Notes: generated from the letters alone by a model not told the origin. Shown: positions 1 to 57,741, counted from the stretch's first letter. The stretch is DNA of 57,741 nucleotides from a virus (IMGVR_UViG_3300036859_000226:1-57741), one strand, 5' to 3'. Program-made: numbers and translations.

Positions 1-172
1 CCCTGACGATGCGCATCGAGATGTTCTTGTACATCTCGCGCGCCTTGAAATCGACCCCATCGGGCAATTCCTTCGGCACGGTCACGAGGCCGAAGGCGTC
101 GCGGACAAAGCCGAGGTTCTGTGGCAGGTTGACGCCAGTCGCGCCGCTGATCACCGTCACGGGCGCATTGTT
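1..172. repeat. Terminal direct repeat / circular overlap, left copy
   Basis: Identical to 57570-57741 except one base (G128 vs A57697). It lies inside the capsid gene, so it is most likely an assembly circularisation overlap. Confidence 0.95.
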
Positions 173-1084
173 CGCCGGAGACACGTCGACATTTTGGTAG
201 GCCCCCGAGATTGTCAGCGCCGGATAGATCGGCAACGCGATCGATCCCGTCGTGTCGGAGATATTGGCCGTGACGACGAAGTTGGCCAGGACGCCGGTCG
301 AGGTGAAGTTCTGCGGGTTGACCGAGTGGACGCCATCGAAGGTCACGACATCGCCGGCCTTGAGGCTGGTTACGCCCGACCCCCACCCATCCGTATTGAT
401 CGTCGCTCCGGTCTGGCCGGCGAGGTTCACCAGCGGCGTCCCCGAATAGGTGCCGTTCTGGTGCGCACGGATGTTCTGGTCTTCGTAAATCTCGAAATTA
501 GCGATCGCCGCGAGGAATCCCTTCAGCGCCGGCTCGGCGACGCTGCGCACGAAGAGCGTCGTCAGCGCCGTCGCCAGCGCCCAGTTGGCGGCTGCATTGA
601 GGATCAGCACGCGGCCGTCCTGCGGCACGGCGCCCTCGTCCATGCGCTGCCCCACCGCCGCCAAGAACGAGAAGTTGTTCGGCGTCGTCCCCGGAGTGCC
701 GACGAGGTTCTGCACCGAGGAATAGAGGCTGAGCACGTCGAAATCGATCTTGTTGGCGAGCACCGCCGCGATCGGCTTCAGATAGCGCTCGGAGAACTCT
801 TCGATGATCAGCGTCAACTCGCGGCTCGAAAACAGAAAGCCGACGTGCTTCTGGTTGCTGATCGTAATCGAGGTCGACGGCTCTGTGATGTTCTGGATCA
901 CGAGGCCGGGACCGTCCGAGACCGTGAACTTGTTCGGCTTCCTGACGGTGATCGTGTCGCCGATCTTGACGAACTGGTTCTCAAACTGGCGATTGACCTT
1001 GGCCGCTGCGACCAGGTTGTTCTCCAGGATGACCAGCGTCTCCTTAGTGATCAACGACGGGGTAAGAAGGGTGTTGTCAGCCAT
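1..1084 (-). CDS. Major capsid protein, P22 coat (gp5)-like, 5' part; continues across the junction into 57472-57569 (393 aa in total)
   Basis: Hand translation MADNTLLTPSLITKETLVILENNLVAAAKVNRQFENQFVKIGDTITVRKPNKF...; follows portal and scaffold; 1084+98 nt = 394 codons. Absent from the ORF track because it has no stop in this part of the window. Confidence 0.9.
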   Translation of the reverse strand, partial: MADNTLLTPSLITKETLVILENNLVAAAKVNRQFENQFVKIGDTITVRKPNKFTVSDGPGLVIQNITEPSTSITISNQKHVGFLFSSRELTLIIEEFSERYLKPIAAVLANKIDFDVLSLYSSVQNLVGTPGTTPNNFSFLAAVGQRMDEGAVPQDGRVLILNAAANWALATALTTLFVRSVAEPALKGFLAAIANFEIYEDQNIRAHQNGTYSGTPLVNLAGQTGATINTDGWGSGVTSLKAGDVVTFDGVHSVNPQNFTSTGVLANFVVTANISDTTGSIALPIYPALTISGAYQNVDVSPANNAPVTVISGATGVNLPQNLGFVRDAFGLVTVPKELPDGVDFKAREMYKNISMRIVR

Positions 1085-1317
1085 GACGCGCTCCGCGTTG
1101 GGATTTGCTCGGAAGGCCCAAGCAAGCCTGCGTGCGTCGCCACGGTTGTCCCCGCGCTTTCGGGCTGCGGTCGCCCCATCCGTTCCGGTGGACTATCCCG
1201 ACCGCCTTTGCGCAAAGCGGCGTGCGGTTGAGCGCTCCTAACGGGAGCTGGTCGCCACCCTCGCGCGGGCGGGGCGCGTTCTCTTGTCGTTGCCGCTACA
1301 GCAACACGCCCCCGCTG

Positions 1318-2331
1318 TCAAGACGGTTTGACCTGTCCCCACATGCCGGCGCGGCGTTCGGCGCGGAGTTGCGGCAAGCGTTGGGCCGCATATTCCTCCG
1401 TTGACAACTCATCGAGCGCCCGCGGGGTTGCCCCGTTATTACCGCCAACCGGGGCCATCGGCCGCGGCAGTCGCGACGGCTGCGGGCGCTCCGGCAATGC
1501 GAGGCGAGCCGATATCTTCCCGATCTCGACCGCCTGCTGAAGCGGGTTGAGCGCGGCAATGCGCGTCGCTTCAGCAGGGTTCTTGCCGAGATGGTAGAGC
1601 ACCTGCGGCCCGTTGTCGGCGATTAGGAGCGGCCCGATCATCGTCTCCGTCACCGGCAACGTCTCCGCCTCGGCGATCAACTCGAAATCGGCGTAGGCCG
1701 GGTCTTCCAGCAGCTTCGCCCGCTTCTCGGCATAGCCGTTGCGCAGGCTTTCAAAGTGCTGTTGCTCAGCCTGCCGCTGCCGTGCGGTTTCCTCAGTGTC
1801 GCGTTGCTCCTTCTGCCGCCGATCCAGTTCTTCGGCCGTGCGCTGGGCCGCCGCGGTCGCGGCCTTGCTCGTCGCCCACGACACTAGCGCCTCGTCATAA
1901 GCGTCAGGATCGGCAAACTGATCCCGCTGCGGCTTTGGCACGACCGGCTCGGTCGGGGCGGCCGGTTGCTGTTGGGCGGCCGTCAACTTCTCGACCAACT
2001 GCGTCAGCTTATCGACGCGGGCATCCGCTGCGGCGCGAGCCTCTTCGGCCGCCCGACGTGCCGCCGTCAATTCGGATAGGCGCTGCCCGAACCGTGATTG
2101 CTGCGGCTGCGACGCTGCCGGCGCACCCGCCTCGCCAATCTCGCCCTCACCACCCTCGGTGGCGGTTGTTCCGGTTTCTGCTTCTTGCCCGTTGGCTTGC
2201 GGCGGGGCGGCATTGTCTGTTCCCGGATGAGGCGGCGGTGGGGCAGGCGGCGGGGGTGTATCCGATGTCGCCGACGTAGCGGGCCCCGGCGGTGGCGCCG
2301 AGAGAATGTCGATGTTCGTTCCGTCAGCCAT
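1318..2331 (-). CDS. Scaffolding protein
   Basis: Between portal and capsid; Pro/Ala/Glu-rich coiled coil; motif GPQVLYHLGKNPAEATRIAALNP typical of P22-like scaffolds. Confidence 0.85.
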   Translation of the reverse strand: MADGTNIDILSAPPPGPATSATSDTPPPPAPPPPHPGTDNAAPPQANGQEAETGTTATEGGEGEIGEAGAPAASQPQQSRFGQRLSELTAARRAAEEARAAADARVDKLTQLVEKLTAAQQQPAAPTEPVVPKPQRDQFADPDAYDEALVSWATSKAATAAAQRTAEELDRRQKEQRDTEETARQRQAEQQHFESLRNGYAEKRAKLLEDPAYADFELIAEAETLPVTETMIGPLLIADNGPQVLYHLGKNPAEATRIAALNPLQQAVEIGKISARLALPERPQPSRLPRPMAPVGGNNGATPRALDELSTEEYAAQRLPQLRAERRAGMWGQVKPS

Positions 2332-4573
2332 TTGCAGCCTTCCCGTTCGGCAGCGGCCGATCCATCGCCGCGCGCAATTCTTCTACCCCACGCGCCAACT
2401 CGGCAATCGGCTCGCCGACTTGCTTCATCATCGCCTCGTCCTGCTTCTGCTGTATCGCCGCCATCTTGGTCTCAACCTGCGCGACGATCGCCAGAAGCTT
2501 CGCCTCGAATGTCTTCTCGATCTGGTCGGCCTGCAATGCCCGGTCGCTCTGCCGCTCGGTCAGCGCCGCGAGCAATTGCTGTTTCTCGGCAGCGGCTGCC
2601 TGCAAAGCCTTCTGCATCTGCATAATCATCGCCTGCACCTGCGGCGGCACGTCCTTCATCGTGTCCGGGGTCAGCAACTCCGGCGGCAGCATCTTCGCCA
2701 GCCTGGTCGCCATCTCCTCGGCCCCGGGCCAATCCATGTTCTTTGCCACGAGATCAGCAACATTGGCCGCAATCTGCGGCGCCGCTGGCGCCAAAGCCCG
2801 AACAAAATCCAGCATGCTCTCGCCGGCCTCAATCCGCTTCGTCGCGTAGGACGGGCCGATCGTCACCGTCACCCCGTATTTCCCAAAATTCGGATTGAAT
2901 ATCTTGAGCGTCTTGCCGGTCTGCGGGTTGCGCTGCTCCTGGAAGGGGCGCGCCGCGTGCGGGTCGACTTGGACCTGCTCCTCGCTGTCGTCCTCCCGAA
3001 GGATCGTCAACATCCGCTTCTGCTCGTAAACCTTCGGAATCAGATCGACGAGGATCTCGCCGGTGTGCCGCAAAGACCGGGCAAAGTTGTCGATGTAGTG
3101 AAACGAGCCCAAGTCGCCGCGCTCCCGCAACTCCCTGAGCGCCCGGCCACTCTCATCATAGACACGCTCGCCCCGCGTCGCGTCAAAACGGATGCCCGTG
3201 ACCGCCATCATGTCCTGCGCGGCAGCCTCGACCTCGGCCAGCACGGCTTGCGGCGCCCCCTGGAACGGCTGGCGCATCGGCGCCGGCGCGGCCTTGCCAC
3301 CCAGGTCCGTCCCCTTGTAAAGCAGATACGGCAGTGTCTTGACGTTGGCCTGCTTCCACTCCTGCTCGTGCCCCTCGACCTGCCCTTCCTCCATGACCCA
3401 GGGCGCTTTCGGCTGAAGCGAAGTGATCTCGACCGACAGGGTACGATGGAAGTTGTACATCATCTGCGGCTGCTTGGCGTTGCGGATCAGGCCCGACAAC
3501 CTCACCTTGCCCTGAATATCCGTTTCGTTACCGATGCACTTGATGAGCGGAATCCATTTGCCGGGCCACTCGGCCTCTTCCAACACATCGACAGCGGTCA
3601 GCTTGTAGTGCATGACCCGCGGCACGTCCGCCCACCGCTCGTCAACAACCTCCATCCGCTTCGCCGCGTCGTCGAGTTCGTCCCAGAACCCCTCGTGTCC
3701 GTTTTCAAGCAGCACGAGGCGGCGCTTCTCCACCTCGACCTCGAAGTACTCCGCGATGCGTATCTCGTCCTTTGTGACCCACTCCTTGTAATCCTCGCCG
3801 AAGCCGCCTTCGGTCCACGCCATCGGGTCGGCATCGGGCCATTCGTCCTCGAACTCCTTGCGCGACACCAGCTCGGTGACGAACCCATAGCGCGCATCTG
3901 AGCCGTCCGGCTCCTGCGCTCGCGGGTCCAAGTACACGGTAAACGGGTTGCGCACGCGGCGCAGAACGATCGTTTGCCGCAGCGTCTCGGGCGACTCGTA
4001 CTCAAGCATCACCCGCCAATAACCCCAGCCAATCGACACGGCCGAGTCAAACCCCGTGTCGTAGGCAATATCGGCGACGCTGGCCCGCTCGATCGCTCGG
4101 ATGAGACCGCGGTACATCTTTGCGACTTCAGGGTCGCTCTTGTCGCCGACCGGGTTGATGTTGATCGCCGGCCGGTTCATGCGCTGGTCATTGACGACCT
4201 GGTTGACGAACGTCGGCAGCTTGTTGATCGTCAGGCACGGCCGCATGTCGAAGTTGCGATCGGCCACGACATCGGCTGGCCACTGCCCCTCGCCCGTCTT
4301 GAACTTGAGATCGTCGAGCCCTTGCTTGCGGTTGTCGCTCTCGGCGGAGACGCATCCCATAAACCGCTTGCGGGCGCGGGCAAGCAATTCCTGCCGCGCA
4401 TCCTTGTCCGCCTTCGCCGGCGTCGGATCGCCCGGTTGCATCGCGATCGGGTCTTTGCCGCCGGCACTCGACTCGCGCAAGTTTGGTGACGGAACCTTGT
4501 TCATCGCCGTATCGACCGGCGGCAACCGTACCCGGCCGCTCTGCCTTGGCTTGCGCGGGTCTTGCGCGGCCAT
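2324..4573 (-). CDS. Portal protein, P22 gp1-like
   Basis: 749 aa; RPCLTINKLPTFVNQVVNDQR, DPRAQEPDGSDARY, WPGKWIPLI, VTIGPSYATKR motifs; C-terminal coiled barrel. Confidence 0.93.
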   Translation of the reverse strand: MAAQDPRKPRQSGRVRLPPVDTAMNKVPSPNLRESSAGGKDPIAMQPGDPTPAKADKDARQELLARARKRFMGCVSAESDNRKQGLDDLKFKTGEGQWPADVVADRNFDMRPCLTINKLPTFVNQVVNDQRMNRPAININPVGDKSDPEVAKMYRGLIRAIERASVADIAYDTGFDSAVSIGWGYWRVMLEYESPETLRQTIVLRRVRNPFTVYLDPRAQEPDGSDARYGFVTELVSRKEFEDEWPDADPMAWTEGGFGEDYKEWVTKDEIRIAEYFEVEVEKRRLVLLENGHEGFWDELDDAAKRMEVVDERWADVPRVMHYKLTAVDVLEEAEWPGKWIPLIKCIGNETDIQGKVRLSGLIRNAKQPQMMYNFHRTLSVEITSLQPKAPWVMEEGQVEGHEQEWKQANVKTLPYLLYKGTDLGGKAAPAPMRQPFQGAPQAVLAEVEAAAQDMMAVTGIRFDATRGERVYDESGRALRELRERGDLGSFHYIDNFARSLRHTGEILVDLIPKVYEQKRMLTILREDDSEEQVQVDPHAARPFQEQRNPQTGKTLKIFNPNFGKYGVTVTIGPSYATKRIEAGESMLDFVRALAPAAPQIAANVADLVAKNMDWPGAEEMATRLAKMLPPELLTPDTMKDVPPQVQAMIMQMQKALQAAAAEKQQLLAALTERQSDRALQADQIEKTFEAKLLAIVAQVETKMAAIQQKQDEAMMKQVGEPIAELARGVEELRAAMDRPLPNGKAANG

Positions 4574-4574
4574 G

Positions 4575-4751
4575 TTATCGCGTCACCCCTTTACCCGGCG
4601 TCACGTTCTGCGGGACCCGCTGCGGATCTGGGGGCATCTCCAGCTTGCGCCCGACCGCCGGCCGGCTTGTCCCGCTTTCACGCGCATCCGGCGGCGTCGA
4701 CGGGCGCGTCTGTGTCAGCGGCGCCTCATGCGGCTTCGTGCTGTTCGCCAA
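4575..4751 (-). CDS. Small hypothetical protein (58 aa)
   Basis: TTG start after GAGGTG SD; MANSTKPHEAPLTQ...KGVTR; fills the gap before the portal gene. Confidence 0.5.
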   Translation of the reverse strand: MANSTKPHEAPLTQTRPSTPPDARESGTSRPAVGRKLEMPPDPQRVPQNVTPGKGVTR

Positions 4752-5004
4752 CTCTCACCTCCCCAGGCTCGTCGCCCGCTGTGATTGCACCATCGATCGC
4801 GTCCAACGCTGCGTCCCGACGCGCGCGCCAACCCTTGCCTGTCGCAGACGCCACGATCGCGTAATACTCCCTTCCCTGCCGATCCGCCATAGAGAGCCGC
4901 ACCGCCTCGCTGTCGAGATCGGCCGACCAAAAACGAAATTGCCGATAGCCGGTCACTCTCCCCTCAGCAGCTTGTGCCCTCGACCTGAAGTTGGCCAGAT
5001 GTAT
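4726..5004 (-). pseudogene. 3' part of a phage gene split by the 1.3 kb insertion (may restart at GTG 4956)
   Basis: Joins in frame to 6314-6343 to give MSDYASDRRL|IHLANFRSRAQAAEGRVTGYRQF... (102 aa). Confidence 0.75.
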
Positions 5005-5074
5005 CAGGCGGGCGGGGACGGGCGATGCAATTGTGGCGTGAGCGGACCGCGCCGCGCCGGGTGAAGGGGCGGCC

Positions 5075-5860
5075 ATGAAAATCGCCAGCTGGAACGTCAA
5101 TTCGGTCAAGGTGCGGCTGCCGCATCTGCTCGCGTTTCTGCAGGACACGCAACCCGACGTGTTGTGCCTGCAGGAGATCAAATGCATGGCCGACGACTTC
5201 CCTTCCCTCGAAATCGCCGCGCTCGGCTACCACGTCGAGGCGCTCGGCCAGCGCGCCTATAACGGCGTGGCTCTGGTGTCGCGCGAGCCGGCGCGCGATG
5301 TCGTCCGCGGCCTTCCCGAGGCGGGCGACGACGACCAGGCGCGCTATATCGAGGCCTCGTTCGGCAGCGCCGACGGCAACGAGGTGCGCGTCGCCTCGAT
5401 CTACCTGCCCAACGGCAACCCCGCCGGCACCGACAAGTTCACCTACAAACTCGCCTGGATGGAGCGGCTGGTCGGCCATGCGCAGGGCCTCTTGCGTCGC
5501 GAGATCCCGGTGGTTCTCGCCGGGGACTACAACGTCTGTCCGGCCGACGAGGATGTCTACGACCCGGTCGCCTGGCGCGACGATGCGCTGTGCCGGATTG
5601 AAGCGCGCTCGCGCTTTCGCGCGCTCCTGAACCTCGGCCTCTCGGACGCCTACCGCGTCTTTCACCGCGAGCCGCACCGCTACACCTTCTGGGATTACCA
5701 GGCCGGGCGCTGGAACCGCGACGAGGGGCTGCGCATCGACCATCTCCTGCTGTCGCCGCACGCGGTCGACCGGGCCGCCGCTTGCGACATCGACAAGAGC
5801 CCGCGCGGCAAGGAGCGGGCCTCCGACCACACCCCGATCTGGTGCGAGCTCGCCGTCTGA
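5075..5860 (+). CDS. xth: Exodeoxyribonuclease III / AP endonuclease
   Basis: MKIASWNVNS, LCLQEIK, YNGVA, IYLPNGN, GDYN, YTFWDY, GLRIDH, SDHTP motifs all intact. Confidence 0.96.
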   Translation: MKIASWNVNSVKVRLPHLLAFLQDTQPDVLCLQEIKCMADDFPSLEIAALGYHVEALGQRAYNGVALVSREPARDVVRGLPEAGDDDQARYIEASFGSADGNEVRVASIYLPNGNPAGTDKFTYKLAWMERLVGHAQGLLRREIPVVLAGDYNVCPADEDVYDPVAWRDDALCRIEARSRFRALLNLGLSDAYRVFHREPHRYTFWDYQAGRWNRDEGLRIDHLLLSPHAVDRAAACDIDKSPRGKERASDHTPIWCELAV

Positions 5861-5875
5861 ACGGTTCGCCGTTCA
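5858..5875. terminator. Perfect hairpin between convergent genes
   Basis: TGAACGG-TTCG-CCGTTCA; its arms contain the stop codons of both convergent genes; no U-tract. Confidence 0.55.
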
Positions 5876-6343
5876 ACCGCCGATGACGCGCTCGGCGACG
5901 GCGGCGAGGCTTTCCCCGCCGTTGTGGAACGGGGCCAACGGCACCAGGATCAGCGTGCGCGTGCCGGGCGCCAGCTCGGCAAAATCGCGGACCAGGGTGA
6001 ACTCGCCGTCAATCGCGGCGGCGAGCGGGATACCGAGGCGCTGCAACTCGCTCGGCATGTTGCCGGCGAGGGTGATCTCGGCGAGCGCGAATTCCTGCTC
6101 GCCCCAGGAGATGCGGCCGCGCGCGCCGGGCAGCCGCGACAATCCGGCAAACGCCGGCCCGGCCAACGCCGCGACCGAGAAGGTGGTATCGAACTGGAAA
6201 TGCCGGGCGATCGAGGCGGCAAATTCCGCCTCGGCGATGCGCAGCACGACCGGCATGCCGGGATTGCGGGCGCGCGCGCCGAGCCCGATTTCGAGGTTGA
6301 GGCTGTCGGCGAACAGGCGACGATCGGAGGCATAGTCAGACAT
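5873..6343 (-). pseudogene. Chimeric ORF: 10 phage residues fused to the C-terminal fragment of a TrkA/RCK-type potassium channel protein
   Basis: DSLNLEIGLGARARNPGMPVVLRI...FSVAALAGPAF resembles the end of an RCK (TrkA_N) domain; the N-terminal part of the domain is missing. Confidence 0.65.
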
Positions 6344-6575
6344 CCTTGGCCCTCCGGCGCCGCATGTACTCCCGTTGATATGACCGCTTGTCAAACCGCT
6401 CTGAAACCGCAGTGGGGAGCGTAGCCGGCTCTAGCACGATCACCGGCCTGGGCTTGGCGACCTGTGGCCGCTCGGCGCGCTCAGGGGCATCCTTGCCCCA
6501 TACGTGCGGCTCGTATCGCCAATGCCGTCCGCCGCAGAGTCGGCACAACTGCCGTGTTGTCGCTTCGCCCATCAC
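6336..6575 (-). CDS. Small hypothetical protein with CxxC-H-H zinc motif and basic tail
   Basis: CRLCGGRHWRYEPH...YQREYMRRRR. Confidence 0.7.
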   Translation of the reverse strand: MMGEATTRQLCRLCGGRHWRYEPHVWGKDAPERAERPQVAKPRPVIVLEPATLPTAVSERFDKRSYQREYMRRRRAKDV

Positions 6576-6579
6576 GGCA

Positions 6580-6619
6580 GTCTAACATCGCGCGCCCGAT
6601 TGTCTAACATTGTCTAACA
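6580..6619. repeat. Three copies of GTCTAACA
   Basis: At 6580, 6602 and 6612; intergenic, downstream of terL. Confidence 0.7.
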
Positions 6620-6633
6620 GGTGCGTGTCCACC

Positions 6634-7932
6634 TTACCGCCCGAGCCACGCCGCGCTCGGTTGCGCAGACCCGACCTCCATCAGAGGCCGACGCGACTGT
6701 CCAGGCCCCGCGCTGCGCCTCACCGCCGTCTTGTGCCCGACCGCGAGATAGCGGAACCCGTCTGCCGCGTTCGAGGCCCAGTCGTGCAGCGGGTGAGATT
6801 GAAACACCCGGCGCTTCTCGTCCCACGTCTTGCGGTAGCTTGTCAGCGCCAGCCGCCCGCGCTCCGTCTTCTCCCGATCGAACCAGCATCGGGCAAGGAA
6901 GTTGCGGGCCGCCTCGATTCCGTCCATCAAACCTATGTCCGGCACGATCTGGAATTTGATCCCGAGGTTTGCCGCCGTCTCCAGCCGGGACCGACCGCTG
7001 CCGAGTTCGCGCACCCGGATATCGTGCGGCGCATGGTGCGCCCCGTAAACGTATCCGCGATCCTGCAGAACCTTGGCGTAGTGCGCCAAACCCTCGCCGG
7101 ATTGCTCATAATAGTCAATGGCGTGCACCTCACGCCCAACCGTCTGTGTGAACCAGATCGCCGTTGCGTCGTCAACGCCGAGATCCCACCACGTCTCGAC
7201 CGCCGTCTCGGGCTGGTATGGGACACGACAGATACGGCCATCAGCATCGGCCGCCTGCATTTCGCGCCCAAAATAGGCACCAACTACGGAGGCGGCGAAG
7301 CTGCACTCGAACTCGGCGAGATACTGTTCCTCGCTCATCTCACGGCGCGCGTTGGCGAGCTCATCAGCCGGCAGCAATCCTGTCGCGCTTGCCTTGAGGC
7401 TCATCGTCAGCCACTCGGGGTCGCTCTGCGCTCGCTCCCACGCCTCGGCAAAATGGTTGAGCCCGCGGGGCGTGCCGATGAAGATCGCCCATCCCAGCCG
7501 ATCCGCAAGGCTTGCGCGCAGAACCTCCTGCCACGCCCGCGGGTCCATGTCCCCATACTCGTCAAGCACCAGGCCATCGAAGTAGAGACCGCGCAGCCGT
7601 TCGTAATTGTCTGCACCGTAGAGACGCACCCTGCCGCCGTTGGGCAGGTCAACCCGCAACTCGCTCTCGTTTGCCGCGACGCCGGGAATCGGCGCCGTAT
7701 AGGTCTTCAGGTATGACCAAGCCACATCCTTTGCTTGGCTGAAATAGGGCGCGACGTAGGCAAACCGCGGCGCCTTCTGCCGACAGCGCAGCGCGCCGTC
7801 GATCAGATCGTTGATGCAAGCCACAGTCTTGCCAGCGCGGCGGTGAGCCACCGTGATCGCCCAGCGTTGGCGTCGCGCGTGGAGTGGAGCGAATTGGCTG
7901 CGGGCGCGGTAGCCCGTCTCAACCCTTCGCAT
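6634..7932 (-). CDS. terL: Terminase large subunit
   Basis: Walker A HRRAGKT, Walker B LVLDEY, FIGTPRG, nuclease WDLGVDD, HDWASNAAD. Confidence 0.95.
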   Translation of the reverse strand: MRRVETGYRARSQFAPLHARRQRWAITVAHRRAGKTVACINDLIDGALRCRQKAPRFAYVAPYFSQAKDVAWSYLKTYTAPIPGVAANESELRVDLPNGGRVRLYGADNYERLRGLYFDGLVLDEYGDMDPRAWQEVLRASLADRLGWAIFIGTPRGLNHFAEAWERAQSDPEWLTMSLKASATGLLPADELANARREMSEEQYLAEFECSFAASVVGAYFGREMQAADADGRICRVPYQPETAVETWWDLGVDDATAIWFTQTVGREVHAIDYYEQSGEGLAHYAKVLQDRGYVYGAHHAPHDIRVRELGSGRSRLETAANLGIKFQIVPDIGLMDGIEAARNFLARCWFDREKTERGRLALTSYRKTWDEKRRVFQSHPLHDWASNAADGFRYLAVGHKTAVRRSAGPGQSRRPLMEVGSAQPSAAWLGR

Positions 7933-8368
7933 CTTCGTCTCGGGCAACGCCCGTCACGATCATCAGCGGGCCGCCATCTGCGCCCGTGTGCTCATGCCGA
8001 TCGCGCCACTTGGCCGGCTGCCGATTGCGTAGCCAGAGCGAGGCCGCCTGCGTGTCGGGAGGATAATGCTCGATGTAGGGCGCGTAGACCGGCGCGTCTG
8101 CACCGGCTGGCATGAAAATCTTGACTGCTTCGTGGCTATACCCCATCGCCCGATGCTTGAGCGCATGCCCGACTTCGGCATCGGCTACAAGCTTTCCGCG
8201 CGTCATGGCATCCAAGAATTCGGGATGAGCCTTACGCCAGTTATCGAGGGTTGTTTCCCGAACCCCGAAAAAATCGGCGATTTCTACATCGGTCGCCATG
8301 AGCAAACAGAGTTTGTAAACCTGCTCGACGAACTCGGGCCTGTAGTCGGTTGGCCTCCCTCGCGCCAT
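7919..8368 (-). CDS. terS: Terminase small subunit
   Basis: GRPTDY, HTH, PPDTQAASLWLRNRQPAKWRD, EHTGADGGPL; directly upstream of terL. Confidence 0.9.
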   Translation of the reverse strand: MARGRPTDYRPEFVEQVYKLCLLMATDVEIADFFGVRETTLDNWRKAHPEFLDAMTRGKLVADAEVGHALKHRAMGYSHEAVKIFMPAGADAPVYAPYIEHYPPDTQAASLWLRNRQPAKWRDRHEHTGADGGPLMIVTGVARDEDAKG

Positions 8369-8386
8369 AGGTCAGTCTGCGTGACC

Positions 8387-8560
8387 TTATTTCAGCGACC
8401 CGGCAACATCGCGCCCTTGCGTATGGGCATTCGCTGGCGCCGAGGAAGGGATCTTGATGCGGGAGGGCGTCGGACGGGAGCCGGAGCCGACGGAGGTATT
8501 CTGGGGCTTGGAGGACTGGGGCGGGGCTTTGAGGCCGCCGGTATCGGAGATGAGGGCCAT
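8387..8560 (-). CDS. Small hypothetical protein
   Basis: ATG after GGGAG SD; 57 aa, Ser/Pro-rich. Confidence 0.55.
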   Translation of the reverse strand: MALISDTGGLKAPPQSSKPQNTSVGSGSRPTPSRIKIPSSAPANAHTQGRDVAGSLK

Positions 8561-8599
8561 AATCTGGATCACTCCCAGGGGTGTAACAATGCGCTGATC

Positions 8600-8631
8600 T
8601 GCCTTTACTCCGCGTCGGGCCACTGTGTCAA
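8600..8631 (-). promoter_or_regulatory. Candidate sigma70-type promoter for the packaging operon
   Basis: TTGACA (8631-8626) followed by a weak -10 (GTAAAG/TAAAGG). Confidence 0.35.
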
Positions 8632-8633
8632 CA

Positions 8634-8837
8634 TCATCTAGCCAGTTTCGCGGCGAGCATCGCTCGCCAGATCGCGGCGAGGTATTGAGCCTCGCTGGTC
8701 TGCCGCGCCACGCCGGGGCGCACGATCGCCGCCTGCTCTGCCGCGCGGCTGCCGGCCTCGATCATCGCTGGCGTTACGGCCGACAGTTCCTCTACCAGCA
8801 CGGTAAGGGCGTGTTGGTTGGTTGCTGGGTCGCTCAT
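8634..8837 (-). CDS. Hypothetical protein
   Basis: TPAMIEAG...AIWRAML, a common phage small-protein motif; ATGA coupling. Confidence 0.7.
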   Translation of the reverse strand: MSDPATNQHALTVLVEELSAVTPAMIEAGSRAAEQAAIVRPGVARQTSEAQYLAAIWRAMLAAKLAR

Positions 8838-9718
8838 ACGCCGCAACCCCCCTCGCAGTCGGCGAAGGCGTCAAAGCCAGTGTCGTCGGGATCAAGATAG
8901 AGGCCGGGCAGTGTGGGTTCGCGTCTGATGCGATCAGCGATTTGTGCATAACTCTCGCGGTCAGGTGACCGGAACTGGCCGTTCGTATAGCCGCGAGCCT
9001 TCGCCAGCCGCTCTTGTTCGCTCCACCACAGCATTTTGTCGGGGTGGTCAATCGTCATGCGCACGAGCGAGCCTTGCCGTTTCAGGAAACAACCGTCGCA
9101 GTTTCCTTCCCAATCACCCGCCAAGCCAAGATCGAACGGTTGCGCGGCCCAGAACGGTTTGACGTGCCCTAGCTTTGTCATTCTCGCCTTGGCGAGCGGG
9201 CACGATCCGAAATGGCCGTCGCGGCGCGAGGCGTTACGAAGGGCTATCCGGTGTACCCGGTGAAGCTCGTCATACCGAAGGCCGAGATACCGTCGGTGCC
9301 ATCCCCAACCAAGCTCATCGCGCACCCAACGTTGCACGGTGCGCATTTTCAATTCCTCGGTGCAGAAGCGCATCTTTGGTCCAGGTAGCATGTAGCCGCG
9401 CGCTTCGAGGAGTTGGACGAATGGTTCCCCGTTACGGCTGGCGCTGTTGTGACTCACTGCCTCTGCCCATTGCCTGCCAGTCTCCGGATCGCGCCGATAC
9501 TCAAGCCATTGGATATGGACGCTCCAATGCACGGACATATCCCGCACGAAATCCAGCGTTGCCGGCATTTCGCGTCCGGTGTTGCAGAAGAACGCAAACA
9601 CATCTGGAGGCAACCTGCCGTCGTGGCGCTCAAGGATGTGATGCAGCATCATCCCCGACGTTCGGCCGCCGCTGACATTGATCGCTGACGGGCCTTGGAG
9701 GCGGAACGGGTCAGGCAT
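8834..9718 (-). CDS. PAPS-reductase-like PP-loop protein
   Basis: SGGRTSG, FCNTGRE, RFCTEELK, GNCDGCFLK. Confidence 0.85.
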   Translation of the reverse strand: MPDPFRLQGPSAINVSGGRTSGMMLHHILERHDGRLPPDVFAFFCNTGREMPATLDFVRDMSVHWSVHIQWLEYRRDPETGRQWAEAVSHNSASRNGEPFVQLLEARGYMLPGPKMRFCTEELKMRTVQRWVRDELGWGWHRRYLGLRYDELHRVHRIALRNASRRDGHFGSCPLAKARMTKLGHVKPFWAAQPFDLGLAGDWEGNCDGCFLKRQGSLVRMTIDHPDKMLWWSEQERLAKARGYTNGQFRSPDRESYAQIADRIRREPTLPGLYLDPDDTGFDAFADCEGGCGV

Positions 9719-9721
9719 CGC

Positions 9722-10222
9722 TCATTTCCCCTGCCTCTTGCGCCATTCCCAGGGCCAATCGAACTCACCCGACCATACACCCAATCGCTCGGCCTTCGCC
9801 GCCTCTTGCCGATCCTCGTAGGCTCCGGTCGAGTAGCGCGGCCATACCGCCGCCAACCCGTGGCTGACGAGCATCCCGGCGATGTCGCCCTCAGACGTGG
9901 CACAGGACGCGACGGAGCGCCCATACACATCAATTGAGCGCACGGAGCATGTGGCGGGGCCGCGGGCGAGGATACGCGCCAGCGCCTTCTCGGCCTCTTC
10001 TCCGCAAAACCACGGGATGCGCTCGATGCAAAGCTGGTCGCGCTCGGGCGCGTCGATTTCCGCGAGTCGCACCCGGACGCCGGCGACGATCAGGGTGTCG
10101 CCATCAATGGCTTGCGCGTAGCCGCTGATCGTGACCTGCGCCTGCGGCTCGGGGATGGCGAGCGCGGCGAGGGAGCCGGCGAGGACGAGGCAGGCCAGCG
10201 CGGAGTTTAGGTGGTCGGTCAT
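9722..10222 (-). CDS. Thermonuclease (SNase family) with N-terminal hydrophobic signal
   Basis: IDGDTL, RVRLAEIDAPE, DVYGRSVA, AKAERLGVW. Confidence 0.9.
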   Translation of the reverse strand: MTDHLNSALACLVLAGSLAALAIPEPQAQVTISGYAQAIDGDTLIVAGVRVRLAEIDAPERDQLCIERIPWFCGEEAEKALARILARGPATCSVRSIDVYGRSVASCATSEGDIAGMLVSHGLAAVWPRYSTGAYEDRQEAAKAERLGVWSGEFDWPWEWRKRQGK

Positions 10223-10468
10223 GGCTCGTCCGTAGCCGGGAGTGGCGGCAAATCGATTGGTTCCCAATATTGCCAATTTCGGAGGCGCCAAAGAGTACCG
10301 TCGCTAGCAAGAACGATGGTGTTTGCGGGGTTCACGGCGACATTATCAAAGCAGACAACTTGCGCGATTTTTCGATCGTCCATCACATCACTCCCATCCC
10401 GTCGATCTCATAGGACGGTGCGGCCAGCGCGAGCGCCAGCCCGGCGACGAATAGGAGCTTCCTGAGCA

Positions 10469-11070
10469 TCACTCCCTCCCGCTGCTTCCAGGATCAATCA
10501 ACTGCAAGATTTCCTCGTATTTGCCGAGGATTTCCTTAAGCCGCTGCAAGCCTGCGCGATCCACGTCCGCCGAAATTTCCAGACGGTTGCCCCGGAGCAG
10601 CACACTTAAATCTCCGTCTTGCCCCGCGTAAGCGCTGGAGGCGGAGCGCGGGCCTCCTTGTGGCGTCAGCTTGGGAGCATCAACCACGGTCAGCTCGCTT
10701 GTTGGGATGCCGGTCATACTGCCAAACACCCGCGCATGGCGTCCGTCCTCGGAAAGCCAGTTGACCCGGCGCGGCTTTTCAAACTGGTCCTGCCCATTGC
10801 TCGTCCATTGCACATCATCGCCAATCCTCACTTCCCTTATGGGCGGCGGCGCGGGAGCTGGCGACCCCTCATGTGGTTCCCGCCCCTTGACCGCGACGGG
10901 CGAATCGTCGCTTGGTGCGGCCAACTTGGCAAAAGCTAAATTGGCCTTGTAGAGGGTCAGAAGTAACGCGGCGGCGTTCTCCGCATACCCGAACTCGACT
11001 TTGAGGGTGCTGCGGGCAATCTGGTCAGCGGGTGGCTTGTCGCGCCAGGTCGTCCAAAGGCTGGCAAAAG
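10469..11070 (-). pseudogene. C-terminal remnant of a hypothetical gene lacking its 5' end
   Basis: Protein-like frame FASLWTTWRDKPPADQIARSTL... begins inside the preceding ORF with no proper start. Confidence 0.5.
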
Positions 11071-11343
11071 AGTATCGCGCCCTCGACACATCCACGCGAA
11101 CAACGTTTTTGCAATTAGCCCAAGCCGCACCATTAACGGCACATGCCGGCGTAGAAATTGCCGCTGTTCTGCCTCGGGGAGCGTATGGACGTACTCAAGA
11201 TAGTCGTGGATAGCGGCCGCCAATTTGCTCAACACCTCGTGGTCAGAGGTGCCTTGCACCGCTATGTCGAAATCCAGACAGATCGCCTCCCACGCATTCC
11301 CAGACCCCTCAGCGTAGCAGAGTAGAACCGTCGGACCTTTCAT
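10957..11343 (-). CDS. HicB-like (RNase H fold) antitoxin-like protein, 3' end probably scrambled
   Basis: WEAICLDFDIAVQGTSDHEVLSKLAAAIHDYL; GGAG SD. Confidence 0.6.
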   Translation of the reverse strand: MKGPTVLLCYAEGSGNAWEAICLDFDIAVQGTSDHEVLSKLAAAIHDYLEYVHTLPEAEQRQFLRRHVPLMVRLGLIAKTLFAWMCRGRDTLLPAFGRPGATSHPLTRLPAAPSKSSSGMRRTPPRYF

Positions 11344-11546
11344 GCTCCAACCTCGCTGGTCAACGATTCGCCAGATTGTCAAGCGGAAAATTCGCGACTA
11401 ACCAGCTAACACCATTAGGATTAGCGGTTCCTTGACAGGCGTCAAAATGGTTTGATGTTTTGTGAGGCCGCCAGCTCAGTCCCGTTGGGAATCAGAGCGC
11501 CACCACATTTAGCAATGTGTGAACACCAAACCTGGTTTTCAATGGC

Positions 11547-12281
11547 TTAACTGGCTGATTCTGCGCGCCCGATATAGCGCAGCGTGACATTCGCAATCCG
11601 CGCGTCAGCCATGCGTGATGTGCATGCGCAGTCTGTGCTAGGCGAATCGCCTGGTCCCATCTGCGCCCGAATACCGTCGTAATGGCCCTCAAACTCCTTG
11701 GTCGGCTCTCCGCACACGTATTGGCCGTAGATCGCGTCGCGCCCGTGAACCTCGGCGTAACCGTACTCACGCGACCGTGATTGCGCGTAGAAGTGGGCGT
11801 CGTCAACCGCAGCCAGCAGCAACCGGCGCTTCTTCACCCGCTCATCCAGCTGGGCCTTGATCTCGGCGAGCGCCGGCCAGAAGACCTGATTCTCGCCGAG
11901 CCACCGGCATGCCTCGACCACGGCATCCTCGGGATAGGTCGCCAGCAGTTCCCGGTAAATCTGCAGCGTGAGGGCGGTGTCCTGGTCGGGTTCGGTACGC
12001 GCCTTTGTCGACAGGCGCAGCCTCGTCAACTCGGCCATGACCACGCGATCTGCGCAGGGATCGAGGTTGCGCAACAGGATCTGCCGGCATTCCGCCAGCA
12101 CCCCGGGCGGGCAACCAGGCGCGATCGTATAGCCGATGAGTTCCCAATCCCGGTCAGCCTGTTCCACCAGCGGGTGGGAGCCAAGACATGATTTCAACGA
12201 TGCTTGCACGCCCCTTTCGATCTCGTGACAGGTCGGCCGTTGGACGTTGGTTGAAAGCTCGCGTCCGGTCTTCTCGCTCAT
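11547..12281 (-). CDS. Putative replication accessory / helicase-loader-like protein
   Basis: Follows the initiator; YRELLATYPEDAVVEACR..FWPALAEI; start uncertain. Confidence 0.6.
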   Translation of the reverse strand: MSEKTGRELSTNVQRPTCHEIERGVQASLKSCLGSHPLVEQADRDWELIGYTIAPGCPPGVLAECRQILLRNLDPCADRVVMAELTRLRLSTKARTEPDQDTALTLQIYRELLATYPEDAVVEACRWLGENQVFWPALAEIKAQLDERVKKRRLLLAAVDDAHFYAQSRSREYGYAEVHGRDAIYGQYVCGEPTKEFEGHYDGIRAQMGPGDSPSTDCACTSRMADARIANVTLRYIGRAESAS

Positions 12282-13227
12282 CGTACCTTCCTTCGAGGAT
12301 CTTGATCGCGTTCTCGGGATTGATGACCCACCCCAAGTCGGTTTTGAAGCCATTTATCTCACCGCGGAGATAGGGTGAGTCGCGCACCTTGCCGCAGAAC
12401 TCCCGCCACTCGTCGAGACTGCCGTGAAAATTCCCCCGCAGGCGGGCAAGCAGCTTGCCCTTCCGAGAAGCATTCAGCGTCCGCGACAGCGCGATCGTTC
12501 CCACCCCCGCGCACACCTCGTTCCACGTGGAACGCATCGCTTCGGCGACATCCTCCTTCGACGATGGTCTCCTGGGTTCCTCAGATGTGAGGGTCAGGGG
12601 CTCGACGTTCGGGTAGTGCTTCCCGTTCACCCCGTTCAGTGAATGCCCGTGCCCCTCGCCCTCTTCCCCCGCAGCGGGGAGAGGGCCGCCGGCGGCGTTC
12701 GTGGCGGGCTGCCCATCGTTCGTCGGCGTCAAGCCGACAAGAGATTCTCCGTCAGGAGAATCTCCTTCTTCCTTGGGTATAGGGTATAGGGTATAGGGGG
12801 CTATAGGGGGGGCTATAGGGGGGGCTATAGGGGTCGCTGAAATTTCGGTTGGCGATACAGAATTTTCTGTTTGTTTACTGCGCCTTGCGCGGAGGCCTTC
12901 AAGACCGTTTTTTCGGTTAATTTCTCGCCGTTTCTCGTCGCGAACCATTCTCCGATTGTAAATGACGCCGGTTCGCGTCCGGCTGAACACCCCTCTTTGA
13001 GCGAGTTCACCGATGAGCGGCTCTACCTCTGATATGGGTTTTCCGGCCAGCTTGGCGATGTCGTCATTCGAGCAAGCGGAACCCTGGACCGCAAGGTAGC
13101 CTCCCGATCTTGCGGCGACCGAAAGCATCCGCATCCACAATCCCTGAGCCGCGAGGGAACAGAGCGCAAGCGCGCGATCATTGTCCCAATCATTCCAGAA
13201 CCAGCGCGTCGACGGGTTGATACTCAC
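12154..13227 (-). CDS. Phage replication initiator (lambda O-like architecture)
   Basis: N-terminal wHTH (DWDNDRALALCSLAAQGLWMRML...IYNRRMVRD), internal iterons, C-terminal LGWVINPENAIKILEGRY. Confidence 0.85.
   Translation of the reverse strand: MSINPSTRWFWNDWDNDRALALCSLAAQGLWMRMLSVAARSGGYLAVQGSACSNDDIAKLAGKPISEVEPLIGELAQRGVFSRTRTGVIYNRRMVRDEKRREINRKNGLEGLRARRSKQTENSVSPTEISATPIAPPIAPPIAPYTLYPIPKEEGDSPDGESLVGLTPTNDGQPATNAAGGPLPAAGEEGEGHGHSLNGVNGKHYPNVEPLTLTSEEPRRPSSKEDVAEAMRSTWNEVCAGVGTIALSRTLNASRKGKLLARLRGNFHGSLDEWREFCGKVRDSPYLRGEINGFKTDLGWVINPENAIKILEGRYDEREDRTRAFNQRPTADLSRDRKGRASIVEIMSWLPPAGGTG
12519..12534. promoter_or_regulatory. parS-like palindrome CGTTCCACGTGGAACG
   Basis: Perfect 16-bp palindrome with the chromosomal parS core GTTCCACGTGGAAC. 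Confidence 0.7.
12722..12880. repeat. Putative replication origin inside the initiator gene
   Basis: Hairpins GTCGGC-GTCAA-GCCGAC and GAGATTCTCC-GTCA-GGAGAATCTC; GGGTATA x3; GGGGGCTATA x3 (12-bp period); adjacent AT-rich tract. Confidence 0.8.
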
Positions 13228-13261
13228 GAAAGCAACCCCTCGCTGATACCTTCTCGGGGCA

Positions 13262-13675
13262 TTACGCTGCCACGAGTTCGGCGGGAATGCTCCAGGCAAT
13301 AGCGGCAGCCTCGATGATGAGGCCCGCGTCCATCAGCAGTCTGCCGGCGTGGGCGGCATCCTTCTCGGTTACAGTCCCGGTGATCTCGCCGTCTAAACCA
13401 ATGCGTGCTTCGCCATAGCGAAACGAGGCCCGATAGAGTGGGAGATTTGACGTGTACATGGCAATCGCCCCCCGAATAAACTTCTGATTTAACTCGGGAA
13501 GCGCCTCGACAAGCTGGTCATATATGCCGATCGCGAGCGGCGACCGGATGTCGCCAGGCTGTGCAAAGCATTCAGGGAAAAGATCATAGATCGGTTGGTA
13601 GGCCAGAAGTTTGCGCGCCCGTATCCGTCGCAGATTGCTGCGATGACGGCGCTGACTACGGGTCAACTTCGGCAC
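13262..13675 (-). CDS. ProQ/FinO-family RNA chaperone
   Basis: FPECF...PLAIGIYDQL...AIAMYTS..Y....RIGLDGEITGTVTEKDAAHA matches the FinO domain pattern. Confidence 0.85.
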   Translation of the reverse strand: MPKLTRSQRRHRSNLRRIRARKLLAYQPIYDLFPECFAQPGDIRSPLAIGIYDQLVEALPELNQKFIRGAIAMYTSNLPLYRASFRYGEARIGLDGEITGTVTEKDAAHAGRLLMDAGLIIEAAAIAWSIPAELVAA

Positions 13676-13706
13676 GCGATCCCCCTACGATCCCCTGGAG
13701 AAGAGT

Positions 13707-13793
13707 GAGCGCGAGCCCAACCCAAGTCTGAGCTGGGGATCGTTTAGCTGAACGGGTGCGAACTCGGGGGATCAACCCGAGCGGCCCGCGCTC
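13707..13793 (-). ncRNA. c4-like antisense RNA
   Basis: Closing stem GAGCGCGGGCC/GGCTCGCGCTC; two internal hairpins expose GATCCCCC and ACGATCCCC, complementary to sites at 13678-13695. Confidence 0.7.
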
Positions 13794-13803
13794 GCCGACT
13801 ACG

Positions 13804-13998
13804 CTACGGGAGGCCGGGGCGCGCCGTCAAGACCCCCTTCTGCGGCTTCGGTCGGCGCCCTGTTTTGCGCGGGATCACGCCAATGGCGTTGAGCCGGTGC
13901 CGGGATTCGATGTCTTCCTTCGCAGCTTTGATCGCCGCTTCGCGCCGGGCGCGGTCTTCGGCTGAAGAATATCTCTCTAATTGCGTTTTTTTAGACAC
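13804..13998 (-). CDS. Hypothetical protein
   Basis: In operon, 64 aa. Confidence 0.55.
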   Translation of the reverse strand: MSKKTQLERYSSAEDRARREAAIKAAKEDIESRHRLNAIGVIPRKTGRRPKPQKGVLTARPGLP

Positions 13999-14010
13999 AC
14001 CAGCACCGCC

Positions 14011-14196
14011 TCAGCGCCGGGCCGGCCAAGGGAGTGGTTTGTCGCTCGGCTCCGGGGTTGCGCGATATCGGAGTCCTTGAGCCCCAGCGTCTGCCTGTCG
14101 CGCGATCAACTCGCACAGCGCCCGAAACTCGGGCCCGATGTAACACCACGGCGGCGGCTTCGCGGCCCAGTCGCAATCGTGTTTGATCGGTTTCAA
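14011..14196 (-). CDS. Hypothetical protein
   Basis: TTGA coupling with the methyltransferase stop. Confidence 0.5.
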   Translation of the reverse strand: MKPIKHDCDWAAKPPPWCYIGPEFRALCELIARQADAGAQGLRYRATPEPSDKPLPWPARR

Positions 14197-15613
14197 TCCG
14201 CCACCTCCGCGAATAGGCCGGCGTCCTTTATCAGGCGCTTGCGGGCCATTTCCGTAAAAGTTGGATTAAGTTCGACGCCGACCGCGTTTCGGCCGAGACG
14301 ATCCGCGACAACCAGGGAAGTCCCCGAGCCCGCGAAACAATCCAACACCGTTGCCGGCACCGGATCAGCAGCCGGGCAGGAGCAGGAGGACGACCAGCCG
14401 ATCTCCGTCGTCTCGACGCGATCTCGCCAATGACCGACCCCGCTTGCGCCGATCCGCTGGCCGCCATTGTTGACCGGCCAGGAACCCGTCAGAGGCTCGC
14501 CGTCGCGCGTGCGTCGTTTATCAACCACCCGCACCCATGGCGCGCCACAGGCCGGGCACACCCCCTTCTCGCTGGTGCCTGCCAGGATCGCGCGCCGCGG
14601 GATCTCGCTGGGGAAAACCGCAAAGTGAGCGTCAGGATACGGCTCGGGCCCGAGCAGCCACCAGTTTCGCATGTTCCGTTTCTGCATGACGGCGCGGAAC
14701 GCCGGTTGATCGGTATCCGCCCATTTGCCGCCGAAGCGGCCCTTCGGGACCGACGGCCGGGAGGCCCGCCATTGTTGGTCGTTGCCGCGCGGGCCGTTGG
14801 CGTCAGCGTAGGATAGCCTCGCTTCACGCTTGAAGCCGTTTCCGCTGTCGTGATCTGAGACGGATTCCTCCTGTACGGCGACAGCATCCCAGAAATACCG
14901 CTCGCTCTTCGTCAGCAGGAAAACCTTCTCGGTCGCGCTGGTCGGCCGATCCCTGACGCTTTCGGGCATCGGGGCCCTTTTGGCCCAGGTGATCTCGGAG
15001 CGGATCCACCACCCATCCGCCTGTAAGGCGAGGGCGATCCGCGCCGGCATCATCATCAGGTCTTTGGGCTTTAGATTGAAGCCGCGGATCGTCCCGGTGT
15101 GGCTCGCACGCTTCGGGTGGTTTTTGATCTGCGATGAATGCCAGGACGGCTCGTCACTTTCGGTGACCCGACGGCCCTGTGCGCCCCACGAGCCAGCGTA
15201 GCTATCGCCCAGGTTCAGGAAAAGGGTGCCATCCGATCGAAGGACGCGCCTTACTTCCCGAAAAACCTCGACGATGTGCTCGATGTAGAGCGCGGGGCCG
15301 GGCTCAAGGCCGAGCTCGCCGCGCCACGCGCCGCAGCGGCCGCAAAAAGCTCCAGGCGCAACGCCGCGTTGATGGCTCCCGGTGTTCGTCGCCTGCTTCG
15401 GGGTCGGCTCCTCTTCGGGGAAATGGCGGCTGTCGACCACCGTGGCGTCCTGCCAGGAATGGCCGCAGGCCGGATTACCGCCCAGATTTGCGGCTCTGTG
15501 TCATATGCCCGCAGACCCAGATAGGGAGGCGAGGTAACGACGCAGTGCACGCTCTCGCTCTCCATTTCCCGGAGCACCGTCAGCGCGTCGCCGCAGATGA
15601 TCCGCACGCTCAT
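14193..15613 (-). pseudogene. N6-adenine/N4-cytosine DNA methyltransferase (beta class), frameshifted at about 15481-15483
   Basis: VTSPPY in one frame; LNLGDSY, HFAVFP and LDCFAGSGTS in the next; adding one G to the TGGG run gives a single 473-aa ORF. Confidence 0.85.
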
Positions 15614-15990
15614 AGGCACCCGATCCCGAGCGACCATTCGGCCGCCAGCGTGTCGATTGGGATAATCGGCATGTTGCGCACGTCGATGCCGCCGCGGTAG
15701 AGCCAGATCCCCTCTCTCGGGATGTCGGGGTCGGGCCCGAGCAGCGCGCGCGGTACGCGGGCGTCGTCTATCACGATGACGCGGATCGCCTCGATGAACT
15801 CGCGCGGCGACGCCGCGTCGTCAGCCGCCTGCCGAAACCAGTCCAGCAGCACATAGACGGCGTGCTCCGCTGCTTCGGCCAGATAGACGCCGCGCTCGAT
15901 GGCCGGCCACCGCGCCGCGCCGGCGGCACCCAACCCGTGCGCCAGGATCGACGGAATGCGGTCGATCGTCGTGGCGTGGAAGTAGGTCAT
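15610..15990 (-). CDS. ADP-ribosyltransferase-fold (DarT/Tpt1-like) protein, tentative
   Basis: YFHATTIDRIPSILAHGL...GVYLA. Confidence 0.5.
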   Translation of the reverse strand: MTYFHATTIDRIPSILAHGLGAAGAARWPAIERGVYLAEAAEHAVYVLLDWFRQAADDAASPREFIEAIRVIVIDDARVPRALLGPDPDIPREGIWLYRGGIDVRNMPIIPIDTLAAEWSLGIGCL

Positions 15991-16934
15991 GCGTGATCCG
16001 TCTCGCGGTGAAAGCGATAGTCGCGCACCGGGCCCGACCAGAGGCAGTCATGGCAGTTCTTGTAACCAGGCGTGGCGATCTCCCGGGACTCGTCGGGAGC
16101 GGCGGCAAGGGGGAACGAGGTTGCTTCCTCTATCGTCTCGTTCTCTTCGACGGCCGCCTCAGCAGCGGGCGCAGGCGCAGGCTCATCCTCATCTGGGGTT
16201 CCGCGCGGAACCTCGGGCGGCGCAGCGAGGTGTGCATCTACCCAATTATCCGGCGACTGGCGCCGCGCTATCGAGCCGCGGATCAACTCCTGCGCATGCT
16301 CGTGGGAGCACGTCTTGCGAACCCCGAAGTTGTTGACTGGCTCGCCGACGCGGCGCTCAAGCTTGACCCCGCAGACCTCGCAGTGCCGCGGTGGTAGGGC
16401 GGCCGCGAGTTCGTCAAGGCGCTTTTCTGTTGCAGCCTTCCGCTCTTCGCGGGTCAGAGGCCGTTCCGCAGCTGCGGGATTGTCCTCGGTCGCGGCGGGA
16501 GCGGTCGGCGGCGGTTCGGGGAGCCGCTCGATCGGTGCCAGGGCCTCGGCTGCGGTTGCCGCCACGCCGCCGACGCCGTCGTCCTCCAACTGTTTAATTC
16601 CCTCCGCCGCGACATTATCGACCCAAGCAGCCTGATCCGCCGCATAGAACCTGGCCCGTTGCTCGGAGTGAAAGGTCGCAACGTGCCGCCACCACTCGGG
16701 CGTGCTGTCGTGCCAGCAGAAGACGTGCCAGTCGTTGTCGTGCTCGACGACCTCGTAGTTCGCGCTGACCGATTGCTCCTCGTCGGGCTCCTTCGGGGGC
16801 GCAGCGAGCAGCCGGAAATACCGGCTCACCGTGTCGCGGTGCACGCCGGTCAGCCGCTCGGTCTCGCGGATGCCGCGGCCCTCGTTGAAGCATTTCTCGA
16901 CGGCGGCAAGTTTCTCGGGGGGTAAGAGGTTCAT
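15987..16934 (-). CDS. HTH-domain protein with Cys-rich motifs
   Basis: GIRETERLTGVHRDTVSRY HTH; CEVCG...TCS; CHDC. Confidence 0.7.
   Translation of the reverse strand: MNLLPPEKLAAVEKCFNEGRGIRETERLTGVHRDTVSRYFRLLAAPPKEPDEEQSVSANYEVVEHDNDWHVFCWHDSTPEWWRHVATFHSEQRARFYAADQAAWVDNVAAEGIKQLEDDGVGGVAATAAEALAPIERLPEPPPTAPAATEDNPAAAERPLTREERKAATEKRLDELAAALPPRHCEVCGVKLERRVGEPVNNFGVRKTCSHEHAQELIRGSIARRQSPDNWVDAHLAAPPEVPRGTPDEDEPAPAPAAEAAVEENETIEEATSFPLAAAPDESREIATPGYKNCHDCLWSGPVRDYRFHRETDHA
16197..16212. promoter_or_regulatory. parS-like palindrome variant GGTTCCGCGCGGAACC
   Basis: Perfect 16-bp palindrome, repeated exactly at 20587. Confidence 0.5.
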
Positions 16935-18352
16935 CGCTCCCATCTCTCCAGATTGCTGAACCGCGTCAACGCCGCGTCCCAATGGCATTTGATCGAGCCG
17001 GTGGGACCGAAGCGGTTCTTCGCCAAGATCAGATCCGCAATGCCGGCGGCGGCCTCGATCGATTCGACCCACCGCTGATGCCGGTCGTTGAACCGATCCT
17101 GGGGTTCCTCGGCGCGCCGCTCGGGCTCGGCCCGACTCAGATAGTACTCCTGCCGGTAGACGAAGATAACCCGGTCAGCATCCGATTCGATGTCGCCGCT
17201 CTCGCGCAGATCGGACAGGAGCGGGCGCTTGTTGTCGCGCGCCTCGACGGCGCGGCTCAATTGCGACAGCAGGACAATCGGAATGCCCAACTCCTTCGCG
17301 ACCCGCTTCAGCGTTCGGGTGATCTCGCCGACCTCGACCCGACGGCTCTCGACGCGGCCGGCCGATCCGATGATCTGCAGATGGTCGACGATCGCCAGCC
17401 GAACGCCCTGGCGTCGCACCAGATCGCGCATGCGCCGCCGTAGCTGCGGCACAGTTTGCCCAGGCGTCTCGTCGATGTAGATCGGCAACCGGCCGATGCG
17501 CTGCTCGGCATCGACGATGCTTTGCCAGTGCACCATGTCGAGATCGCCGCGGCGCTGGCGGTCAGAGGCCACACCCGACTCTATAGCGACAATCCGCTGC
17601 GCCTGTTGCGCGGCCGTCTCTTCGAGGCTGAAGAGTGCGACCGGCATCCCCCGCGAGGCGACGTAGTGCGCGATGCCCCCAGCCAGCGCCGATTTGCCCA
17701 TCGAGGGCCTGCCCGCGACCACCTCGAGATTGCCGGGCAGCAGACCGCCGAGAAGTCGATCAAGATCGGCGAGTCCAGTCTCGACGCCCTGAATCGCGCC
17801 CCCTGCGCGATAGACAGCCTCAGTGCGGGCGATACTCTCGCGTGCCGCCGCCGCCATTGTCGCAACGCGCGCCTCCGGGGCGCGCTCCCCGAGCTCGTAC
17901 AGGCGCTGTTCGTGCTGGTCGATGACCATCGACACCGGACGGTCGAAACTCACGCCCTGTGCCGCCGCTAGCGTCTCCTGGCATGCTTCTATCAGCGCCC
18001 GTCGCCGGGCAAGGTCGACGATCTGCTCGGCATAGTGGCGAGCGTTGATGATCGTGACCGCGTTCTCGGCGAGTTGGGCGAGGTACACGGTGCCGCCAGC
18101 CCCAACGAGCGCCTCGTCCCGCGCGAAGACATCGCTCAGGGTAACGGGGTTCGCCACGCGGCCTGCGTCAATCGCTGCGGCGACGGCGGCGTATATCCGC
18201 TGGTGGACCGGCAGAGAGAAATCTTCGGGGCGCAGGATGTCGGCAACCCTAGCGTGACTCTCGTTCCATACCAGAAGTGCCCCAAGGAGGCTTTGCTCGG
18301 CCTCGACGTTGGCCGGAAACGGCGGCGGGCCCCGGTCGTCCTCAGCGCGCAT
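16931..18352 (-). CDS. dnaB: Replicative DNA helicase
   Basis: AEQSLLGALL, GRPSMGKS, IVDHLQ, LSQLSRAVE, DLRESGDIE, KNRFGPTG. Confidence 0.95.
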   Translation of the reverse strand: MRAEDDRGPPPFPANVEAEQSLLGALLVWNESHARVADILRPEDFSLPVHQRIYAAVAAAIDAGRVANPVTLSDVFARDEALVGAGGTVYLAQLAENAVTIINARHYAEQIVDLARRRALIEACQETLAAAQGVSFDRPVSMVIDQHEQRLYELGERAPEARVATMAAAARESIARTEAVYRAGGAIQGVETGLADLDRLLGGLLPGNLEVVAGRPSMGKSALAGGIAHYVASRGMPVALFSLEETAAQQAQRIVAIESGVASDRQRRGDLDMVHWQSIVDAEQRIGRLPIYIDETPGQTVPQLRRRMRDLVRRQGVRLAIVDHLQIIGSAGRVESRRVEVGEITRTLKRVAKELGIPIVLLSQLSRAVEARDNKRPLLSDLRESGDIESDADRVIFVYRQEYYLSRAEPERRAEEPQDRFNDRHQRWVESIEAAAGIADLILAKNRFGPTGSIKCHWDAALTRFSNLERWER

Positions 18353-18545
18353 CGCCCCAGTCCTCCGGCGTCTCGATCGTGCCGCGCACAATGTCGGCGG
18401 CGGAGCGCTTGGTCGGAATACGGTCCAACGCGGCCTCAATCGCTCGACGACGCTCCTGCGCCCTGCGGTCTCTGCGGCGCGCTGACACCATGATTACGAG
18501 GCCGAGCGCCGTGCCAAGCAGGAAGGAGGCAAGATCGAACGTCAT
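18342..18545 (-). CDS. Small membrane protein
   Basis: N-terminal transmembrane helix; GGGCGAG SD. Confidence 0.65.
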   Translation of the reverse strand: MTFDLASFLLGTALGLVIMVSARRRDRRAQERRRAIEAALDRIPTKRSAADIVRGTIETPEDWGDAR

Positions 18546-18556
18546 CGTCTCGCCCC

Positions 18557-19120
18557 CTAATTGAGATACCCGAGCCGCTTGCGCTCGGCGCGCTTCGCTT
18601 GAACGAGTTCCTGGATTTGAGGGATCTGCAATTCGGGCATCAGGGTTTCGATCGCCGGCATCTGTTCGAGGAACAGACGCGCTGCATCGGACTCCAACCC
18701 GTGGGCTATGATCTCGGTCTGGGCGTTGAGGCTGAGTTGTTCGATTTGAGAAAGCGCCTCTTTCTCGATCGCTTCAACCTTCGACTTCGCCGCTCGACGC
18801 AGTTCTGTCCGTCGCTCGGCGACGGCGTTGTGTCCCCGCCCGTGCCAATACATTTCGATCCCTGGCGCGAACTCTGCGGGAATGCCGAGTTCGCTACAGC
18901 GCGCCGCGATGGCCTGCTTGGCCTCTTCAATCGCCTTGTCCGCCGCTGCCTTTACACGCGCCCAAACCTCATCCTCATCCCAATGGTGGATCTTGGCGGA
19001 TTGCGCGTCGAACTCGGCCAGAAGCGCCGCTGACCGCTCCTGCGCTTTCGCCTTCATCACCTTCTCGCGCTTTCGGACGAGTTGCAAAAGCTGGTCGCGC
19101 TCAGCCTTGGTCATGCTCAT
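18557..19120 (-). CDS. Hypothetical coiled-coil protein
   Basis: 187 aa, in operon. Confidence 0.75.
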   Translation of the reverse strand: MSMTKAERDQLLQLVRKREKVMKAKAQERSAALLAEFDAQSAKIHHWDEDEVWARVKAAADKAIEEAKQAIAARCSELGIPAEFAPGIEMYWHGRGHNAVAERRTELRRAAKSKVEAIEKEALSQIEQLSLNAQTEIIAHGLESDAARLFLEQMPAIETLMPELQIPQIQELVQAKRAERKRLGYLN

Positions 19121-19392
19121 TTTAGACCACCGCAATTGAAACCCTTGATGCACTTGCTGCGCGCCGAGAACAGATCGCCAGGCGCGCACGTCGCGCTTAC
19201 CGGCTCGTCACCGACTGGTCGCCACAACCCGCGCTCGATCGCCCGCACCGCAGCTTGGCATGTCGCCGGCGATGTCGCGGCCATCCGTTCGTCGCGGCCA
19301 TCCGGCCACCGGAGGGTGAGGGTCTGCGGGTCGTAGTCGGCCGAGGCGATCAGCACGACGCCGAGGGCGAAGAGCGCGGGCGGGAAGGTCAT
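19117..19392 (-). CDS. Small exported Cys-containing protein
   Basis: Hydrophobic N-terminus; ATGA coupling. Confidence 0.6.
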   Translation of the reverse strand: MTFPPALFALGVVLIASADYDPQTLTLRWPDGRDERMAATSPATCQAAVRAIERGLWRPVGDEPVSATCAPGDLFSARSKCIKGFNCGGLK

Positions 19393-20096
19393 GGCCGGTA
19401 AACCGCCGCAACGTGCGTCGCAAGCGCCAGCGGGATTTTGGCGATCATGGCGCTGGCGGCCTTGCGGGCGGCGCCATGCGCGCTGGCGGCCGGATCACGG
19501 TTTGCCTTTGTGACGTTGCGAGCGATCGAAAACTTTGCGCCAACACTCGCCGTCTGAAACGATCGGCCGCTGCCGTCGAACCGGAAGCCCGGCACCTTCT
19601 GCGCCGCTGTCCACGGCATCAGTGCCGGCACGTCGCCCCAAAGGTGATAGCTGCCGAAGTTCCACCGCGACCGGCCAACCCACGGGATTGCTCCCCGCAC
19701 ATTCTCGACGACCATCGGAATGTGCCGCCCGGCCGCGAGCGAGGCTTGCGCCTGGATGCGGAAACAGGCATCGAACAGCCGGTTGAGGTCGGCCAGCATT
19801 TGCCCCGTCTCGTCGGCGCGGATAGCCGCAGCCTTCGCCTTCGCCCGCTTCCACGGCATCGCCATGTAGCTGTATTCCTGGCACGGCGGCGAGGCGACGA
19901 TCAGCGCGGCATCCTTGAACTGCGAGCCGTGCAGCGTCAGCACGTCCTGAATGACGAGTTGCGTCGGGTAGCGGTGCTCGCCGTACTGGTGCCGCTCGAT
20001 ATCGAAGCCGACGACATCCCATCCCTCGGCCAGAAGGCCATCGGCCCAGCCACCGAGGCCGCAGAAGAGATCGATGGCCAAGGGCCTGCGCATCAT
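19389..20096 (-). CDS. C5-cytosine DNA methyltransferase-like protein
   Basis: DLFCGLGG, ASPPCQ, VENV motifs. Confidence 0.85.
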   Translation of the reverse strand: MMRRPLAIDLFCGLGGWADGLLAEGWDVVGFDIERHQYGEHRYPTQLVIQDVLTLHGSQFKDAALIVASPPCQEYSYMAMPWKRAKAKAAAIRADETGQMLADLNRLFDACFRIQAQASLAAGRHIPMVVENVRGAIPWVGRSRWNFGSYHLWGDVPALMPWTAAQKVPGFRFDGSGRSFQTASVGAKFSIARNVTKANRDPAASAHGAARKAASAMIAKIPLALATHVAAVYRP

Positions 20097-21094
20097 GGCG
20101 ACAGCAAATCGCTGATCGTGGCTGCGATGGCAGCCTCAAGAACGCTCGCGGCCAGCCAGGGTCCGATCCCGAGCGCGAGCCCGCCGCCCCGCCGCTGCAA
20201 TTCGACCGTCCACTTCCGCCCGCCGAAGACCTTCTCCCCACCCTCCATGCAGATCACCGCGCGCCACGCGTCCGGGATCATGTCGATCGCGGCCTGGACA
20301 TCGTGCAGCGGGTTGGGCGCGAGGTCGGCTACCCCGAGCGCCGCGGCGATCTTCCCCGGCAGCGTGTGTATGTCCGGGTCGGGCAGGTTCAGCGCCAGTT
20401 TCTTGGCTACGGTCCTGATGTCCTCGATGCAGGCGCGCAGGTCGGCGACGCTTGGTGCGCGCGAAATCTCCTGCGCGACTGCCCGCCACTGATCAGCCGA
20501 GCCAGGGAGGGTGTCGTCCGCGCATCCTGTGGGCCCGTCTCCGTTGAGCCAGCCCTCGATCGCGGCTTCCGCCTCGTCCTCGGTCGGGTTCCGCGCGGAA
20601 CCCTCCTCGTCTTCCTCGCCGGGCTGATTCCACGTGGAATTTTCGGGGTCGGCTGGCGGGTCGGCTGGCGCGCCGTTTTTGGGATATGCGGCGGCGGCCA
20701 TCATCTGCTTCAGCTGCTTGACCGTCCATTTCCCGGCCTCGGCCCGGTCGAGCCATTCATCCTGCAACCGCGGATCACGGATAGCGGCGAGTTCTCGGTG
20801 CATCGAGTAACTCAAACCCGCACGACGGCGGCCTGCTTCGATCCGCGAACAGACCCACATGGGGCCGTGCTGCTGATGGATGTACTTTTCGTCGACGACT
20901 TGGCTCCAGGTATCGGGGAACGCCGCCAAGGCATAGTTGAGCGCATCCCCGACCCAAAAATTGATCGACCGGCTCATCCGGTCTGCGCTGGACCAGAGGC
21001 CTTGCCATTCATCCCATCCGGTGCCCGGCAGGATCGTCAGGCGGTGCTCGCCGAACTCCCATGCTGGCGCGCGCTCTTCACCGCCGTCAGGCAT
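20093..21094 (-). CDS. Hypothetical protein (LmbU-like N-terminus)
   Basis: FWVGDALNY...RRAGLSYSMHRELA...WLDRAEAGKWTVKQL. Confidence 0.65.
   Translation of the reverse strand: MPDGGEERAPAWEFGEHRLTILPGTGWDEWQGLWSSADRMSRSINFWVGDALNYALAAFPDTWSQVVDEKYIHQQHGPMWVCSRIEAGRRRAGLSYSMHRELAAIRDPRLQDEWLDRAEAGKWTVKQLKQMMAAAAYPKNGAPADPPADPENSTWNQPGEEDEEGSARNPTEDEAEAAIEGWLNGDGPTGCADDTLPGSADQWRAVAQEISRAPSVADLRACIEDIRTVAKKLALNLPDPDIHTLPGKIAAALGVADLAPNPLHDVQAAIDMIPDAWRAVICMEGGEKVFGGRKWTVELQRRGGGLALGIGPWLAASVLEAAIAATISDLLSP
20586..20640. promoter_or_regulatory. Pair of parS-like palindromes
   Basis: GGGTTCCGCGCGGAACCC (20586-20603) and ATTCCACGTGGAAT (20627-20640). Confidence 0.55.
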
Positions 21095-21779
21095 CTTGAC
21101 TCTCCGCAAACTGCACGCCGATGGGCAGGCTTGGTGCGCGCCGCGCCTTGCCGGTGAGCACCGGAGTGAACTTGTCGGCCTGATCACCCCAACTATCCCA
21201 GCCGGGCCGCATAGTGCGCGCGAAAAGTTCGAGATACGGCCCATCGCAATACCGCTCGACCCGCGCGGCTGCCTCGTCTGGTTTGCGGGAGTGCTCCCGC
21301 ACCGGGGCCATGATTATTTCGCGCACGTCTTTGGCGTTGCGGTGCGCGTTCCCGCGGCGCCCCAGAAGGCAAAATTCTGCGTTCTTTCGTGTCGTGAGTC
21401 CGAGACCGACATGCAGGTCTGACTCGGCTGTCGGCAGGAACCTCAGCTGCAAACGATCATGGCTCCGCTTCAGCTTGACCCAGGTGAACGCCACTGATGA
21501 ATAGCGGAAACCCCACGCTTCGATCACGTCGAACGCCATGCGCAGGCACGGGCCGGTGGTCCACAGGAACAGGTGCGCGTCGCTGGCTGCCAGCTGTTTG
21601 ACCGGCAGGGCCATGATGTCCTCGATGCCCATCACGTCGTAATGCTTTTCTGCGTCACGGCGGCTGGTCCAGTTGCCTACCTGGAGCGCCGTGCGGGCGC
21701 GAAAATGCCAAGGTGGGTCAACCAACAGCGCGCCGTAGTGCGCTCGCGGCAGATCGCCAAATGGCCACTCGTCGCTCAT
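21087..21779 (-). CDS. MT-A70-family adenine methyltransferase
   Basis: VDPPW, HLFLWTT, AWGFRY, HSRKPD, YLELFAR. Confidence 0.92.
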   Translation of the reverse strand: MSDEWPFGDLPRAHYGALLVDPPWHFRARTALQVGNWTSRRDAEKHYDVMGIEDIMALPVKQLAASDAHLFLWTTGPCLRMAFDVIEAWGFRYSSVAFTWVKLKRSHDRLQLRFLPTAESDLHVGLGLTTRKNAEFCLLGRRGNAHRNAKDVREIIMAPVREHSRKPDEAAARVERYCDGPYLELFARTMRPGWDSWGDQADKFTPVLTGKARRAPSLPIGVQFAESQDA

Positions 21780-22261
21780 GCGGCGAAGAGCGGCCCGATC
21801 CCGGGCGCACTATCGGCTTGACTGGCGAGCCGCCTGACCGGGCTCACGATGATGTCAAGCCGCGGGCGCTCGCCGTAGACCTTGGCACAATCGGCATACC
21901 GCACGATCTGACTGTCCTCGACATAGACGATGGACTGCATCGCGTCCTTCGCCCCCTTAATCGAATTGTCGAGATCGGGACGCGAGGTTTTGTGGATCAG
22001 CCCGGCGAGCGCCATTTTGCGCTTCTTCCCGGACCAGGACGGCGGGACAGCGAAGACGGCGCGCACGGTCAATTCGACCGGCCCCACGATAGGCGCCCGC
22101 CCGCCCATCGCACGCTCGGCCGCCATCCTCACGACGGCGTGATAGGCCTCGACCTTCGCGTCAGTGAAGGTACGGACCCCGCCGTTGGCGAACCGCTGCC
22201 GCTGGGCTCTTTTCCAAGGTGTAATAGCGCCAGGCACGCTGATAAAGACGGGGGCGTCCAT
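21776..22261 (-). CDS. rusA: Holliday junction resolvase
   Basis: RPDLDNSIKGAKDAM..IVYVEDSQIV. Confidence 0.9.
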   Translation of the reverse strand: MDAPVFISVPGAITPWKRAQRQRFANGGVRTFTDAKVEAYHAVVRMAAERAMGGRAPIVGPVELTVRAVFAVPPSWSGKKRKMALAGLIHKTSRPDLDNSIKGAKDAMQSIVYVEDSQIVRYADCAKVYGERPRLDIIVSPVRRLASQADSAPGIGPLFAA

Positions 22262-22268
22262 TGCCGGG

Positions 22269-22874
22269 TTACTCGGCGGCCGCCTGCGTAGCGGACGCGG
22301 CCTTCGCAGCAGCAACCCGCTCGCGACCTTCCTTCATCTTCCGCTTCTGCTCTTCGGTCATCGTGCGTCCCTTGCGGCCATCGGCTTTCGCTGGCGCTGG
22401 TTCGGTCGGCTTGATGGTTTCCTTGACGCGCTTCGCCTGCTCCTCTTGCCACCCCTTCGCGTAGGCGTTGAACCGATCATCGTCTTCGGGATAGGGGTTG
22501 TCGTAGGCGGCACCGATGAAACCGGCCTTGCGGCCGGCTTGGTAGGCGTCATAGCCCGAGGCCGTCTCAGCATCCACCGGCTGGTCGCTCACCCCAGCGC
22601 GCACCGCCGCTGCGTCCCCGAGCGGCGTGCCGCGGAGCATGCCGAGCGCCGCCATGATCTGCTCGGCCTCGCTTTCGATCGCCTCGCGGCTGAGGCGGGC
22701 GTCCTCGTCTTCCATCTTCCGCTTGACGACGAGCCGAATCGCCCCTTTCCGGTGCCCGGCCTCTTTCGCCTCGGTGTAGATGTCCTTGATGTCCCCTCGG
22801 AGACCACGGACATCCTCCTCGAGGGACACGATGCGGTCGATATAGCTGGCCGCTGGGTGCTCGTTGCTCTTCAT
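22269..22874 (-). CDS. GapR/DUF2312-domain protein with C-terminal extension
   Basis: YIDRIVSLEED...DIKDIYTEAKEAG...IRLVVKRKM...MAALGML. Confidence 0.85.
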   Translation of the reverse strand: MKSNEHPAASYIDRIVSLEEDVRGLRGDIKDIYTEAKEAGHRKGAIRLVVKRKMEDEDARLSREAIESEAEQIMAALGMLRGTPLGDAAAVRAGVSDQPVDAETASGYDAYQAGRKAGFIGAAYDNPYPEDDDRFNAYAKGWQEEQAKRVKETIKPTEPAPAKADGRKGRTMTEEQKRKMKEGRERVAAAKAASATQAAAE

Positions 22875-23119
22875 GGACTCTTTTCCTCTGTTCCGGGAAT
22901 CAGCCTATCGGGATGCAGCACCGTAATAGACCTGGTCTTGCTCCATGCCACCCATCCGCGCTCTCGCAGCTTCTCGGCCAGGCCGAACGCGCCAGCAGCC
23001 GACATGCCAAGCTCGGCCCCCAATTCCTTGAAACTCGGCCCGACAACGCCGTTGGAAAGTCGGGAAATCGCCATCAGGCAGCGGTATTGCGACGGAGTGA
23101 GCGGCAGCGGATCGTTCAT
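22871..23119 (-). CDS. LexA-type winged-HTH regulator with no peptidase domain
   Basis: LTPSQ...GPSFKELGAELGM...LRERGWV...RSITV; first gene of the leftward operon. Confidence 0.8.
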   Translation of the reverse strand: MNDPLPLTPSQYRCLMAISRLSNGVVGPSFKELGAELGMSAAGAFGLAEKLRERGWVAWSKTRSITVLHPDRLIPGTEEKSP

Positions 23120-23208
23120 GGGGCGGCATTTTAGCCTTGACACGTCGCTTATGACAAGTTGAAATTCGGTTGGCGCGATCTGAGACAGTCGAATGGGGAT
23201 TTGCATCA
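23120..23208. promoter_or_regulatory. Divergent promoter region
   Basis: Minus strand TTGTCA-18-TAAAAT-8 nt-ATG with no SD; plus strand TTGACA at 23137; TGACA direct repeat. Confidence 0.6.
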
Positions 23209-23601
23209 ATGAGCGAGATCGACCAAGCCATCGCTGACCTTCGGGTGCGCCGTGATAAGCGCGTGGAGCAGATCGCAGGGTATGAGGCTGAGATCAGCGA
23301 TCTTCGCACCGCACTCGCCGCTATAGACGGCGAGATCCGTGGCCTAGAGCGGGCGAAGGAACTGCTAGGCGCGCCCGCCACCGAGGCTGCGCCGCGCGAG
23401 CGCCATGCCGTGCAGCGCGTCATCATGAACCTTTTCGGGGGTGCCGTGACGCACTTCACCGAAGCGGAGATCGTCGCGGCCACCAATCTCCCGGTCGCGT
23501 CGGCGCACACCTTCCTGCTCAGGGCCGCGCGCTCCGGGAAGCTGTTCGAGCAGAACGGTGTCTACTACAAGCACAAGCCGACCGCGGAAGCAGCGGCATG
23601 A
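23209..23601 (+). CDS. Coiled-coil plus wHTH-like protein
   Basis: First gene of the rightward operon. Confidence 0.7.
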   Translation: MSEIDQAIADLRVRRDKRVEQIAGYEAEISDLRTALAAIDGEIRGLERAKELLGAPATEAAPRERHAVQRVIMNLFGGAVTHFTEAEIVAATNLPVASAHTFLLRAARSGKLFEQNGVYYKHKPTAEAAA

Positions 23602-23876
23602 GCGAGCCCGTTCCCCCGAGATACGAGGCGCGCCCGATGCCCGGCTCGATCCACGCCGTCGCCATGTTCGGCATCTTCGATACGTTCACCCAGGAGTTCG
23701 TCTTTGGCGTCGCCGCGCACAGCAGCGCCGAGAGCGCTCGTAAAGCTGCGACACGGCTGAATGCGGCTGTCGCGGTCGCCCAGCGCCTCTTCCGCATCAG
23801 CGGTGATACAGAGCGGGGGTTCGCGGCGATTGCACACGCTCGCCCCGGCCTTCCTACAGCTTGGCTTCCACCATGA
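23598..23876 (+). CDS. Hypothetical protein
   Basis: ATGA coupling. Confidence 0.65.
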   Translation: MSEPVPPRYEARPMPGSIHAVAMFGIFDTFTQEFVFGVAAHSSAESARKAATRLNAAVAVAQRLFRISGDTERGFAAIAHARPGLPTAWLPP

Positions 23877-23889
23877 TTGGAGAACAGCC

Positions 23890-24012
23890 GTGAAGATCGC
23901 GACCCGCCGCGCGTGGCGGCGCGCCTGGAACTGCCTCGGTCCGGTCCTACCGCTGGCGCTCGCGGCCGGGCTGATCGCCGGGAGCGTGCTAGCCTACTGG
24001 CGCATAGCATGA
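23890..24012 (+). CDS. Small membrane protein
   Basis: GGAG SD, GTG start, one transmembrane helix. Confidence 0.5.
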   Translation: MKIATRRAWRRAWNCLGPVLPLALAAGLIAGSVLAYWRIA

Positions 24013-24545
24013 CCGAACAAATCCTGACGCCATTCTGTTACGCGGGCACAGATCGTCCGCATTTGAGCCGCCCGTTCTCGCTCGGCGAATGGACCTACGC
24101 GACCAACGGGCACATCGCCGTCCGGGTCCCACGGCGTCCCGATGTGCCCGAGTCGGAGACAAGCATACCCATCGAAAAGCTGTTCGCGGACTTCGCCGGT
24201 TGGCGAACATGGGCAAAATTGCTGCCGCTGGATGCACCGCAGCCATCCGATGTCCCGTGTTCCTGCTATGATGGCCGCCTGCACGATTGCCCGAGTTGCG
24301 AATGCAACTGCCCCAAATGCGACGGCAGCGGGTTAGCGCCGCTGGACGCATCGGTTGGGATCGGCGAGGCCGCCTTTGATGCGAAATACATCCGCATGAT
24401 CGCGCCGCTTCCTGGACTGCTGGTCCCTCCCGCGCCGCACCCGACAGACCCCATGCCGTTCTGCTTTAAGGGCGGCGAAGGCATACTGATGCCGCTCCGA
24501 GGTGCGCGCGCCATCCATGTCGTAGCGGAGATAACGGCGCCATGA
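24009..24545 (+). CDS. Zn-binding hypothetical protein
   Basis: YATNGHI, CPSCECNCPKCDGSG, GILMPLR. Confidence 0.75.
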   Translation: MTEQILTPFCYAGTDRPHLSRPFSLGEWTYATNGHIAVRVPRRPDVPESETSIPIEKLFADFAGWRTWAKLLPLDAPQPSDVPCSCYDGRLHDCPSCECNCPKCDGSGLAPLDASVGIGEAAFDAKYIRMIAPLPGLLVPPAPHPTDPMPFCFKGGEGILMPLRGARAIHVVAEITAP

Positions 24546-24616
24546 TCGCCGCCCCCCGCTCCTGGGTTCGCGACGCCTCGCCGATCGTTACCGGCTACTG
24601 GCTGATTTTGCCATGA
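24542..24616 (+). pseudogene. Orphaned original N-terminus of the 25143-25571 gene
   Basis: MIAAPRSWVRDASPIVTGYWL, similar to ALNARNWVNLADRLVEGYWL of the downstream gene. Confidence 0.7.
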
Positions 24617-25140
24617 CCGTACCATTAACCCAAGAATACGTGCGACAGATTTTGGATTACGATCCTGTATCTGGCATTTTTATTTGGCGGCATCGAACGG
24701 ACGTAATGGCAAAATGGAATACTCGATATGCTGGAGCCCGCGCTGGATCAATAGCGATCGGCTCGCGCGGGGGTGTTCGATTTTTGATAGCAATCAACAA
24801 GAAGCAATATCCTGCTGCAAAAATCGCGTGGCCGCACCATTATGGCACATGGCCAGAGGCGATAGTTGATCACGCCAACACAAACCCCTTGGACAACGGG
24901 CTGCTGAACCTTCGCTTGGCTACCCCGCCGCAAAACGGCTGGAACACAAGCAAACACAAAAATAATACATCCGGGTTCAAAGGTGTCGATTTCCGCCCCG
25001 AACGCCAAAAATGGCGAGCGCGCATTAGAGTCGGCAATACACGGCTAAACCTCGGCCATTTTACCCATCTACAAGATGCTGTTGCTGCATATCAGCAGGC
25101 CGCAACGCAATTCCACGATACATTCGCCAGGACGACCTAA
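24613..25140 (+). CDS. HNH endonuclease with AP2 domain
   Basis: LDYDPVSGIFIW, VDHANTNPLDN..NLR, NTSGFKGV...WRARI..LGHF; lower GC. Confidence 0.92.
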   Translation: MTVPLTQEYVRQILDYDPVSGIFIWRHRTDVMAKWNTRYAGARAGSIAIGSRGGVRFLIAINKKQYPAAKIAWPHHYGTWPEAIVDHANTNPLDNGLLNLRLATPPQNGWNTSKHKNNTSGFKGVDFRPERQKWRARIRVGNTRLNLGHFTHLQDAVAAYQQAATQFHDTFARTT

Positions 25141-25142
25141 AT

Positions 25143-25571
25143 ATGCCCCCTTCGTCTCGTAGCGGGAATGCTGCACTCAACGCGCGGAACTGGGTAAATC
25201 TCGCAGATCGTTTGGTAGAGGGATATTGGCTGGTGCGTGAACGTCTAGGTTTCAATAAATGGGGCCCGCCGTTGCCGGCTGCCATCATGCGCGTGCACAC
25301 GACGGTCGAACCCGGGCAGCCAACGAACCGTATGGAGCGCTCGCCGTTCCTCGCGGCGTTTGTCGGCGGCGAGCCCGTCAGCATCTACAGCCTGCAGCAG
25401 GAAACGCATACCTACGGCAACCGGATCTACCGCCGCGAGCGGGAAATCAGCGAAAGCGACTATCGATTCAGGCTGGCTGATCTTGAGTGGTCAAAGCAGC
25501 ACGCTCCACATGAGCCGCAAGCCCGACCGCGCGAGGCGCTGAACCTCTTGCAAGCCACTCTGCCGTTTTGA
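25143..25571 (+). CDS. Hypothetical protein
   Basis: 142 aa; recoded low-GC 5' end. Confidence 0.75.
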   Translation: MPPSSRSGNAALNARNWVNLADRLVEGYWLVRERLGFNKWGPPLPAAIMRVHTTVEPGQPTNRMERSPFLAAFVGGEPVSIYSLQQETHTYGNRIYRREREISESDYRFRLADLEWSKQHAPHEPQARPREALNLLQATLPF

Positions 25572-25596
25572 CCCGGAAAAGAGAAGGGGAAATACA

Positions 25597-25962
25597 ATGC
25601 CGCTGACAGGCGATAGGAAAAGAGCGGTTGACCGAGCCTCACAGAAGCGTTGGCGCGAACGGCTGAAGGCCGATCCAGAACGATATGAGTCTTTCAAGAA
25701 GAAGGAACGCCGGCGCATTCAGCTTCTTCAGCAACAAGATCCCGGATATGCAGAGCGCCGCAGAGCGCAGATGCGTAAGCGCTATCATGAAGATCCAACG
25801 GTACGCGAGCGCGCTAAACAGCGCCAGGGAACACCGGAACAACGACAACGGAAGAGGGCACTCAAATGTCTGGACAGCGGCCTGTCGGCGCATCTGCCGG
25901 ATCAGATAACGATAGTGAAGGAGCGACTGGAACGGCTGTTGAGACACATCGAGGAGATGTGA
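25597..25962 (+). CDS. Basic hypothetical protein
   Basis: AAGGGG SD; Arg/Lys-rich. Confidence 0.65.
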   Translation: MPLTGDRKRAVDRASQKRWRERLKADPERYESFKKKERRRIQLLQQQDPGYAERRRAQMRKRYHEDPTVRERAKQRQGTPEQRQRKRALKCLDSGLSAHLPDQITIVKERLERLLRHIEEM

Positions 25963-26348
25963 AGATTACCAACGTTGATATCGGCGCAATGGCTACGGAC
26001 CTACGCGATATGTTTGACAGGGTTATGTCGGGGCAGCCATATGATCAAGCGCAGGTAAGAAATGCCACCAACATTACGAATACCATCGTAAAAGTTCTCC
26101 GATTTGAATTTGATGTCTACAAACATTTTGTAAAAGATACGGAGAAACGCCCCGGCCGACCAGCTATCACGGTTGCGTACATTGCTGAATGGCTTCGAGC
26201 ACGCGGCGATAACGTGGAGAAAGGTGCTGGAGTCGGCTTGTGGAAGATTAACAATCGCCCCTGCGAGGAGAAGGATTTGCTCATCCGGGCGAACAACCTG
26301 CGTGAGCAGCTAGGCGAAAAGCCATTCCGGTTGGATATTGGAGCTTAG
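25959..26348 (+). CDS. Hypothetical protein
   Basis: GAGGAG SD, GTGA coupling. Confidence 0.7.
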   Translation: MKITNVDIGAMATDLRDMFDRVMSGQPYDQAQVRNATNITNTIVKVLRFEFDVYKHFVKDTEKRPGRPAITVAYIAEWLRARGDNVEKGAGVGLWKINNRPCEEKDLLIRANNLREQLGEKPFRLDIGA

Positions 26349-26351
26349 AAT

Positions 26352-27128
26352 ATGAGCGATGCCGTTGAAAACCAACTAGCCGGCCGGGATCACAACCAGC
26401 CACCCCTTGACGAGCTTCTGACCGAGGAAACCGCCGATCTAGCCCGTCGTCGCGACGATCTTCTCGCATCCGCCGAGCGCGCCCCGGCTGTCGTCGAGGA
26501 CGAGACGGTTTCACAGAAGGTTGCCGATCTCGTCCGGTTGATCGCCGCTTGCCGCAAGGCTGCCGAGACTTGGCGCGTCGGACGCAAAGAGCCCTTCCTG
26601 GCAACGGAGAGGCTTATTGACGCCCACGGCAAGCGGATCACAGATCCGCTCGATCGGACAAAGGCTGTCCTGGAGAAGCGCCTCACGCTCTACCAGCGTG
26701 CCAAGGCCGAGGAAGAGCGGTGCCGCCGGGAAGCCGAAGCGCGCGCGCGGGCCGAGGAAGCGGAGCGCCAGCGCCGCGAGGCCGAGGCTGCCGCAGCCGC
26801 GGCGCAGACCGAGCAGGAACTCGATACCGCGGTCAGCGCCGAGGAACTCGCGCGCCAGGCCGCAGCCGACGCGGTGAAGGCTCAGAAGGCGGCCGAGGTG
26901 AAGCCGGCCGAGTTGTCGCGGACCCGAGGCGAGTTCGGAAGCGTCGCCTCCTTGAGGACAGAATGGGTTGGCGATGTGGTTGATCGCGAGGCGCTAGACC
27001 TCGACAAACTCCGACCTTTTATCCCTCTTGATGCCCTAGAGAAGGCAATACGAGGCTTTGTGAAGGCAGGCGGCAGAGAACTGCGGGGCGCTCATATCTA
27101 CGAGCATCATCACACGGTTGTCCGATGA
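26352..27128 (+). CDS. Coiled-coil phage protein
   Basis: HNQPP N-terminus, RKEPFL, GRELRGAHIY; common near recombination genes. Confidence 0.8.
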   Translation: MSDAVENQLAGRDHNQPPLDELLTEETADLARRRDDLLASAERAPAVVEDETVSQKVADLVRLIAACRKAAETWRVGRKEPFLATERLIDAHGKRITDPLDRTKAVLEKRLTLYQRAKAEEERCRREAEARARAEEAERQRREAEAAAAAAQTEQELDTAVSAEELARQAAADAVKAQKAAEVKPAELSRTRGEFGSVASLRTEWVGDVVDREALDLDKLRPFIPLDALEKAIRGFVKAGGRELRGAHIYEHHHTVVR

Positions 27129-27673
27129 CAGAATGGAAGGAGTGCCCTCGTTGGCCCGATTATGAGGTCGGCGACAGTGGGCAAATTCGGCGGATACGCG
27201 GCGGCCTTAAACGCCGGTTGCTGCAGCCCCGCGCCCTACCCGTAGGAGGACACGGATACGTCGTCATAACATTTTGGCAAGACGGACGCCACCGATCGGA
27301 AACTCTTCATACCTTGATCTGCGAAGCATTTCACGGTCCGCGGCCATCGCCAAAGCATTACGCGTGCCATTGGGATGGCGATAAACTCAACAATCTACCG
27401 ACCAACTTGCGATGGGCTCTGCCCGTGGAAAATTCGGCAGACGCGCGTCGTCACGGCACCTTGCCAATGGGAGAGAAGAACGGCCGCGCAATTCTGACGA
27501 CTGAGCAGGTTGAGTGTATCCGCGAAGAATATAAGGCATATCAAACCTACAGAGGGGACCGCCGCAAACCGGCCCATGTTTTGGCAGCAAAATATGGAGT
27601 AACTTGGGGGTGCATTAAAGCCATCGTCCAGAATGCAAACTGGACACACGTTTCCGGGACGAGTGTCCGCTGA
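27125..27673 (+). CDS. NUMOD4-HNH endonuclease
   Basis: EWK...DYEVGDSGQIR, HTLICEAFHGPRP, CHWDGDKLNN..NLRW. Confidence 0.92.
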   Translation: MTEWKECPRWPDYEVGDSGQIRRIRGGLKRRLLQPRALPVGGHGYVVITFWQDGRHRSETLHTLICEAFHGPRPSPKHYACHWDGDKLNNLPTNLRWALPVENSADARRHGTLPMGEKNGRAILTTEQVECIREEYKAYQTYRGDRRKPAHVLAAKYGVTWGCIKAIVQNANWTHVSGTSVR

Positions 27674-27858
27674 TGCCCCGCACCCCGATCGGCGTCGACC
27701 CCGATTGCGTCGAACTGGCCCGGCTTTTCCTCGATGACGAGCGGCACCGTCGGCCGATGACCGACGCGGCAGCGCAGGCGCACATCACGTCGCTGTCCGA
27801 GGCCATTCAGCGCGCCGTCGAGGACTGGTTCGAGGCGCAGAACTGGGAGCCGCGATGA
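27673..27858 (+). CDS. Hypothetical protein
   Basis: TGATG coupling; DPDCVELARLFL...LSEAIQRAVEDW. Confidence 0.75.
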   Translation: MPRTPIGVDPDCVELARLFLDDERHRRPMTDAAAQAHITSLSEAIQRAVEDWFEAQNWEPR

Positions 27859-28430
27859 CCTCGGCCTACCCCTTGGCTTGGCCTGCCGGGTTCCCCCGGA
27901 CCCAGAAGCGCGAGGCCGGCGCGTTCAAGACGACGCTCCCGCGCGCCCTCGACAACGTACAGACCTCGCTCCGCCTCTTCGGCAAGGATAGCGGAAAGCC
28001 GGTGCACGGGGTTGTGCTGTCGTCGAACGTGACGCTTGGCGAACACCGTCCGGCCGATCCCGGCGTCGCGGCCTACTTCACCTGGGAGGGGATGCAGGTC
28101 TGCATCCCGGTTGACCGCTACAGCTCCGTGGAGGCCAATCTTCAGGCGATCCACCACATCATCGAGGCGCGCCGGGTCGAGCTCCGCCACGGCACCCTGG
28201 CGCTCGTCCGGGCGACGTTCCAAGGGTTCTCGGCGCTGCCACCACCGAACGACTGGCGACGGACGCTCGACCTTGCGCCGGGTGGTGCCGTGACGCGCGA
28301 GGCGGTTGAGGCGGCCTACCGTCGCCTTGCGCGCTCTCGACACCCCGACGCTGGCGGCAGCCATACCGCAATGGCCGACCTGAATGCCGCGAGGACCGCG
28401 GCCCTGCAAGAGATAACCCCGGAGGGATGA
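27855..28430 (+). CDS. J-domain (DnaJ-like) protein
   Basis: AYPLAWPAGFPRT N-domain; C-terminal AYRRLARSRHPDAGGS. Confidence 0.88.
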   Translation: MTSAYPLAWPAGFPRTQKREAGAFKTTLPRALDNVQTSLRLFGKDSGKPVHGVVLSSNVTLGEHRPADPGVAAYFTWEGMQVCIPVDRYSSVEANLQAIHHIIEARRVELRHGTLALVRATFQGFSALPPPNDWRRTLDLAPGGAVTREAVEAAYRRLARSRHPDAGGSHTAMADLNAARTAALQEITPEG

Positions 28431-28808
28431 ATGGCCGACGACGCGACGCCCGAAGAAACGTGGGGGCTGGTAGAAATCTTTGGACATAGGCGACACTACG
28501 GCCGGGTCCGGGAGGTCGAGAAGTTCGGCACGGTGATGCTGTGCGTCGATGTCCCCGGCACCGACCATCGGCCATTGCTCGACGGCGAGGAAAAGTTCGA
28601 CACGTTTCTCTACGGCGGTGCCGCAATCTTCTCCTTCACGCCGATGACCGAAGAGGCTGCGCGCAAGTGGGCCGACAACGAGCGTCCGCGGCCATACAAG
28701 CCACTCGATCGCCTGCCGGCACCGGACTATGGCGAAGAGGCCGTCTACGGCGTCGAGGAACGTGGCGAGCGCGCCCCGCCGCCCTTCGATGACCCCATCC
28801 CACTTTGA
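28431..28808 (+). CDS. Hypothetical protein
   Basis: VEIFGHRRHYGRVREVE...YGGAAIFS. Confidence 0.75.
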   Translation: MADDATPEETWGLVEIFGHRRHYGRVREVEKFGTVMLCVDVPGTDHRPLLDGEEKFDTFLYGGAAIFSFTPMTEEAARKWADNERPRPYKPLDRLPAPDYGEEAVYGVEERGERAPPPFDDPIPL

Positions 28809-28822
28809 GGAGAACCCCCGAA

Positions 28823-30328
28823 ATGCCCGACGATAATCGCGCTATCACACCCGTCCAGAACGGCGACATCGCAACCATGCCGATCGAGCAGGCGCTCGAA
28901 GTCTATGCTCCGAACTTCGCCGCGGTGCTCCCGCCGAACATCCCGGTCGACCACTTTAAGCGAATCGTCGTTACCGCTCTCAACATCAATCCGGCACTGG
29001 CGAACGCCGACCGGCGAACGCTTTTCAACGCAGCCGTCAAACTCGCGAGTGACGGCTTGCTCCCCGATGGTCGCGAGGCCGCTCTCGTCGTCTACAAGAC
29101 GAAGATCAAAGATCGTCAGGGACGCGAGCACTGGATCGAGGCAGTGCAGGCGATGCCGATGATCGCCGGAATCCGTAAGCGCCTGCGCAACAGCGGTGAA
29201 GTCGACAGCGCCATAGCCGAGGTGGTCTATCGGCACGATCGGTTCAAATACGCCCTCGGCGATCAGGCTTTCATTGAGCACGAACCGCCGCCGCTCGACC
29301 AAGACCGAGGAGAGCCTGTCGGAGCCTACGCCATCATCAAACTTGCCAGCGGCGAGACCATTCGCGAGGTGATGAGCGTCAAGGAGATCGAGCGCGTCCG
29401 CGCCGTGAGCCGCGCCAAGGATCGCGGGCCCTGGGTCGACTGGTGGGGAGAAATGGCCCGTAAGGTGGTTCTCCGGCGCGCATCGAAGGCCGCTCCCCAG
29501 GCTTCGGTGCTCGAAAAGCTGCTGATGCGGGACGAGGAGATGGATCACCTGCCGGCACCGGAAATTCTGCCGGCGATCCCGCCGCGGCCGACCCGAGAGC
29601 AATTCATCCAGACAGCGGAGCCCGACCCTCCGCTCGAGGTCGTCGACATGACGGGGACCGTCGGCGAGTACCCGACGGTCGAGCTCGCGGTCGAGGCCTA
29701 CTACGACGCGCTCGACGAGGCCGAGAAGCAGCGCGGCGAGGCCGGGCTCACGACCGTCTGGGACAACAACCAGGGCCTCATGCGCACCCTCGACGAGCGG
29801 GGCTTCGACGAGTTGACGAAGGGCATGAGCAGCGATTACGGCACTCGCCGGCGGGTCGCGTCCGAGAAGGTGGTCGTCCGCGAGACTCAGCAGGCCGCGC
29901 CCCCACAGAACACCGATCTCTCCGGCGAGGGGGCCGGCGAGCGCCCTGGCGCTGGTTCTCCCCAGGCACCGCGTCAGGGCGAGCCTATCGCAGATGCGGC
30001 GTCCACCGCGGGCCAGCCGGCGCATGACGCGGCTGATTCCGGTGCCACCGTAGTGGAGGGGGGCGGCCAATCAGGCGCTCCCCTCCCGCCCGCCAGCGGC
30101 ACCGGGAAGCTGGGTCTCGGTGTCCCTGCCGACGCGCCGCAGAGCGACCTGCTCAACACCGGCGCGAGCGGCGCGCAAGAAACCGGGGCGGCGCGCACGC
30201 CAGCCGAGCGACGCGCAGCCAGGACACATCCTTTCTGGCACCAGAAGCAGTCAAAGCGCACACTGCCCGAGGATCGCGATACCTTCCTGCACGACCTGCC
30301 GCTACGGCTCGCCGAGTGCATCGACTGA
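28823..30328 (+). CDS. recT: RecT-family ssDNA annealing protein with long C-terminal extension
   Basis: LASDGLLPDGREAALV, PMIAGI, GAYAI, PWVDWWGEMARKVVLRR. Confidence 0.9.
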   Translation: MPDDNRAITPVQNGDIATMPIEQALEVYAPNFAAVLPPNIPVDHFKRIVVTALNINPALANADRRTLFNAAVKLASDGLLPDGREAALVVYKTKIKDRQGREHWIEAVQAMPMIAGIRKRLRNSGEVDSAIAEVVYRHDRFKYALGDQAFIEHEPPPLDQDRGEPVGAYAIIKLASGETIREVMSVKEIERVRAVSRAKDRGPWVDWWGEMARKVVLRRASKAAPQASVLEKLLMRDEEMDHLPAPEILPAIPPRPTREQFIQTAEPDPPLEVVDMTGTVGEYPTVELAVEAYYDALDEAEKQRGEAGLTTVWDNNQGLMRTLDERGFDELTKGMSSDYGTRRRVASEKVVVRETQQAAPPQNTDLSGEGAGERPGAGSPQAPRQGEPIADAASTAGQPAHDAADSGATVVEGGGQSGAPLPPASGTGKLGLGVPADAPQSDLLNTGASGAQETGAARTPAERRAARTHPFWHQKQSKRTLPEDRDTFLHDLPLRLAECID

Positions 30329-30505
30329 GCCGAGGTTGATGACTTGGATCGCCATAACGCGCACGTGATCAGGGCGCTATCGGCCGACGACCGGACGGCT
30401 ATCGCCAGAATGTTTGCTGCGCGCCGGGAAGAAATACGAGGCGCGTGATCCTCGCGCTCGCTGTCGGCGAGTGGCCGGTGTGGGTAAGGAATGGGAGAAA
30501 GCATA

Positions 30506-30796
30506 ATGCCTGAGCAACCCCCGAGCACCGAGATGGTTGAGCCGAAAGAAGTTACCCATAGTCGCTTTTATGATGCCTTCCATGCGTGGTTCATGCAAAG
30601 CGGCTGCGACTTCTGGAGTGAGTGCGACGCGCCGGAGTCTCTCGCGACGATCGCCGTTGAGTTAAACGACGCCTTCGCCGCGCGGGCCGTGGCCGAGGAG
30701 CGGGCGCGGTGCCTCGCGTGGGTTCACAAGCGAACGTTCTACTCGGATTGGTCCGTGCTCATTGAAGCGATCAGAGACGGGAGGCCGGCGCCATGA
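30506..30796 (+). CDS. Hypothetical protein
   Basis: GGGAG SD. Confidence 0.65.
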   Translation: MPEQPPSTEMVEPKEVTHSRFYDAFHAWFMQSGCDFWSECDAPESLATIAVELNDAFAARAVAEERARCLAWVHKRTFYSDWSVLIEAIRDGRPAP

Positions 30797-31152
30797 CCGA
30801 CGACGAGCGTGAAGCGCAAAAATGGGTCGGCGACGAGGCCGCCATACGCAAGAAACACGGAGATGATCGATGTCTAGATGCCGCCAGCGAGAGCGGACGC
30901 ATCGGCAGTTCCGGACTGGTCAATCCATACTACTACTCCGCCGTAGAAATACTGCTCCTCCGGCTCAACGAGGCCCGCGACGAGATCGCCGACAAGCAGC
31001 GCACGTTCGACCTGCTCTGGGCCGCGCAGATGCGCGCGATCGAGAGGTGGCAGGCGGCGCACCCCGGCAACGAGATGGTGTGGCCGGACCACGCCATGCT
31101 GGTCGAGTGGCTGCTGGAGGAGATCGCCCGGCTGACCGCTGCCTCGGCCTAA
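30793..31152 (+). CDS. Hypothetical protein
   Basis: ATGA coupling. Confidence 0.7.
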   Translation: MTDDEREAQKWVGDEAAIRKKHGDDRCLDAASESGRIGSSGLVNPYYYSAVEILLLRLNEARDEIADKQRTFDLLWAAQMRAIERWQAAHPGNEMVWPDHAMLVEWLLEEIARLTAASA

Positions 31153-31340
31153 TGCGCCGCGCCGACCTCGGCTGCATCTGGACGAACGACCAGATCAACC
31201 GCGAGGTCGCCGGCCAGATATTCGGCGCGCCGGCGGCCGGCCTATCGTTCTCCGAGCCGCACGGCGTTCTGTGGGAGTTGCTTGACCTACTGTGGCCGAG
31301 GGCAAACTTCATTCAGGTGTGGGAGAGGGTCGATGGCTGA
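31152..31340 (+). CDS. Hypothetical protein
   Basis: TAATG coupling. Confidence 0.55.
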   Translation: MRRADLGCIWTNDQINREVAGQIFGAPAAGLSFSEPHGVLWELLDLLWPRANFIQVWERVDG

Positions 31341-31683
31341 CTTACCGCCGATGGAGCCGAGCGCGACTGAGCGCGTATTCGATGTACTAATAAATAAAAC
31401 ACATAATGGCGAGATTATCGCCGGTATCAATACGGTTGAATTACTTCAAGAAATAAAAGCTGTAGTCGTGGGCGCCTACCGCGACGGCTTCCTCACCGCC
31501 CTCTCCCTACTGCGCGAGCCGAGCGAGGAGTTGGTGAAGGCGGTAAAATCGGCGTTGGTAGAAGCCATCGAAGAGTCCCCGCACAATTTCGGAGAACAAG
31601 GGATTGCAGCGACATATGTCGATGCGTCCCGCGCCGCCCTCCGCGCCGCTGCGGAGGCGCTGGCTACTGCCACGCCCCGCTGA
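31333..31683 (+). CDS. Hypothetical protein
   Basis: Last gene of the rightward arm. Confidence 0.65.
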   Translation: MADLPPMEPSATERVFDVLINKTHNGEIIAGINTVELLQEIKAVVVGAYRDGFLTALSLLREPSEELVKAVKSALVEAIEESPHNFGEQGIAATYVDASRAALRAAAEALATATPR

Positions 31684-31879
31684 GGATCAACCCCACCGGC
31701 CCAAACTGAGTAGGCGGCCCGAGGATCAGCAGCGCCAACACGATAAACGCGAGCACGGCCAGCGCGGCGACGAGCAGCATCGGCCTCCCCGGCGTCCAGC
31801 GGCGCACGGTTGGCTTCGGGGCGTAGCGGTCGAGCCAGGTCGGCGGCAGGCTCGGCGGGAGGCCGGGGCGGGCGCTCAC
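31664..31879 (-). CDS. Small membrane protein
   Basis: One transmembrane helix. Confidence 0.6.
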   Translation of the reverse strand: MSARPGLPPSLPPTWLDRYAPKPTVRRWTPGRPMLLVAALAVLAFIVLALLILGPPTQFGPVGLILSGAWQ

Positions 31880-32070
31880 GGCTCTATCTGGCGCATCGTC
31901 TTTGGATCATAGCCGGCTGCGATTATCTTCGACCAAAGTATGCAGCGAGCATGCTCTACCCATCGATCATGCTCGACCTGCTTGATCCGACGCATCAGGC
32001 CACGCTCTTCATACGCGCGCTCTTCCGCCTCCTGCGCACGCCGAATGGCAGCTTGGAATAGCGTTGTCAC
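31876..32070 (-). CDS. Hypothetical protein
   Basis: GTGA coupling. Confidence 0.6.
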   Translation of the reverse strand: MTTLFQAAIRRAQEAEERAYEERGLMRRIKQVEHDRWVEHARCILWSKIIAAGYDPKTMRQIEP

Positions 32071-32210
32071 AGCCGCCACCGCACCATCGCGACATCACAC
32101 GAAGCCCGCGCATACTTGCCCGTCGCCCAGCCGTACCAGCGCGGACGGCCGACCCAGTAAAGCGGCGCGAGCGACCAGCTAACCGCCCACCAGAAAACAA
32201 CGCGCGTCAT
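32067..32210 (-). CDS. Small Trp-rich protein (47 aa)
   Basis: MTRVVFWWAVSWSLAPLYW...; fills the gap and is coupled to the next gene. Confidence 0.45.
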   Translation of the reverse strand: MTRVVFWWAVSWSLAPLYWVGRPRWYGWATGKYARASCDVAMVRWRL

Positions 32211-32220
32211 CGCCGCACCA

Positions 32221-32535
32221 TCACAACAGCCCGACGAGAAGCGGGATCAGCGCCGGTAGGAGCTGCGGGATGAGCACCTTCATCTCGCCCCAGATCATCG
32301 CACGCCAGCTCTCGTCGACGCCGGCGACCGGCACGCCATTGACGCAGGCCGACTTCGCGTCGGCCCAGAGCACGCCGAGCGTCGAGTGCGGGTTTTGCGC
32401 GTCGAGCGTCGCGACCACGGCCGGCGGGAGCGCCGCCATGTCGGTGCACGCGGTCTTGAACGCGCCGGTGAGCTGAGCGCAGCCGCCGAGGGCGAGGGCG
32501 GCGGCGAGCGGAAGGGCGACGTAAGTGCGGGTCAT
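32221..32535 (-). CDS. Lipoprotein, possible spanin
   Basis: Lipobox LGGC plus C-terminal hydrophobic helix, in the lysis region. Confidence 0.7.
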   Translation of the reverse strand: MTRTYVALPLAAALALGGCAQLTGAFKTACTDMAALPPAVVATLDAQNPHSTLGVLWADAKSACVNGVPVAGVDESWRAMIWGEMKVLIPQLLPALIPLLVGLL

Positions 32536-32565
32536 GGCGTTTTCCTTCTGTGAAGATTAAAAAGT

Positions 32566-32745
32566 TCAGTACTCCGTCGGGTATCTCGGGAACACCCGCT
32601 CGTAGATGTCCCGCTTCTCAGTCATCGCCCGCTGAATCACGGCCTCGGCCTCAGCGATGATGCCAGGCACCTGCGCTGGGTCGATGACCCGCCGCTCGCA
32701 CAGGGTCAGCGCCAACTCCTCGGCGAACCGCCTGGGCGACTTCAC
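32566..32745 (-). CDS. Hypothetical protein
   Basis: GTGA coupling. Confidence 0.55.
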   Translation of the reverse strand: MKSPRRFAEELALTLCERRVIDPAQVPGIIAEAEAVIQRAMTEKRDIYERVFPRYPTEY

Positions 32746-32900
32746 CGGATCGGTGCGCCGAAGACGCCCCACCCCAACAGGCCGATCAGGATGTAGATCA
32801 ACCCATACGGCGCATGCGCCGGGCCGAACGGCCAACTCGACCATCCGGTAAAAACCAGCGAGATCACGTACAGAATCCAGAACCAGATGCCGGCGGTCAT
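32742..32900 (-). CDS. Small two-TM membrane protein (52 aa)
   Basis: GGAGG SD; MTAGIWFWILYVISLVF...LIGLLGWGVFGAPIR; below the ORF-track cutoff. Confidence 0.75.
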   Translation of the reverse strand: MTAGIWFWILYVISLVFTGWSSWPFGPAHAPYGLIYILIGLLGWGVFGAPIR

Positions 32901-32910
32901 TTAATCCTCC

Positions 32911-33321
32911 TCACACACCCTTGGGAGCCGGGCTCGGCTCCACGTTGGCCGGCGCAGAAGGTGCCGCGGCAATCTCTTCCGGCGAGACCCGAACCGCTTT
33001 ATTAGGCATCCCCTCAGCGGTCACGGTCAGAGTAACCGGCGTCGCAACGCCCGCGGTCATCGTGGCTGCGGCCGATGCCTTCGCAGCCGCGACTTCGGCC
33101 CTGCGTGCATTCCTGATTGCGACAATCTTCTGCCACGCCGACCAGAGCAGAGTCGCGAGCATGAAGCCGGCGCTTACCGCCATCGTAACTTGGTCGCCGG
33201 TCACGGTCAGCGCCCAGGTGAAGCCGAACCCGCTCGCGATCTGCACCAGGCCGCGCACAACAGCCCCGACGATCGGCAGGTACGGCTGCATCCATTCCGC
33301 GATCGTGAGTTTATCCGACAC
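32911..33321 (-). CDS. Holin-like membrane protein
   Basis: Two TM helices ending LLWSAWQK; downstream of the endolysin; GGGAGG SD. Confidence 0.7.
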   Translation of the reverse strand: MSDKLTIAEWMQPYLPIVGAVVRGLVQIASGFGFTWALTVTGDQVTMAVSAGFMLATLLWSAWQKIVAIRNARRAEVAAAKASAAATMTAGVATPVTLTVTAEGMPNKAVRVSPEEIAAAPSAPANVEPSPAPKGV

Positions 33322-33384
33322 TGGCTTCCCCTCCCGCGCTTGCCGTGCAATAATGCGCCCGCGCGGCGTTGCCTGCAACATTGG

Positions 33385-33460
33385 TGCAGGTGGAAGGGAC
33401 AGCGACCTAATCAGGTTCATACCCTGATTGCTACGGGTGCAATTCCCGTACCTGCCTCCA
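33385..33460 (+). tRNA. tRNA with CAT anticodon (Met/fMet/Ile2-like), non-canonical
   Basis: Acceptor GCAGGT/ACCTGC, anticodon arm TCAGG-TTCATAC-CCTGA, T-arm ACGGG-TGCAATT-CCCGT, encoded CCA; 76 nt. Confidence 0.8.
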
Positions 33461-33502
33461 ATATCTGCAACCTCGCGCCTCTACCTCCCAGTTGCAAAAC
33501 TC

Positions 33503-33527
33503 GGCCGGCGGCAACGTCGGCCTTTTT
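33503..33527 (+). terminator. Rho-independent terminator downstream of the tRNA
   Basis: GGCCGGCG-GCAA-CGTCGGCC-TTTTT. Confidence 0.8.
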
Positions 33528-33697
33528 GCTGCGCGGCGGCGATGCTATCCTGTGCGCGCTGCGGCGAGCTTTGAACCTAAACACTGGTTCGTCCGGTGTG
33601 CCGGCCCGCAGCGTAATGGACGACAGCGTGCGCTTTAGTGGCGCGAGCCTATGCCAAGCTGACTGCCGGGGGGAGGAAATGCCCCCTGGCGCCAGCG

Positions 33698-34366
33698 TCA
33701 TCCCCGCCTCGCCTGCCACGCCTTGAGCGCCGCATCGGTGCGCTCGCCTGGTATGCCATCGATCGGCCCCGGATTATATCCTGCTGCCTTGAGCACGGTC
33801 TGCAATGCCCGCACGGTCGCCGACATAGCGAGATAGGTCGCCTGCACCGTATCGTTCAGGTCTTGGGTCGGCGGCGGAGTCTGGACAGGCGATACGCGCG
33901 GTCCGGCGAGCGCCAGCTTGGCATAATCGAGGCGCGGGGCAAATCCGGCATCCGGATCGGATGGCCGCTCGAATAGGCGCTGGAATACGTCAACAGCCTT
34001 CGAGACAGTCAATGTCTTGCGGAGAGCAGCGAGCGCCCGCGCCTCGGTGGTTTGGAGTTCATGAATTAGAAAACCGTAATTCGCCTCGTCGGTGCCGACA
34101 TCAAGCCCCTCGTTTGCCGCCCATGTCTCGAATGCGGCGCGCCGGCTCCCGGTCCACTGCGCGATTCCAAAGCCACCGCGGCTGCCCGGCACGAGCGGAT
34201 GGTGCTCGTTGATGTCCGGGTCCAGTCCACTCTCGCCCCCAAGATTGCCGACGATGCCGGCCGCCTGGTTCTCGGTCAGCGCGAGGTCGGCCATCAGCCG
34301 GTCGATCAGCCACCGCCCGCGTGCGGGGAAGCCGGCGGACAGCGGCGGCATGTCGAATGCGGTCAT
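33698..34366 (-). CDS. Endolysin (phage tail-lysozyme family catalytic domain plus peptidoglycan-binding domain)
   Basis: AAGIVGNLGGESG, GFGIAQWTGSRR, FERPS; LQTVLKAAGYNPGPIDGIPGERT. Confidence 0.92.
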   Translation of the reverse strand: MTAFDMPPLSAGFPARGRWLIDRLMADLALTENQAAGIVGNLGGESGLDPDINEHHPLVPGSRGGFGIAQWTGSRRAAFETWAANEGLDVGTDEANYGFLIHELQTTEARALAALRKTLTVSKAVDVFQRLFERPSDPDAGFAPRLDYAKLALAGPRVSPVQTPPPTQDLNDTVQATYLAMSATVRALQTVLKAAGYNPGPIDGIPGERTDAALKAWQARRG

Positions 34367-34680
34367 CTACCCCTCGCTCGACTGAGTATCGCTTGCCGTC
34401 TCTCGACCCAACGCCGGAAAACCTCACGATTCATTTCCCTCGCAGGGAACTCGCTCGGCTTGTTGATCGCCTCGTCTCGCTCAACTCGCAAATCATCAAC
34501 ACGCGCGCTGATCGTATCATATTCCTCGATCGCGTACCGCCGCCGCTCCGGCTCTGGCCGCATCTCGCTCGGATCGCCGGCCCGCATGATGCAGGTGCTG
34601 TCGTCACCTGGGTTGACCGCCCCGCAGATGCGGCAGCGAACGCCGCCCTCGAACGGTTGGGGATCGTGCTGACGGATCAT
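34363..34680 (-). CDS. Hypothetical protein
   Basis: Coupled start; CRICG motif. Confidence 0.6.
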   Translation of the reverse strand: MIRQHDPQPFEGGVRCRICGAVNPGDDSTCIMRAGDPSEMRPEPERRRYAIEEYDTISARVDDLRVERDEAINKPSEFPAREMNREVFRRWVERRQAILSRARGR

Positions 34681-35053
34681 GGCTCGTCTCCTCCCCTTCG
34701 CTTGTTCGCCTCACCCATCGAGATGCCGCGCCTCTCGCCGGCAGCGTCGGCCTCGCTGACCTGCACGCGCGCCGACTCATCATGGCCGCGAGCGCCGCGG
34801 CCATGATGCTGTTGGTGTTGGTCGCAACCTCCTTGATATCGGCTGCCATGCCGACAACGACAACCGCAGCCCTCTCGGCGTGCGTCGCAGCAGCGCTAGC
34901 CGCCCTCTCAGCCGCAATCGCCGCAATCAGGGCCTCAGCCCGCGATCCCCGCGCCTCGCGCGTCACTTGGAACATCTTGACCAGCGCCAGGACCAGCGTC
35001 AGCAAGGTGAGGGCTTGGACGCCTAAGCTGATGATGAGGAGAGCCGCGCTCAC
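34677..35053 (-). pseudogene. Membrane protein with a 1-bp frameshift at about 34784
   Basis: Adding one base gives ...AALAAHDESARVQVSEADAAG...GDEP*, ending in an ATGA overlap with the next gene. Confidence 0.6.
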
Positions 35054-35493
35054 CGAACGCCCATCCCGGAAAAATGCTGGACCGTCAGCACCAGGATCGC
35101 CGTCGCCAACGTCACGCCAGCCGCAATCACTGCCGGCGCGATAGCCCGTTTCCAAGCGGCCCACCCCTCCTTGTCCGCCTCGAATGCATCCAATCTGGCA
35201 CCGATCCCGGCAAGTAGGCTGCCATGCGCGGCAAAGCGGCTATCGTCGCGGCTGTCGTGTTGCTCGAGATGGTCGCCGAATCTTTGAAGTTGCTCCATCA
35301 GCGCTCCATGATCGCGCTGGCGCTGTTCTCCTTGGAGTACGAGTGCCGAGACCTCGCTGACCATTCGGTGCACGATCGGCCGTAGCAAGGCCAACTCGCC
35401 CGTCTGGATGTCCATCTTGGTCTCGACGCGAGTGACACGCTCGCCGATCTCGGCAAAGCCTGTGCGACGTTCTGCCCGGTCCCCGTCGCTCAT
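35050..35493 (-). CDS. Coiled-coil protein with C-terminal TM helix (lysis-associated)
   Basis: ERVTRVETKMD... plus C-terminal hydrophobic helix. Confidence 0.7.
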   Translation of the reverse strand: MSDGDRAERRTGFAEIGERVTRVETKMDIQTGELALLRPIVHRMVSEVSALVLQGEQRQRDHGALMEQLQRFGDHLEQHDSRDDSRFAAHGSLLAGIGARLDAFEADKEGWAAWKRAIAPAVIAAGVTLATAILVLTVQHFSGMGVR

Positions 35494-35638
35494 CGGCGCC
35501 CATACCTCATCCAAGAATGTGCTTGCGCTGTGTGCCATGATGTACGTGCTCCCCCGATCGATGGAAGAGGGGTACACAGAGAGGCGAGCATTTTCGCGGA
35601 AATTTCCGTTAATCCAACGTTCAAAGCGCCGGAATCGT

Positions 35639-36682
35639 TCACGGCCCGAGCAACCATTGCAGGCCCACCATTTCTGGCGGCGTGTACGCCACACCCGGCC
35701 GCAAGCCCTGCGAAGTCGCCGTGCGTAGCGGTGAGGATAGCGCAGCGACGGCCAGCCGCGGTCGCCGCGCGGCATCGAACAACCCGAACCGGCCGATGCC
35801 ATCATGGTCGGCGAACTCCCACACGTTCGCCCCGACCTGCGCCGCGTTGAACACACGGTAGGCCGCTGCGAGGAAGGCCGCTTGGTCGGCCGCGGTGAGA
35901 TCGGAGGAAATCGGCGCCGACGAGGCGAGCAACATCCCGATTTCATCGGCATGGATCGGTATCGGGCCCGCCGCAGCACGGAGGCGCGCCAGCCAGTCCC
36001 GCACCATGCCGGCCCAGTCAACGACGCCGTCGTGCTCCCATCCCGCCGCCTGGAGCCAAGCGTGCGAGGTCGGATACATCTGGCACCCGAAGAAACTCGG
36101 CGGGCGTTCGGTGAGGTTTGCACGCGCCCAAGCGATGCTGTCCACTGCCCGATCGCAGAGCGTCGCGTCGCCGGAAGTGAGTTCAATCCCGATTCCGCAC
36201 GCCGGGCACTTCGCGACGAAGTACGGCCACTCCCGCAGGAGCCAATCGCGGTGATTGTAGACGATGGTCTGCCCGATGTCATGACCCCCGAGGCGAAGAT
36301 CTCCGCCGAAGTAGACTCGCGACAGCAGCCCGCCCCACATCCAGTTCCATACTGCGTCGATGAACTGCCGGTACATCGCCGACGAGACATCGTTCTGATA
36401 ATAGAGGTTCTGGTGATCCGCCATGACGAACACGACCTCGTAGGTCATGCCGAACGCGGCGGTCATCTGCGTGAACTCGAACAGGTTCGTCAACTCATCC
36501 GGGGTCGGTTGCGGAAACGTCAAGAAGATGCCGCTCGGCCAAGGGTCGTAGAGCGGGTCGCCGCCCTTCGTGAACGTCAGCATCCGAAGGTGCGAGAAGC
36601 CGATCTGCCGCAGGAGCGAGAGGTCGGCGGCGATGGCCCAACGCTGCGTCGGGGTGAGGCTCACGGGGGCGAGCGCGGGCAT
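35639..36682 (-). CDS. Glycoside-hydrolase-like TIM-barrel protein, tentative
   Basis: DLSLLRQIGFSHLRM, PIHADEIG, NVWEFAD...FGLFD. Confidence 0.55.
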   Translation of the reverse strand: MPALAPVSLTPTQRWAIAADLSLLRQIGFSHLRMLTFTKGGDPLYDPWPSGIFLTFPQPTPDELTNLFEFTQMTAAFGMTYEVVFVMADHQNLYYQNDVSSAMYRQFIDAVWNWMWGGLLSRVYFGGDLRLGGHDIGQTIVYNHRDWLLREWPYFVAKCPACGIGIELTSGDATLCDRAVDSIAWARANLTERPPSFFGCQMYPTSHAWLQAAGWEHDGVVDWAGMVRDWLARLRAAAGPIPIHADEIGMLLASSAPISSDLTAADQAAFLAAAYRVFNAAQVGANVWEFADHDGIGRFGLFDAARRPRLAVAALSSPLRTATSQGLRPGVAYTPPEMVGLQWLLGP

Positions 36683-36864
36683 GCCAGCGGCGGCGGGTCA
36701 TGCCGGCCGGGATACCAGAAGGTCCAATTTATGCAGCCATCCTCGTATAGACGATCAGGCTTCATCTCGCGTAGGCGGTCCATCCGGTCGGCAACAATCA
36801 CCACCGATAATGCAAAGCCGGCAATTGCTCCCCAACCCAATAGGAGAATAGCGAAATGTGTCAT
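36661..36864 (-). CDS. Small membrane protein
   Basis: N-terminal TM helix; ATGA coupling. Confidence 0.55.
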   Translation of the reverse strand: MTHFAILLLGWGAIAGFALSVVIVADRMDRLREMKPDRLYEDGCINWTFWYPGRHDPPPLACPRSPP

Positions 36865-37229
36865 GGCTTCTCAGCCCCGCCCGACGGCGCATAGAGCGGC
36901 TTGGCATACCCCTCCCAATCCCGAACCCGCTGCTCCATCGCCGCTTTCTCCATCGCCGCCTTCCTCGCGTCCTCCCGCGCCAGGGTGATCGCCGCCGTCG
37001 CATCGTTCAACTCGCCTAGCATCTGCCCCATGCGCTGCGTGTCGAGCGCAATCCGGCAGCGCACTTGGTCGAGATCGACGCCCCCAGCTGGCGGCTGCCC
37101 GCTCCGAACGCAAGGCGATGGGGATGGTTGCTGTGCATTGGCTCCAGCCATCATGGTTGCGAAGCCAATAAGCATAATCACCACCACCACCAGCGCGCCG
37201 GGCGGCGGCATATCGTCGTCTCGTCTCAT
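36861..37229 (-). CDS. TM/signal plus coiled-coil protein, possible i-spanin
   Basis: GGAGG SD; hydrophobic helix then coiled coil. Confidence 0.6.
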   Translation of the reverse strand: MRRDDDMPPPGALVVVVIMLIGFATMMAGANAQQPSPSPCVRSGQPPAGGVDLDQVRCRIALDTQRMGQMLGELNDATAAITLAREDARKAAMEKAAMEQRVRDWEGYAKPLYAPSGGAEKP

Positions 37230-38146
37230 GTCGCCTCCACCACTACCGCCGCCCGGCGCGCTGTCGGCTTCCGCGCCAGCGCCGGCCTCTCGACCAGATA
37301 CCACGACAGCGCCGCGAGCGCGACAGTCACGGTCAGAGAGAGCGCGAACAGCCCAGCGATCGGCACGCCCGGCATCAGCGAGGCGAACACCCGCTCGACC
37401 GGGTAGCCGTAGATGTAGATGCCGTAGGAGAAGTCGCCGAGGCGGCCAGCGTCCCGCAGGCCAGGCCACGATAGCAGCCCGATCCAGAGCGCCAGCGGGG
37501 CCATCAGAGTGAAGCCAAGGTAATCGTGCAGCGGCAGGAGCGCGAGACCCGCCAGCGCCATCCACGGCGCTCCGCGCACGACCCAGGGCCACGCTGCGGC
37601 CGCGGCACCGATCGCGAAGAACAGGCCGAGGCGTCCGGTCTGCGCCAGCGTGAAGTTGTCGGGCGGGATCAGCACCAGCAGGACCGCCCCCGCAATCCAA
37701 ATGAGGGGCATCCGTCGCGTTACCACAGCGCCGACCACAAACAGCCCGTAGCACAGCGCCTCGATCGGGATCGTCCACAAGGAGCCGTTGCCCCAGGCCA
37801 CCGGCACCCGCGTCAGCGCGTTGTCCGCGAGGTACGGCTCGACCCCTGGCACATTGCCCGAGATGATCGCGAGTTCTGCCGTAAGAAACAGGCATGGCCC
37901 CAGCGCCGGCAGTAGCCGCAGCGCCCGCCTCGCAAGAAACCGCCCGACATCGGGATCGCTCGACCAACTGCGCGAGACCAGATAGCCGCTGATCGTGAAG
38001 AACAGCATCACGCCGAGCTCGCCAAGCTGCCGGCCGGCGACGAGGAACGGTTGCGGGAGGGCCGCCAAGCCGTACAGGTGCGTGACGAAAACGGCAAGCG
38101 CCCCGATGAGGCGCAGCGCGTCGAAATTGTTTGAACGATTAGTCAT
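37226..38146 (-). CDS. Acyltransferase-3 (OafA-like) membrane O-acyltransferase
   Basis: NNFDALRLIGALAVFVTH, GVMLFFTISGYL, FLARRALRLLP, NGSLWTIPIE, GDFSYGIYIY, SWYLVERP. Confidence 0.92.
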   Translation of the reverse strand: MTNRSNNFDALRLIGALAVFVTHLYGLAALPQPFLVAGRQLGELGVMLFFTISGYLVSRSWSSDPDVGRFLARRALRLLPALGPCLFLTAELAIISGNVPGVEPYLADNALTRVPVAWGNGSLWTIPIEALCYGLFVVGAVVTRRMPLIWIAGAVLLVLIPPDNFTLAQTGRLGLFFAIGAAAAAWPWVVRGAPWMALAGLALLPLHDYLGFTLMAPLALWIGLLSWPGLRDAGRLGDFSYGIYIYGYPVERVFASLMPGVPIAGLFALSLTVTVALAALSWYLVERPALARKPTARRAAVVVEAT

Positions 38147-39515
38147 ATCCATAAAGCATCGCCTTCCCTGACGCCAAATTCCCACTCGATGAAGTGATGA
38201 ACAAATCGGTGATCGCATTGGTGTCCGCGGTATAGGTGCAAGAGCCAAGATGCCGGAAGACGCTCGTCCCGTTGTAGAAGGTCTGGACGTAGGAGGCCGA
38301 CTTAGCCTGCGTCGTCGATTGCAGGTTCTTCATCGTATATTCGCCGTTGACGCCACCGTGCGAAGTCGTGTTCGTCACGGCGTTGAAGTTGGCACAGAAG
38401 CTGTTCGCCTCGCTGTTGGTGTTAGTTGTCGTGGTGGTGGCGCTGGAGGTCGAGAGGAACGTCGTGTGGTAGCCGCTGGTCTTCGAGACCCCCGCCTCCC
38501 CGAAGGTGAAGGTGATGCTGACGCTGTTCGTCGCGGGCAGGATCGCGTCGAGGACCAGAACGTAGTTGTTGTAGGTTGGCAAGGATGAGAATTGGAGCGT
38601 CGTCGCGGTGTTGTTCGCGGTCAGGGTGGAAATGAGGCACCACCCCTTGTTGGTGATTCCCGTCGCGCACGGAAGCCCCGTCGCGTTCGTCAGCACGCCA
38701 GCCGACGGCGTGCCGAGATCGCCGCCCTGAAAATACGCGGCGCCGGTGCCGCTCTCGTCGGTCAGCGCGCCGCGCAGGTTGGTGCTCGACGGCGTGCCGA
38801 GAAATGTCGCGACGCCGGCGCCAAGGCCGCTGATACCGGTATCGACCGGCAGCCCCGTCGCGCTCGTAAGCGTCGCGGCACTCGGCGTCCCCAGGTTCGG
38901 GGTCGTCAGCACCATGTTCGCCGCCGCGAGACCGCTCGGCAGCGTCGTGCTAATTGACGGGACACCAGTCCCGCCCGTCACCAGCACGCCACTATTGCCG
39001 GTTGCTAGATTGCCGAGCACGCCCGCGTTGTCGTACAGGAGGCCCTTGTCGGTGCCGCTGGTGATTGCAGTCGTGCCGACCGTAAGATTGGTCGCCGATC
39101 CACCCCCACCCCCACCCTTTGCAAGCGGCGATCCGACGCCGGCCGCCATCGAGAGTGTTGTGCTGCCGCTCGCAGTAATGCCGGCAAGATGCGTCGCGCC
39201 ATTGAGTGCGATCATGGCATCGCCGCCAGCCGCGACAAGAACTCCGCCGGTCGTTGCGACAACCGCGCTGTCACCGGCCACCACATAGGCGTCAACCAAA
39301 CCGCCGTTGTGGAGCCAAAGGTTTGTCGGTGGCGGCGTCGGTCTGACGGCGGTCCACCCCAATGCCACCCGGGAGGACGAATTGCTCGCCGACAGGCTGA
39401 CGGTGGCTCCGACCTGCGCCCACGGTGCCTGATAAACCACGCCAGACTGAGCGAGCGCCGCTGCCGACGCCAGCAGCAACACAACGCCAGCCGCTATTCC
39501 TCTCCATCCCTTCAT
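38139..39515 (-). CDS. Tail-fibre-like protein with N-terminal signal peptide
   Basis: Gly/Thr-rich, LGTPSA..LT.ATGLP repeats, C-terminal ..G.AMLYG; starts MKGWRGIAAGVVLLLASAAALAQ. Confidence 0.75.
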   Translation of the reverse strand: MKGWRGIAAGVVLLLASAAALAQSGVVYQAPWAQVGATVSLSASNSSSRVALGWTAVRPTPPPTNLWLHNGGLVDAYVVAGDSAVVATTGGVLVAAGGDAMIALNGATHLAGITASGSTTLSMAAGVGSPLAKGGGGGGSATNLTVGTTAITSGTDKGLLYDNAGVLGNLATGNSGVLVTGGTGVPSISTTLPSGLAAANMVLTTPNLGTPSAATLTSATGLPVDTGISGLGAGVATFLGTPSSTNLRGALTDESGTGAAYFQGGDLGTPSAGVLTNATGLPCATGITNKGWCLISTLTANNTATTLQFSSLPTYNNYVLVLDAILPATNSVSITFTFGEAGVSKTSGYHTTFLSTSSATTTTTNTNSEANSFCANFNAVTNTTSHGGVNGEYTMKNLQSTTQAKSASYVQTFYNGTSVFRHLGSCTYTADTNAITDLFITSSSGNLASGKAMLYGYD

Positions 39516-39528
39516 CGCGTCCTCCCGG

Positions 39529-41244
39529 TTAATAAAGGCTCGCCGCCGGCCCAACATTGGCCGTGAACGTTGTTGGCGGCGTGATCGTGGTAAACCCGGT
39601 GGCGAAGGTCTGCCCGGTTTGTGCCGCCGTCCCGCACGCCCCCATCTTCAAAGCGTTCGCCCGCTGCGTCGCGTTGTCGTAAAACGTTTCGACATAGTAT
39701 GTCGCTGGCCCTTTGGCCGCATAGGGCGCCGTGAACGGCACGAGTTGGTACGTCTGCGCTCCGCTCGCCGCCGTACTCGCCGAGGTCGCGACATTGACGC
39801 CGCTGGAATTGGCGAGGCCCACCTTCATGTTGCCGCTCACGACCGATCCGTTGAAGACGGCCACCCCTGTCACCGTCATATTTGCCGGCACAAAAACCTC
39901 GGCGATATAGACTTCGGTTGCCACAGGCGTCTGATCCGTCAGAGCGCCAGCGGCATCCCGCCCCGACCCGCCGCAGGTCACAACATTGCGGGGCGATGTG
40001 GCAAAGCCACCGGCCGCGCCAATCCCCCCCGTCGGGGTCAACCCCGACACGCCGAGCGTCCCCACAACCGCCCCGCCGTCTGTCCAGAAATACTGACCGC
40101 CGTCGACCGCGCAATTCCAGCCGGTGTAAGAGCCTCCCGCCGGGTTCCCGTTGGCTAATCCGTAGTCGATGATCGTGCCGGATGTCCCGCTGCACGCCCC
40201 GCCGGCTGCAGACTTGGGCATGGTAATCGCCGCTGTCGTCACAAGCGCATTGTTCATCGCAATGCCGTAACCCATGCCCACCGCGCTCGTCATCGAAATG
40301 CCACCCGTCGTCAACTTCGTGCTGATGTTGTTGAGGACGAGATTCCAGGCGACATGGCTGCCGTCGGTATCGGCATACTGTGCATTCAGAACGGCTTGGA
40401 CCGGAGCCATCGAAACGGACTGCCCCGTGCCGCCATCAGCGGCAGCCGGATTGCGCGCCACAAACTCGTTGTCGGCGATGCCTGTGCCGAACTGAACGGC
40501 GCTGCCGAGAAATGCCGCCACCCCGGCGTTGACGGCCGAACTGGTCGCGGCTCGTGCACGGCTGTCTACACCGATGATGTTCTTGTAGCTGGTCTGCCAC
40601 GAGCCTGGGCTTGGCCCATAGGCGGCAAACACCCCGGCAATGTTCGCGTGCGCCAGCGTGTAGACTGTCGTGTCGCTGTCGTCATTTTCGATGTAGAGCG
40701 TGTCTCGGAAGCTGCCGGCTGTGTCGGAGATCGCGCCGGAGAGCGAGAGTTTGCCCCTGATCCCGGTCAATTGGGAATAGGTCGGAAAATAGTCTGGGTT
40801 GAGGGCCGAAAGGGCCGCTGTCGCGGGTGCGAGATCGGTATTCCCCGTGACGGTGAGGTTGCCGGAGATAGCGAGGCTCGAAAACAGGCTGGACGGGATA
40901 TTGTCCACCGTCCAAATCGGCGCCGTAGGGGGGTCGCTATCCGTGGACGGCGAGAGGGTAAACTTGTATGTGCCGACTGCCAGCCAGATATTGGCTTCCC
41001 CGCGAGAATCGAGGATTATCGGGTTGATGTTCGGTGTGCCGGCCGTCGAATCGGTGTAGGTCGCCGTCTTCGTCGTCGTCCCGGCCGTATAGGTGAACAC
41101 CTTGCACCCGCTGCATGGGGCACCGTTGTTGTCGTCAAAATGCGCCTTCGGCCACGGCGACAGCGCGGCATTCTGCGCCCCAGATGGAGACGGCAGCGCC
41201 AAGAGGCCGGCAAGAAACGCGCACCGCAGCAGAGATCCAATCAT
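39529..41244 (-). CDS. Tail fibre/tailspike with virion-attachment domain, preceded by a signal peptide
   Basis: FDDNNGAP..G.KVFTYTAGTTTK.ATYTD...NPIILDSRGEANIWL...IWTVDNI is a typical podophage fibre anchor. Confidence 0.85.
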   Translation of the reverse strand: MIGSLLRCAFLAGLLALPSPSGAQNAALSPWPKAHFDDNNGAPCSGCKVFTYTAGTTTKTATYTDSTAGTPNINPIILDSRGEANIWLAVGTYKFTLSPSTDSDPPTAPIWTVDNIPSSLFSSLAISGNLTVTGNTDLAPATAALSALNPDYFPTYSQLTGIRGKLSLSGAISDTAGSFRDTLYIENDDSDTTVYTLAHANIAGVFAAYGPSPGSWQTSYKNIIGVDSRARAATSSAVNAGVAAFLGSAVQFGTGIADNEFVARNPAAADGGTGQSVSMAPVQAVLNAQYADTDGSHVAWNLVLNNISTKLTTGGISMTSAVGMGYGIAMNNALVTTAAITMPKSAAGGACSGTSGTIIDYGLANGNPAGGSYTGWNCAVDGGQYFWTDGGAVVGTLGVSGLTPTGGIGAAGGFATSPRNVVTCGGSGRDAAGALTDQTPVATEVYIAEVFVPANMTVTGVAVFNGSVVSGNMKVGLANSSGVNVATSASTAASGAQTYQLVPFTAPYAAKGPATYYVETFYDNATQRANALKMGACGTAAQTGQTFATGFTTITPPTTFTANVGPAASLY

Positions 41245-41266
41245 TAGCAATCCCCTCCGTCAGCCA

Positions 41267-42274
41267 TCACGGCGTCCCATACCTCGTCTGCTGATTCGCC
41301 CGCACCGCGGCCCGCAGGCCCGCGGTGTTCATGTTGACCGAACAGCCGCCCTCGTTGAATTGCGTGTTGAGGGTCTGCCCGGCCCGTCCAAAGATCCTCA
41401 CCTTCGCGACCGTCGTGTTGATGCTCTTCGTCCCGCCGTTCTCGGTCCCGTCGATGTTGAGCGTCGCGGTCGGGCCGCTATCATCCATCGAGCCGTTCGC
41501 GGCATGGATTGCCCCGTCGCTCGCCCCCGTCGTTCCCTGCCCGTCGATCGTCCAGTTCGCCGACGAGCCCGACGAACTGATCGCGTTGTTGATGTCGCTC
41601 GACGCCGACCAGCCGCCGCACTGCACGAAGCGAAAGACCCCGTTCACCGCCTTCCCCCCCACATCCGAGATCGCCAGCGGGCTAGCCGGCGTGTAGTTGT
41701 TGGCGCTCCGGTATTCCTGCGTCGCGATCGTCGGCGACACCGCGCAGGGGATCGACGGGGTGTAGCAGAGGCCGTCCGACCCCCAGGCGAACCGGACTTC
41801 TCCCGCGTTCGTCGTCGCGACCGCCACCGCGTCGCCGTAGCTGCTGCCGGTCATATCATAGAACGTGTTGATCTTGATGAACTCGGTGCCGAGCGGGCTG
41901 CGGTTCTGGCCCCAGACATCGACCGTCGTGCTGCCGGGACACCCCGCGGTGTGCGTCAGATCAGGCGTTCCATCGGTGTAGACCTTGACCGTGCAGGAAT
42001 CTTGATACGTGCCGCCGCTGTTAAACCGATCCAGCAGCAGCATGTTGTTCGTGCCCGGCTGCGCATAGGCGTAGCTGTACGAAAACGAGGCGCTGTACCA
42101 GGGCGCGAAGGTGGTGATGTCGCCGACGCCGCAGAAGTGCGTCGCGCAGCTTCCGAGGCTCGATGGCGGCGGCGGCCACAGCGGCGAGAAGGCGAGCGAA
42201 TTCGTCGCGAGCATCGCGACGCCGGAGGCAAAGAGCAGCGCGGCGCCGGCCAGCGCCCCCGCAAGCCGCAACAT
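41267..42274 (-). CDS. Exported Cys-rich beta-sandwich/lectin-like protein, probable receptor-binding component
   Basis: Hydrophobic N-terminus; several Cys pairs; tail cluster. Confidence 0.65.
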   Translation of the reverse strand: MLRLAGALAGAALLFASGVAMLATNSLAFSPLWPPPPSSLGSCATHFCGVGDITTFAPWYSASFSYSYAYAQPGTNNMLLLDRFNSGGTYQDSCTVKVYTDGTPDLTHTAGCPGSTTVDVWGQNRSPLGTEFIKINTFYDMTGSSYGDAVAVATTNAGEVRFAWGSDGLCYTPSIPCAVSPTIATQEYRSANNYTPASPLAISDVGGKAVNGVFRFVQCGGWSASSDINNAISSSGSSANWTIDGQGTTGASDGAIHAANGSMDDSGPTATLNIDGTENGGTKSINTTVAKVRIFGRAGQTLNTQFNEGGCSVNMNTAGLRAAVRANQQTRYGTP

Positions 42275-42276
42275 CG

Positions 42277-43716
42277 TCACTGGTACGCCTTCACGGCGCA
42301 GTCCGAGACGCCGTTGATCCGGGTGAAGTAGAACTTGAACTTGCTCGTGTTCACCGTCGTCAGCGCCGACCCATCGCACGCACCGCCGACCAGCGTGAAG
42401 CCAGAGAGCGTCACCGCCCCGGCGCTCGCCCCGTTTGTCATCAGGTAGGCGCAAGAGCCGTCAGCGCTGTCCGCCGCCAGCGTGAACGCACCATTATTCG
42501 TGAAGTATTGCAGATCGCGCGTGCCGCAGGCGACGGTCAGCGTGCCGCTCGATATCGTCCCGAGGTTGTTCGATGTGACGACAAAGCCGCCGGTCACGAC
42601 CTGATTCGCGATATCGAGCGCCGCGATCGCCATGTTCGAGTTCGGCACCGTCCAAGTTCTCGCGGCGGTCGGCCCCGTCACCGTGATCGTCTGCGGGATG
42701 ATCGGCACCTTCGTCGAGGCCGCCGGGAAGGTCCAGACGCTCGCGCCGAGCGCCCCGGTGTCGGCGACGATCTCGCCGAGCCCCGAGGTCGCGTTGCCGA
42801 GAAAGATGCCGCCCGCGACGCCGGATGATCCGATTGTCAGCGCCGCGCCAGCCGCTGTGATGCTTGTATCCGTCGTGCAGCCGTTCGACCCATTGTTGAG
42901 AACGATGCCCGCCGCGCCGGAGACGATGCAGCTTCCTGTCGGCGTCACCGCGCTCAGCACCGCGCCTGTCTCGGTGATCGTGGTGCCGTCTACCTTGTAG
43001 ACGCCGAACACGGTTGTCGAACCGTGCGGGAGTGCCTGAAACGAATGGGTCGATGCCTCAAGGAAGGTGTTGAGAACCCCGCCGCTTGCCGGAACCGCGC
43101 CCGAGAGCGCGTCGGTAAATGGATTGATGAGGGTCGTCAGTTGCGTCTTCGTCAGCGCGGCCGGCACAGCAGCCACGCCCCCGACGTTGCCGAGCGCGGT
43201 CAGACTGGGGATCGGTGCCATGCCGGCCGTGCCAACGGCGACAACCGGGTTCGGCGTTGATGTCAGGCCGTCGTTGAACGTAATACTCGTAACCGATCCC
43301 GACCCCTCCACTTTCCCGGTCGGGAGCGCGTACCAGTTCATATCTTGCTGGATGTTGACAACAGCACCCTGTGCCGCCGCCAATGTAAGCGATGATTGCA
43401 GGTTGACTAAGCGAAACAGCCCCGTTCCAGGGTCACGCAGATTGACGAACGTGACCGTCGCCCCATTGATCGGGAGAACGGTGAACTCGAAGTTCGGAGC
43501 AAAAACCAGCCCCGGCGCCGGCAGTGAGATCGTCACCGGGTCCGTCGCCGTCAGCAAAATCCAGCCGCAGCGGTCGGTCGTGTTGACGGTATATGCCGTA
43601 GCAGAAACGAGTTTCGGGGCGATCGTTTGCGCGCACGGCTGCGTCTGCGCTTGAGCCGCGCCAGCAAACGCAAGCAACAGCCCGAGGCAGAGAACGCTAA
43701 GCCATGTCTTGCGCAT
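42277..43716 (-). CDS. Tail-fibre-like protein with N-terminal signal peptide
   Basis: MRKTWLSVLCLGLLLAFAGAAQAQ; GSVTSI, NNGAFTLAA..TNGASAGAVT fibre-like segments. Confidence 0.75.
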   Translation of the reverse strand: MRKTWLSVLCLGLLLAFAGAAQAQTQPCAQTIAPKLVSATAYTVNTTDRCGWILLTATDPVTISLPAPGLVFAPNFEFTVLPINGATVTFVNLRDPGTGLFRLVNLQSSLTLAAAQGAVVNIQQDMNWYALPTGKVEGSGSVTSITFNDGLTSTPNPVVAVGTAGMAPIPSLTALGNVGGVAAVPAALTKTQLTTLINPFTDALSGAVPASGGVLNTFLEASTHSFQALPHGSTTVFGVYKVDGTTITETGAVLSAVTPTGSCIVSGAAGIVLNNGSNGCTTDTSITAAGAALTIGSSGVAGGIFLGNATSGLGEIVADTGALGASVWTFPAASTKVPIIPQTITVTGPTAARTWTVPNSNMAIAALDIANQVVTGGFVVTSNNLGTISSGTLTVACGTRDLQYFTNNGAFTLAADSADGSCAYLMTNGASAGAVTLSGFTLVGGACDGSALTTVNTSKFKFYFTRINGVSDCAVKAYQ

Positions 43717-45016
43717 AACCCATCCTGTGCAATGCCGGCAGCGCCTCGATCACCTTACAGCCGATGTCGTCGCGCACGATCTTGTCAGGAATGCGAACTG
43801 CGTCGACCGCGCGATAGACTCGCTCGCGCGCCCGCTCGACCGTCTTTCCCAACCCGGTGCAGACCAGCACATATTCCCCGGTCGTTTGATATTGTGGGCC
43901 GTTGACGATCTTCTCGCCCTCCATGTGCGGGCCGGCGCCCATCATCACCGAGGCAAGGTGGACCTGATCGCGCACTTCGTCGACGCCGAATATCGGGTTG
44001 CCCTCGACCAGCTCTGGCGGGCTGGCATTGTACGGATAGCGCGGCTGGCCGCAAACAACGCCGATCGCAACGTCGTAGCTGACGCGCAGGCTGTCCTTGC
44101 CGTCGAGAAGATCACGCATCCACTTCGCCGGGTCGCCCCGGTGCGAGGCCATCTGAATCCACCACGCCGGGTAGCCGAGGCGCGCGGTCCACTCGAAGAA
44201 CCACGGCTTGCCCTTCGTGTCGATCGCGCCCCCAAAGGCAAAATCGCCCCGGTGCCCGAGCGTCCGCAACACCGGCTCCATCGGCTTCATCACTTCATCG
44301 GCCAACTTGTCATCCTCGACGTACTGGCAGACCGTGCCTGCTTCGCCGGTTTGGGGCCCCTTCTCCCCCGGCATCAGCTTCTTGTGCTCAAAGCAGACCT
44401 GCCATTTGTCTGGCAGGAACCCCTCGGGGCCGCACCATCCAGACACACCGATCTCGGCCAGCAGGTCGATCTTCTCCTGCAACAGACACTTCTTGACCTT
44501 CTTCCCGGCAGCGATCTGCCGTCGCAACCACCCGCACAGGTCAGCCGGATCGTCGGCGACATAGGTCATGGCCTTGTTTTCCTCATCCCCGCCCGGCTTG
44601 AACACGAACGCCCGGTCTGACTTGCGAGCGAACGCCTCCGCATCTTCCAGGCCAGCAAACTCGTGATACTCTGGCACGTTGATGCCAGCAGCTCGGGCCG
44701 CCTCGATCCCGGCCATGCGGTCGATTTCCAGCCGCGCGCTCTGCGGCGTCGGGGCGAAGACCGGATATCCGAACTCGCGATACCGTTGCATCTCGTGCAG
44801 GAGCGTGTAGTTGCCAGTCAGCACGATCAGCCCCTCGCGCGCCCACGCCATTGATGCGCGCCAGTCGTCGACCAGCGCAATCTGCTTGAACCCCTCACCG
44901 TAGCGCTCGCGCTTCTTCGGCATGTGCCGGTAAAGGCGCACGGAATGCCCTGCCGCAGCGCAACGCAGCGCGAAGTCGAGCCCCATCAGCTCGATATCCG
45001 CGACGAGTACATTCAC
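43697..45016 (-). CDS. ATP-grasp ligase, PurD (GAR synthetase)-like
   Basis: ARLEIDR, VFKP, LQEKI, FEHKKLMPGEKGPQTGEAG, EWTARLGYP, VRDDIG. Confidence 0.85.
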   Translation of the reverse strand: MNVLVADIELMGLDFALRCAAAGHSVRLYRHMPKKRERYGEGFKQIALVDDWRASMAWAREGLIVLTGNYTLLHEMQRYREFGYPVFAPTPQSARLEIDRMAGIEAARAAGINVPEYHEFAGLEDAEAFARKSDRAFVFKPGGDEENKAMTYVADDPADLCGWLRRQIAAGKKVKKCLLQEKIDLLAEIGVSGWCGPEGFLPDKWQVCFEHKKLMPGEKGPQTGEAGTVCQYVEDDKLADEVMKPMEPVLRTLGHRGDFAFGGAIDTKGKPWFFEWTARLGYPAWWIQMASHRGDPAKWMRDLLDGKDSLRVSYDVAIGVVCGQPRYPYNASPPELVEGNPIFGVDEVRDQVHLASVMMGAGPHMEGEKIVNGPQYQTTGEYVLVCTGLGKTVERARERVYRAVDAVRIPDKIVRDDIGCKVIEALPALHRMGYAQDMA

Positions 45017-45588
45017 GCGCTGACCACCCCCAACTGCGCGCTGATCCAGGTATTTGCGGCTACCGCATAGAAGATCGCGCGCTTGGCGTTGGTGAGCGGA
45101 ACGCCCGTGCTCCCTGCCACGCCGTCGATGGTGTCCGAGCCGGCGCCGTAGACCTGCATCGCGTTTGCGCCAGCGTTGAAAACGACCACGGCAGCGCCGA
45201 CGCCAGCAGCGGATACCGCCGGGAGGACAACCCCCGTTCCCGCCCCCGCAGCCGTCACGTTGTTGATGTTCTTCGTCAGGGCAAGGGCATCGGCGCGTGT
45301 CGTGCCGACCGCTGTCAGAGCGTTGCCGACCGATTCATCGACGTATCCACCAGCCACTACGTTGCCGCCGGCGCTGATCGCGCCACCCGCGCTGAGCGTC
45401 GTCCCGAACGTGCCGCCGCTGGTGACAGCGAGTGAATTAACCCCCAACGCTGTGCCGCCGCTCACCGGCCGCACCCCGCTATCTTCGATGCCGCCATTGC
45501 CTGTGAAGACAACGACGTTGCCGGATGACGCTTCGCCGTATTGGATTATCCCCGGCCGCTGCGGGCGGGGGTCAGGCGGGATCGGCAT
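45013..45588 (-). CDS. Probable minor structural protein
   Basis: Gly/Ala/Thr-rich; GVVLP..VFNAGANAMQVYG.GSDTIDG. Confidence 0.7.
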   Translation of the reverse strand: MPIPPDPRPQRPGIIQYGEASSGNVVVFTGNGGIEDSGVRPVSGGTALGVNSLAVTSGGTFGTTLSAGGAISAGGNVVAGGYVDESVGNALTAVGTTRADALALTKNINNVTAAGAGTGVVLPAVSAAGVGAAVVVFNAGANAMQVYGAGSDTIDGVAGSTGVPLTNAKRAIFYAVAANTWISAQLGVVSA

Positions 45589-45600
45589 GGCGTGTTCCTT

Positions 45601-45945
45601 TCATCGAACGGTGCCGTAGGAGCTGAGGCCGAACTCGCGAGCCATCAGGTGTTCGACCAGCATCGCGAACCTATGCTCGTTGCGGTAGGGCGCCGCGGGA
45701 TGGTCGCCGGGCTCTTCGTCAGGGGCGTGATCGATCGTGCTGCCAAAGGCCGTGTCGAACCGATCGACAGCCTCCTGACTGATGCCCCGCGCCCGGCACA
45801 GCATCGCTTCGACCAACTCGTGCAACGCGAACAGAAATGTCTCGGGCTCGGCCAAGTCGGAGCCGATCACGCGAATGGTGAGATTGCCGGCGGTGTCGTA
45901 AAACCAATCCCCGGCCTGCGTCTCAGTGTGGTAGGGTGGGCGCAT
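45601..45945 (-). CDS. Hypothetical protein with HExxE motif (start uncertain)
   Basis: GDW, ALHELVE, EPGDHPAAPYRNEH. Confidence 0.65.
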   Translation of the reverse strand: MRPPYHTETQAGDWFYDTAGNLTIRVIGSDLAEPETFLFALHELVEAMLCRARGISQEAVDRFDTAFGSTIDHAPDEEPGDHPAAPYRNEHRFAMLVEHLMAREFGLSSYGTVR

Positions 45946-45982
45946 TGCCGATTGCGACACAGCTTCGAGGACGATCTGTCTC

Positions 45983-46246
45983 GTGGGATACTCTTTCCTG
46001 TTCGTCGCACTGGCCGTTGGCATTGCTGGGCCTATATTCTGGTGGGAGAAGCGCACAGGGCCGGGATGGGAACGCCAAGCGTTTGCAAAGCAGCAACGCG
46101 GCGAGCCGCTGACTGGGGCCGAATCATTATGGCTGGCCCGCATTGCCGACAACAGTCCCCGCCGGTCCAGCGACCGCCGCTCCTTGTCGGAATGGCTGTG
46201 CCATCATATTGCGCACCGCAGGGAACGCCGTCGCCCAACCGCGTAG
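45983..46246 (+). CDS. Small antisense membrane protein, possible superinfection exclusion
   Basis: GAGG SD, GTG start; N-terminal TM helix; overlaps the 3' end of the ejection gene. Confidence 0.45.
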   Translation: MGYSFLFVALAVGIAGPIFWWEKRTGPGWERQAFAKQQRGEPLTGAESLWLARIADNSPRRSSDRRSLSEWLCHHIAHRRERRRPTA

Positions 46247-48547
46247 GGCATTCATTCCAATTCCCGTGTATGGTGCCGTCGCGGCAAGCCCTCCCATCAA
46301 CATGCCGGGGCTGAAATACGCCGCCCCCCCTCCCGCCAGCAAGGCCATCGCCCGTTCGGTCAGCAACCGTTCCGGTGTCCCGCTATCAGGCACCGTGCGA
46401 GGCAACGTCGCCTCTGCCGCGTCCGACAAATCCTGCATCAACGCTTCGCCCTTGGCAAAATCGAGTTTGCGCAGCGACGGGTCGCTCTGCCGCACCGCCA
46501 TGCGCAATTGTGCCGGGCTAAACACCCCCTCTTTCGCTCCCGACGACGATGCAGCACGTCCGACCCGGACGAAATTGGCGTAGGCTTCATTCGCTGCCCT
46601 AAGATCCCCGGCATATTGCGGATTTTGCCGCATCAGCGTGGCTCGGAAGGCGGCGTGGAGATCATCAATGATGTGCCCGAGTTTCCGGTTGTCATGCATT
46701 GGATCGCTTTTGTAGCCCCGCGCCTCGGCGCCGAGCATGCTGTCGATCCCCTTGAGTTGATCCCCGCGAGCCGGCGCCGACACCTTGTCGAGCAGTTGCG
46801 ACCGCACGATTTCTGCAAATCGGCGTCGCTGCTCGGTTGGCAACTCGCTACGAGCACGCTGCGCCACCTGAACAAGATCGGTGACAAACTGCCTGTCCGC
46901 CTGTCCGACAAGGTTAGGCACGACGCGATTGTAGGCTGCGTCGATGACGTCATCCACGTACTGCGCTGCGTCGCGCCCAGGCAAGACACTGCGCGGCAAT
47001 GATTCCCCAAGCGGGGCCAGGACACGGTTCCAAGCCGCCCGATTGAAGTCCTCAATCGCCCGCCTCTGGCCGGCGCGCACCGCTTGCCCCACAATCGGGA
47101 CGCTCGAAAACGCATCCTCCATGCGCCTCGCCGCACCCCCCGCCATCTGTCCCGGGGTGAGCCTGATGCCCTCTTTGAGCATCGCATTGACTTGCGGCCG
47201 GAATGTCGGGGCGATGGCCTGGCCGATGCCATACCCGCCCGCTCCGAGCCCGCCACCGATAGCAGCACCAATGCCAGCCTCTTTTGCCTTCTCCCACCAA
47301 AATTGCTGGCCCGGCTTCTCCTCGATCGGCGTCAGCGCAGCCCCGGCAGCGCTTCCCACAGCCCCCGCCAGCGCGGCGCGCGCAAGGGTCGTGGGAGCCC
47401 CGCCGACAGCAGCAAGCGGCAGGGCCGCCACCATGCGCCCCGCGATGCGAGGAACATCGGTCCCGGTGTCGCCCGCAGATGCACGTTCCTGCGCTATATC
47501 GGCTTCCCGCTGTCGCTGCCGCTCAATGATCGGCTTACCCACAACCTCGGGCAAGACGTGAGCGAGCATTTGAAGCGGCCCCTCGACCGCTATATCACGC
47601 ACCCCGCTATAGAAATCCCCGCTCTGCTGAAGAGACCTTGGCGATTGTCCTTTCTGCAATGCCGGCAAATCGCCAAAAATGCCGAGAGCGCCGCTAACTA
47701 GCGAGGGCGCGCTCCCCGCCTTCGGTACCGGCGTAAAGTTGAACGGTCGCTCGTTGCCGTGCGTATCGGCGATCCAAGCCGGCGGCGTTTCACGTAAAAC
47801 GCCTTTGATGAAGACCGGGATCAACCCGTCAGTCCCCAACTCCTCCTCGGCGATGCGCGCCCTGTTCGACCCGTCGTGCCCGACGATCTTGACCTGGCCA
47901 CCCTTCTTTGCCGTCTCAAGCTCCGGCAGATCGGCAATCGCATCCCCACCCATCAGGCTCTTGAGCAATGAGCGGCGCTTCGTCGAACTCGGCGTTTCCT
48001 CGATCGCGGCGCGGTATTCGCCCGGCGTCATCCACCACACCGAACCGTCAGAGCGCGCCTGTGCGGCGGCTATCGCGGACGGCTCGACCCGCCATTTGCC
48101 GCCCTCGACGGCCGGGTCTTTGCCGTAGCCGCCGCCGATAGCACGCGCCAGCGCGGGATTGTACGGCGCCCACGGATTGTAGCCTTCTTCGTCGTACATC
48201 TTCTGAGCGACGGTCTGTTGCGCCTCGCGAGGGGCCGACATCGCAGTGGGGTATTTTTCGACATCGATGCCGAGTTTAGGACCATAATTCCGCCAGTTGG
48301 TATCGGTGATCTGCCAATAGCCGCTCGCCGTGTGCGTTTTGTCGTAGCGGTAATTCGGCAAGTTTTTGCCACCCGACTCGTATCGTTCGATTACAGAGAG
48401 CGGCGGCGGCAGTGGCGTGACCGGCGCGACGTAAGGGACATCACGCCCCAACTGCGGATCGTATATCGTCTGCGCCGGCTTCGGCGATTGCCTCTGCCAC
48501 GCGTCAGGTGCCGCGAGTGGTTCTGTGGGATCGTCGCCGTAGGGCAT
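46127..48547 (-). CDS. DNA ejection/internal virion protein with Rpf-like lytic transglycosylase domain
   Basis: IERYESGG..ASGYWQITDTNW...APREAQ..VAQKMY..GYNPW; LTPGQ; VPDSGTPERL. Confidence 0.85.
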   Translation of the reverse strand: MPYGDDPTEPLAAPDAWQRQSPKPAQTIYDPQLGRDVPYVAPVTPLPPPLSVIERYESGGKNLPNYRYDKTHTASGYWQITDTNWRNYGPKLGIDVEKYPTAMSAPREAQQTVAQKMYDEEGYNPWAPYNPALARAIGGGYGKDPAVEGGKWRVEPSAIAAAQARSDGSVWWMTPGEYRAAIEETPSSTKRRSLLKSLMGGDAIADLPELETAKKGGQVKIVGHDGSNRARIAEEELGTDGLIPVFIKGVLRETPPAWIADTHGNERPFNFTPVPKAGSAPSLVSGALGIFGDLPALQKGQSPRSLQQSGDFYSGVRDIAVEGPLQMLAHVLPEVVGKPIIERQRQREADIAQERASAGDTGTDVPRIAGRMVAALPLAAVGGAPTTLARAALAGAVGSAAGAALTPIEEKPGQQFWWEKAKEAGIGAAIGGGLGAGGYGIGQAIAPTFRPQVNAMLKEGIRLTPGQMAGGAARRMEDAFSSVPIVGQAVRAGQRRAIEDFNRAAWNRVLAPLGESLPRSVLPGRDAAQYVDDVIDAAYNRVVPNLVGQADRQFVTDLVQVAQRARSELPTEQRRRFAEIVRSQLLDKVSAPARGDQLKGIDSMLGAEARGYKSDPMHDNRKLGHIIDDLHAAFRATLMRQNPQYAGDLRAANEAYANFVRVGRAASSSGAKEGVFSPAQLRMAVRQSDPSLRKLDFAKGEALMQDLSDAAEATLPRTVPDSGTPERLLTERAMALLAGGGAAYFSPGMLMGGLAATAPYTGIGMNALRGWATAFPAVRNMMAQPFRQGAAVAGPAGTVVGNAGQP
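47786..47801. promoter_or_regulatory. parS-like site CGTTTCACGTAAAACG
   Basis: One mismatch from GTTTCACGTGAAAC, within a 20-bp near-palindrome. Confidence 0.55.
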
Positions 48548-48549
48548 GG

Positions 48550-50295
48550 CTATGGCTTGTACATGACACGGGGGTTGCCGGGCACCCGATAGGCAGAACC
48601 CGATGGCAAGGCGTTGTACTGTTCCTCAGTGACCTCGGGCGCGCTGCCGCGCCCCGCTGGCTGCGGCGACACAGCGCCCCCCGGCGCCGGCGGTGGCTCG
48701 ATCGTGTCGGATGGAGCGCCAGGCGATGCAGTAGGCGAGCCTGCCGATGCAGGAGGCAAGGGTGCAGGCTCTCCCCGCGTCCCCTGCGGGCGCAAACCCC
48801 GCAGCGACAGAATTTCCTCGCCCCTCGGCAGAGCCGACAGCGTTTTCTTTGCCGATGGCGTCAGCAACTCCGTCACGTCCGCTGTCGGCCCCATGCCGCG
48901 TCGGTACTGTTCGCCGATCGCATCGACGCGCGACGCCAACAGATCGACACCCTGCCCAATCGCAGCGTGTAGCGACGACGGAGAATCAATGTCGCTCAGG
49001 CTCTTTTCCCAATCCTTGATGTCTGACACGTTGCCGCCAGTCCCGCGGAATGCGCGCGTCAATTCGGTTGCCACCGCCTGTTTCGCGACGTTGAACTCCT
49101 TCTGCGCTTCCTGAAACCGGGTATTGCCGCCGGCATAATTCAGCCAATTCGACGCCATGTTCCAGTAGGGGAAATTGCTGTTGTTCAGCTTCTCAACAGC
49201 CCTGTTCAAATTCCCCATGTGGCCGATCGCCGTATTGACTGACGTGAGATTTTGCGACGACTTCCCGGACGTAAAGTCTCGCCTTGTGCTAGCCCTGGCG
49301 TTGTAGTTGACTGCATCGAAATCGGGATCGTATTGCGTGATGTCGGCAACCATCTTCTGCCAGTACGGCGAGCGGAGTGAAAAACTGCCGGGGAAGGCTA
49401 TGCGCCCCTCGGCATACCCTTTGATCTGAGCCGCCCGCGAGGCCGGCAGCGCCTTCAGATATTCCTCGCCGCGCAAATCTGTCGGCCCGGTCGGGACACC
49501 AGCAGCGCTGGCATCCTCATCCCCCTTCGTGCCGATCTTCCGCACCCCACCCGCGACCTTGACGGGTTCGCCTTGTGCATTTCTGAAGCCCGTCTCCCCG
49601 CCATAAGCCAGCGGGACATTCTTCGTCACCGTGCCGTCGGCATTCTTTACGTCGCCGACGAAGGTCGGGACGTTCGCTTTCCGCACGGCGTCGAGCCGTT
49701 TCACGTCAAGCTCTGTTTCCTGCCGCTGCTCGGCGCGCTGCTGTGCCGGGGATTGGATCGCCTTCGACCCCAGGACCGCCGCGCGCAGCCGCTCGGGATC
49801 TTTCGGGCCCCGGCTCAATTGGTCGATGTATTGCGGGCTATACCGACCGCTCGTGCGCATCTCTTGCATTTTGGCGTCGGCGGCCGCATCGAACTTCTGT
49901 TTTGCTGCCTCGGGCGTCATCGTCTTCAGGTCAGCATCGTAAACGGCAACCAGCGGCGCCAACTCGTCGGTCGCAGACGCGCGCTCCGCCTCGTTGAACT
50001 TCATGACGTTCATCTGGGTCGCTTGCCGCTGCTGACCGATTTTGGCCTGCGCCTCCATCAGGTCCAGAGCGGCCGGCGGATAGACGCCGCCGAGTTGGCT
50101 TATCGCTTCCGGCTTCAGCAGCCCGTTTTGCAGGTTGTCGGGGTTGCGGAACAACTCGGCCAGAGCGTTATAGCCGGCCTGCTGCTGCTGCGCCTGCTGC
50201 AACTTGAGACGCAATGCCTGGTTCTGAAGCGGCGTCGTCCCGCTGAGATCGGGCGGCTTCTGTAGGAGGTTCCACCAGGGGATCAATTCGGGCAT
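48550..50295 (-). CDS. DNA ejection protein (P22 gp20-like position)
   Basis: Gln/Ala-rich; C-terminal EEQYNALPSGSAY..PG. Confidence 0.75.
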   Translation of the reverse strand: MPELIPWWNLLQKPPDLSGTTPLQNQALRLKLQQAQQQQAGYNALAELFRNPDNLQNGLLKPEAISQLGGVYPPAALDLMEAQAKIGQQRQATQMNVMKFNEAERASATDELAPLVAVYDADLKTMTPEAAKQKFDAAADAKMQEMRTSGRYSPQYIDQLSRGPKDPERLRAAVLGSKAIQSPAQQRAEQRQETELDVKRLDAVRKANVPTFVGDVKNADGTVTKNVPLAYGGETGFRNAQGEPVKVAGGVRKIGTKGDEDASAAGVPTGPTDLRGEEYLKALPASRAAQIKGYAEGRIAFPGSFSLRSPYWQKMVADITQYDPDFDAVNYNARASTRRDFTSGKSSQNLTSVNTAIGHMGNLNRAVEKLNNSNFPYWNMASNWLNYAGGNTRFQEAQKEFNVAKQAVATELTRAFRGTGGNVSDIKDWEKSLSDIDSPSSLHAAIGQGVDLLASRVDAIGEQYRRGMGPTADVTELLTPSAKKTLSALPRGEEILSLRGLRPQGTRGEPAPLPPASAGSPTASPGAPSDTIEPPPAPGGAVSPQPAGRGSAPEVTEEQYNALPSGSAYRVPGNPRVMYKP

Positions 50296-50300
50296 TGTCC

Positions 50301-51161
50301 TCAGAAACCCCCGGCAAAGTCACCGCTCGGCGTCAGGAATTGTGACCCATACGGCGTCGCGCCGCTTGGGAAACCGCCACCTCCACCCCCGCCGCCGATC
50401 CCGAGAGCGCCGAACAGGGCGCCGAAATCGATGTTGTTGAGTGCCCCGCCGATCCCGCTCGACAACGCGTTGCTCTGCCCGAGAATGCCAGCCGCCTGCG
50501 AGGAGCCCAGCGTCCCCAGCAATCCGCCGATGTTGTTGACTGCGCTCTGCCCGAAGCCGCCAAGTTGCGCCGCAGCGTTCTGCCCGGCTCCGGCGAGCGA
50601 ACCGAGCCCGCCGATGATTGTCGATCGCTGGTTCGCGATGTCGCTGTACCGGTTGGCGTAATTACCGAGTACCGCATTGTAGTTGTTCCACCAGTCGTTG
50701 TTCGCCAAGCCGGTCGCGTTGCCCTGCAATGCCCGAAGCATGTTGCCGGACACCGCCCCGGTGCGCCCAGCGGCGCTGTTCTGGATCGCATTCCCCGATT
50801 GCTGCAAGGCGTATTGGTAGCCGGGCGACGCGCGGAACGCATCGCGCAGGGCCGGATCATTCGGATTTGGCGGTGCCCCCACCGTCGCCGAGATCGGCTG
50901 CAAAAACGGCGCGTTCGGATCGTAGCCGCCCTCCGGGTTGATGCCAAAATAGTTGCGCCCCAAAACCGTGCCAGCCGTCGTCCCCATCTTGAGGAACGGC
51001 AGCATCTTGGCGGCGATGTCCTTGTATTCCATCTCCTGTAGCTGGATCGCGCGATTGATCGCGGCTGATTGTGCGTTGGACGCATCTTTCGCCGAACTCC
51101 CGCCGAAAATGCCGCCGAGCAACGATCCGGCACCGGAGATGAGGCCGCCGAAGAAAGGCAT
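50301..51161 (-). CDS. DNA transfer protein (P22 gp7-like)
   Basis: Gly-rich N-terminus; SPGYQYALQQS..AIQNSAAGR.G..SGN.LRALQ. Confidence 0.85.
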   Translation of the reverse strand: MPFFGGLISGAGSLLGGIFGGSSAKDASNAQSAAINRAIQLQEMEYKDIAAKMLPFLKMGTTAGTVLGRNYFGINPEGGYDPNAPFLQPISATVGAPPNPNDPALRDAFRASPGYQYALQQSGNAIQNSAAGRTGAVSGNMLRALQGNATGLANNDWWNNYNAVLGNYANRYSDIANQRSTIIGGLGSLAGAGQNAAAQLGGFGQSAVNNIGGLLGTLGSSQAAGILGQSNALSSGIGGALNNIDFGALFGALGIGGGGGGGGFPSGATPYGSQFLTPSGDFAGGF

Positions 51162-51162
51162 G

Positions 51163-51567
51163 TCAGAACCCTACCCTATGCTCATCGAGAACCGCTGCGA
51201 CCTGGGGATGCAACGCATTGTGGATGCAGAGAACCGTCGTGTCGTTCTCGATCGTCTGGAACGTGTGTTTGACGCCCGCCTTGACGAACAGGCAGGCGGG
51301 GCCGTCATGGCGCCCATCGAGCACGCCGTCGCGCCACAGGTACACCGCCCCGGTCACGATCATCGTCGTGTGATCCCAAACGTGCGCGTGCTGTGCGACG
51401 ATCGAGCCGGCCACCGGGAACGTGTAACGCTTGATCCAAATGCCATCGGCCGTTGTTACCTCGTAGCCGCCCTCGTCGATGTCGAGCGGCACGCCGGTAA
51501 CGCGCGCAAGATCGACCGGGCGGCCTTCTCGAACGGCATCGATCGTGGCGCGCTCGGCCTCGGTCAT
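51163..51567 (-). CDS. Cupin-fold protein
   Basis: QHAHVWDH...GVKHTF...CIH. Confidence 0.75.
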   Translation of the reverse strand: MTEAERATIDAVREGRPVDLARVTGVPLDIDEGGYEVTTADGIWIKRYTFPVAGSIVAQHAHVWDHTTMIVTGAVYLWRDGVLDGRHDGPACLFVKAGVKHTFQTIENDTTVLCIHNALHPQVAAVLDEHRVGF

Positions 51568-51917
51568 TGCGTCCATCCACTGGCCACGAGGTTGATTGCC
51601 GTCGCCGTGTCGCTCAGCGCGTGCAGGGCGTCGCCCGGTCGCAGGACAAGCCCAGCGAGCGCATTGAGCACGGTCGGCTCCACTGGCCCAGCCGAAATGC
51701 TTTGTCCTGCCGCCGCTGCGCCGACGATGATGTTGGCGTCGGCCCGCGCGCCGCCGCTGCGCACGATCCACAACTTCAACGTCGCCGCTCCCGCCGTGAC
51801 GTTAGTCGCCACCGCTCGGGTGATGACCGACGTGGTATTGGCCGGTGACGTGTAAACGGCCCCCGCCGATGTCGCCGCCTGAACCGGACCAAAAAGCGCG
51901 CTCGGGCTTATCGTCAT
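51564..51917 (-). CDS. Probable minor tail protein
   Basis: YTSPANT...LVLRPGD; tail cluster. Confidence 0.7.
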   Translation of the reverse strand: MTISPSALFGPVQAATSAGAVYTSPANTTSVITRAVATNVTAGAATLKLWIVRSGGARADANIIVGAAAAGQSISAGPVEPTVLNALAGLVLRPGDALHALSDTATAINLVASGWTQ

Positions 51918-52258
51918 GCCGGCATCCCCAAGCTCAATGCACGCATCACGATCTGATCCGCCGACACGCCGTCCGGCGGGACCTGAACAACAACCCCAGA
52001 AAGCGTCGGATCGCCCGGCTGATCGGCAACGCCCTGTTGGCCGATGATCGCGCTAAGCAAGTCAACCGGGATCGGCGGCACATCGGGCGGCACAAACGGA
52101 AAGATTGTCGAGACATCGATCTGCCCTTGCTGTGCCAGCGCAACCTGAAACACCTGGTTGAACCACAGCCACCATTCGCGAGCGCATCGCCCGGTCTGCG
52201 GATCGGCGATCGGCACGTTGGGGATCGGCGGGATGATGGGCTCTTGTGAGGTAATCAT
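51914..52258 (-). CDS. Probable tail-needle-position protein
   Basis: PIADPQTGRCAREWWLWF; follows the gp10-like gene. Confidence 0.65.
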   Translation of the reverse strand: MITSQEPIIPPIPNVPIADPQTGRCAREWWLWFNQVFQVALAQQGQIDVSTIFPFVPPDVPPIPVDLLSAIIGQQGVADQPGDPTLSGVVVQVPPDGVSADQIVMRALSLGMPA

Positions 52259-53949
52259 GCCGCGTCAAGCTCCGCGTCGATGATCGCCACCGGGAACGGG
52301 TCCGCAGACGACACCTCGAATATCCGGTCCAGCCCAGTATTGCGCCGCGTTGCCCCCAACCGCCGGAACATGACGCGGCGCGCCGTCTCGCCCGTCTGCC
52401 CCACGGCGGCCAAGTGCTCGTTCGACCACACATGGCCGCCATCGTCCGACCACCGGAGCATGATCTGAGGATTGGTCCCGTCCGGCACGCCGATGCCGGT
52501 CTGCACGTCGAGCCGCAGCGCGTTGAAGCGCACCGGTTCCTCGCTTGGCTTCTGCAACGCCCGCCACGATCGCAGCCACTTTCGTTGCGTCCCGTTATCG
52601 GTAAGCGTGTCGAGGTCCAACCCATAGAGGTTGCCGTTGCGGTAATCTCCGACCACCGCCTTGCCGGCGAACGTCGCGTGGTATTGTCCCCAGTGCCGAT
52701 GGAAAAGGCCGCTCGCGAGGGCCGCGCGCTGGTGCCAAACCGGCTCCCCCAGTTGCGCCGACGCTGCCACGTCGTAAACCCAAGTCGCATCTCCCGTCGG
52801 GAAATTAAGCACATAAAAGACGTGCCCGCCCTGCTGGTAGCAGTAGCCGTTGGCATCGGTCACGCTGCTGTACCGGCCGATCGCGGTTTCGAGCGCATGC
52901 GTCGAGATGCGCCGCGCGTCATGGCCGCGCGTCTGCACCACGATCCGTTCGCCCGACGAGTTGCGGCCGAGCCAATAAAGGCTCTCGCCGCTCTGCGCCA
53001 ACGACTCCACGGCCTCGATGCCGATTTCGATGTAGGGGCCGGGCAGCAGCGCAAAGGCGAAGTTGGGCGTCCCCGCGTTGTACCATATTTCGGAGTGCAA
53101 CTCCTTGATGACCCAGATTTCCCGAATGATCTGCGCGACACTCACCACGTTGTCGGGATCGCCCGACGACTCTCCAAATTGCAACGCCGGCCAGGACGAG
53201 AGGTCTAGCAGGTCGGATTGGAAGATAAACCCGGTTCCGGGCTGGTTGATGATGCCGAACCCGTCCTGATAGGCCGCCCGGATCGGCGTCGGCCCCGTTG
53301 CGAACGGCAAGACAATCGGAAACAGTTGCGATGCGCCATAGGTCGGCGCGGTGAGCACAAGCCCAGATCCGGCCCCTGTCGTCGCCGCCTGCGAAAAACT
53401 CGCCGGGTTGGCCGTGAACGAGCCGCCAGAAACCACCGCAAACGCCGTGACCCCGCCCGCACCGTCCACCGCCGTCACGCGCACGGAGGCTGTCGCGACC
53501 TGCACGCCACCCGTTTGAACGAGCGTAATCACGTCGTTGACGGCGTTTCCCGTACCGGCAGTGCCGATCGTCGCCCCGGTCAGCGGCCTCCCCGGCGGCG
53601 CGATGAACCCGACCGAGCCGCTGAACACAGCGAGTTGCGTGCCGTTGTTGATCATGCTGACCGCGCCCGCCGACGCCACAGTGCCGAGAACCACAGAGGC
53701 AAAGGTCGCGTCGACCGCATAGAGCGTGTTCCCCGACACGACGTAGAGTTTCCCCGCCATGACGTGCATGCCGCGGATCGGCCCCGCTCCGAGCGTCGCC
53801 AGCAAATCGAGCCCTGGGCAGCCGTAGAGCGCGCCGACCGCTTTCCCGTCCTTCGTCTCGACGATCTCGGGATAAAGGTTGACGAGCCGGTTGTCGGCAA
53901 GATTGCTCGACCGGCTGACATCGAAGGGGCCAAAAATCGGGGTTTTCAT
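52255..53949 (-). CDS. Packaged-DNA stabilisation / tail hub protein (P22 gp10-like)
   Basis: [51 protein letters not shown]. Confidence 0.9.
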
Positions 53950-54539
53950 CGAGGCGACCACCCCAACTTGACGAGGCGTTTCGCTTCTTTATGCCCCACA
54001 AGAACCTCATGCCGTGGCGACATCAAGGTAGCCTCGAAAATCATCCAAACGCCCCGGTTATTGGCCTGCTGCGTGTCTGTTGCCCAGCGGCAATTTTCGG
54101 GAGAATACCCGCGATTGTTGTCTATCCGATCAATTGATTTGTGAAGCGGAACCTCACCCATGTCGTCGAGGAACGCCTGAAACTCTCTCCATCGATCACA
54201 AACTCTGATCCCACGATCCCTATAGAGCGGATTTGCCCGGCAGCGCCGGATCATCGCATACCAGATGGCATACGTTCGCGCTTTCTGGCCTTTCACTGTG
54301 GTAACGCCGCGAGACCTCCCATGTCTCGTCTTGGCCTTAGCAATTCTGGCCCCGCGCGTGCATCCACAAGATTTTGATACCCCCGTGCGAAGCGTTTGTG
54401 CGGCAACAGCCCTTTCGGTTCCACAAATACACCGGCAATTCCATATGGTTTGCTTACTATTCCCATTCGCGGCACGGCTAACAACTATCCAATCTCCGAA
54501 TACCTTGCCAGTCAAGTCGATCAAAGCCCATTTCGCCAT
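53946..54539 (-). CDS. HNH endonuclease
   Basis: [49 protein letters not shown]; lower GC. Confidence 0.9.
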
Positions 54540-54615
54540 AGGACACCTCCGCATTATTGCGGGTTGTATTCTAACTGACTTCTGATGGTTTGTATATATC
54601 ATTTATCAAACACTG

Positions 54616-55356
54616 TCAGCGCCAGCTGTCCGAATAGATGTTGTAGACAGCCCCGCCCCTCGCCGTCAGAACCTTCTCGAACTGCGCGATGTTGAGCCGG
54701 AGATTTGAGCGCTTGATATTGCCCTTCGACCGCGCTGCCGTCGCGAGTAACAGTTGCGGGATAGCATAATTGTCGCCCTTGAAGTACGGTGCCGCCTCCA
54801 CCGCAAGGTTGTCCTGGATCGCCTTCACATAACCGGGCGGCAGGCTGACGGCACTCGTCAGGCCAAGAAACTCTGAAAGCTGAAGGTAGCTGTTCCAGTG
54901 CAGCACGACGCCGAGCCCGCCAGCGTAGTTCGGCCACACGTTGATGATCCCCAAGGGGAACTGCGGGTCATAGAAGATCGTGCTCGGTAGGTTGGAGTTG
55001 ATCTGCGTGATGTTCCACAGCTGGTTCCACTTGTCCTGCGGCACCACGTCAATCGGATAGCGGTTGCCGTTGACATCGACGAGGAAGGCCGCGCCAGGAC
55101 CATCAAGAATGCGGATCGGACGCGTCATGTTGAAATTGCCGCCCGTACCGATCGTGTAGGCCGTCTGCCCGACAACGAGCTGGGCGCTCTGTTCCAAAAC
55201 GGCAAAAGTCGTCAGCGTCTCGGTCGACCACGAATCGATCATGTCGTTGAGGACTTTGAGGAAGCGCGCGCTGTCAGCCGCGGAGATCGTCTCTCCCGGC
55301 GCGTAGACGCCAAGCCGCTCGGCGGCGTCCTGGATCATGTCGAGCGCAGTCGTCAT
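54616..55356 (-). CDS. Head-tail adaptor (P22 gp4-like position)
   Basis: TTALDMIQDA..LGV..GE, LNDMIDSW, LPPGY..AI..NLAVE. Confidence 0.85.
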   Translation of the reverse strand: MTTALDMIQDAAERLGVYAPGETISAADSARFLKVLNDMIDSWSTETLTTFAVLEQSAQLVVGQTAYTIGTGGNFNMTRPIRILDGPGAAFLVDVNGNRYPIDVVPQDKWNQLWNITQINSNLPSTIFYDPQFPLGIINVWPNYAGGLGVVLHWNSYLQLSEFLGLTSAVSLPPGYVKAIQDNLAVEAAPYFKGDNYAIPQLLLATAARSKGNIKRSNLRLNIAQFEKVLTARGGAVYNIYSDSWR

Positions 55357-55359
55357 GCC

Positions 55360-55551
55360 TCATGTCTTCCTCGACCGCTTACTCTTCGCGGCCGATTTCG
55401 CTGCGGCAGCATTGCCGGCCGCGACTGCGCGCCCCTCATCGCCCGTCTGCGCCAACACGCTGTTCGCCGCATGCGCAAACGCCCGAGACGCCTTTGGTTT
55501 GCCGGCGGCTTTCTTTGTGTGACGGCTGGCATCTTTTGCAGACCAGGGCAT
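55360..55551 (-). CDS. Small basic protein, ChaB-like
   Basis: MPWS...FAHAANSVL..DEGRAVAAGNA. Confidence 0.65.
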   Translation of the reverse strand: MPWSAKDASRHTKKAAGKPKASRAFAHAANSVLAQTGDEGRAVAAGNAAAAKSAAKSKRSRKT

Positions 55552-55555
55552 GCGT

Positions 55556-55681
55556 TCAGTATCCCTTTGGCCGACCGCCCTTCGGCATACCCTTCATCCC
55601 CTTCCCCATGCCAGGGATCGGCTTTGGCATCGTCGGCGCGGGCGCCATCGGCCCCTTACGCGGCTTCGGTTTGCTTTTCAC
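55556..55681 (-). CDS. Tiny Lys/Pro/Met/Gly-rich peptide (41 aa)
   Basis: GAGGAGG SD, GTG start; ...GMGKGMKGMPKGGRPKGY. Confidence 0.55.
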   Translation of the reverse strand: MKSKPKPRKGPMAPAPTMPKPIPGMGKGMKGMPKGGRPKGY

Positions 55682-56213
55682 GTCCGGCCTCCTCGATTGC
55701 GCGTTGCAGGCGTTCGATCGTCCACTTCCCATCCGCGGGGATACCCAGCGCCTTGGCCTCCCGGATCAATTCCCAGCGACGGGCAAGCCCGGCGCCCTTC
55801 GGCGTAGACCCGTGCACCGTAGTTTTTTGGCGATCTTCAGCACTCCACGCCGCCTCGATCTCCGCCGCCTCCTGCGGCGTCTTGGCAAGCGCCTGCCTGC
55901 CATCGCGAAACAGCCATTGCGGCCATTCTCCCAGATCGATCTCAGGTTGGGCAGCAGGCGATCCTTGGCTCACCAGCGGCATGACCGGCCTCGGCACGAA
56001 TGCCGGACGCTGACTCGGCCCCACCCTATACCCCTGCGCGGCATAGTATGCCTCCTGCGTGCGGTCCATGACCTGCACCGGCGGGAACATCCGCGGGCGA
56101 CCGGGCGGCGCCGAATAGCCGAGAGGCGGCTTTTGCCCGATCTCGTAATCGTCGCTCAACACGGCCGGCTGCTCGTGCGGATGGTTCATCCACTTCGGAT
56201 ACTCGTCGTTCAT
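55656..56213 (-). CDS. Hypothetical head-associated protein
   Basis: EYPKW and EWPQW repeats; C-terminal AKALGIPADGKWTIERL. Confidence 0.75.
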   Translation of the reverse strand: MNDEYPKWMNHPHEQPAVLSDDYEIGQKPPLGYSAPPGRPRMFPPVQVMDRTQEAYYAAQGYRVGPSQRPAFVPRPVMPLVSQGSPAAQPEIDLGEWPQWLFRDGRQALAKTPQEAAEIEAAWSAEDRQKTTVHGSTPKGAGLARRWELIREAKALGIPADGKWTIERLQRAIEEAGREKQTEAA

Positions 56214-56893
56214 GCTGCCTCTCTCAGCCGCGAGCGCATCCAAGCGCCCCACGACCCTTCCCACGCCTTGCCCCCGGTGTGGGTGAAATGAAGTTCGGGT
56301 AGAATGTAGATCTTCCCACCGAGGCTGCGCCAGCGCGATGCAAAATCGGTGTCCTCCCCGCTGTACCGGCCATGCCTGACGCCAGAATGGAAATACCCCA
56401 TCCACTCGTTGTCGCGATCGTCACGGTACATCGTCACAGGCAACGCCTCGAAGACCGCCCGGTTGAGCCGCAGAAACCCGGTCGGCACGCTTGCCGCCTC
56501 GACCAATCCCTGGGCATCGGCCCGCAACTCGTCGACATCGAACGTGACCGGAAACGTCGTGTCGTCGCGCTTCATCGGGTAGACACCGGCCACGTATGGC
56601 CGCGTCGCGCGCGCGATCTGCACGACGGCTTCGGGCGAGAACCCTACATCGGCGTCGACAAACAACATGTCCGTCGCTTCCGACCGCATGAAGGCTGTCG
56701 CCAGCATGTTGCGCGTGTGGTCGAGATAGCAGCACCCCTGCTGCATCCCGAACGTGACCTCGATCCCCGCCAAAGCCAAAGCGACGCCGGCGCCTGCGAG
56801 TGCCAGCGCCGTTTCCGCCTTGACTTCGCCGCCGTAGGCCGGGACGCCGACCCAGAGATGCCGCGCCGGCAGAACGCGCTGGGCAACCGTCAC
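56210..56893 (-). CDS. GT-A fold glycosyltransferase-like protein
   Basis: GVPAYGG, RNML, MLFVDAD (DxD), TGFLRL, GEDTDF..RWR, HTG. Confidence 0.85.
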   Translation of the reverse strand: MTVAQRVLPARHLWVGVPAYGGEVKAETALALAGAGVALALAGIEVTFGMQQGCCYLDHTRNMLATAFMRSEATDMLFVDADVGFSPEAVVQIARATRPYVAGVYPMKRDDTTFPVTFDVDELRADAQGLVEAASVPTGFLRLNRAVFEALPVTMYRDDRDNEWMGYFHSGVRHGRYSGEDTDFASRWRSLGGKIYILPELHFTHTGGKAWEGSWGAWMRSRLREAA

Positions 56894-57123
56894 GTTGCCG
56901 GCATCAACCCGTTGGCAACGAGCGTTGCCTGGATCTCGATCAGCACCGCCGTCTGCACCGTCGTCGTCGCGCCGGTCGTCAACAGCGTATTGCTGCCCGT
57001 CGCCCGCTGCGCCACCGGCGTCTTGCCGTAAAAGCCGATCGGGTCGGTGATGCTGGCACCGAGCAACTGCCCGTCAGGATTTGCCGGGTTCGCCCGCAAG
57101 ACAATCGTTTCCGCATCCGCCAT
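56890..57123 (-). CDS. Small capsid-decoration-like protein
   Basis: DGQLLGAS.TDPIGFYGKTPVAQ...LVANGL; downstream of the capsid gene. Confidence 0.7.
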   Translation of the reverse strand: MADAETIVLRANPANPDGQLLGASITDPIGFYGKTPVAQRATGSNTLLTTGATTTVQTAVLIEIQATLVANGLMPAT

Positions 57124-57136
57124 CGTTCGCGCTCCT

Positions 57137-57472
57137 TCAGATAACCAGTTTGCCCATCTCGGGCGTGACGCAAATCAGCGTCGGATTGCTCCATCGCCGC
57201 TCCGCCCCAAGCCCGATCTGCTGCTCGATCGCCAGCCGCATTAACTCCGCGTACTGGTGCCCCATCTGCGGACCGACGCGAAGCTCCTTGTTGCCGTCGC
57301 GCTTGTCGCGCACGACCACCTGATAGAGCGGCGGCTTCTCCGGCCGTGGGGGCGCCGGGAAGCCACGCCCCCACGGATTGAGCGGCACGAACTCCGGCTC
57401 GCCCCGGGGCATGTTCGGCTGGCCGCCCGAGAACCGGACGAGCGGCTTTGGCGCTTTGGCTGCCGCGTTCAT
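57137..57472 (-). CDS. Hypothetical protein
   Basis: TGATG coupling to the capsid stop. Confidence 0.7.
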   Translation of the reverse strand: MNAAAKAPKPLVRFSGGQPNMPRGEPEFVPLNPWGRGFPAPPRPEKPPLYQVVVRDKRDGNKELRVGPQMGHQYAELMRLAIEQQIGLGAERRWSNPTLICVTPEMGKLVI

Positions 57473-57741
57473 CAGCCGGTCAGCCGGACGGCGAGCTCGG
57501 GGTAAAACGCCGAAACGCCGTAAAGGATATCAACACGGCATGGCATCACGTCGTTGTTGATGTCGAACGCCCTGACGATGCGCATCGAGATGTTCTTGTA
57601 CATCTCGCGCGCCTTGAAATCGACCCCATCGGGCAATTCCTTCGGCACGGTCACGAGGCCGAAGGCGTCGCGGACAAAGCCGAGGTTCTGTGGCAGATTG
57701 ACGCCAGTCGCGCCGCTGATCACCGTCACGGGCGCATTGTT
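57472..57741 (-). CDS. Major capsid protein, 3' part
   Basis: NLGFVRDAFGLVT...ISMRIVRAFDINND..CRVDILYG...PELAVR, a P22-coat C-terminal motif. Confidence 0.9.
   Translation of the reverse strand, partial: NNAPVTVISGATGVNLPQNLGFVRDAFGLVTVPKELPDGVDFKAREMYKNISMRIVRAFDINNDVMPCRVDILYGVSAFYPELAVRLTG
57570..57741. repeat. Terminal direct repeat / circular overlap, right copy
   Basis: Matches 1-172 with one mismatch. Confidence 0.95.

Follow-up and report, generated by a model that had tools for sequence, protein, structure and literature searches.

The window analyzed here, the whole stretch of DNA under study, is the complete 57,741-bp IMG/VR virus record IMGVR_UViG_3300036859_000226, a metagenome-derived contig. 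Its minus strand carries a head and packaging module of the P22-like type, and the remainder is phage-like, with genes for a DnaB-type helicase, RecT, RusA, methyltransferases, an ejection protein and a head closure protein. No bacterial flank was seen in the virus record, and a non-exhaustive scan of its ORFs found no integrase and likewise no att site. A gene for a GapR-like DNA-binding protein is also present in the window; such a gene fits an alphaproteobacterial host.

Between the genes for the large terminase subunit (terL) and the portal lie small phage genes, one of them reduced to a remnant, together with a block of DNA that holds an intact gene for exodeoxyribonuclease III/AP endonuclease (xth) and the 3' end of a potassium channel gene (Table 1).

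Table 1. Features of the packaging and head module and of the terL-portal interval (window coordinates)
Feature	Position	Strand	Remark
Major head protein	2-1084	-	
Scaffold	1318-2331	-	
P22-like portal	2324-4573	-	PF16510 at 4e-172
orf76, intact small phage gene, 76 aa	4726-4956	-	GTG start at 4956; homologues align from GTG
Junction-side phage DNA, last 23 nt upstream of orf76	4957-4979	-	Outside donor alignment
Block matching host chromosome, 1,329 bp	4980-6308		1290/1329 identical, ungapped, to G225:C411 (L205 2829-1501)
Donor leader upstream of xth, 95 nt	4980-5074	+	1/95 nt different from G225; includes left CAGGCG
Left CAGGCG	5005-5010	+	Donor DNA, same place in G225 alignment
xth, exodeoxyribonuclease III/AP endonuclease, 261 aa	5075-5860	+	Intact; antisense to phage late genes
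7-bp hairpin across both convergent stop codons	5858-5875		Stem TGAACGG/CCGTTCA, TTCG loop
K+ channel/RCK 3' fragment, last 144 codons + stop	5873-6307	-	24/432 nt and 8 aa different from G225
Chimeric ORF, 156 aa	5873-6343	-	12 orfX codons + 144 channel codons; open frame
orfX 5' remnant (MSDYASDRRLFA)	6309-6343	-	9/12 residues match L124 orfX start
Right CAGGCG	6314-6319	+	Phage DNA, 6 nt outside junction 6308/6309
orf79, small phage gene upstream of orfX	6336-6575	-	31% identical to 90-aa ORF, same position, L124
Terminase large subunit (terL)	6634-7947	-	phrog_2 and phrog_7579 matches; 79% identical to L124 terL
Terminase small subunit	7919-8368	-	

Genes of the terL-portal interval

The xth gene was called intact in the first-pass annotation, and we agree. 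Its product is full-length and passes the cut-offs of both NCBIfam equivalog models (TIGR00195, 234.8 bits against a cut-off of 182.55, with xth residues 1-259 aligned to positions 1-254 of the 254 in the profile; TIGR00633, 233.2 bits against 99.05, full length), and it matches Pfam PF03372 at 7.9e-30 (104.6 against a cut-off of 24.5). It aligns end to end with the exodeoxyribonuclease III of 2jc4 (E 4e-59); WNVNS, LQE and RIDH are identical between the two proteins, and the GD.N and SDH residues are kept where GDYNV aligns with gdfni and SDHTP with sdhap. We take these conserved residues to have the metal-binding and general-base roles in catalysis; PDB entry 6fk5 is titled 'NExo D146N'. An AP-endonuclease and 3'-5' exonuclease function is predicted. 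A quick tree placed the window protein, on a short end branch (0.055), inside an 11-row clade with MAGs titled Stellaceae or uncultured Alphaproteobacteria (SH-aLRT 99). Among the matches listed in a scan of species-representative genomes, the closest Xth proteins were 78-86% identical and came from ten MAGs bearing such titles, and in 6 of the 10 best xth loci from these genomes a convergent homologue of the second ORF follows xth. A consensus scan of 4400-6800, which alphaproteobacterial promoters may escape, showed no sigma-70-like promoter upstream of xth and no terminator-like site. The gene would be at best an incipient accessory gene, with putative expression.

The second gene of the block is incomplete. 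Full-length bacterial homologues have 630-838 aa, with a potassium channel pore (Ion_trans_2, TTGYGD) and two TrkA_N/RCK domains. Measured against the 630-aa homologue at locus L045 (Ion_trans_2 and two TrkA_N domains), the window sequence picks up near residue 486, within the second TrkA_N domain (412-519), and the pore (320-393) is missing. The window thus holds only a fragment of an RCK/TrkA channel, with neither the pore nor a complete TrkA_N fold. As the first-pass annotation had noticed, this truncated TrkA-like fragment is fused in frame to a phage start behind GGAGG; the ATG at 6343 overlaps the stop of orf79 (ATGTCTGA). The chimeric ORF had no match to a Pfam (even at E up to 1), PHROG or NCBIfam family. 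Among the best 150 of 371 matches in a library of 1.8 billion proteins, none began before residue 9 of the chimera and most began at residues 11-13. Since it has a coupled start in the late operon, the chimeric ORF is probably made, by translation coupled to orf79; the channel fragment within it is most likely a passenger. From the stop of the chimera to orf76, the late transcript runs for 916 nt antisense to xth without a recognized gene. This stretch could exert a polar effect on the genes for the portal and head if late transcription is not resistant to terminators, and the genome might be a dead-end variant. The hairpin said to be shared by the two convergent genes does lie across their stop codons, but on folding it is no stronger than those of shuffled sequences (z -0.61), and it has no T run.

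The small phage genes on either side of the block are best understood by comparison with relatives. The closest of these in a metagenome scan with terL, L124 (79% identity in TerL and 73% in the portal protein), has the order terL, a 90-aa orf79 homologue, a 75-aa gene that we call orfX, an orf76 homologue and the portal gene; orfX precedes orf76 also in L135 and L128. In L124, orfX begins with MTDYDADRRLFA, as against MSDYASDRRLFA at the same place after orf79 in the window, and 41 of 56 nucleotides are identical between window positions 6363-6309 and L124 positions 5802-5857. From codon 13 onward, orfX is missing in the window. We considered whether the residues MSDY at this start might be a duplicated start of orf76, whose homologues begin MSGY or MSSY, and rejected this because the orfX match covers 9 of 12 residues at the right position. 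On the other side of the block, one frame in 4957-4979 ends in a TGA that overlaps the GTG at 4956, as in L124, and this short stretch is probably the 3' end of orfX with the ribosome site of orf76. No other part of orfX was found in 4957-5074, since 4980-5074 is donor DNA.

Six database homologues of orf76, of 60-73 aa, align from the GTG at 4956, and four of them start with M exactly there. In five related loci (L004, L184, L124, L041 and L006), the longest possible ORF for the homologue is 68-79 aa, and loci with a homologue numbered 3 in viral sequences, 10 in metagenomes and one in a bacterial genome. The homologues P0002 and P0003 are 71-72% identical to orf76. As the homologues are short (60-79 aa) and start at the position of the GTG, orf76 is a separate gene; a 92-aa extended ORF had no relatives in a viral-contig scan.

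A chromosomal locus matching the block

A near-identical bacterial locus, which the first-pass annotation had proposed as a check, does exist. A DNA search of 237 genomes of one bacterial family matched 4980-6308 at 97% identity to a chromosomal locus (L205) in G225, a genome that entered the search as a member of the same family as a MAG titled Stellaceae; the best protein among the matches listed in the species-representative scan had been only 86% identical. The match ends abruptly at both edges of the block, and beyond them, on either side, L205 shows no relationship to the window. Phage homology ends at 6309 and donor identity at 6308, five nucleotides inside the junction drawn in the first-pass annotation. 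At the level of sequence, these alignments establish the identity of the donor locus, the position of both junctions, the phage gene that was hit and the intactness of xth and orf76. The block consists of a 95-nt leader, the intact xth, the hairpin and the last 144 codons of the channel gene, and it does not coincide with the insert of 5011-6313 that had been delimited without the donor.

Gene order, convergence, leader and hairpin position are the same in L205, its family counterparts and the window, and Xth has 261 aa in both G225 and the phage. In L205, however, the convergent neighbor of xth is a full-length K+ channel/RCK gene with a reading frame of at least 644 open codons, and the flanks are chromosomal, whereas in the window the sequence breaks off at 4980 and 6308 and phage DNA surrounds it. 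Single contiguous matches spanning xth and the 3' end of the channel gene came from no fewer than 35 of these 237 genomes (5 of the genomes in this tally are flagged as unpublished, none of them among the 35), and all of these matches terminate at query positions 1336-1355, corresponding to window positions 6292-6311. The leader upstream of xth has a further bearing on one suggestion, that 5015-5064 is a remnant of erpA, a gene that precedes xth in 7 of 14 loci examined. We rejected it, as G225 shares the leader and has no erpA-sized ORF adjacent to it.

The composition of the block also sets it apart from its surroundings. At 69.3%, the GC content over 5035-6308 exceeds that of every other 1,274-nt segment (mean 63.7%, sd 2.6), and GC3 is 0.89 in both genes of the block as against 0.66-0.83 in the neighboring phage genes.

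Differences between G225 and the window are unevenly spread, with 1 of 95 nt in the leader, 9 of 783 in xth, 5 of 18 in the hairpin region and 24 of 432 in the channel fragment. The 4 amino acid differences in Xth all lie outside the conserved motifs. Because the channel fragment is 5.6% divergent (pS 0.12) as against 1.1% for xth, G225 is not the exact donor, which we place instead in a close relative of G225. The ratio of divergence between fragment and xth, 2.1-2.5, overlaps the top of the range of 1.6-2.3 observed between bacterial genomes and in part exceeds it. In both genes pN/pS against G225 is 0.26, on small counts, which suggests that most of the differences may have arisen under selection in bacteria. 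We read most of them as separating G225 from the true donor, with little or no decay in the phage, a reading that is subject to the same small counts.

Neither xth nor the channel fragment occurs in any of 42 viral loci related by portal or of 80 metagenome loci related by terL, and the insert is absent from all 28 related loci that contain both terL and portal (15 viral and 13 metagenome). In these relatives the distance from one gene to the other varies between about 24 nt and about 3.6 kb, which makes the interval a variable region. A blastn search of 4400-6700 against phage records gave no match. An exact 24-nt junction-side pattern was found in 0 viral and 0 metagenome contigs, and neither a near-identical phage nor an empty allele was found in the sets searched, which may omit records very near the window.

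The first-pass annotation had anticipated that the insert would reveal the host, and the locus in G225 bears this out: the host lineage is identified as one closely related to G225 and belonging to the same family as a MAG titled Stellaceae. Independent backing for this link comes from another genome of the same family, G150, which includes a related phage contig (terL 79% identical in amino acid sequence, an orf76 homologue, and portal 51%). Outside the block, window positions 6309-24000 and 38000-57741 gave only weak matches to G225 (66-67%), and no portal gene was found in the five genomes with the best xth loci.

Origin of the block

We consider it likely, with a probability of about 0.85, that the block originated by illegitimate capture of 1,329 bp of chromosome from a G225-like donor, replacing most of orfX in a P22-like phage. 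The capture would have placed host DNA in the variable terL-portal interval by two non-homologous joints, or by a template switch, between phage DNA and the host chromosome. If the parental orfX was as long as that of L124, an estimated ~170 bp of it would have been replaced, leaving the first 12 codons and about 23 nt of the 3' end. Both the size of this deletion and any microhomology at the joints are estimates, because the parent phage is known only through a relative at ~73-79% protein identity. The block would have brought with it the donor leader and the intact xth, oriented against the late operon, and along with them the intergenic hairpin and the last 144 codons of the channel gene, by chance in frame with the start of orfX. 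The outcome would be the 156-aa chimeric ORF, probably translated via coupling to orf79. The event itself appears to be recent.

This reading retains part of the first-pass annotation, which had proposed a recent capture of host DNA between terL and portal, but not its form. According to that annotation, a clean 1.3-kb insertion had interrupted a 102-aa phage gene and duplicated a 6-bp target, CAGGCG. The hexamers are indeed at 5005-5010 and 6314-6319, and removal of 5005-6313 does leave a frame of 102 codons on the minus strand from the ATG at 6343. However, donor DNA accounts for the left hexamer and for the 25 nt that follow it in the supposed phage ORF, and therefore the hexamers are no target-site duplication; what was taken for phage protein sequence (IHLANFRS and onward) is largely the antisense of the donor xth leader. 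Homology to phage, for its part, reaches 5-6 nt beyond the right hexamer and takes in codons F and A. Nor is the hexamer unusual, with 74 occurrences in the window as against 72.5 expected from shuffles, a third plus-strand copy at 5336, and at least one shared 6-mer in 58% of the zone pairs that have the same spacing elsewhere in the window. The start on the upstream side is that of orfX, a separate gene whose L124 version encodes 75 aa. All homologues of the ORF on the downstream side have 60-79 aa and start at the position of the GTG, so that there is no uninterrupted 102-aa gene. A clean insertion with a target duplication is refuted by the donor alignment.

An artifact of assembly or library construction, in which a host block was joined into a phage contig and no such phage exists, deserves more weight. 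The contig is metagenome-derived, a second copy of the arrangement was not found in the records and contigs searched, and a donor-type bacterium is likely to be present in the same kind of sample. Yet a chimera would have to involve two joints and, with them, resume colinear phage sequence at precisely the spot where the relatives have one small gene, and the window and the donor locus have no similarity outside the block that would provide a shared k-mer as a bridge. The block also differs by 3% from G225. On these grounds we regard an artifact as quite unlikely. Transfer in the opposite direction, from phage to bacterium, would account for the shared sequence and for nothing else: bacteria have the complete channel gene where the phage has a cut one, at least 35 of the 237 genomes of the family carry the gene pair, the window xth is nested in a bacterial clade, and the composition of the block is bacterial and not that of a phage. 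It is scarcely credible.

A different question is whether the capture was adaptive, with xth kept as an accessory gene for the benefit of AP-endonuclease or 3'-repair activity, for example against a base-excision attack. The gene is intact, has its own leader and ribosome site and shows the low pN/pS noted above, and exodeoxyribonuclease III is annotated in a few phages (phrog_19169 matches at 1e-25). However, with only 9 nucleotide differences, selection in the phage is inseparable from bacterial selection before the capture. Moreover, a truncated gene is still carried along, the block is in no relative examined, and xth runs opposite to the late operon, where no promoter-like site was detected in front of it. 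We therefore consider adaptive capture unlikely. Restriction glycosylases exemplify host defense of the base-excision type (PMC10273834, PMC5388411). We consider it improbable that the captured block is other than neutral, either through repair by Xth of abasic sites or blocked 3' ends produced in phage DNA by such defense or through co-assembly of the chimera, as an RCK C-terminal lobe expressed from the late operon, with the host channel, which would disturb its gating ring during infection. If either were true, the block would be a newborn phage countermeasure, at ~3% from its source gene.

Relation to known forms of gene capture

Gene capture by phages and the existence of morons are textbook matters, and morons are host-derived accessory genes located between conserved genes of lambdoid and P22-like phages. 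The window block resembles them as extra DNA of differing composition in a variable interval, between genes that are neighbors in related phages: in L124, orf79, orfX and orf76 follow each other without an insert. A classic moron comes with a promoter and a terminator of its own and is placed between genes, whereas the window block has replaced part of a gene, also contains a second, truncated gene and shares 97% identity with a donor, and no promoter-like or terminator-like site was detected in it by the consensus scan, which alphaproteobacterial promoters may escape. Specialized-transducing lambda gal and bio phages arise by aberrant excision, and their substitutions adjoin the attachment site. 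They share with the window the replacement of phage DNA by host DNA through illegitimate recombination, but the site in the window is in the packaging and head module, with no integrase or att site in the ORFs scanned. Insertion sequences and transposons similarly present a discrete foreign block inside a gene. Unlike them, the window has no real target-site duplication and, as the first-pass annotation had correctly stated, neither a transposase (in the ORFs scanned) nor terminal inverted repeats (in 25 of 67 inverted pairs listed).

The case is thus one of ordinary gene capture at an unusually early stage, unusual only in its freshness and in the completeness of the picture. It provides a snapshot in which comparison with a donor of 97% identity places both joints with single-nucleotide precision while the cut passenger gene is still attached, and the block would give this uncultivated phage a host link, to a bacterium closely related to G225 and of the same family as the MAG titled Stellaceae. 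It also advises caution in annotation, as a short flanking repeat and an open frame can mislead in GC-rich DNA, and here a tidy insertion model was overturned by relatives. Within the portions of the literature seen on phage exonuclease III, AP endonuclease and morons, no account of such a capture was found.

Exonuclease III-like genes are rare in phages, being present in 13 of 50,697 phage records, all less than 30% identical to the window xth. Ralstonia phage RP13 (LC554890.1), Vibrio phage Va2 (MW073017.1), Acinetobacter phage MD-2021a and phrog_19169 have enzymes of the same family. Judged against these, the window xth appears to be a separate and recent acquisition from the phage's own host lineage.

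The hairpin of the captured block

In the captured block of host chromosome DNA, the hairpin that lies between the convergent stop codons (window 5858-5875) differs at 5 of 18 nt from its counterpart in the bacterial genome with the donor-type locus (G225, locus L205), despite 95-99% identity to G225 of the genes on either side. As judged by eye, pairing seems still possible in both versions, and the differences would fit compensatory change in the stem of a bidirectional terminator-like structure. An exact 12-nt repeat, GAGCCGCACCGC, is common to the phage gene orf76 (4894-4905) and the captured xth (5669-5680); neither copy lies at a junction of the block, and the repeat is probably due to chance in GC-rich DNA.

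The terL-portal interval

Among viral loci related by portal (L002-L043) and metagenome loci related by terL (L124-L203), the interval equivalent to window 4573-6634 ranges from ~24 nt (L011) to ~3.6 kb (L127) and the small genes inside it vary, with homologues of orf76 in 13 of the 122 loci. Another genome from the bacterial family of G225 contains a related phage contig (G150:C299, with loci L204, L213 and L219), which encodes terS, terL (79% amino acid identity), portal (51%) and a homologue of orf76. Between terL and portal, this contig also has DNA 70% identical to window 54951-55356, a segment far from the window's own terL-portal interval.

Between terL and orf79, the sequence GTCTAACA occurs three times, the second and third copies being contained in a tandem TTGTCTAACA. 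The repeats overlap the sole promoter-like site found in window 4400-6800, which is on the minus strand (6606..6579), and they may be a regulatory site within the late gene block.

Record ends and other genes

The major head gene (window 2-1084) extends past the start of the record, which is therefore cut within a gene, as expected if the assembly is circular or circularly permuted and was reported in linear form. Two HNH_3 genes may encode homing endonucleases, and the O-acetyltransferase-like gene may be a surface-modifying accessory gene. The PAPS-reductase-like gene adjoins terS; the 189-aa ORF that comes after it matches phrog_8809 and phrog_18798, both PHROGs of unknown function.

Positions of repeats and additional genes in the window
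Feature	Window position	Match or detail
GTCTAACA, copy 1	6580-6587	
GTCTAACA, copy 2	6602-6609	
GTCTAACA, copy 3	6612-6619	
PAPS-reductase-like gene, then 189-aa ORF	8834-10291	phrog_424 (PAPS-reductase-like gene)
ORF with GapR-like DNA-binding domain	22269-22874	PF10073, 7e-10
HNH_3 endonuclease gene	24613-25140	AP2-like domain
HNH_3 endonuclease gene, second	27125-27673	
tRNA-Met (CAT)	33385-33460	single gene
O-acetyltransferase / O-antigen acetylase-like gene	37226-38248	phrog_3333
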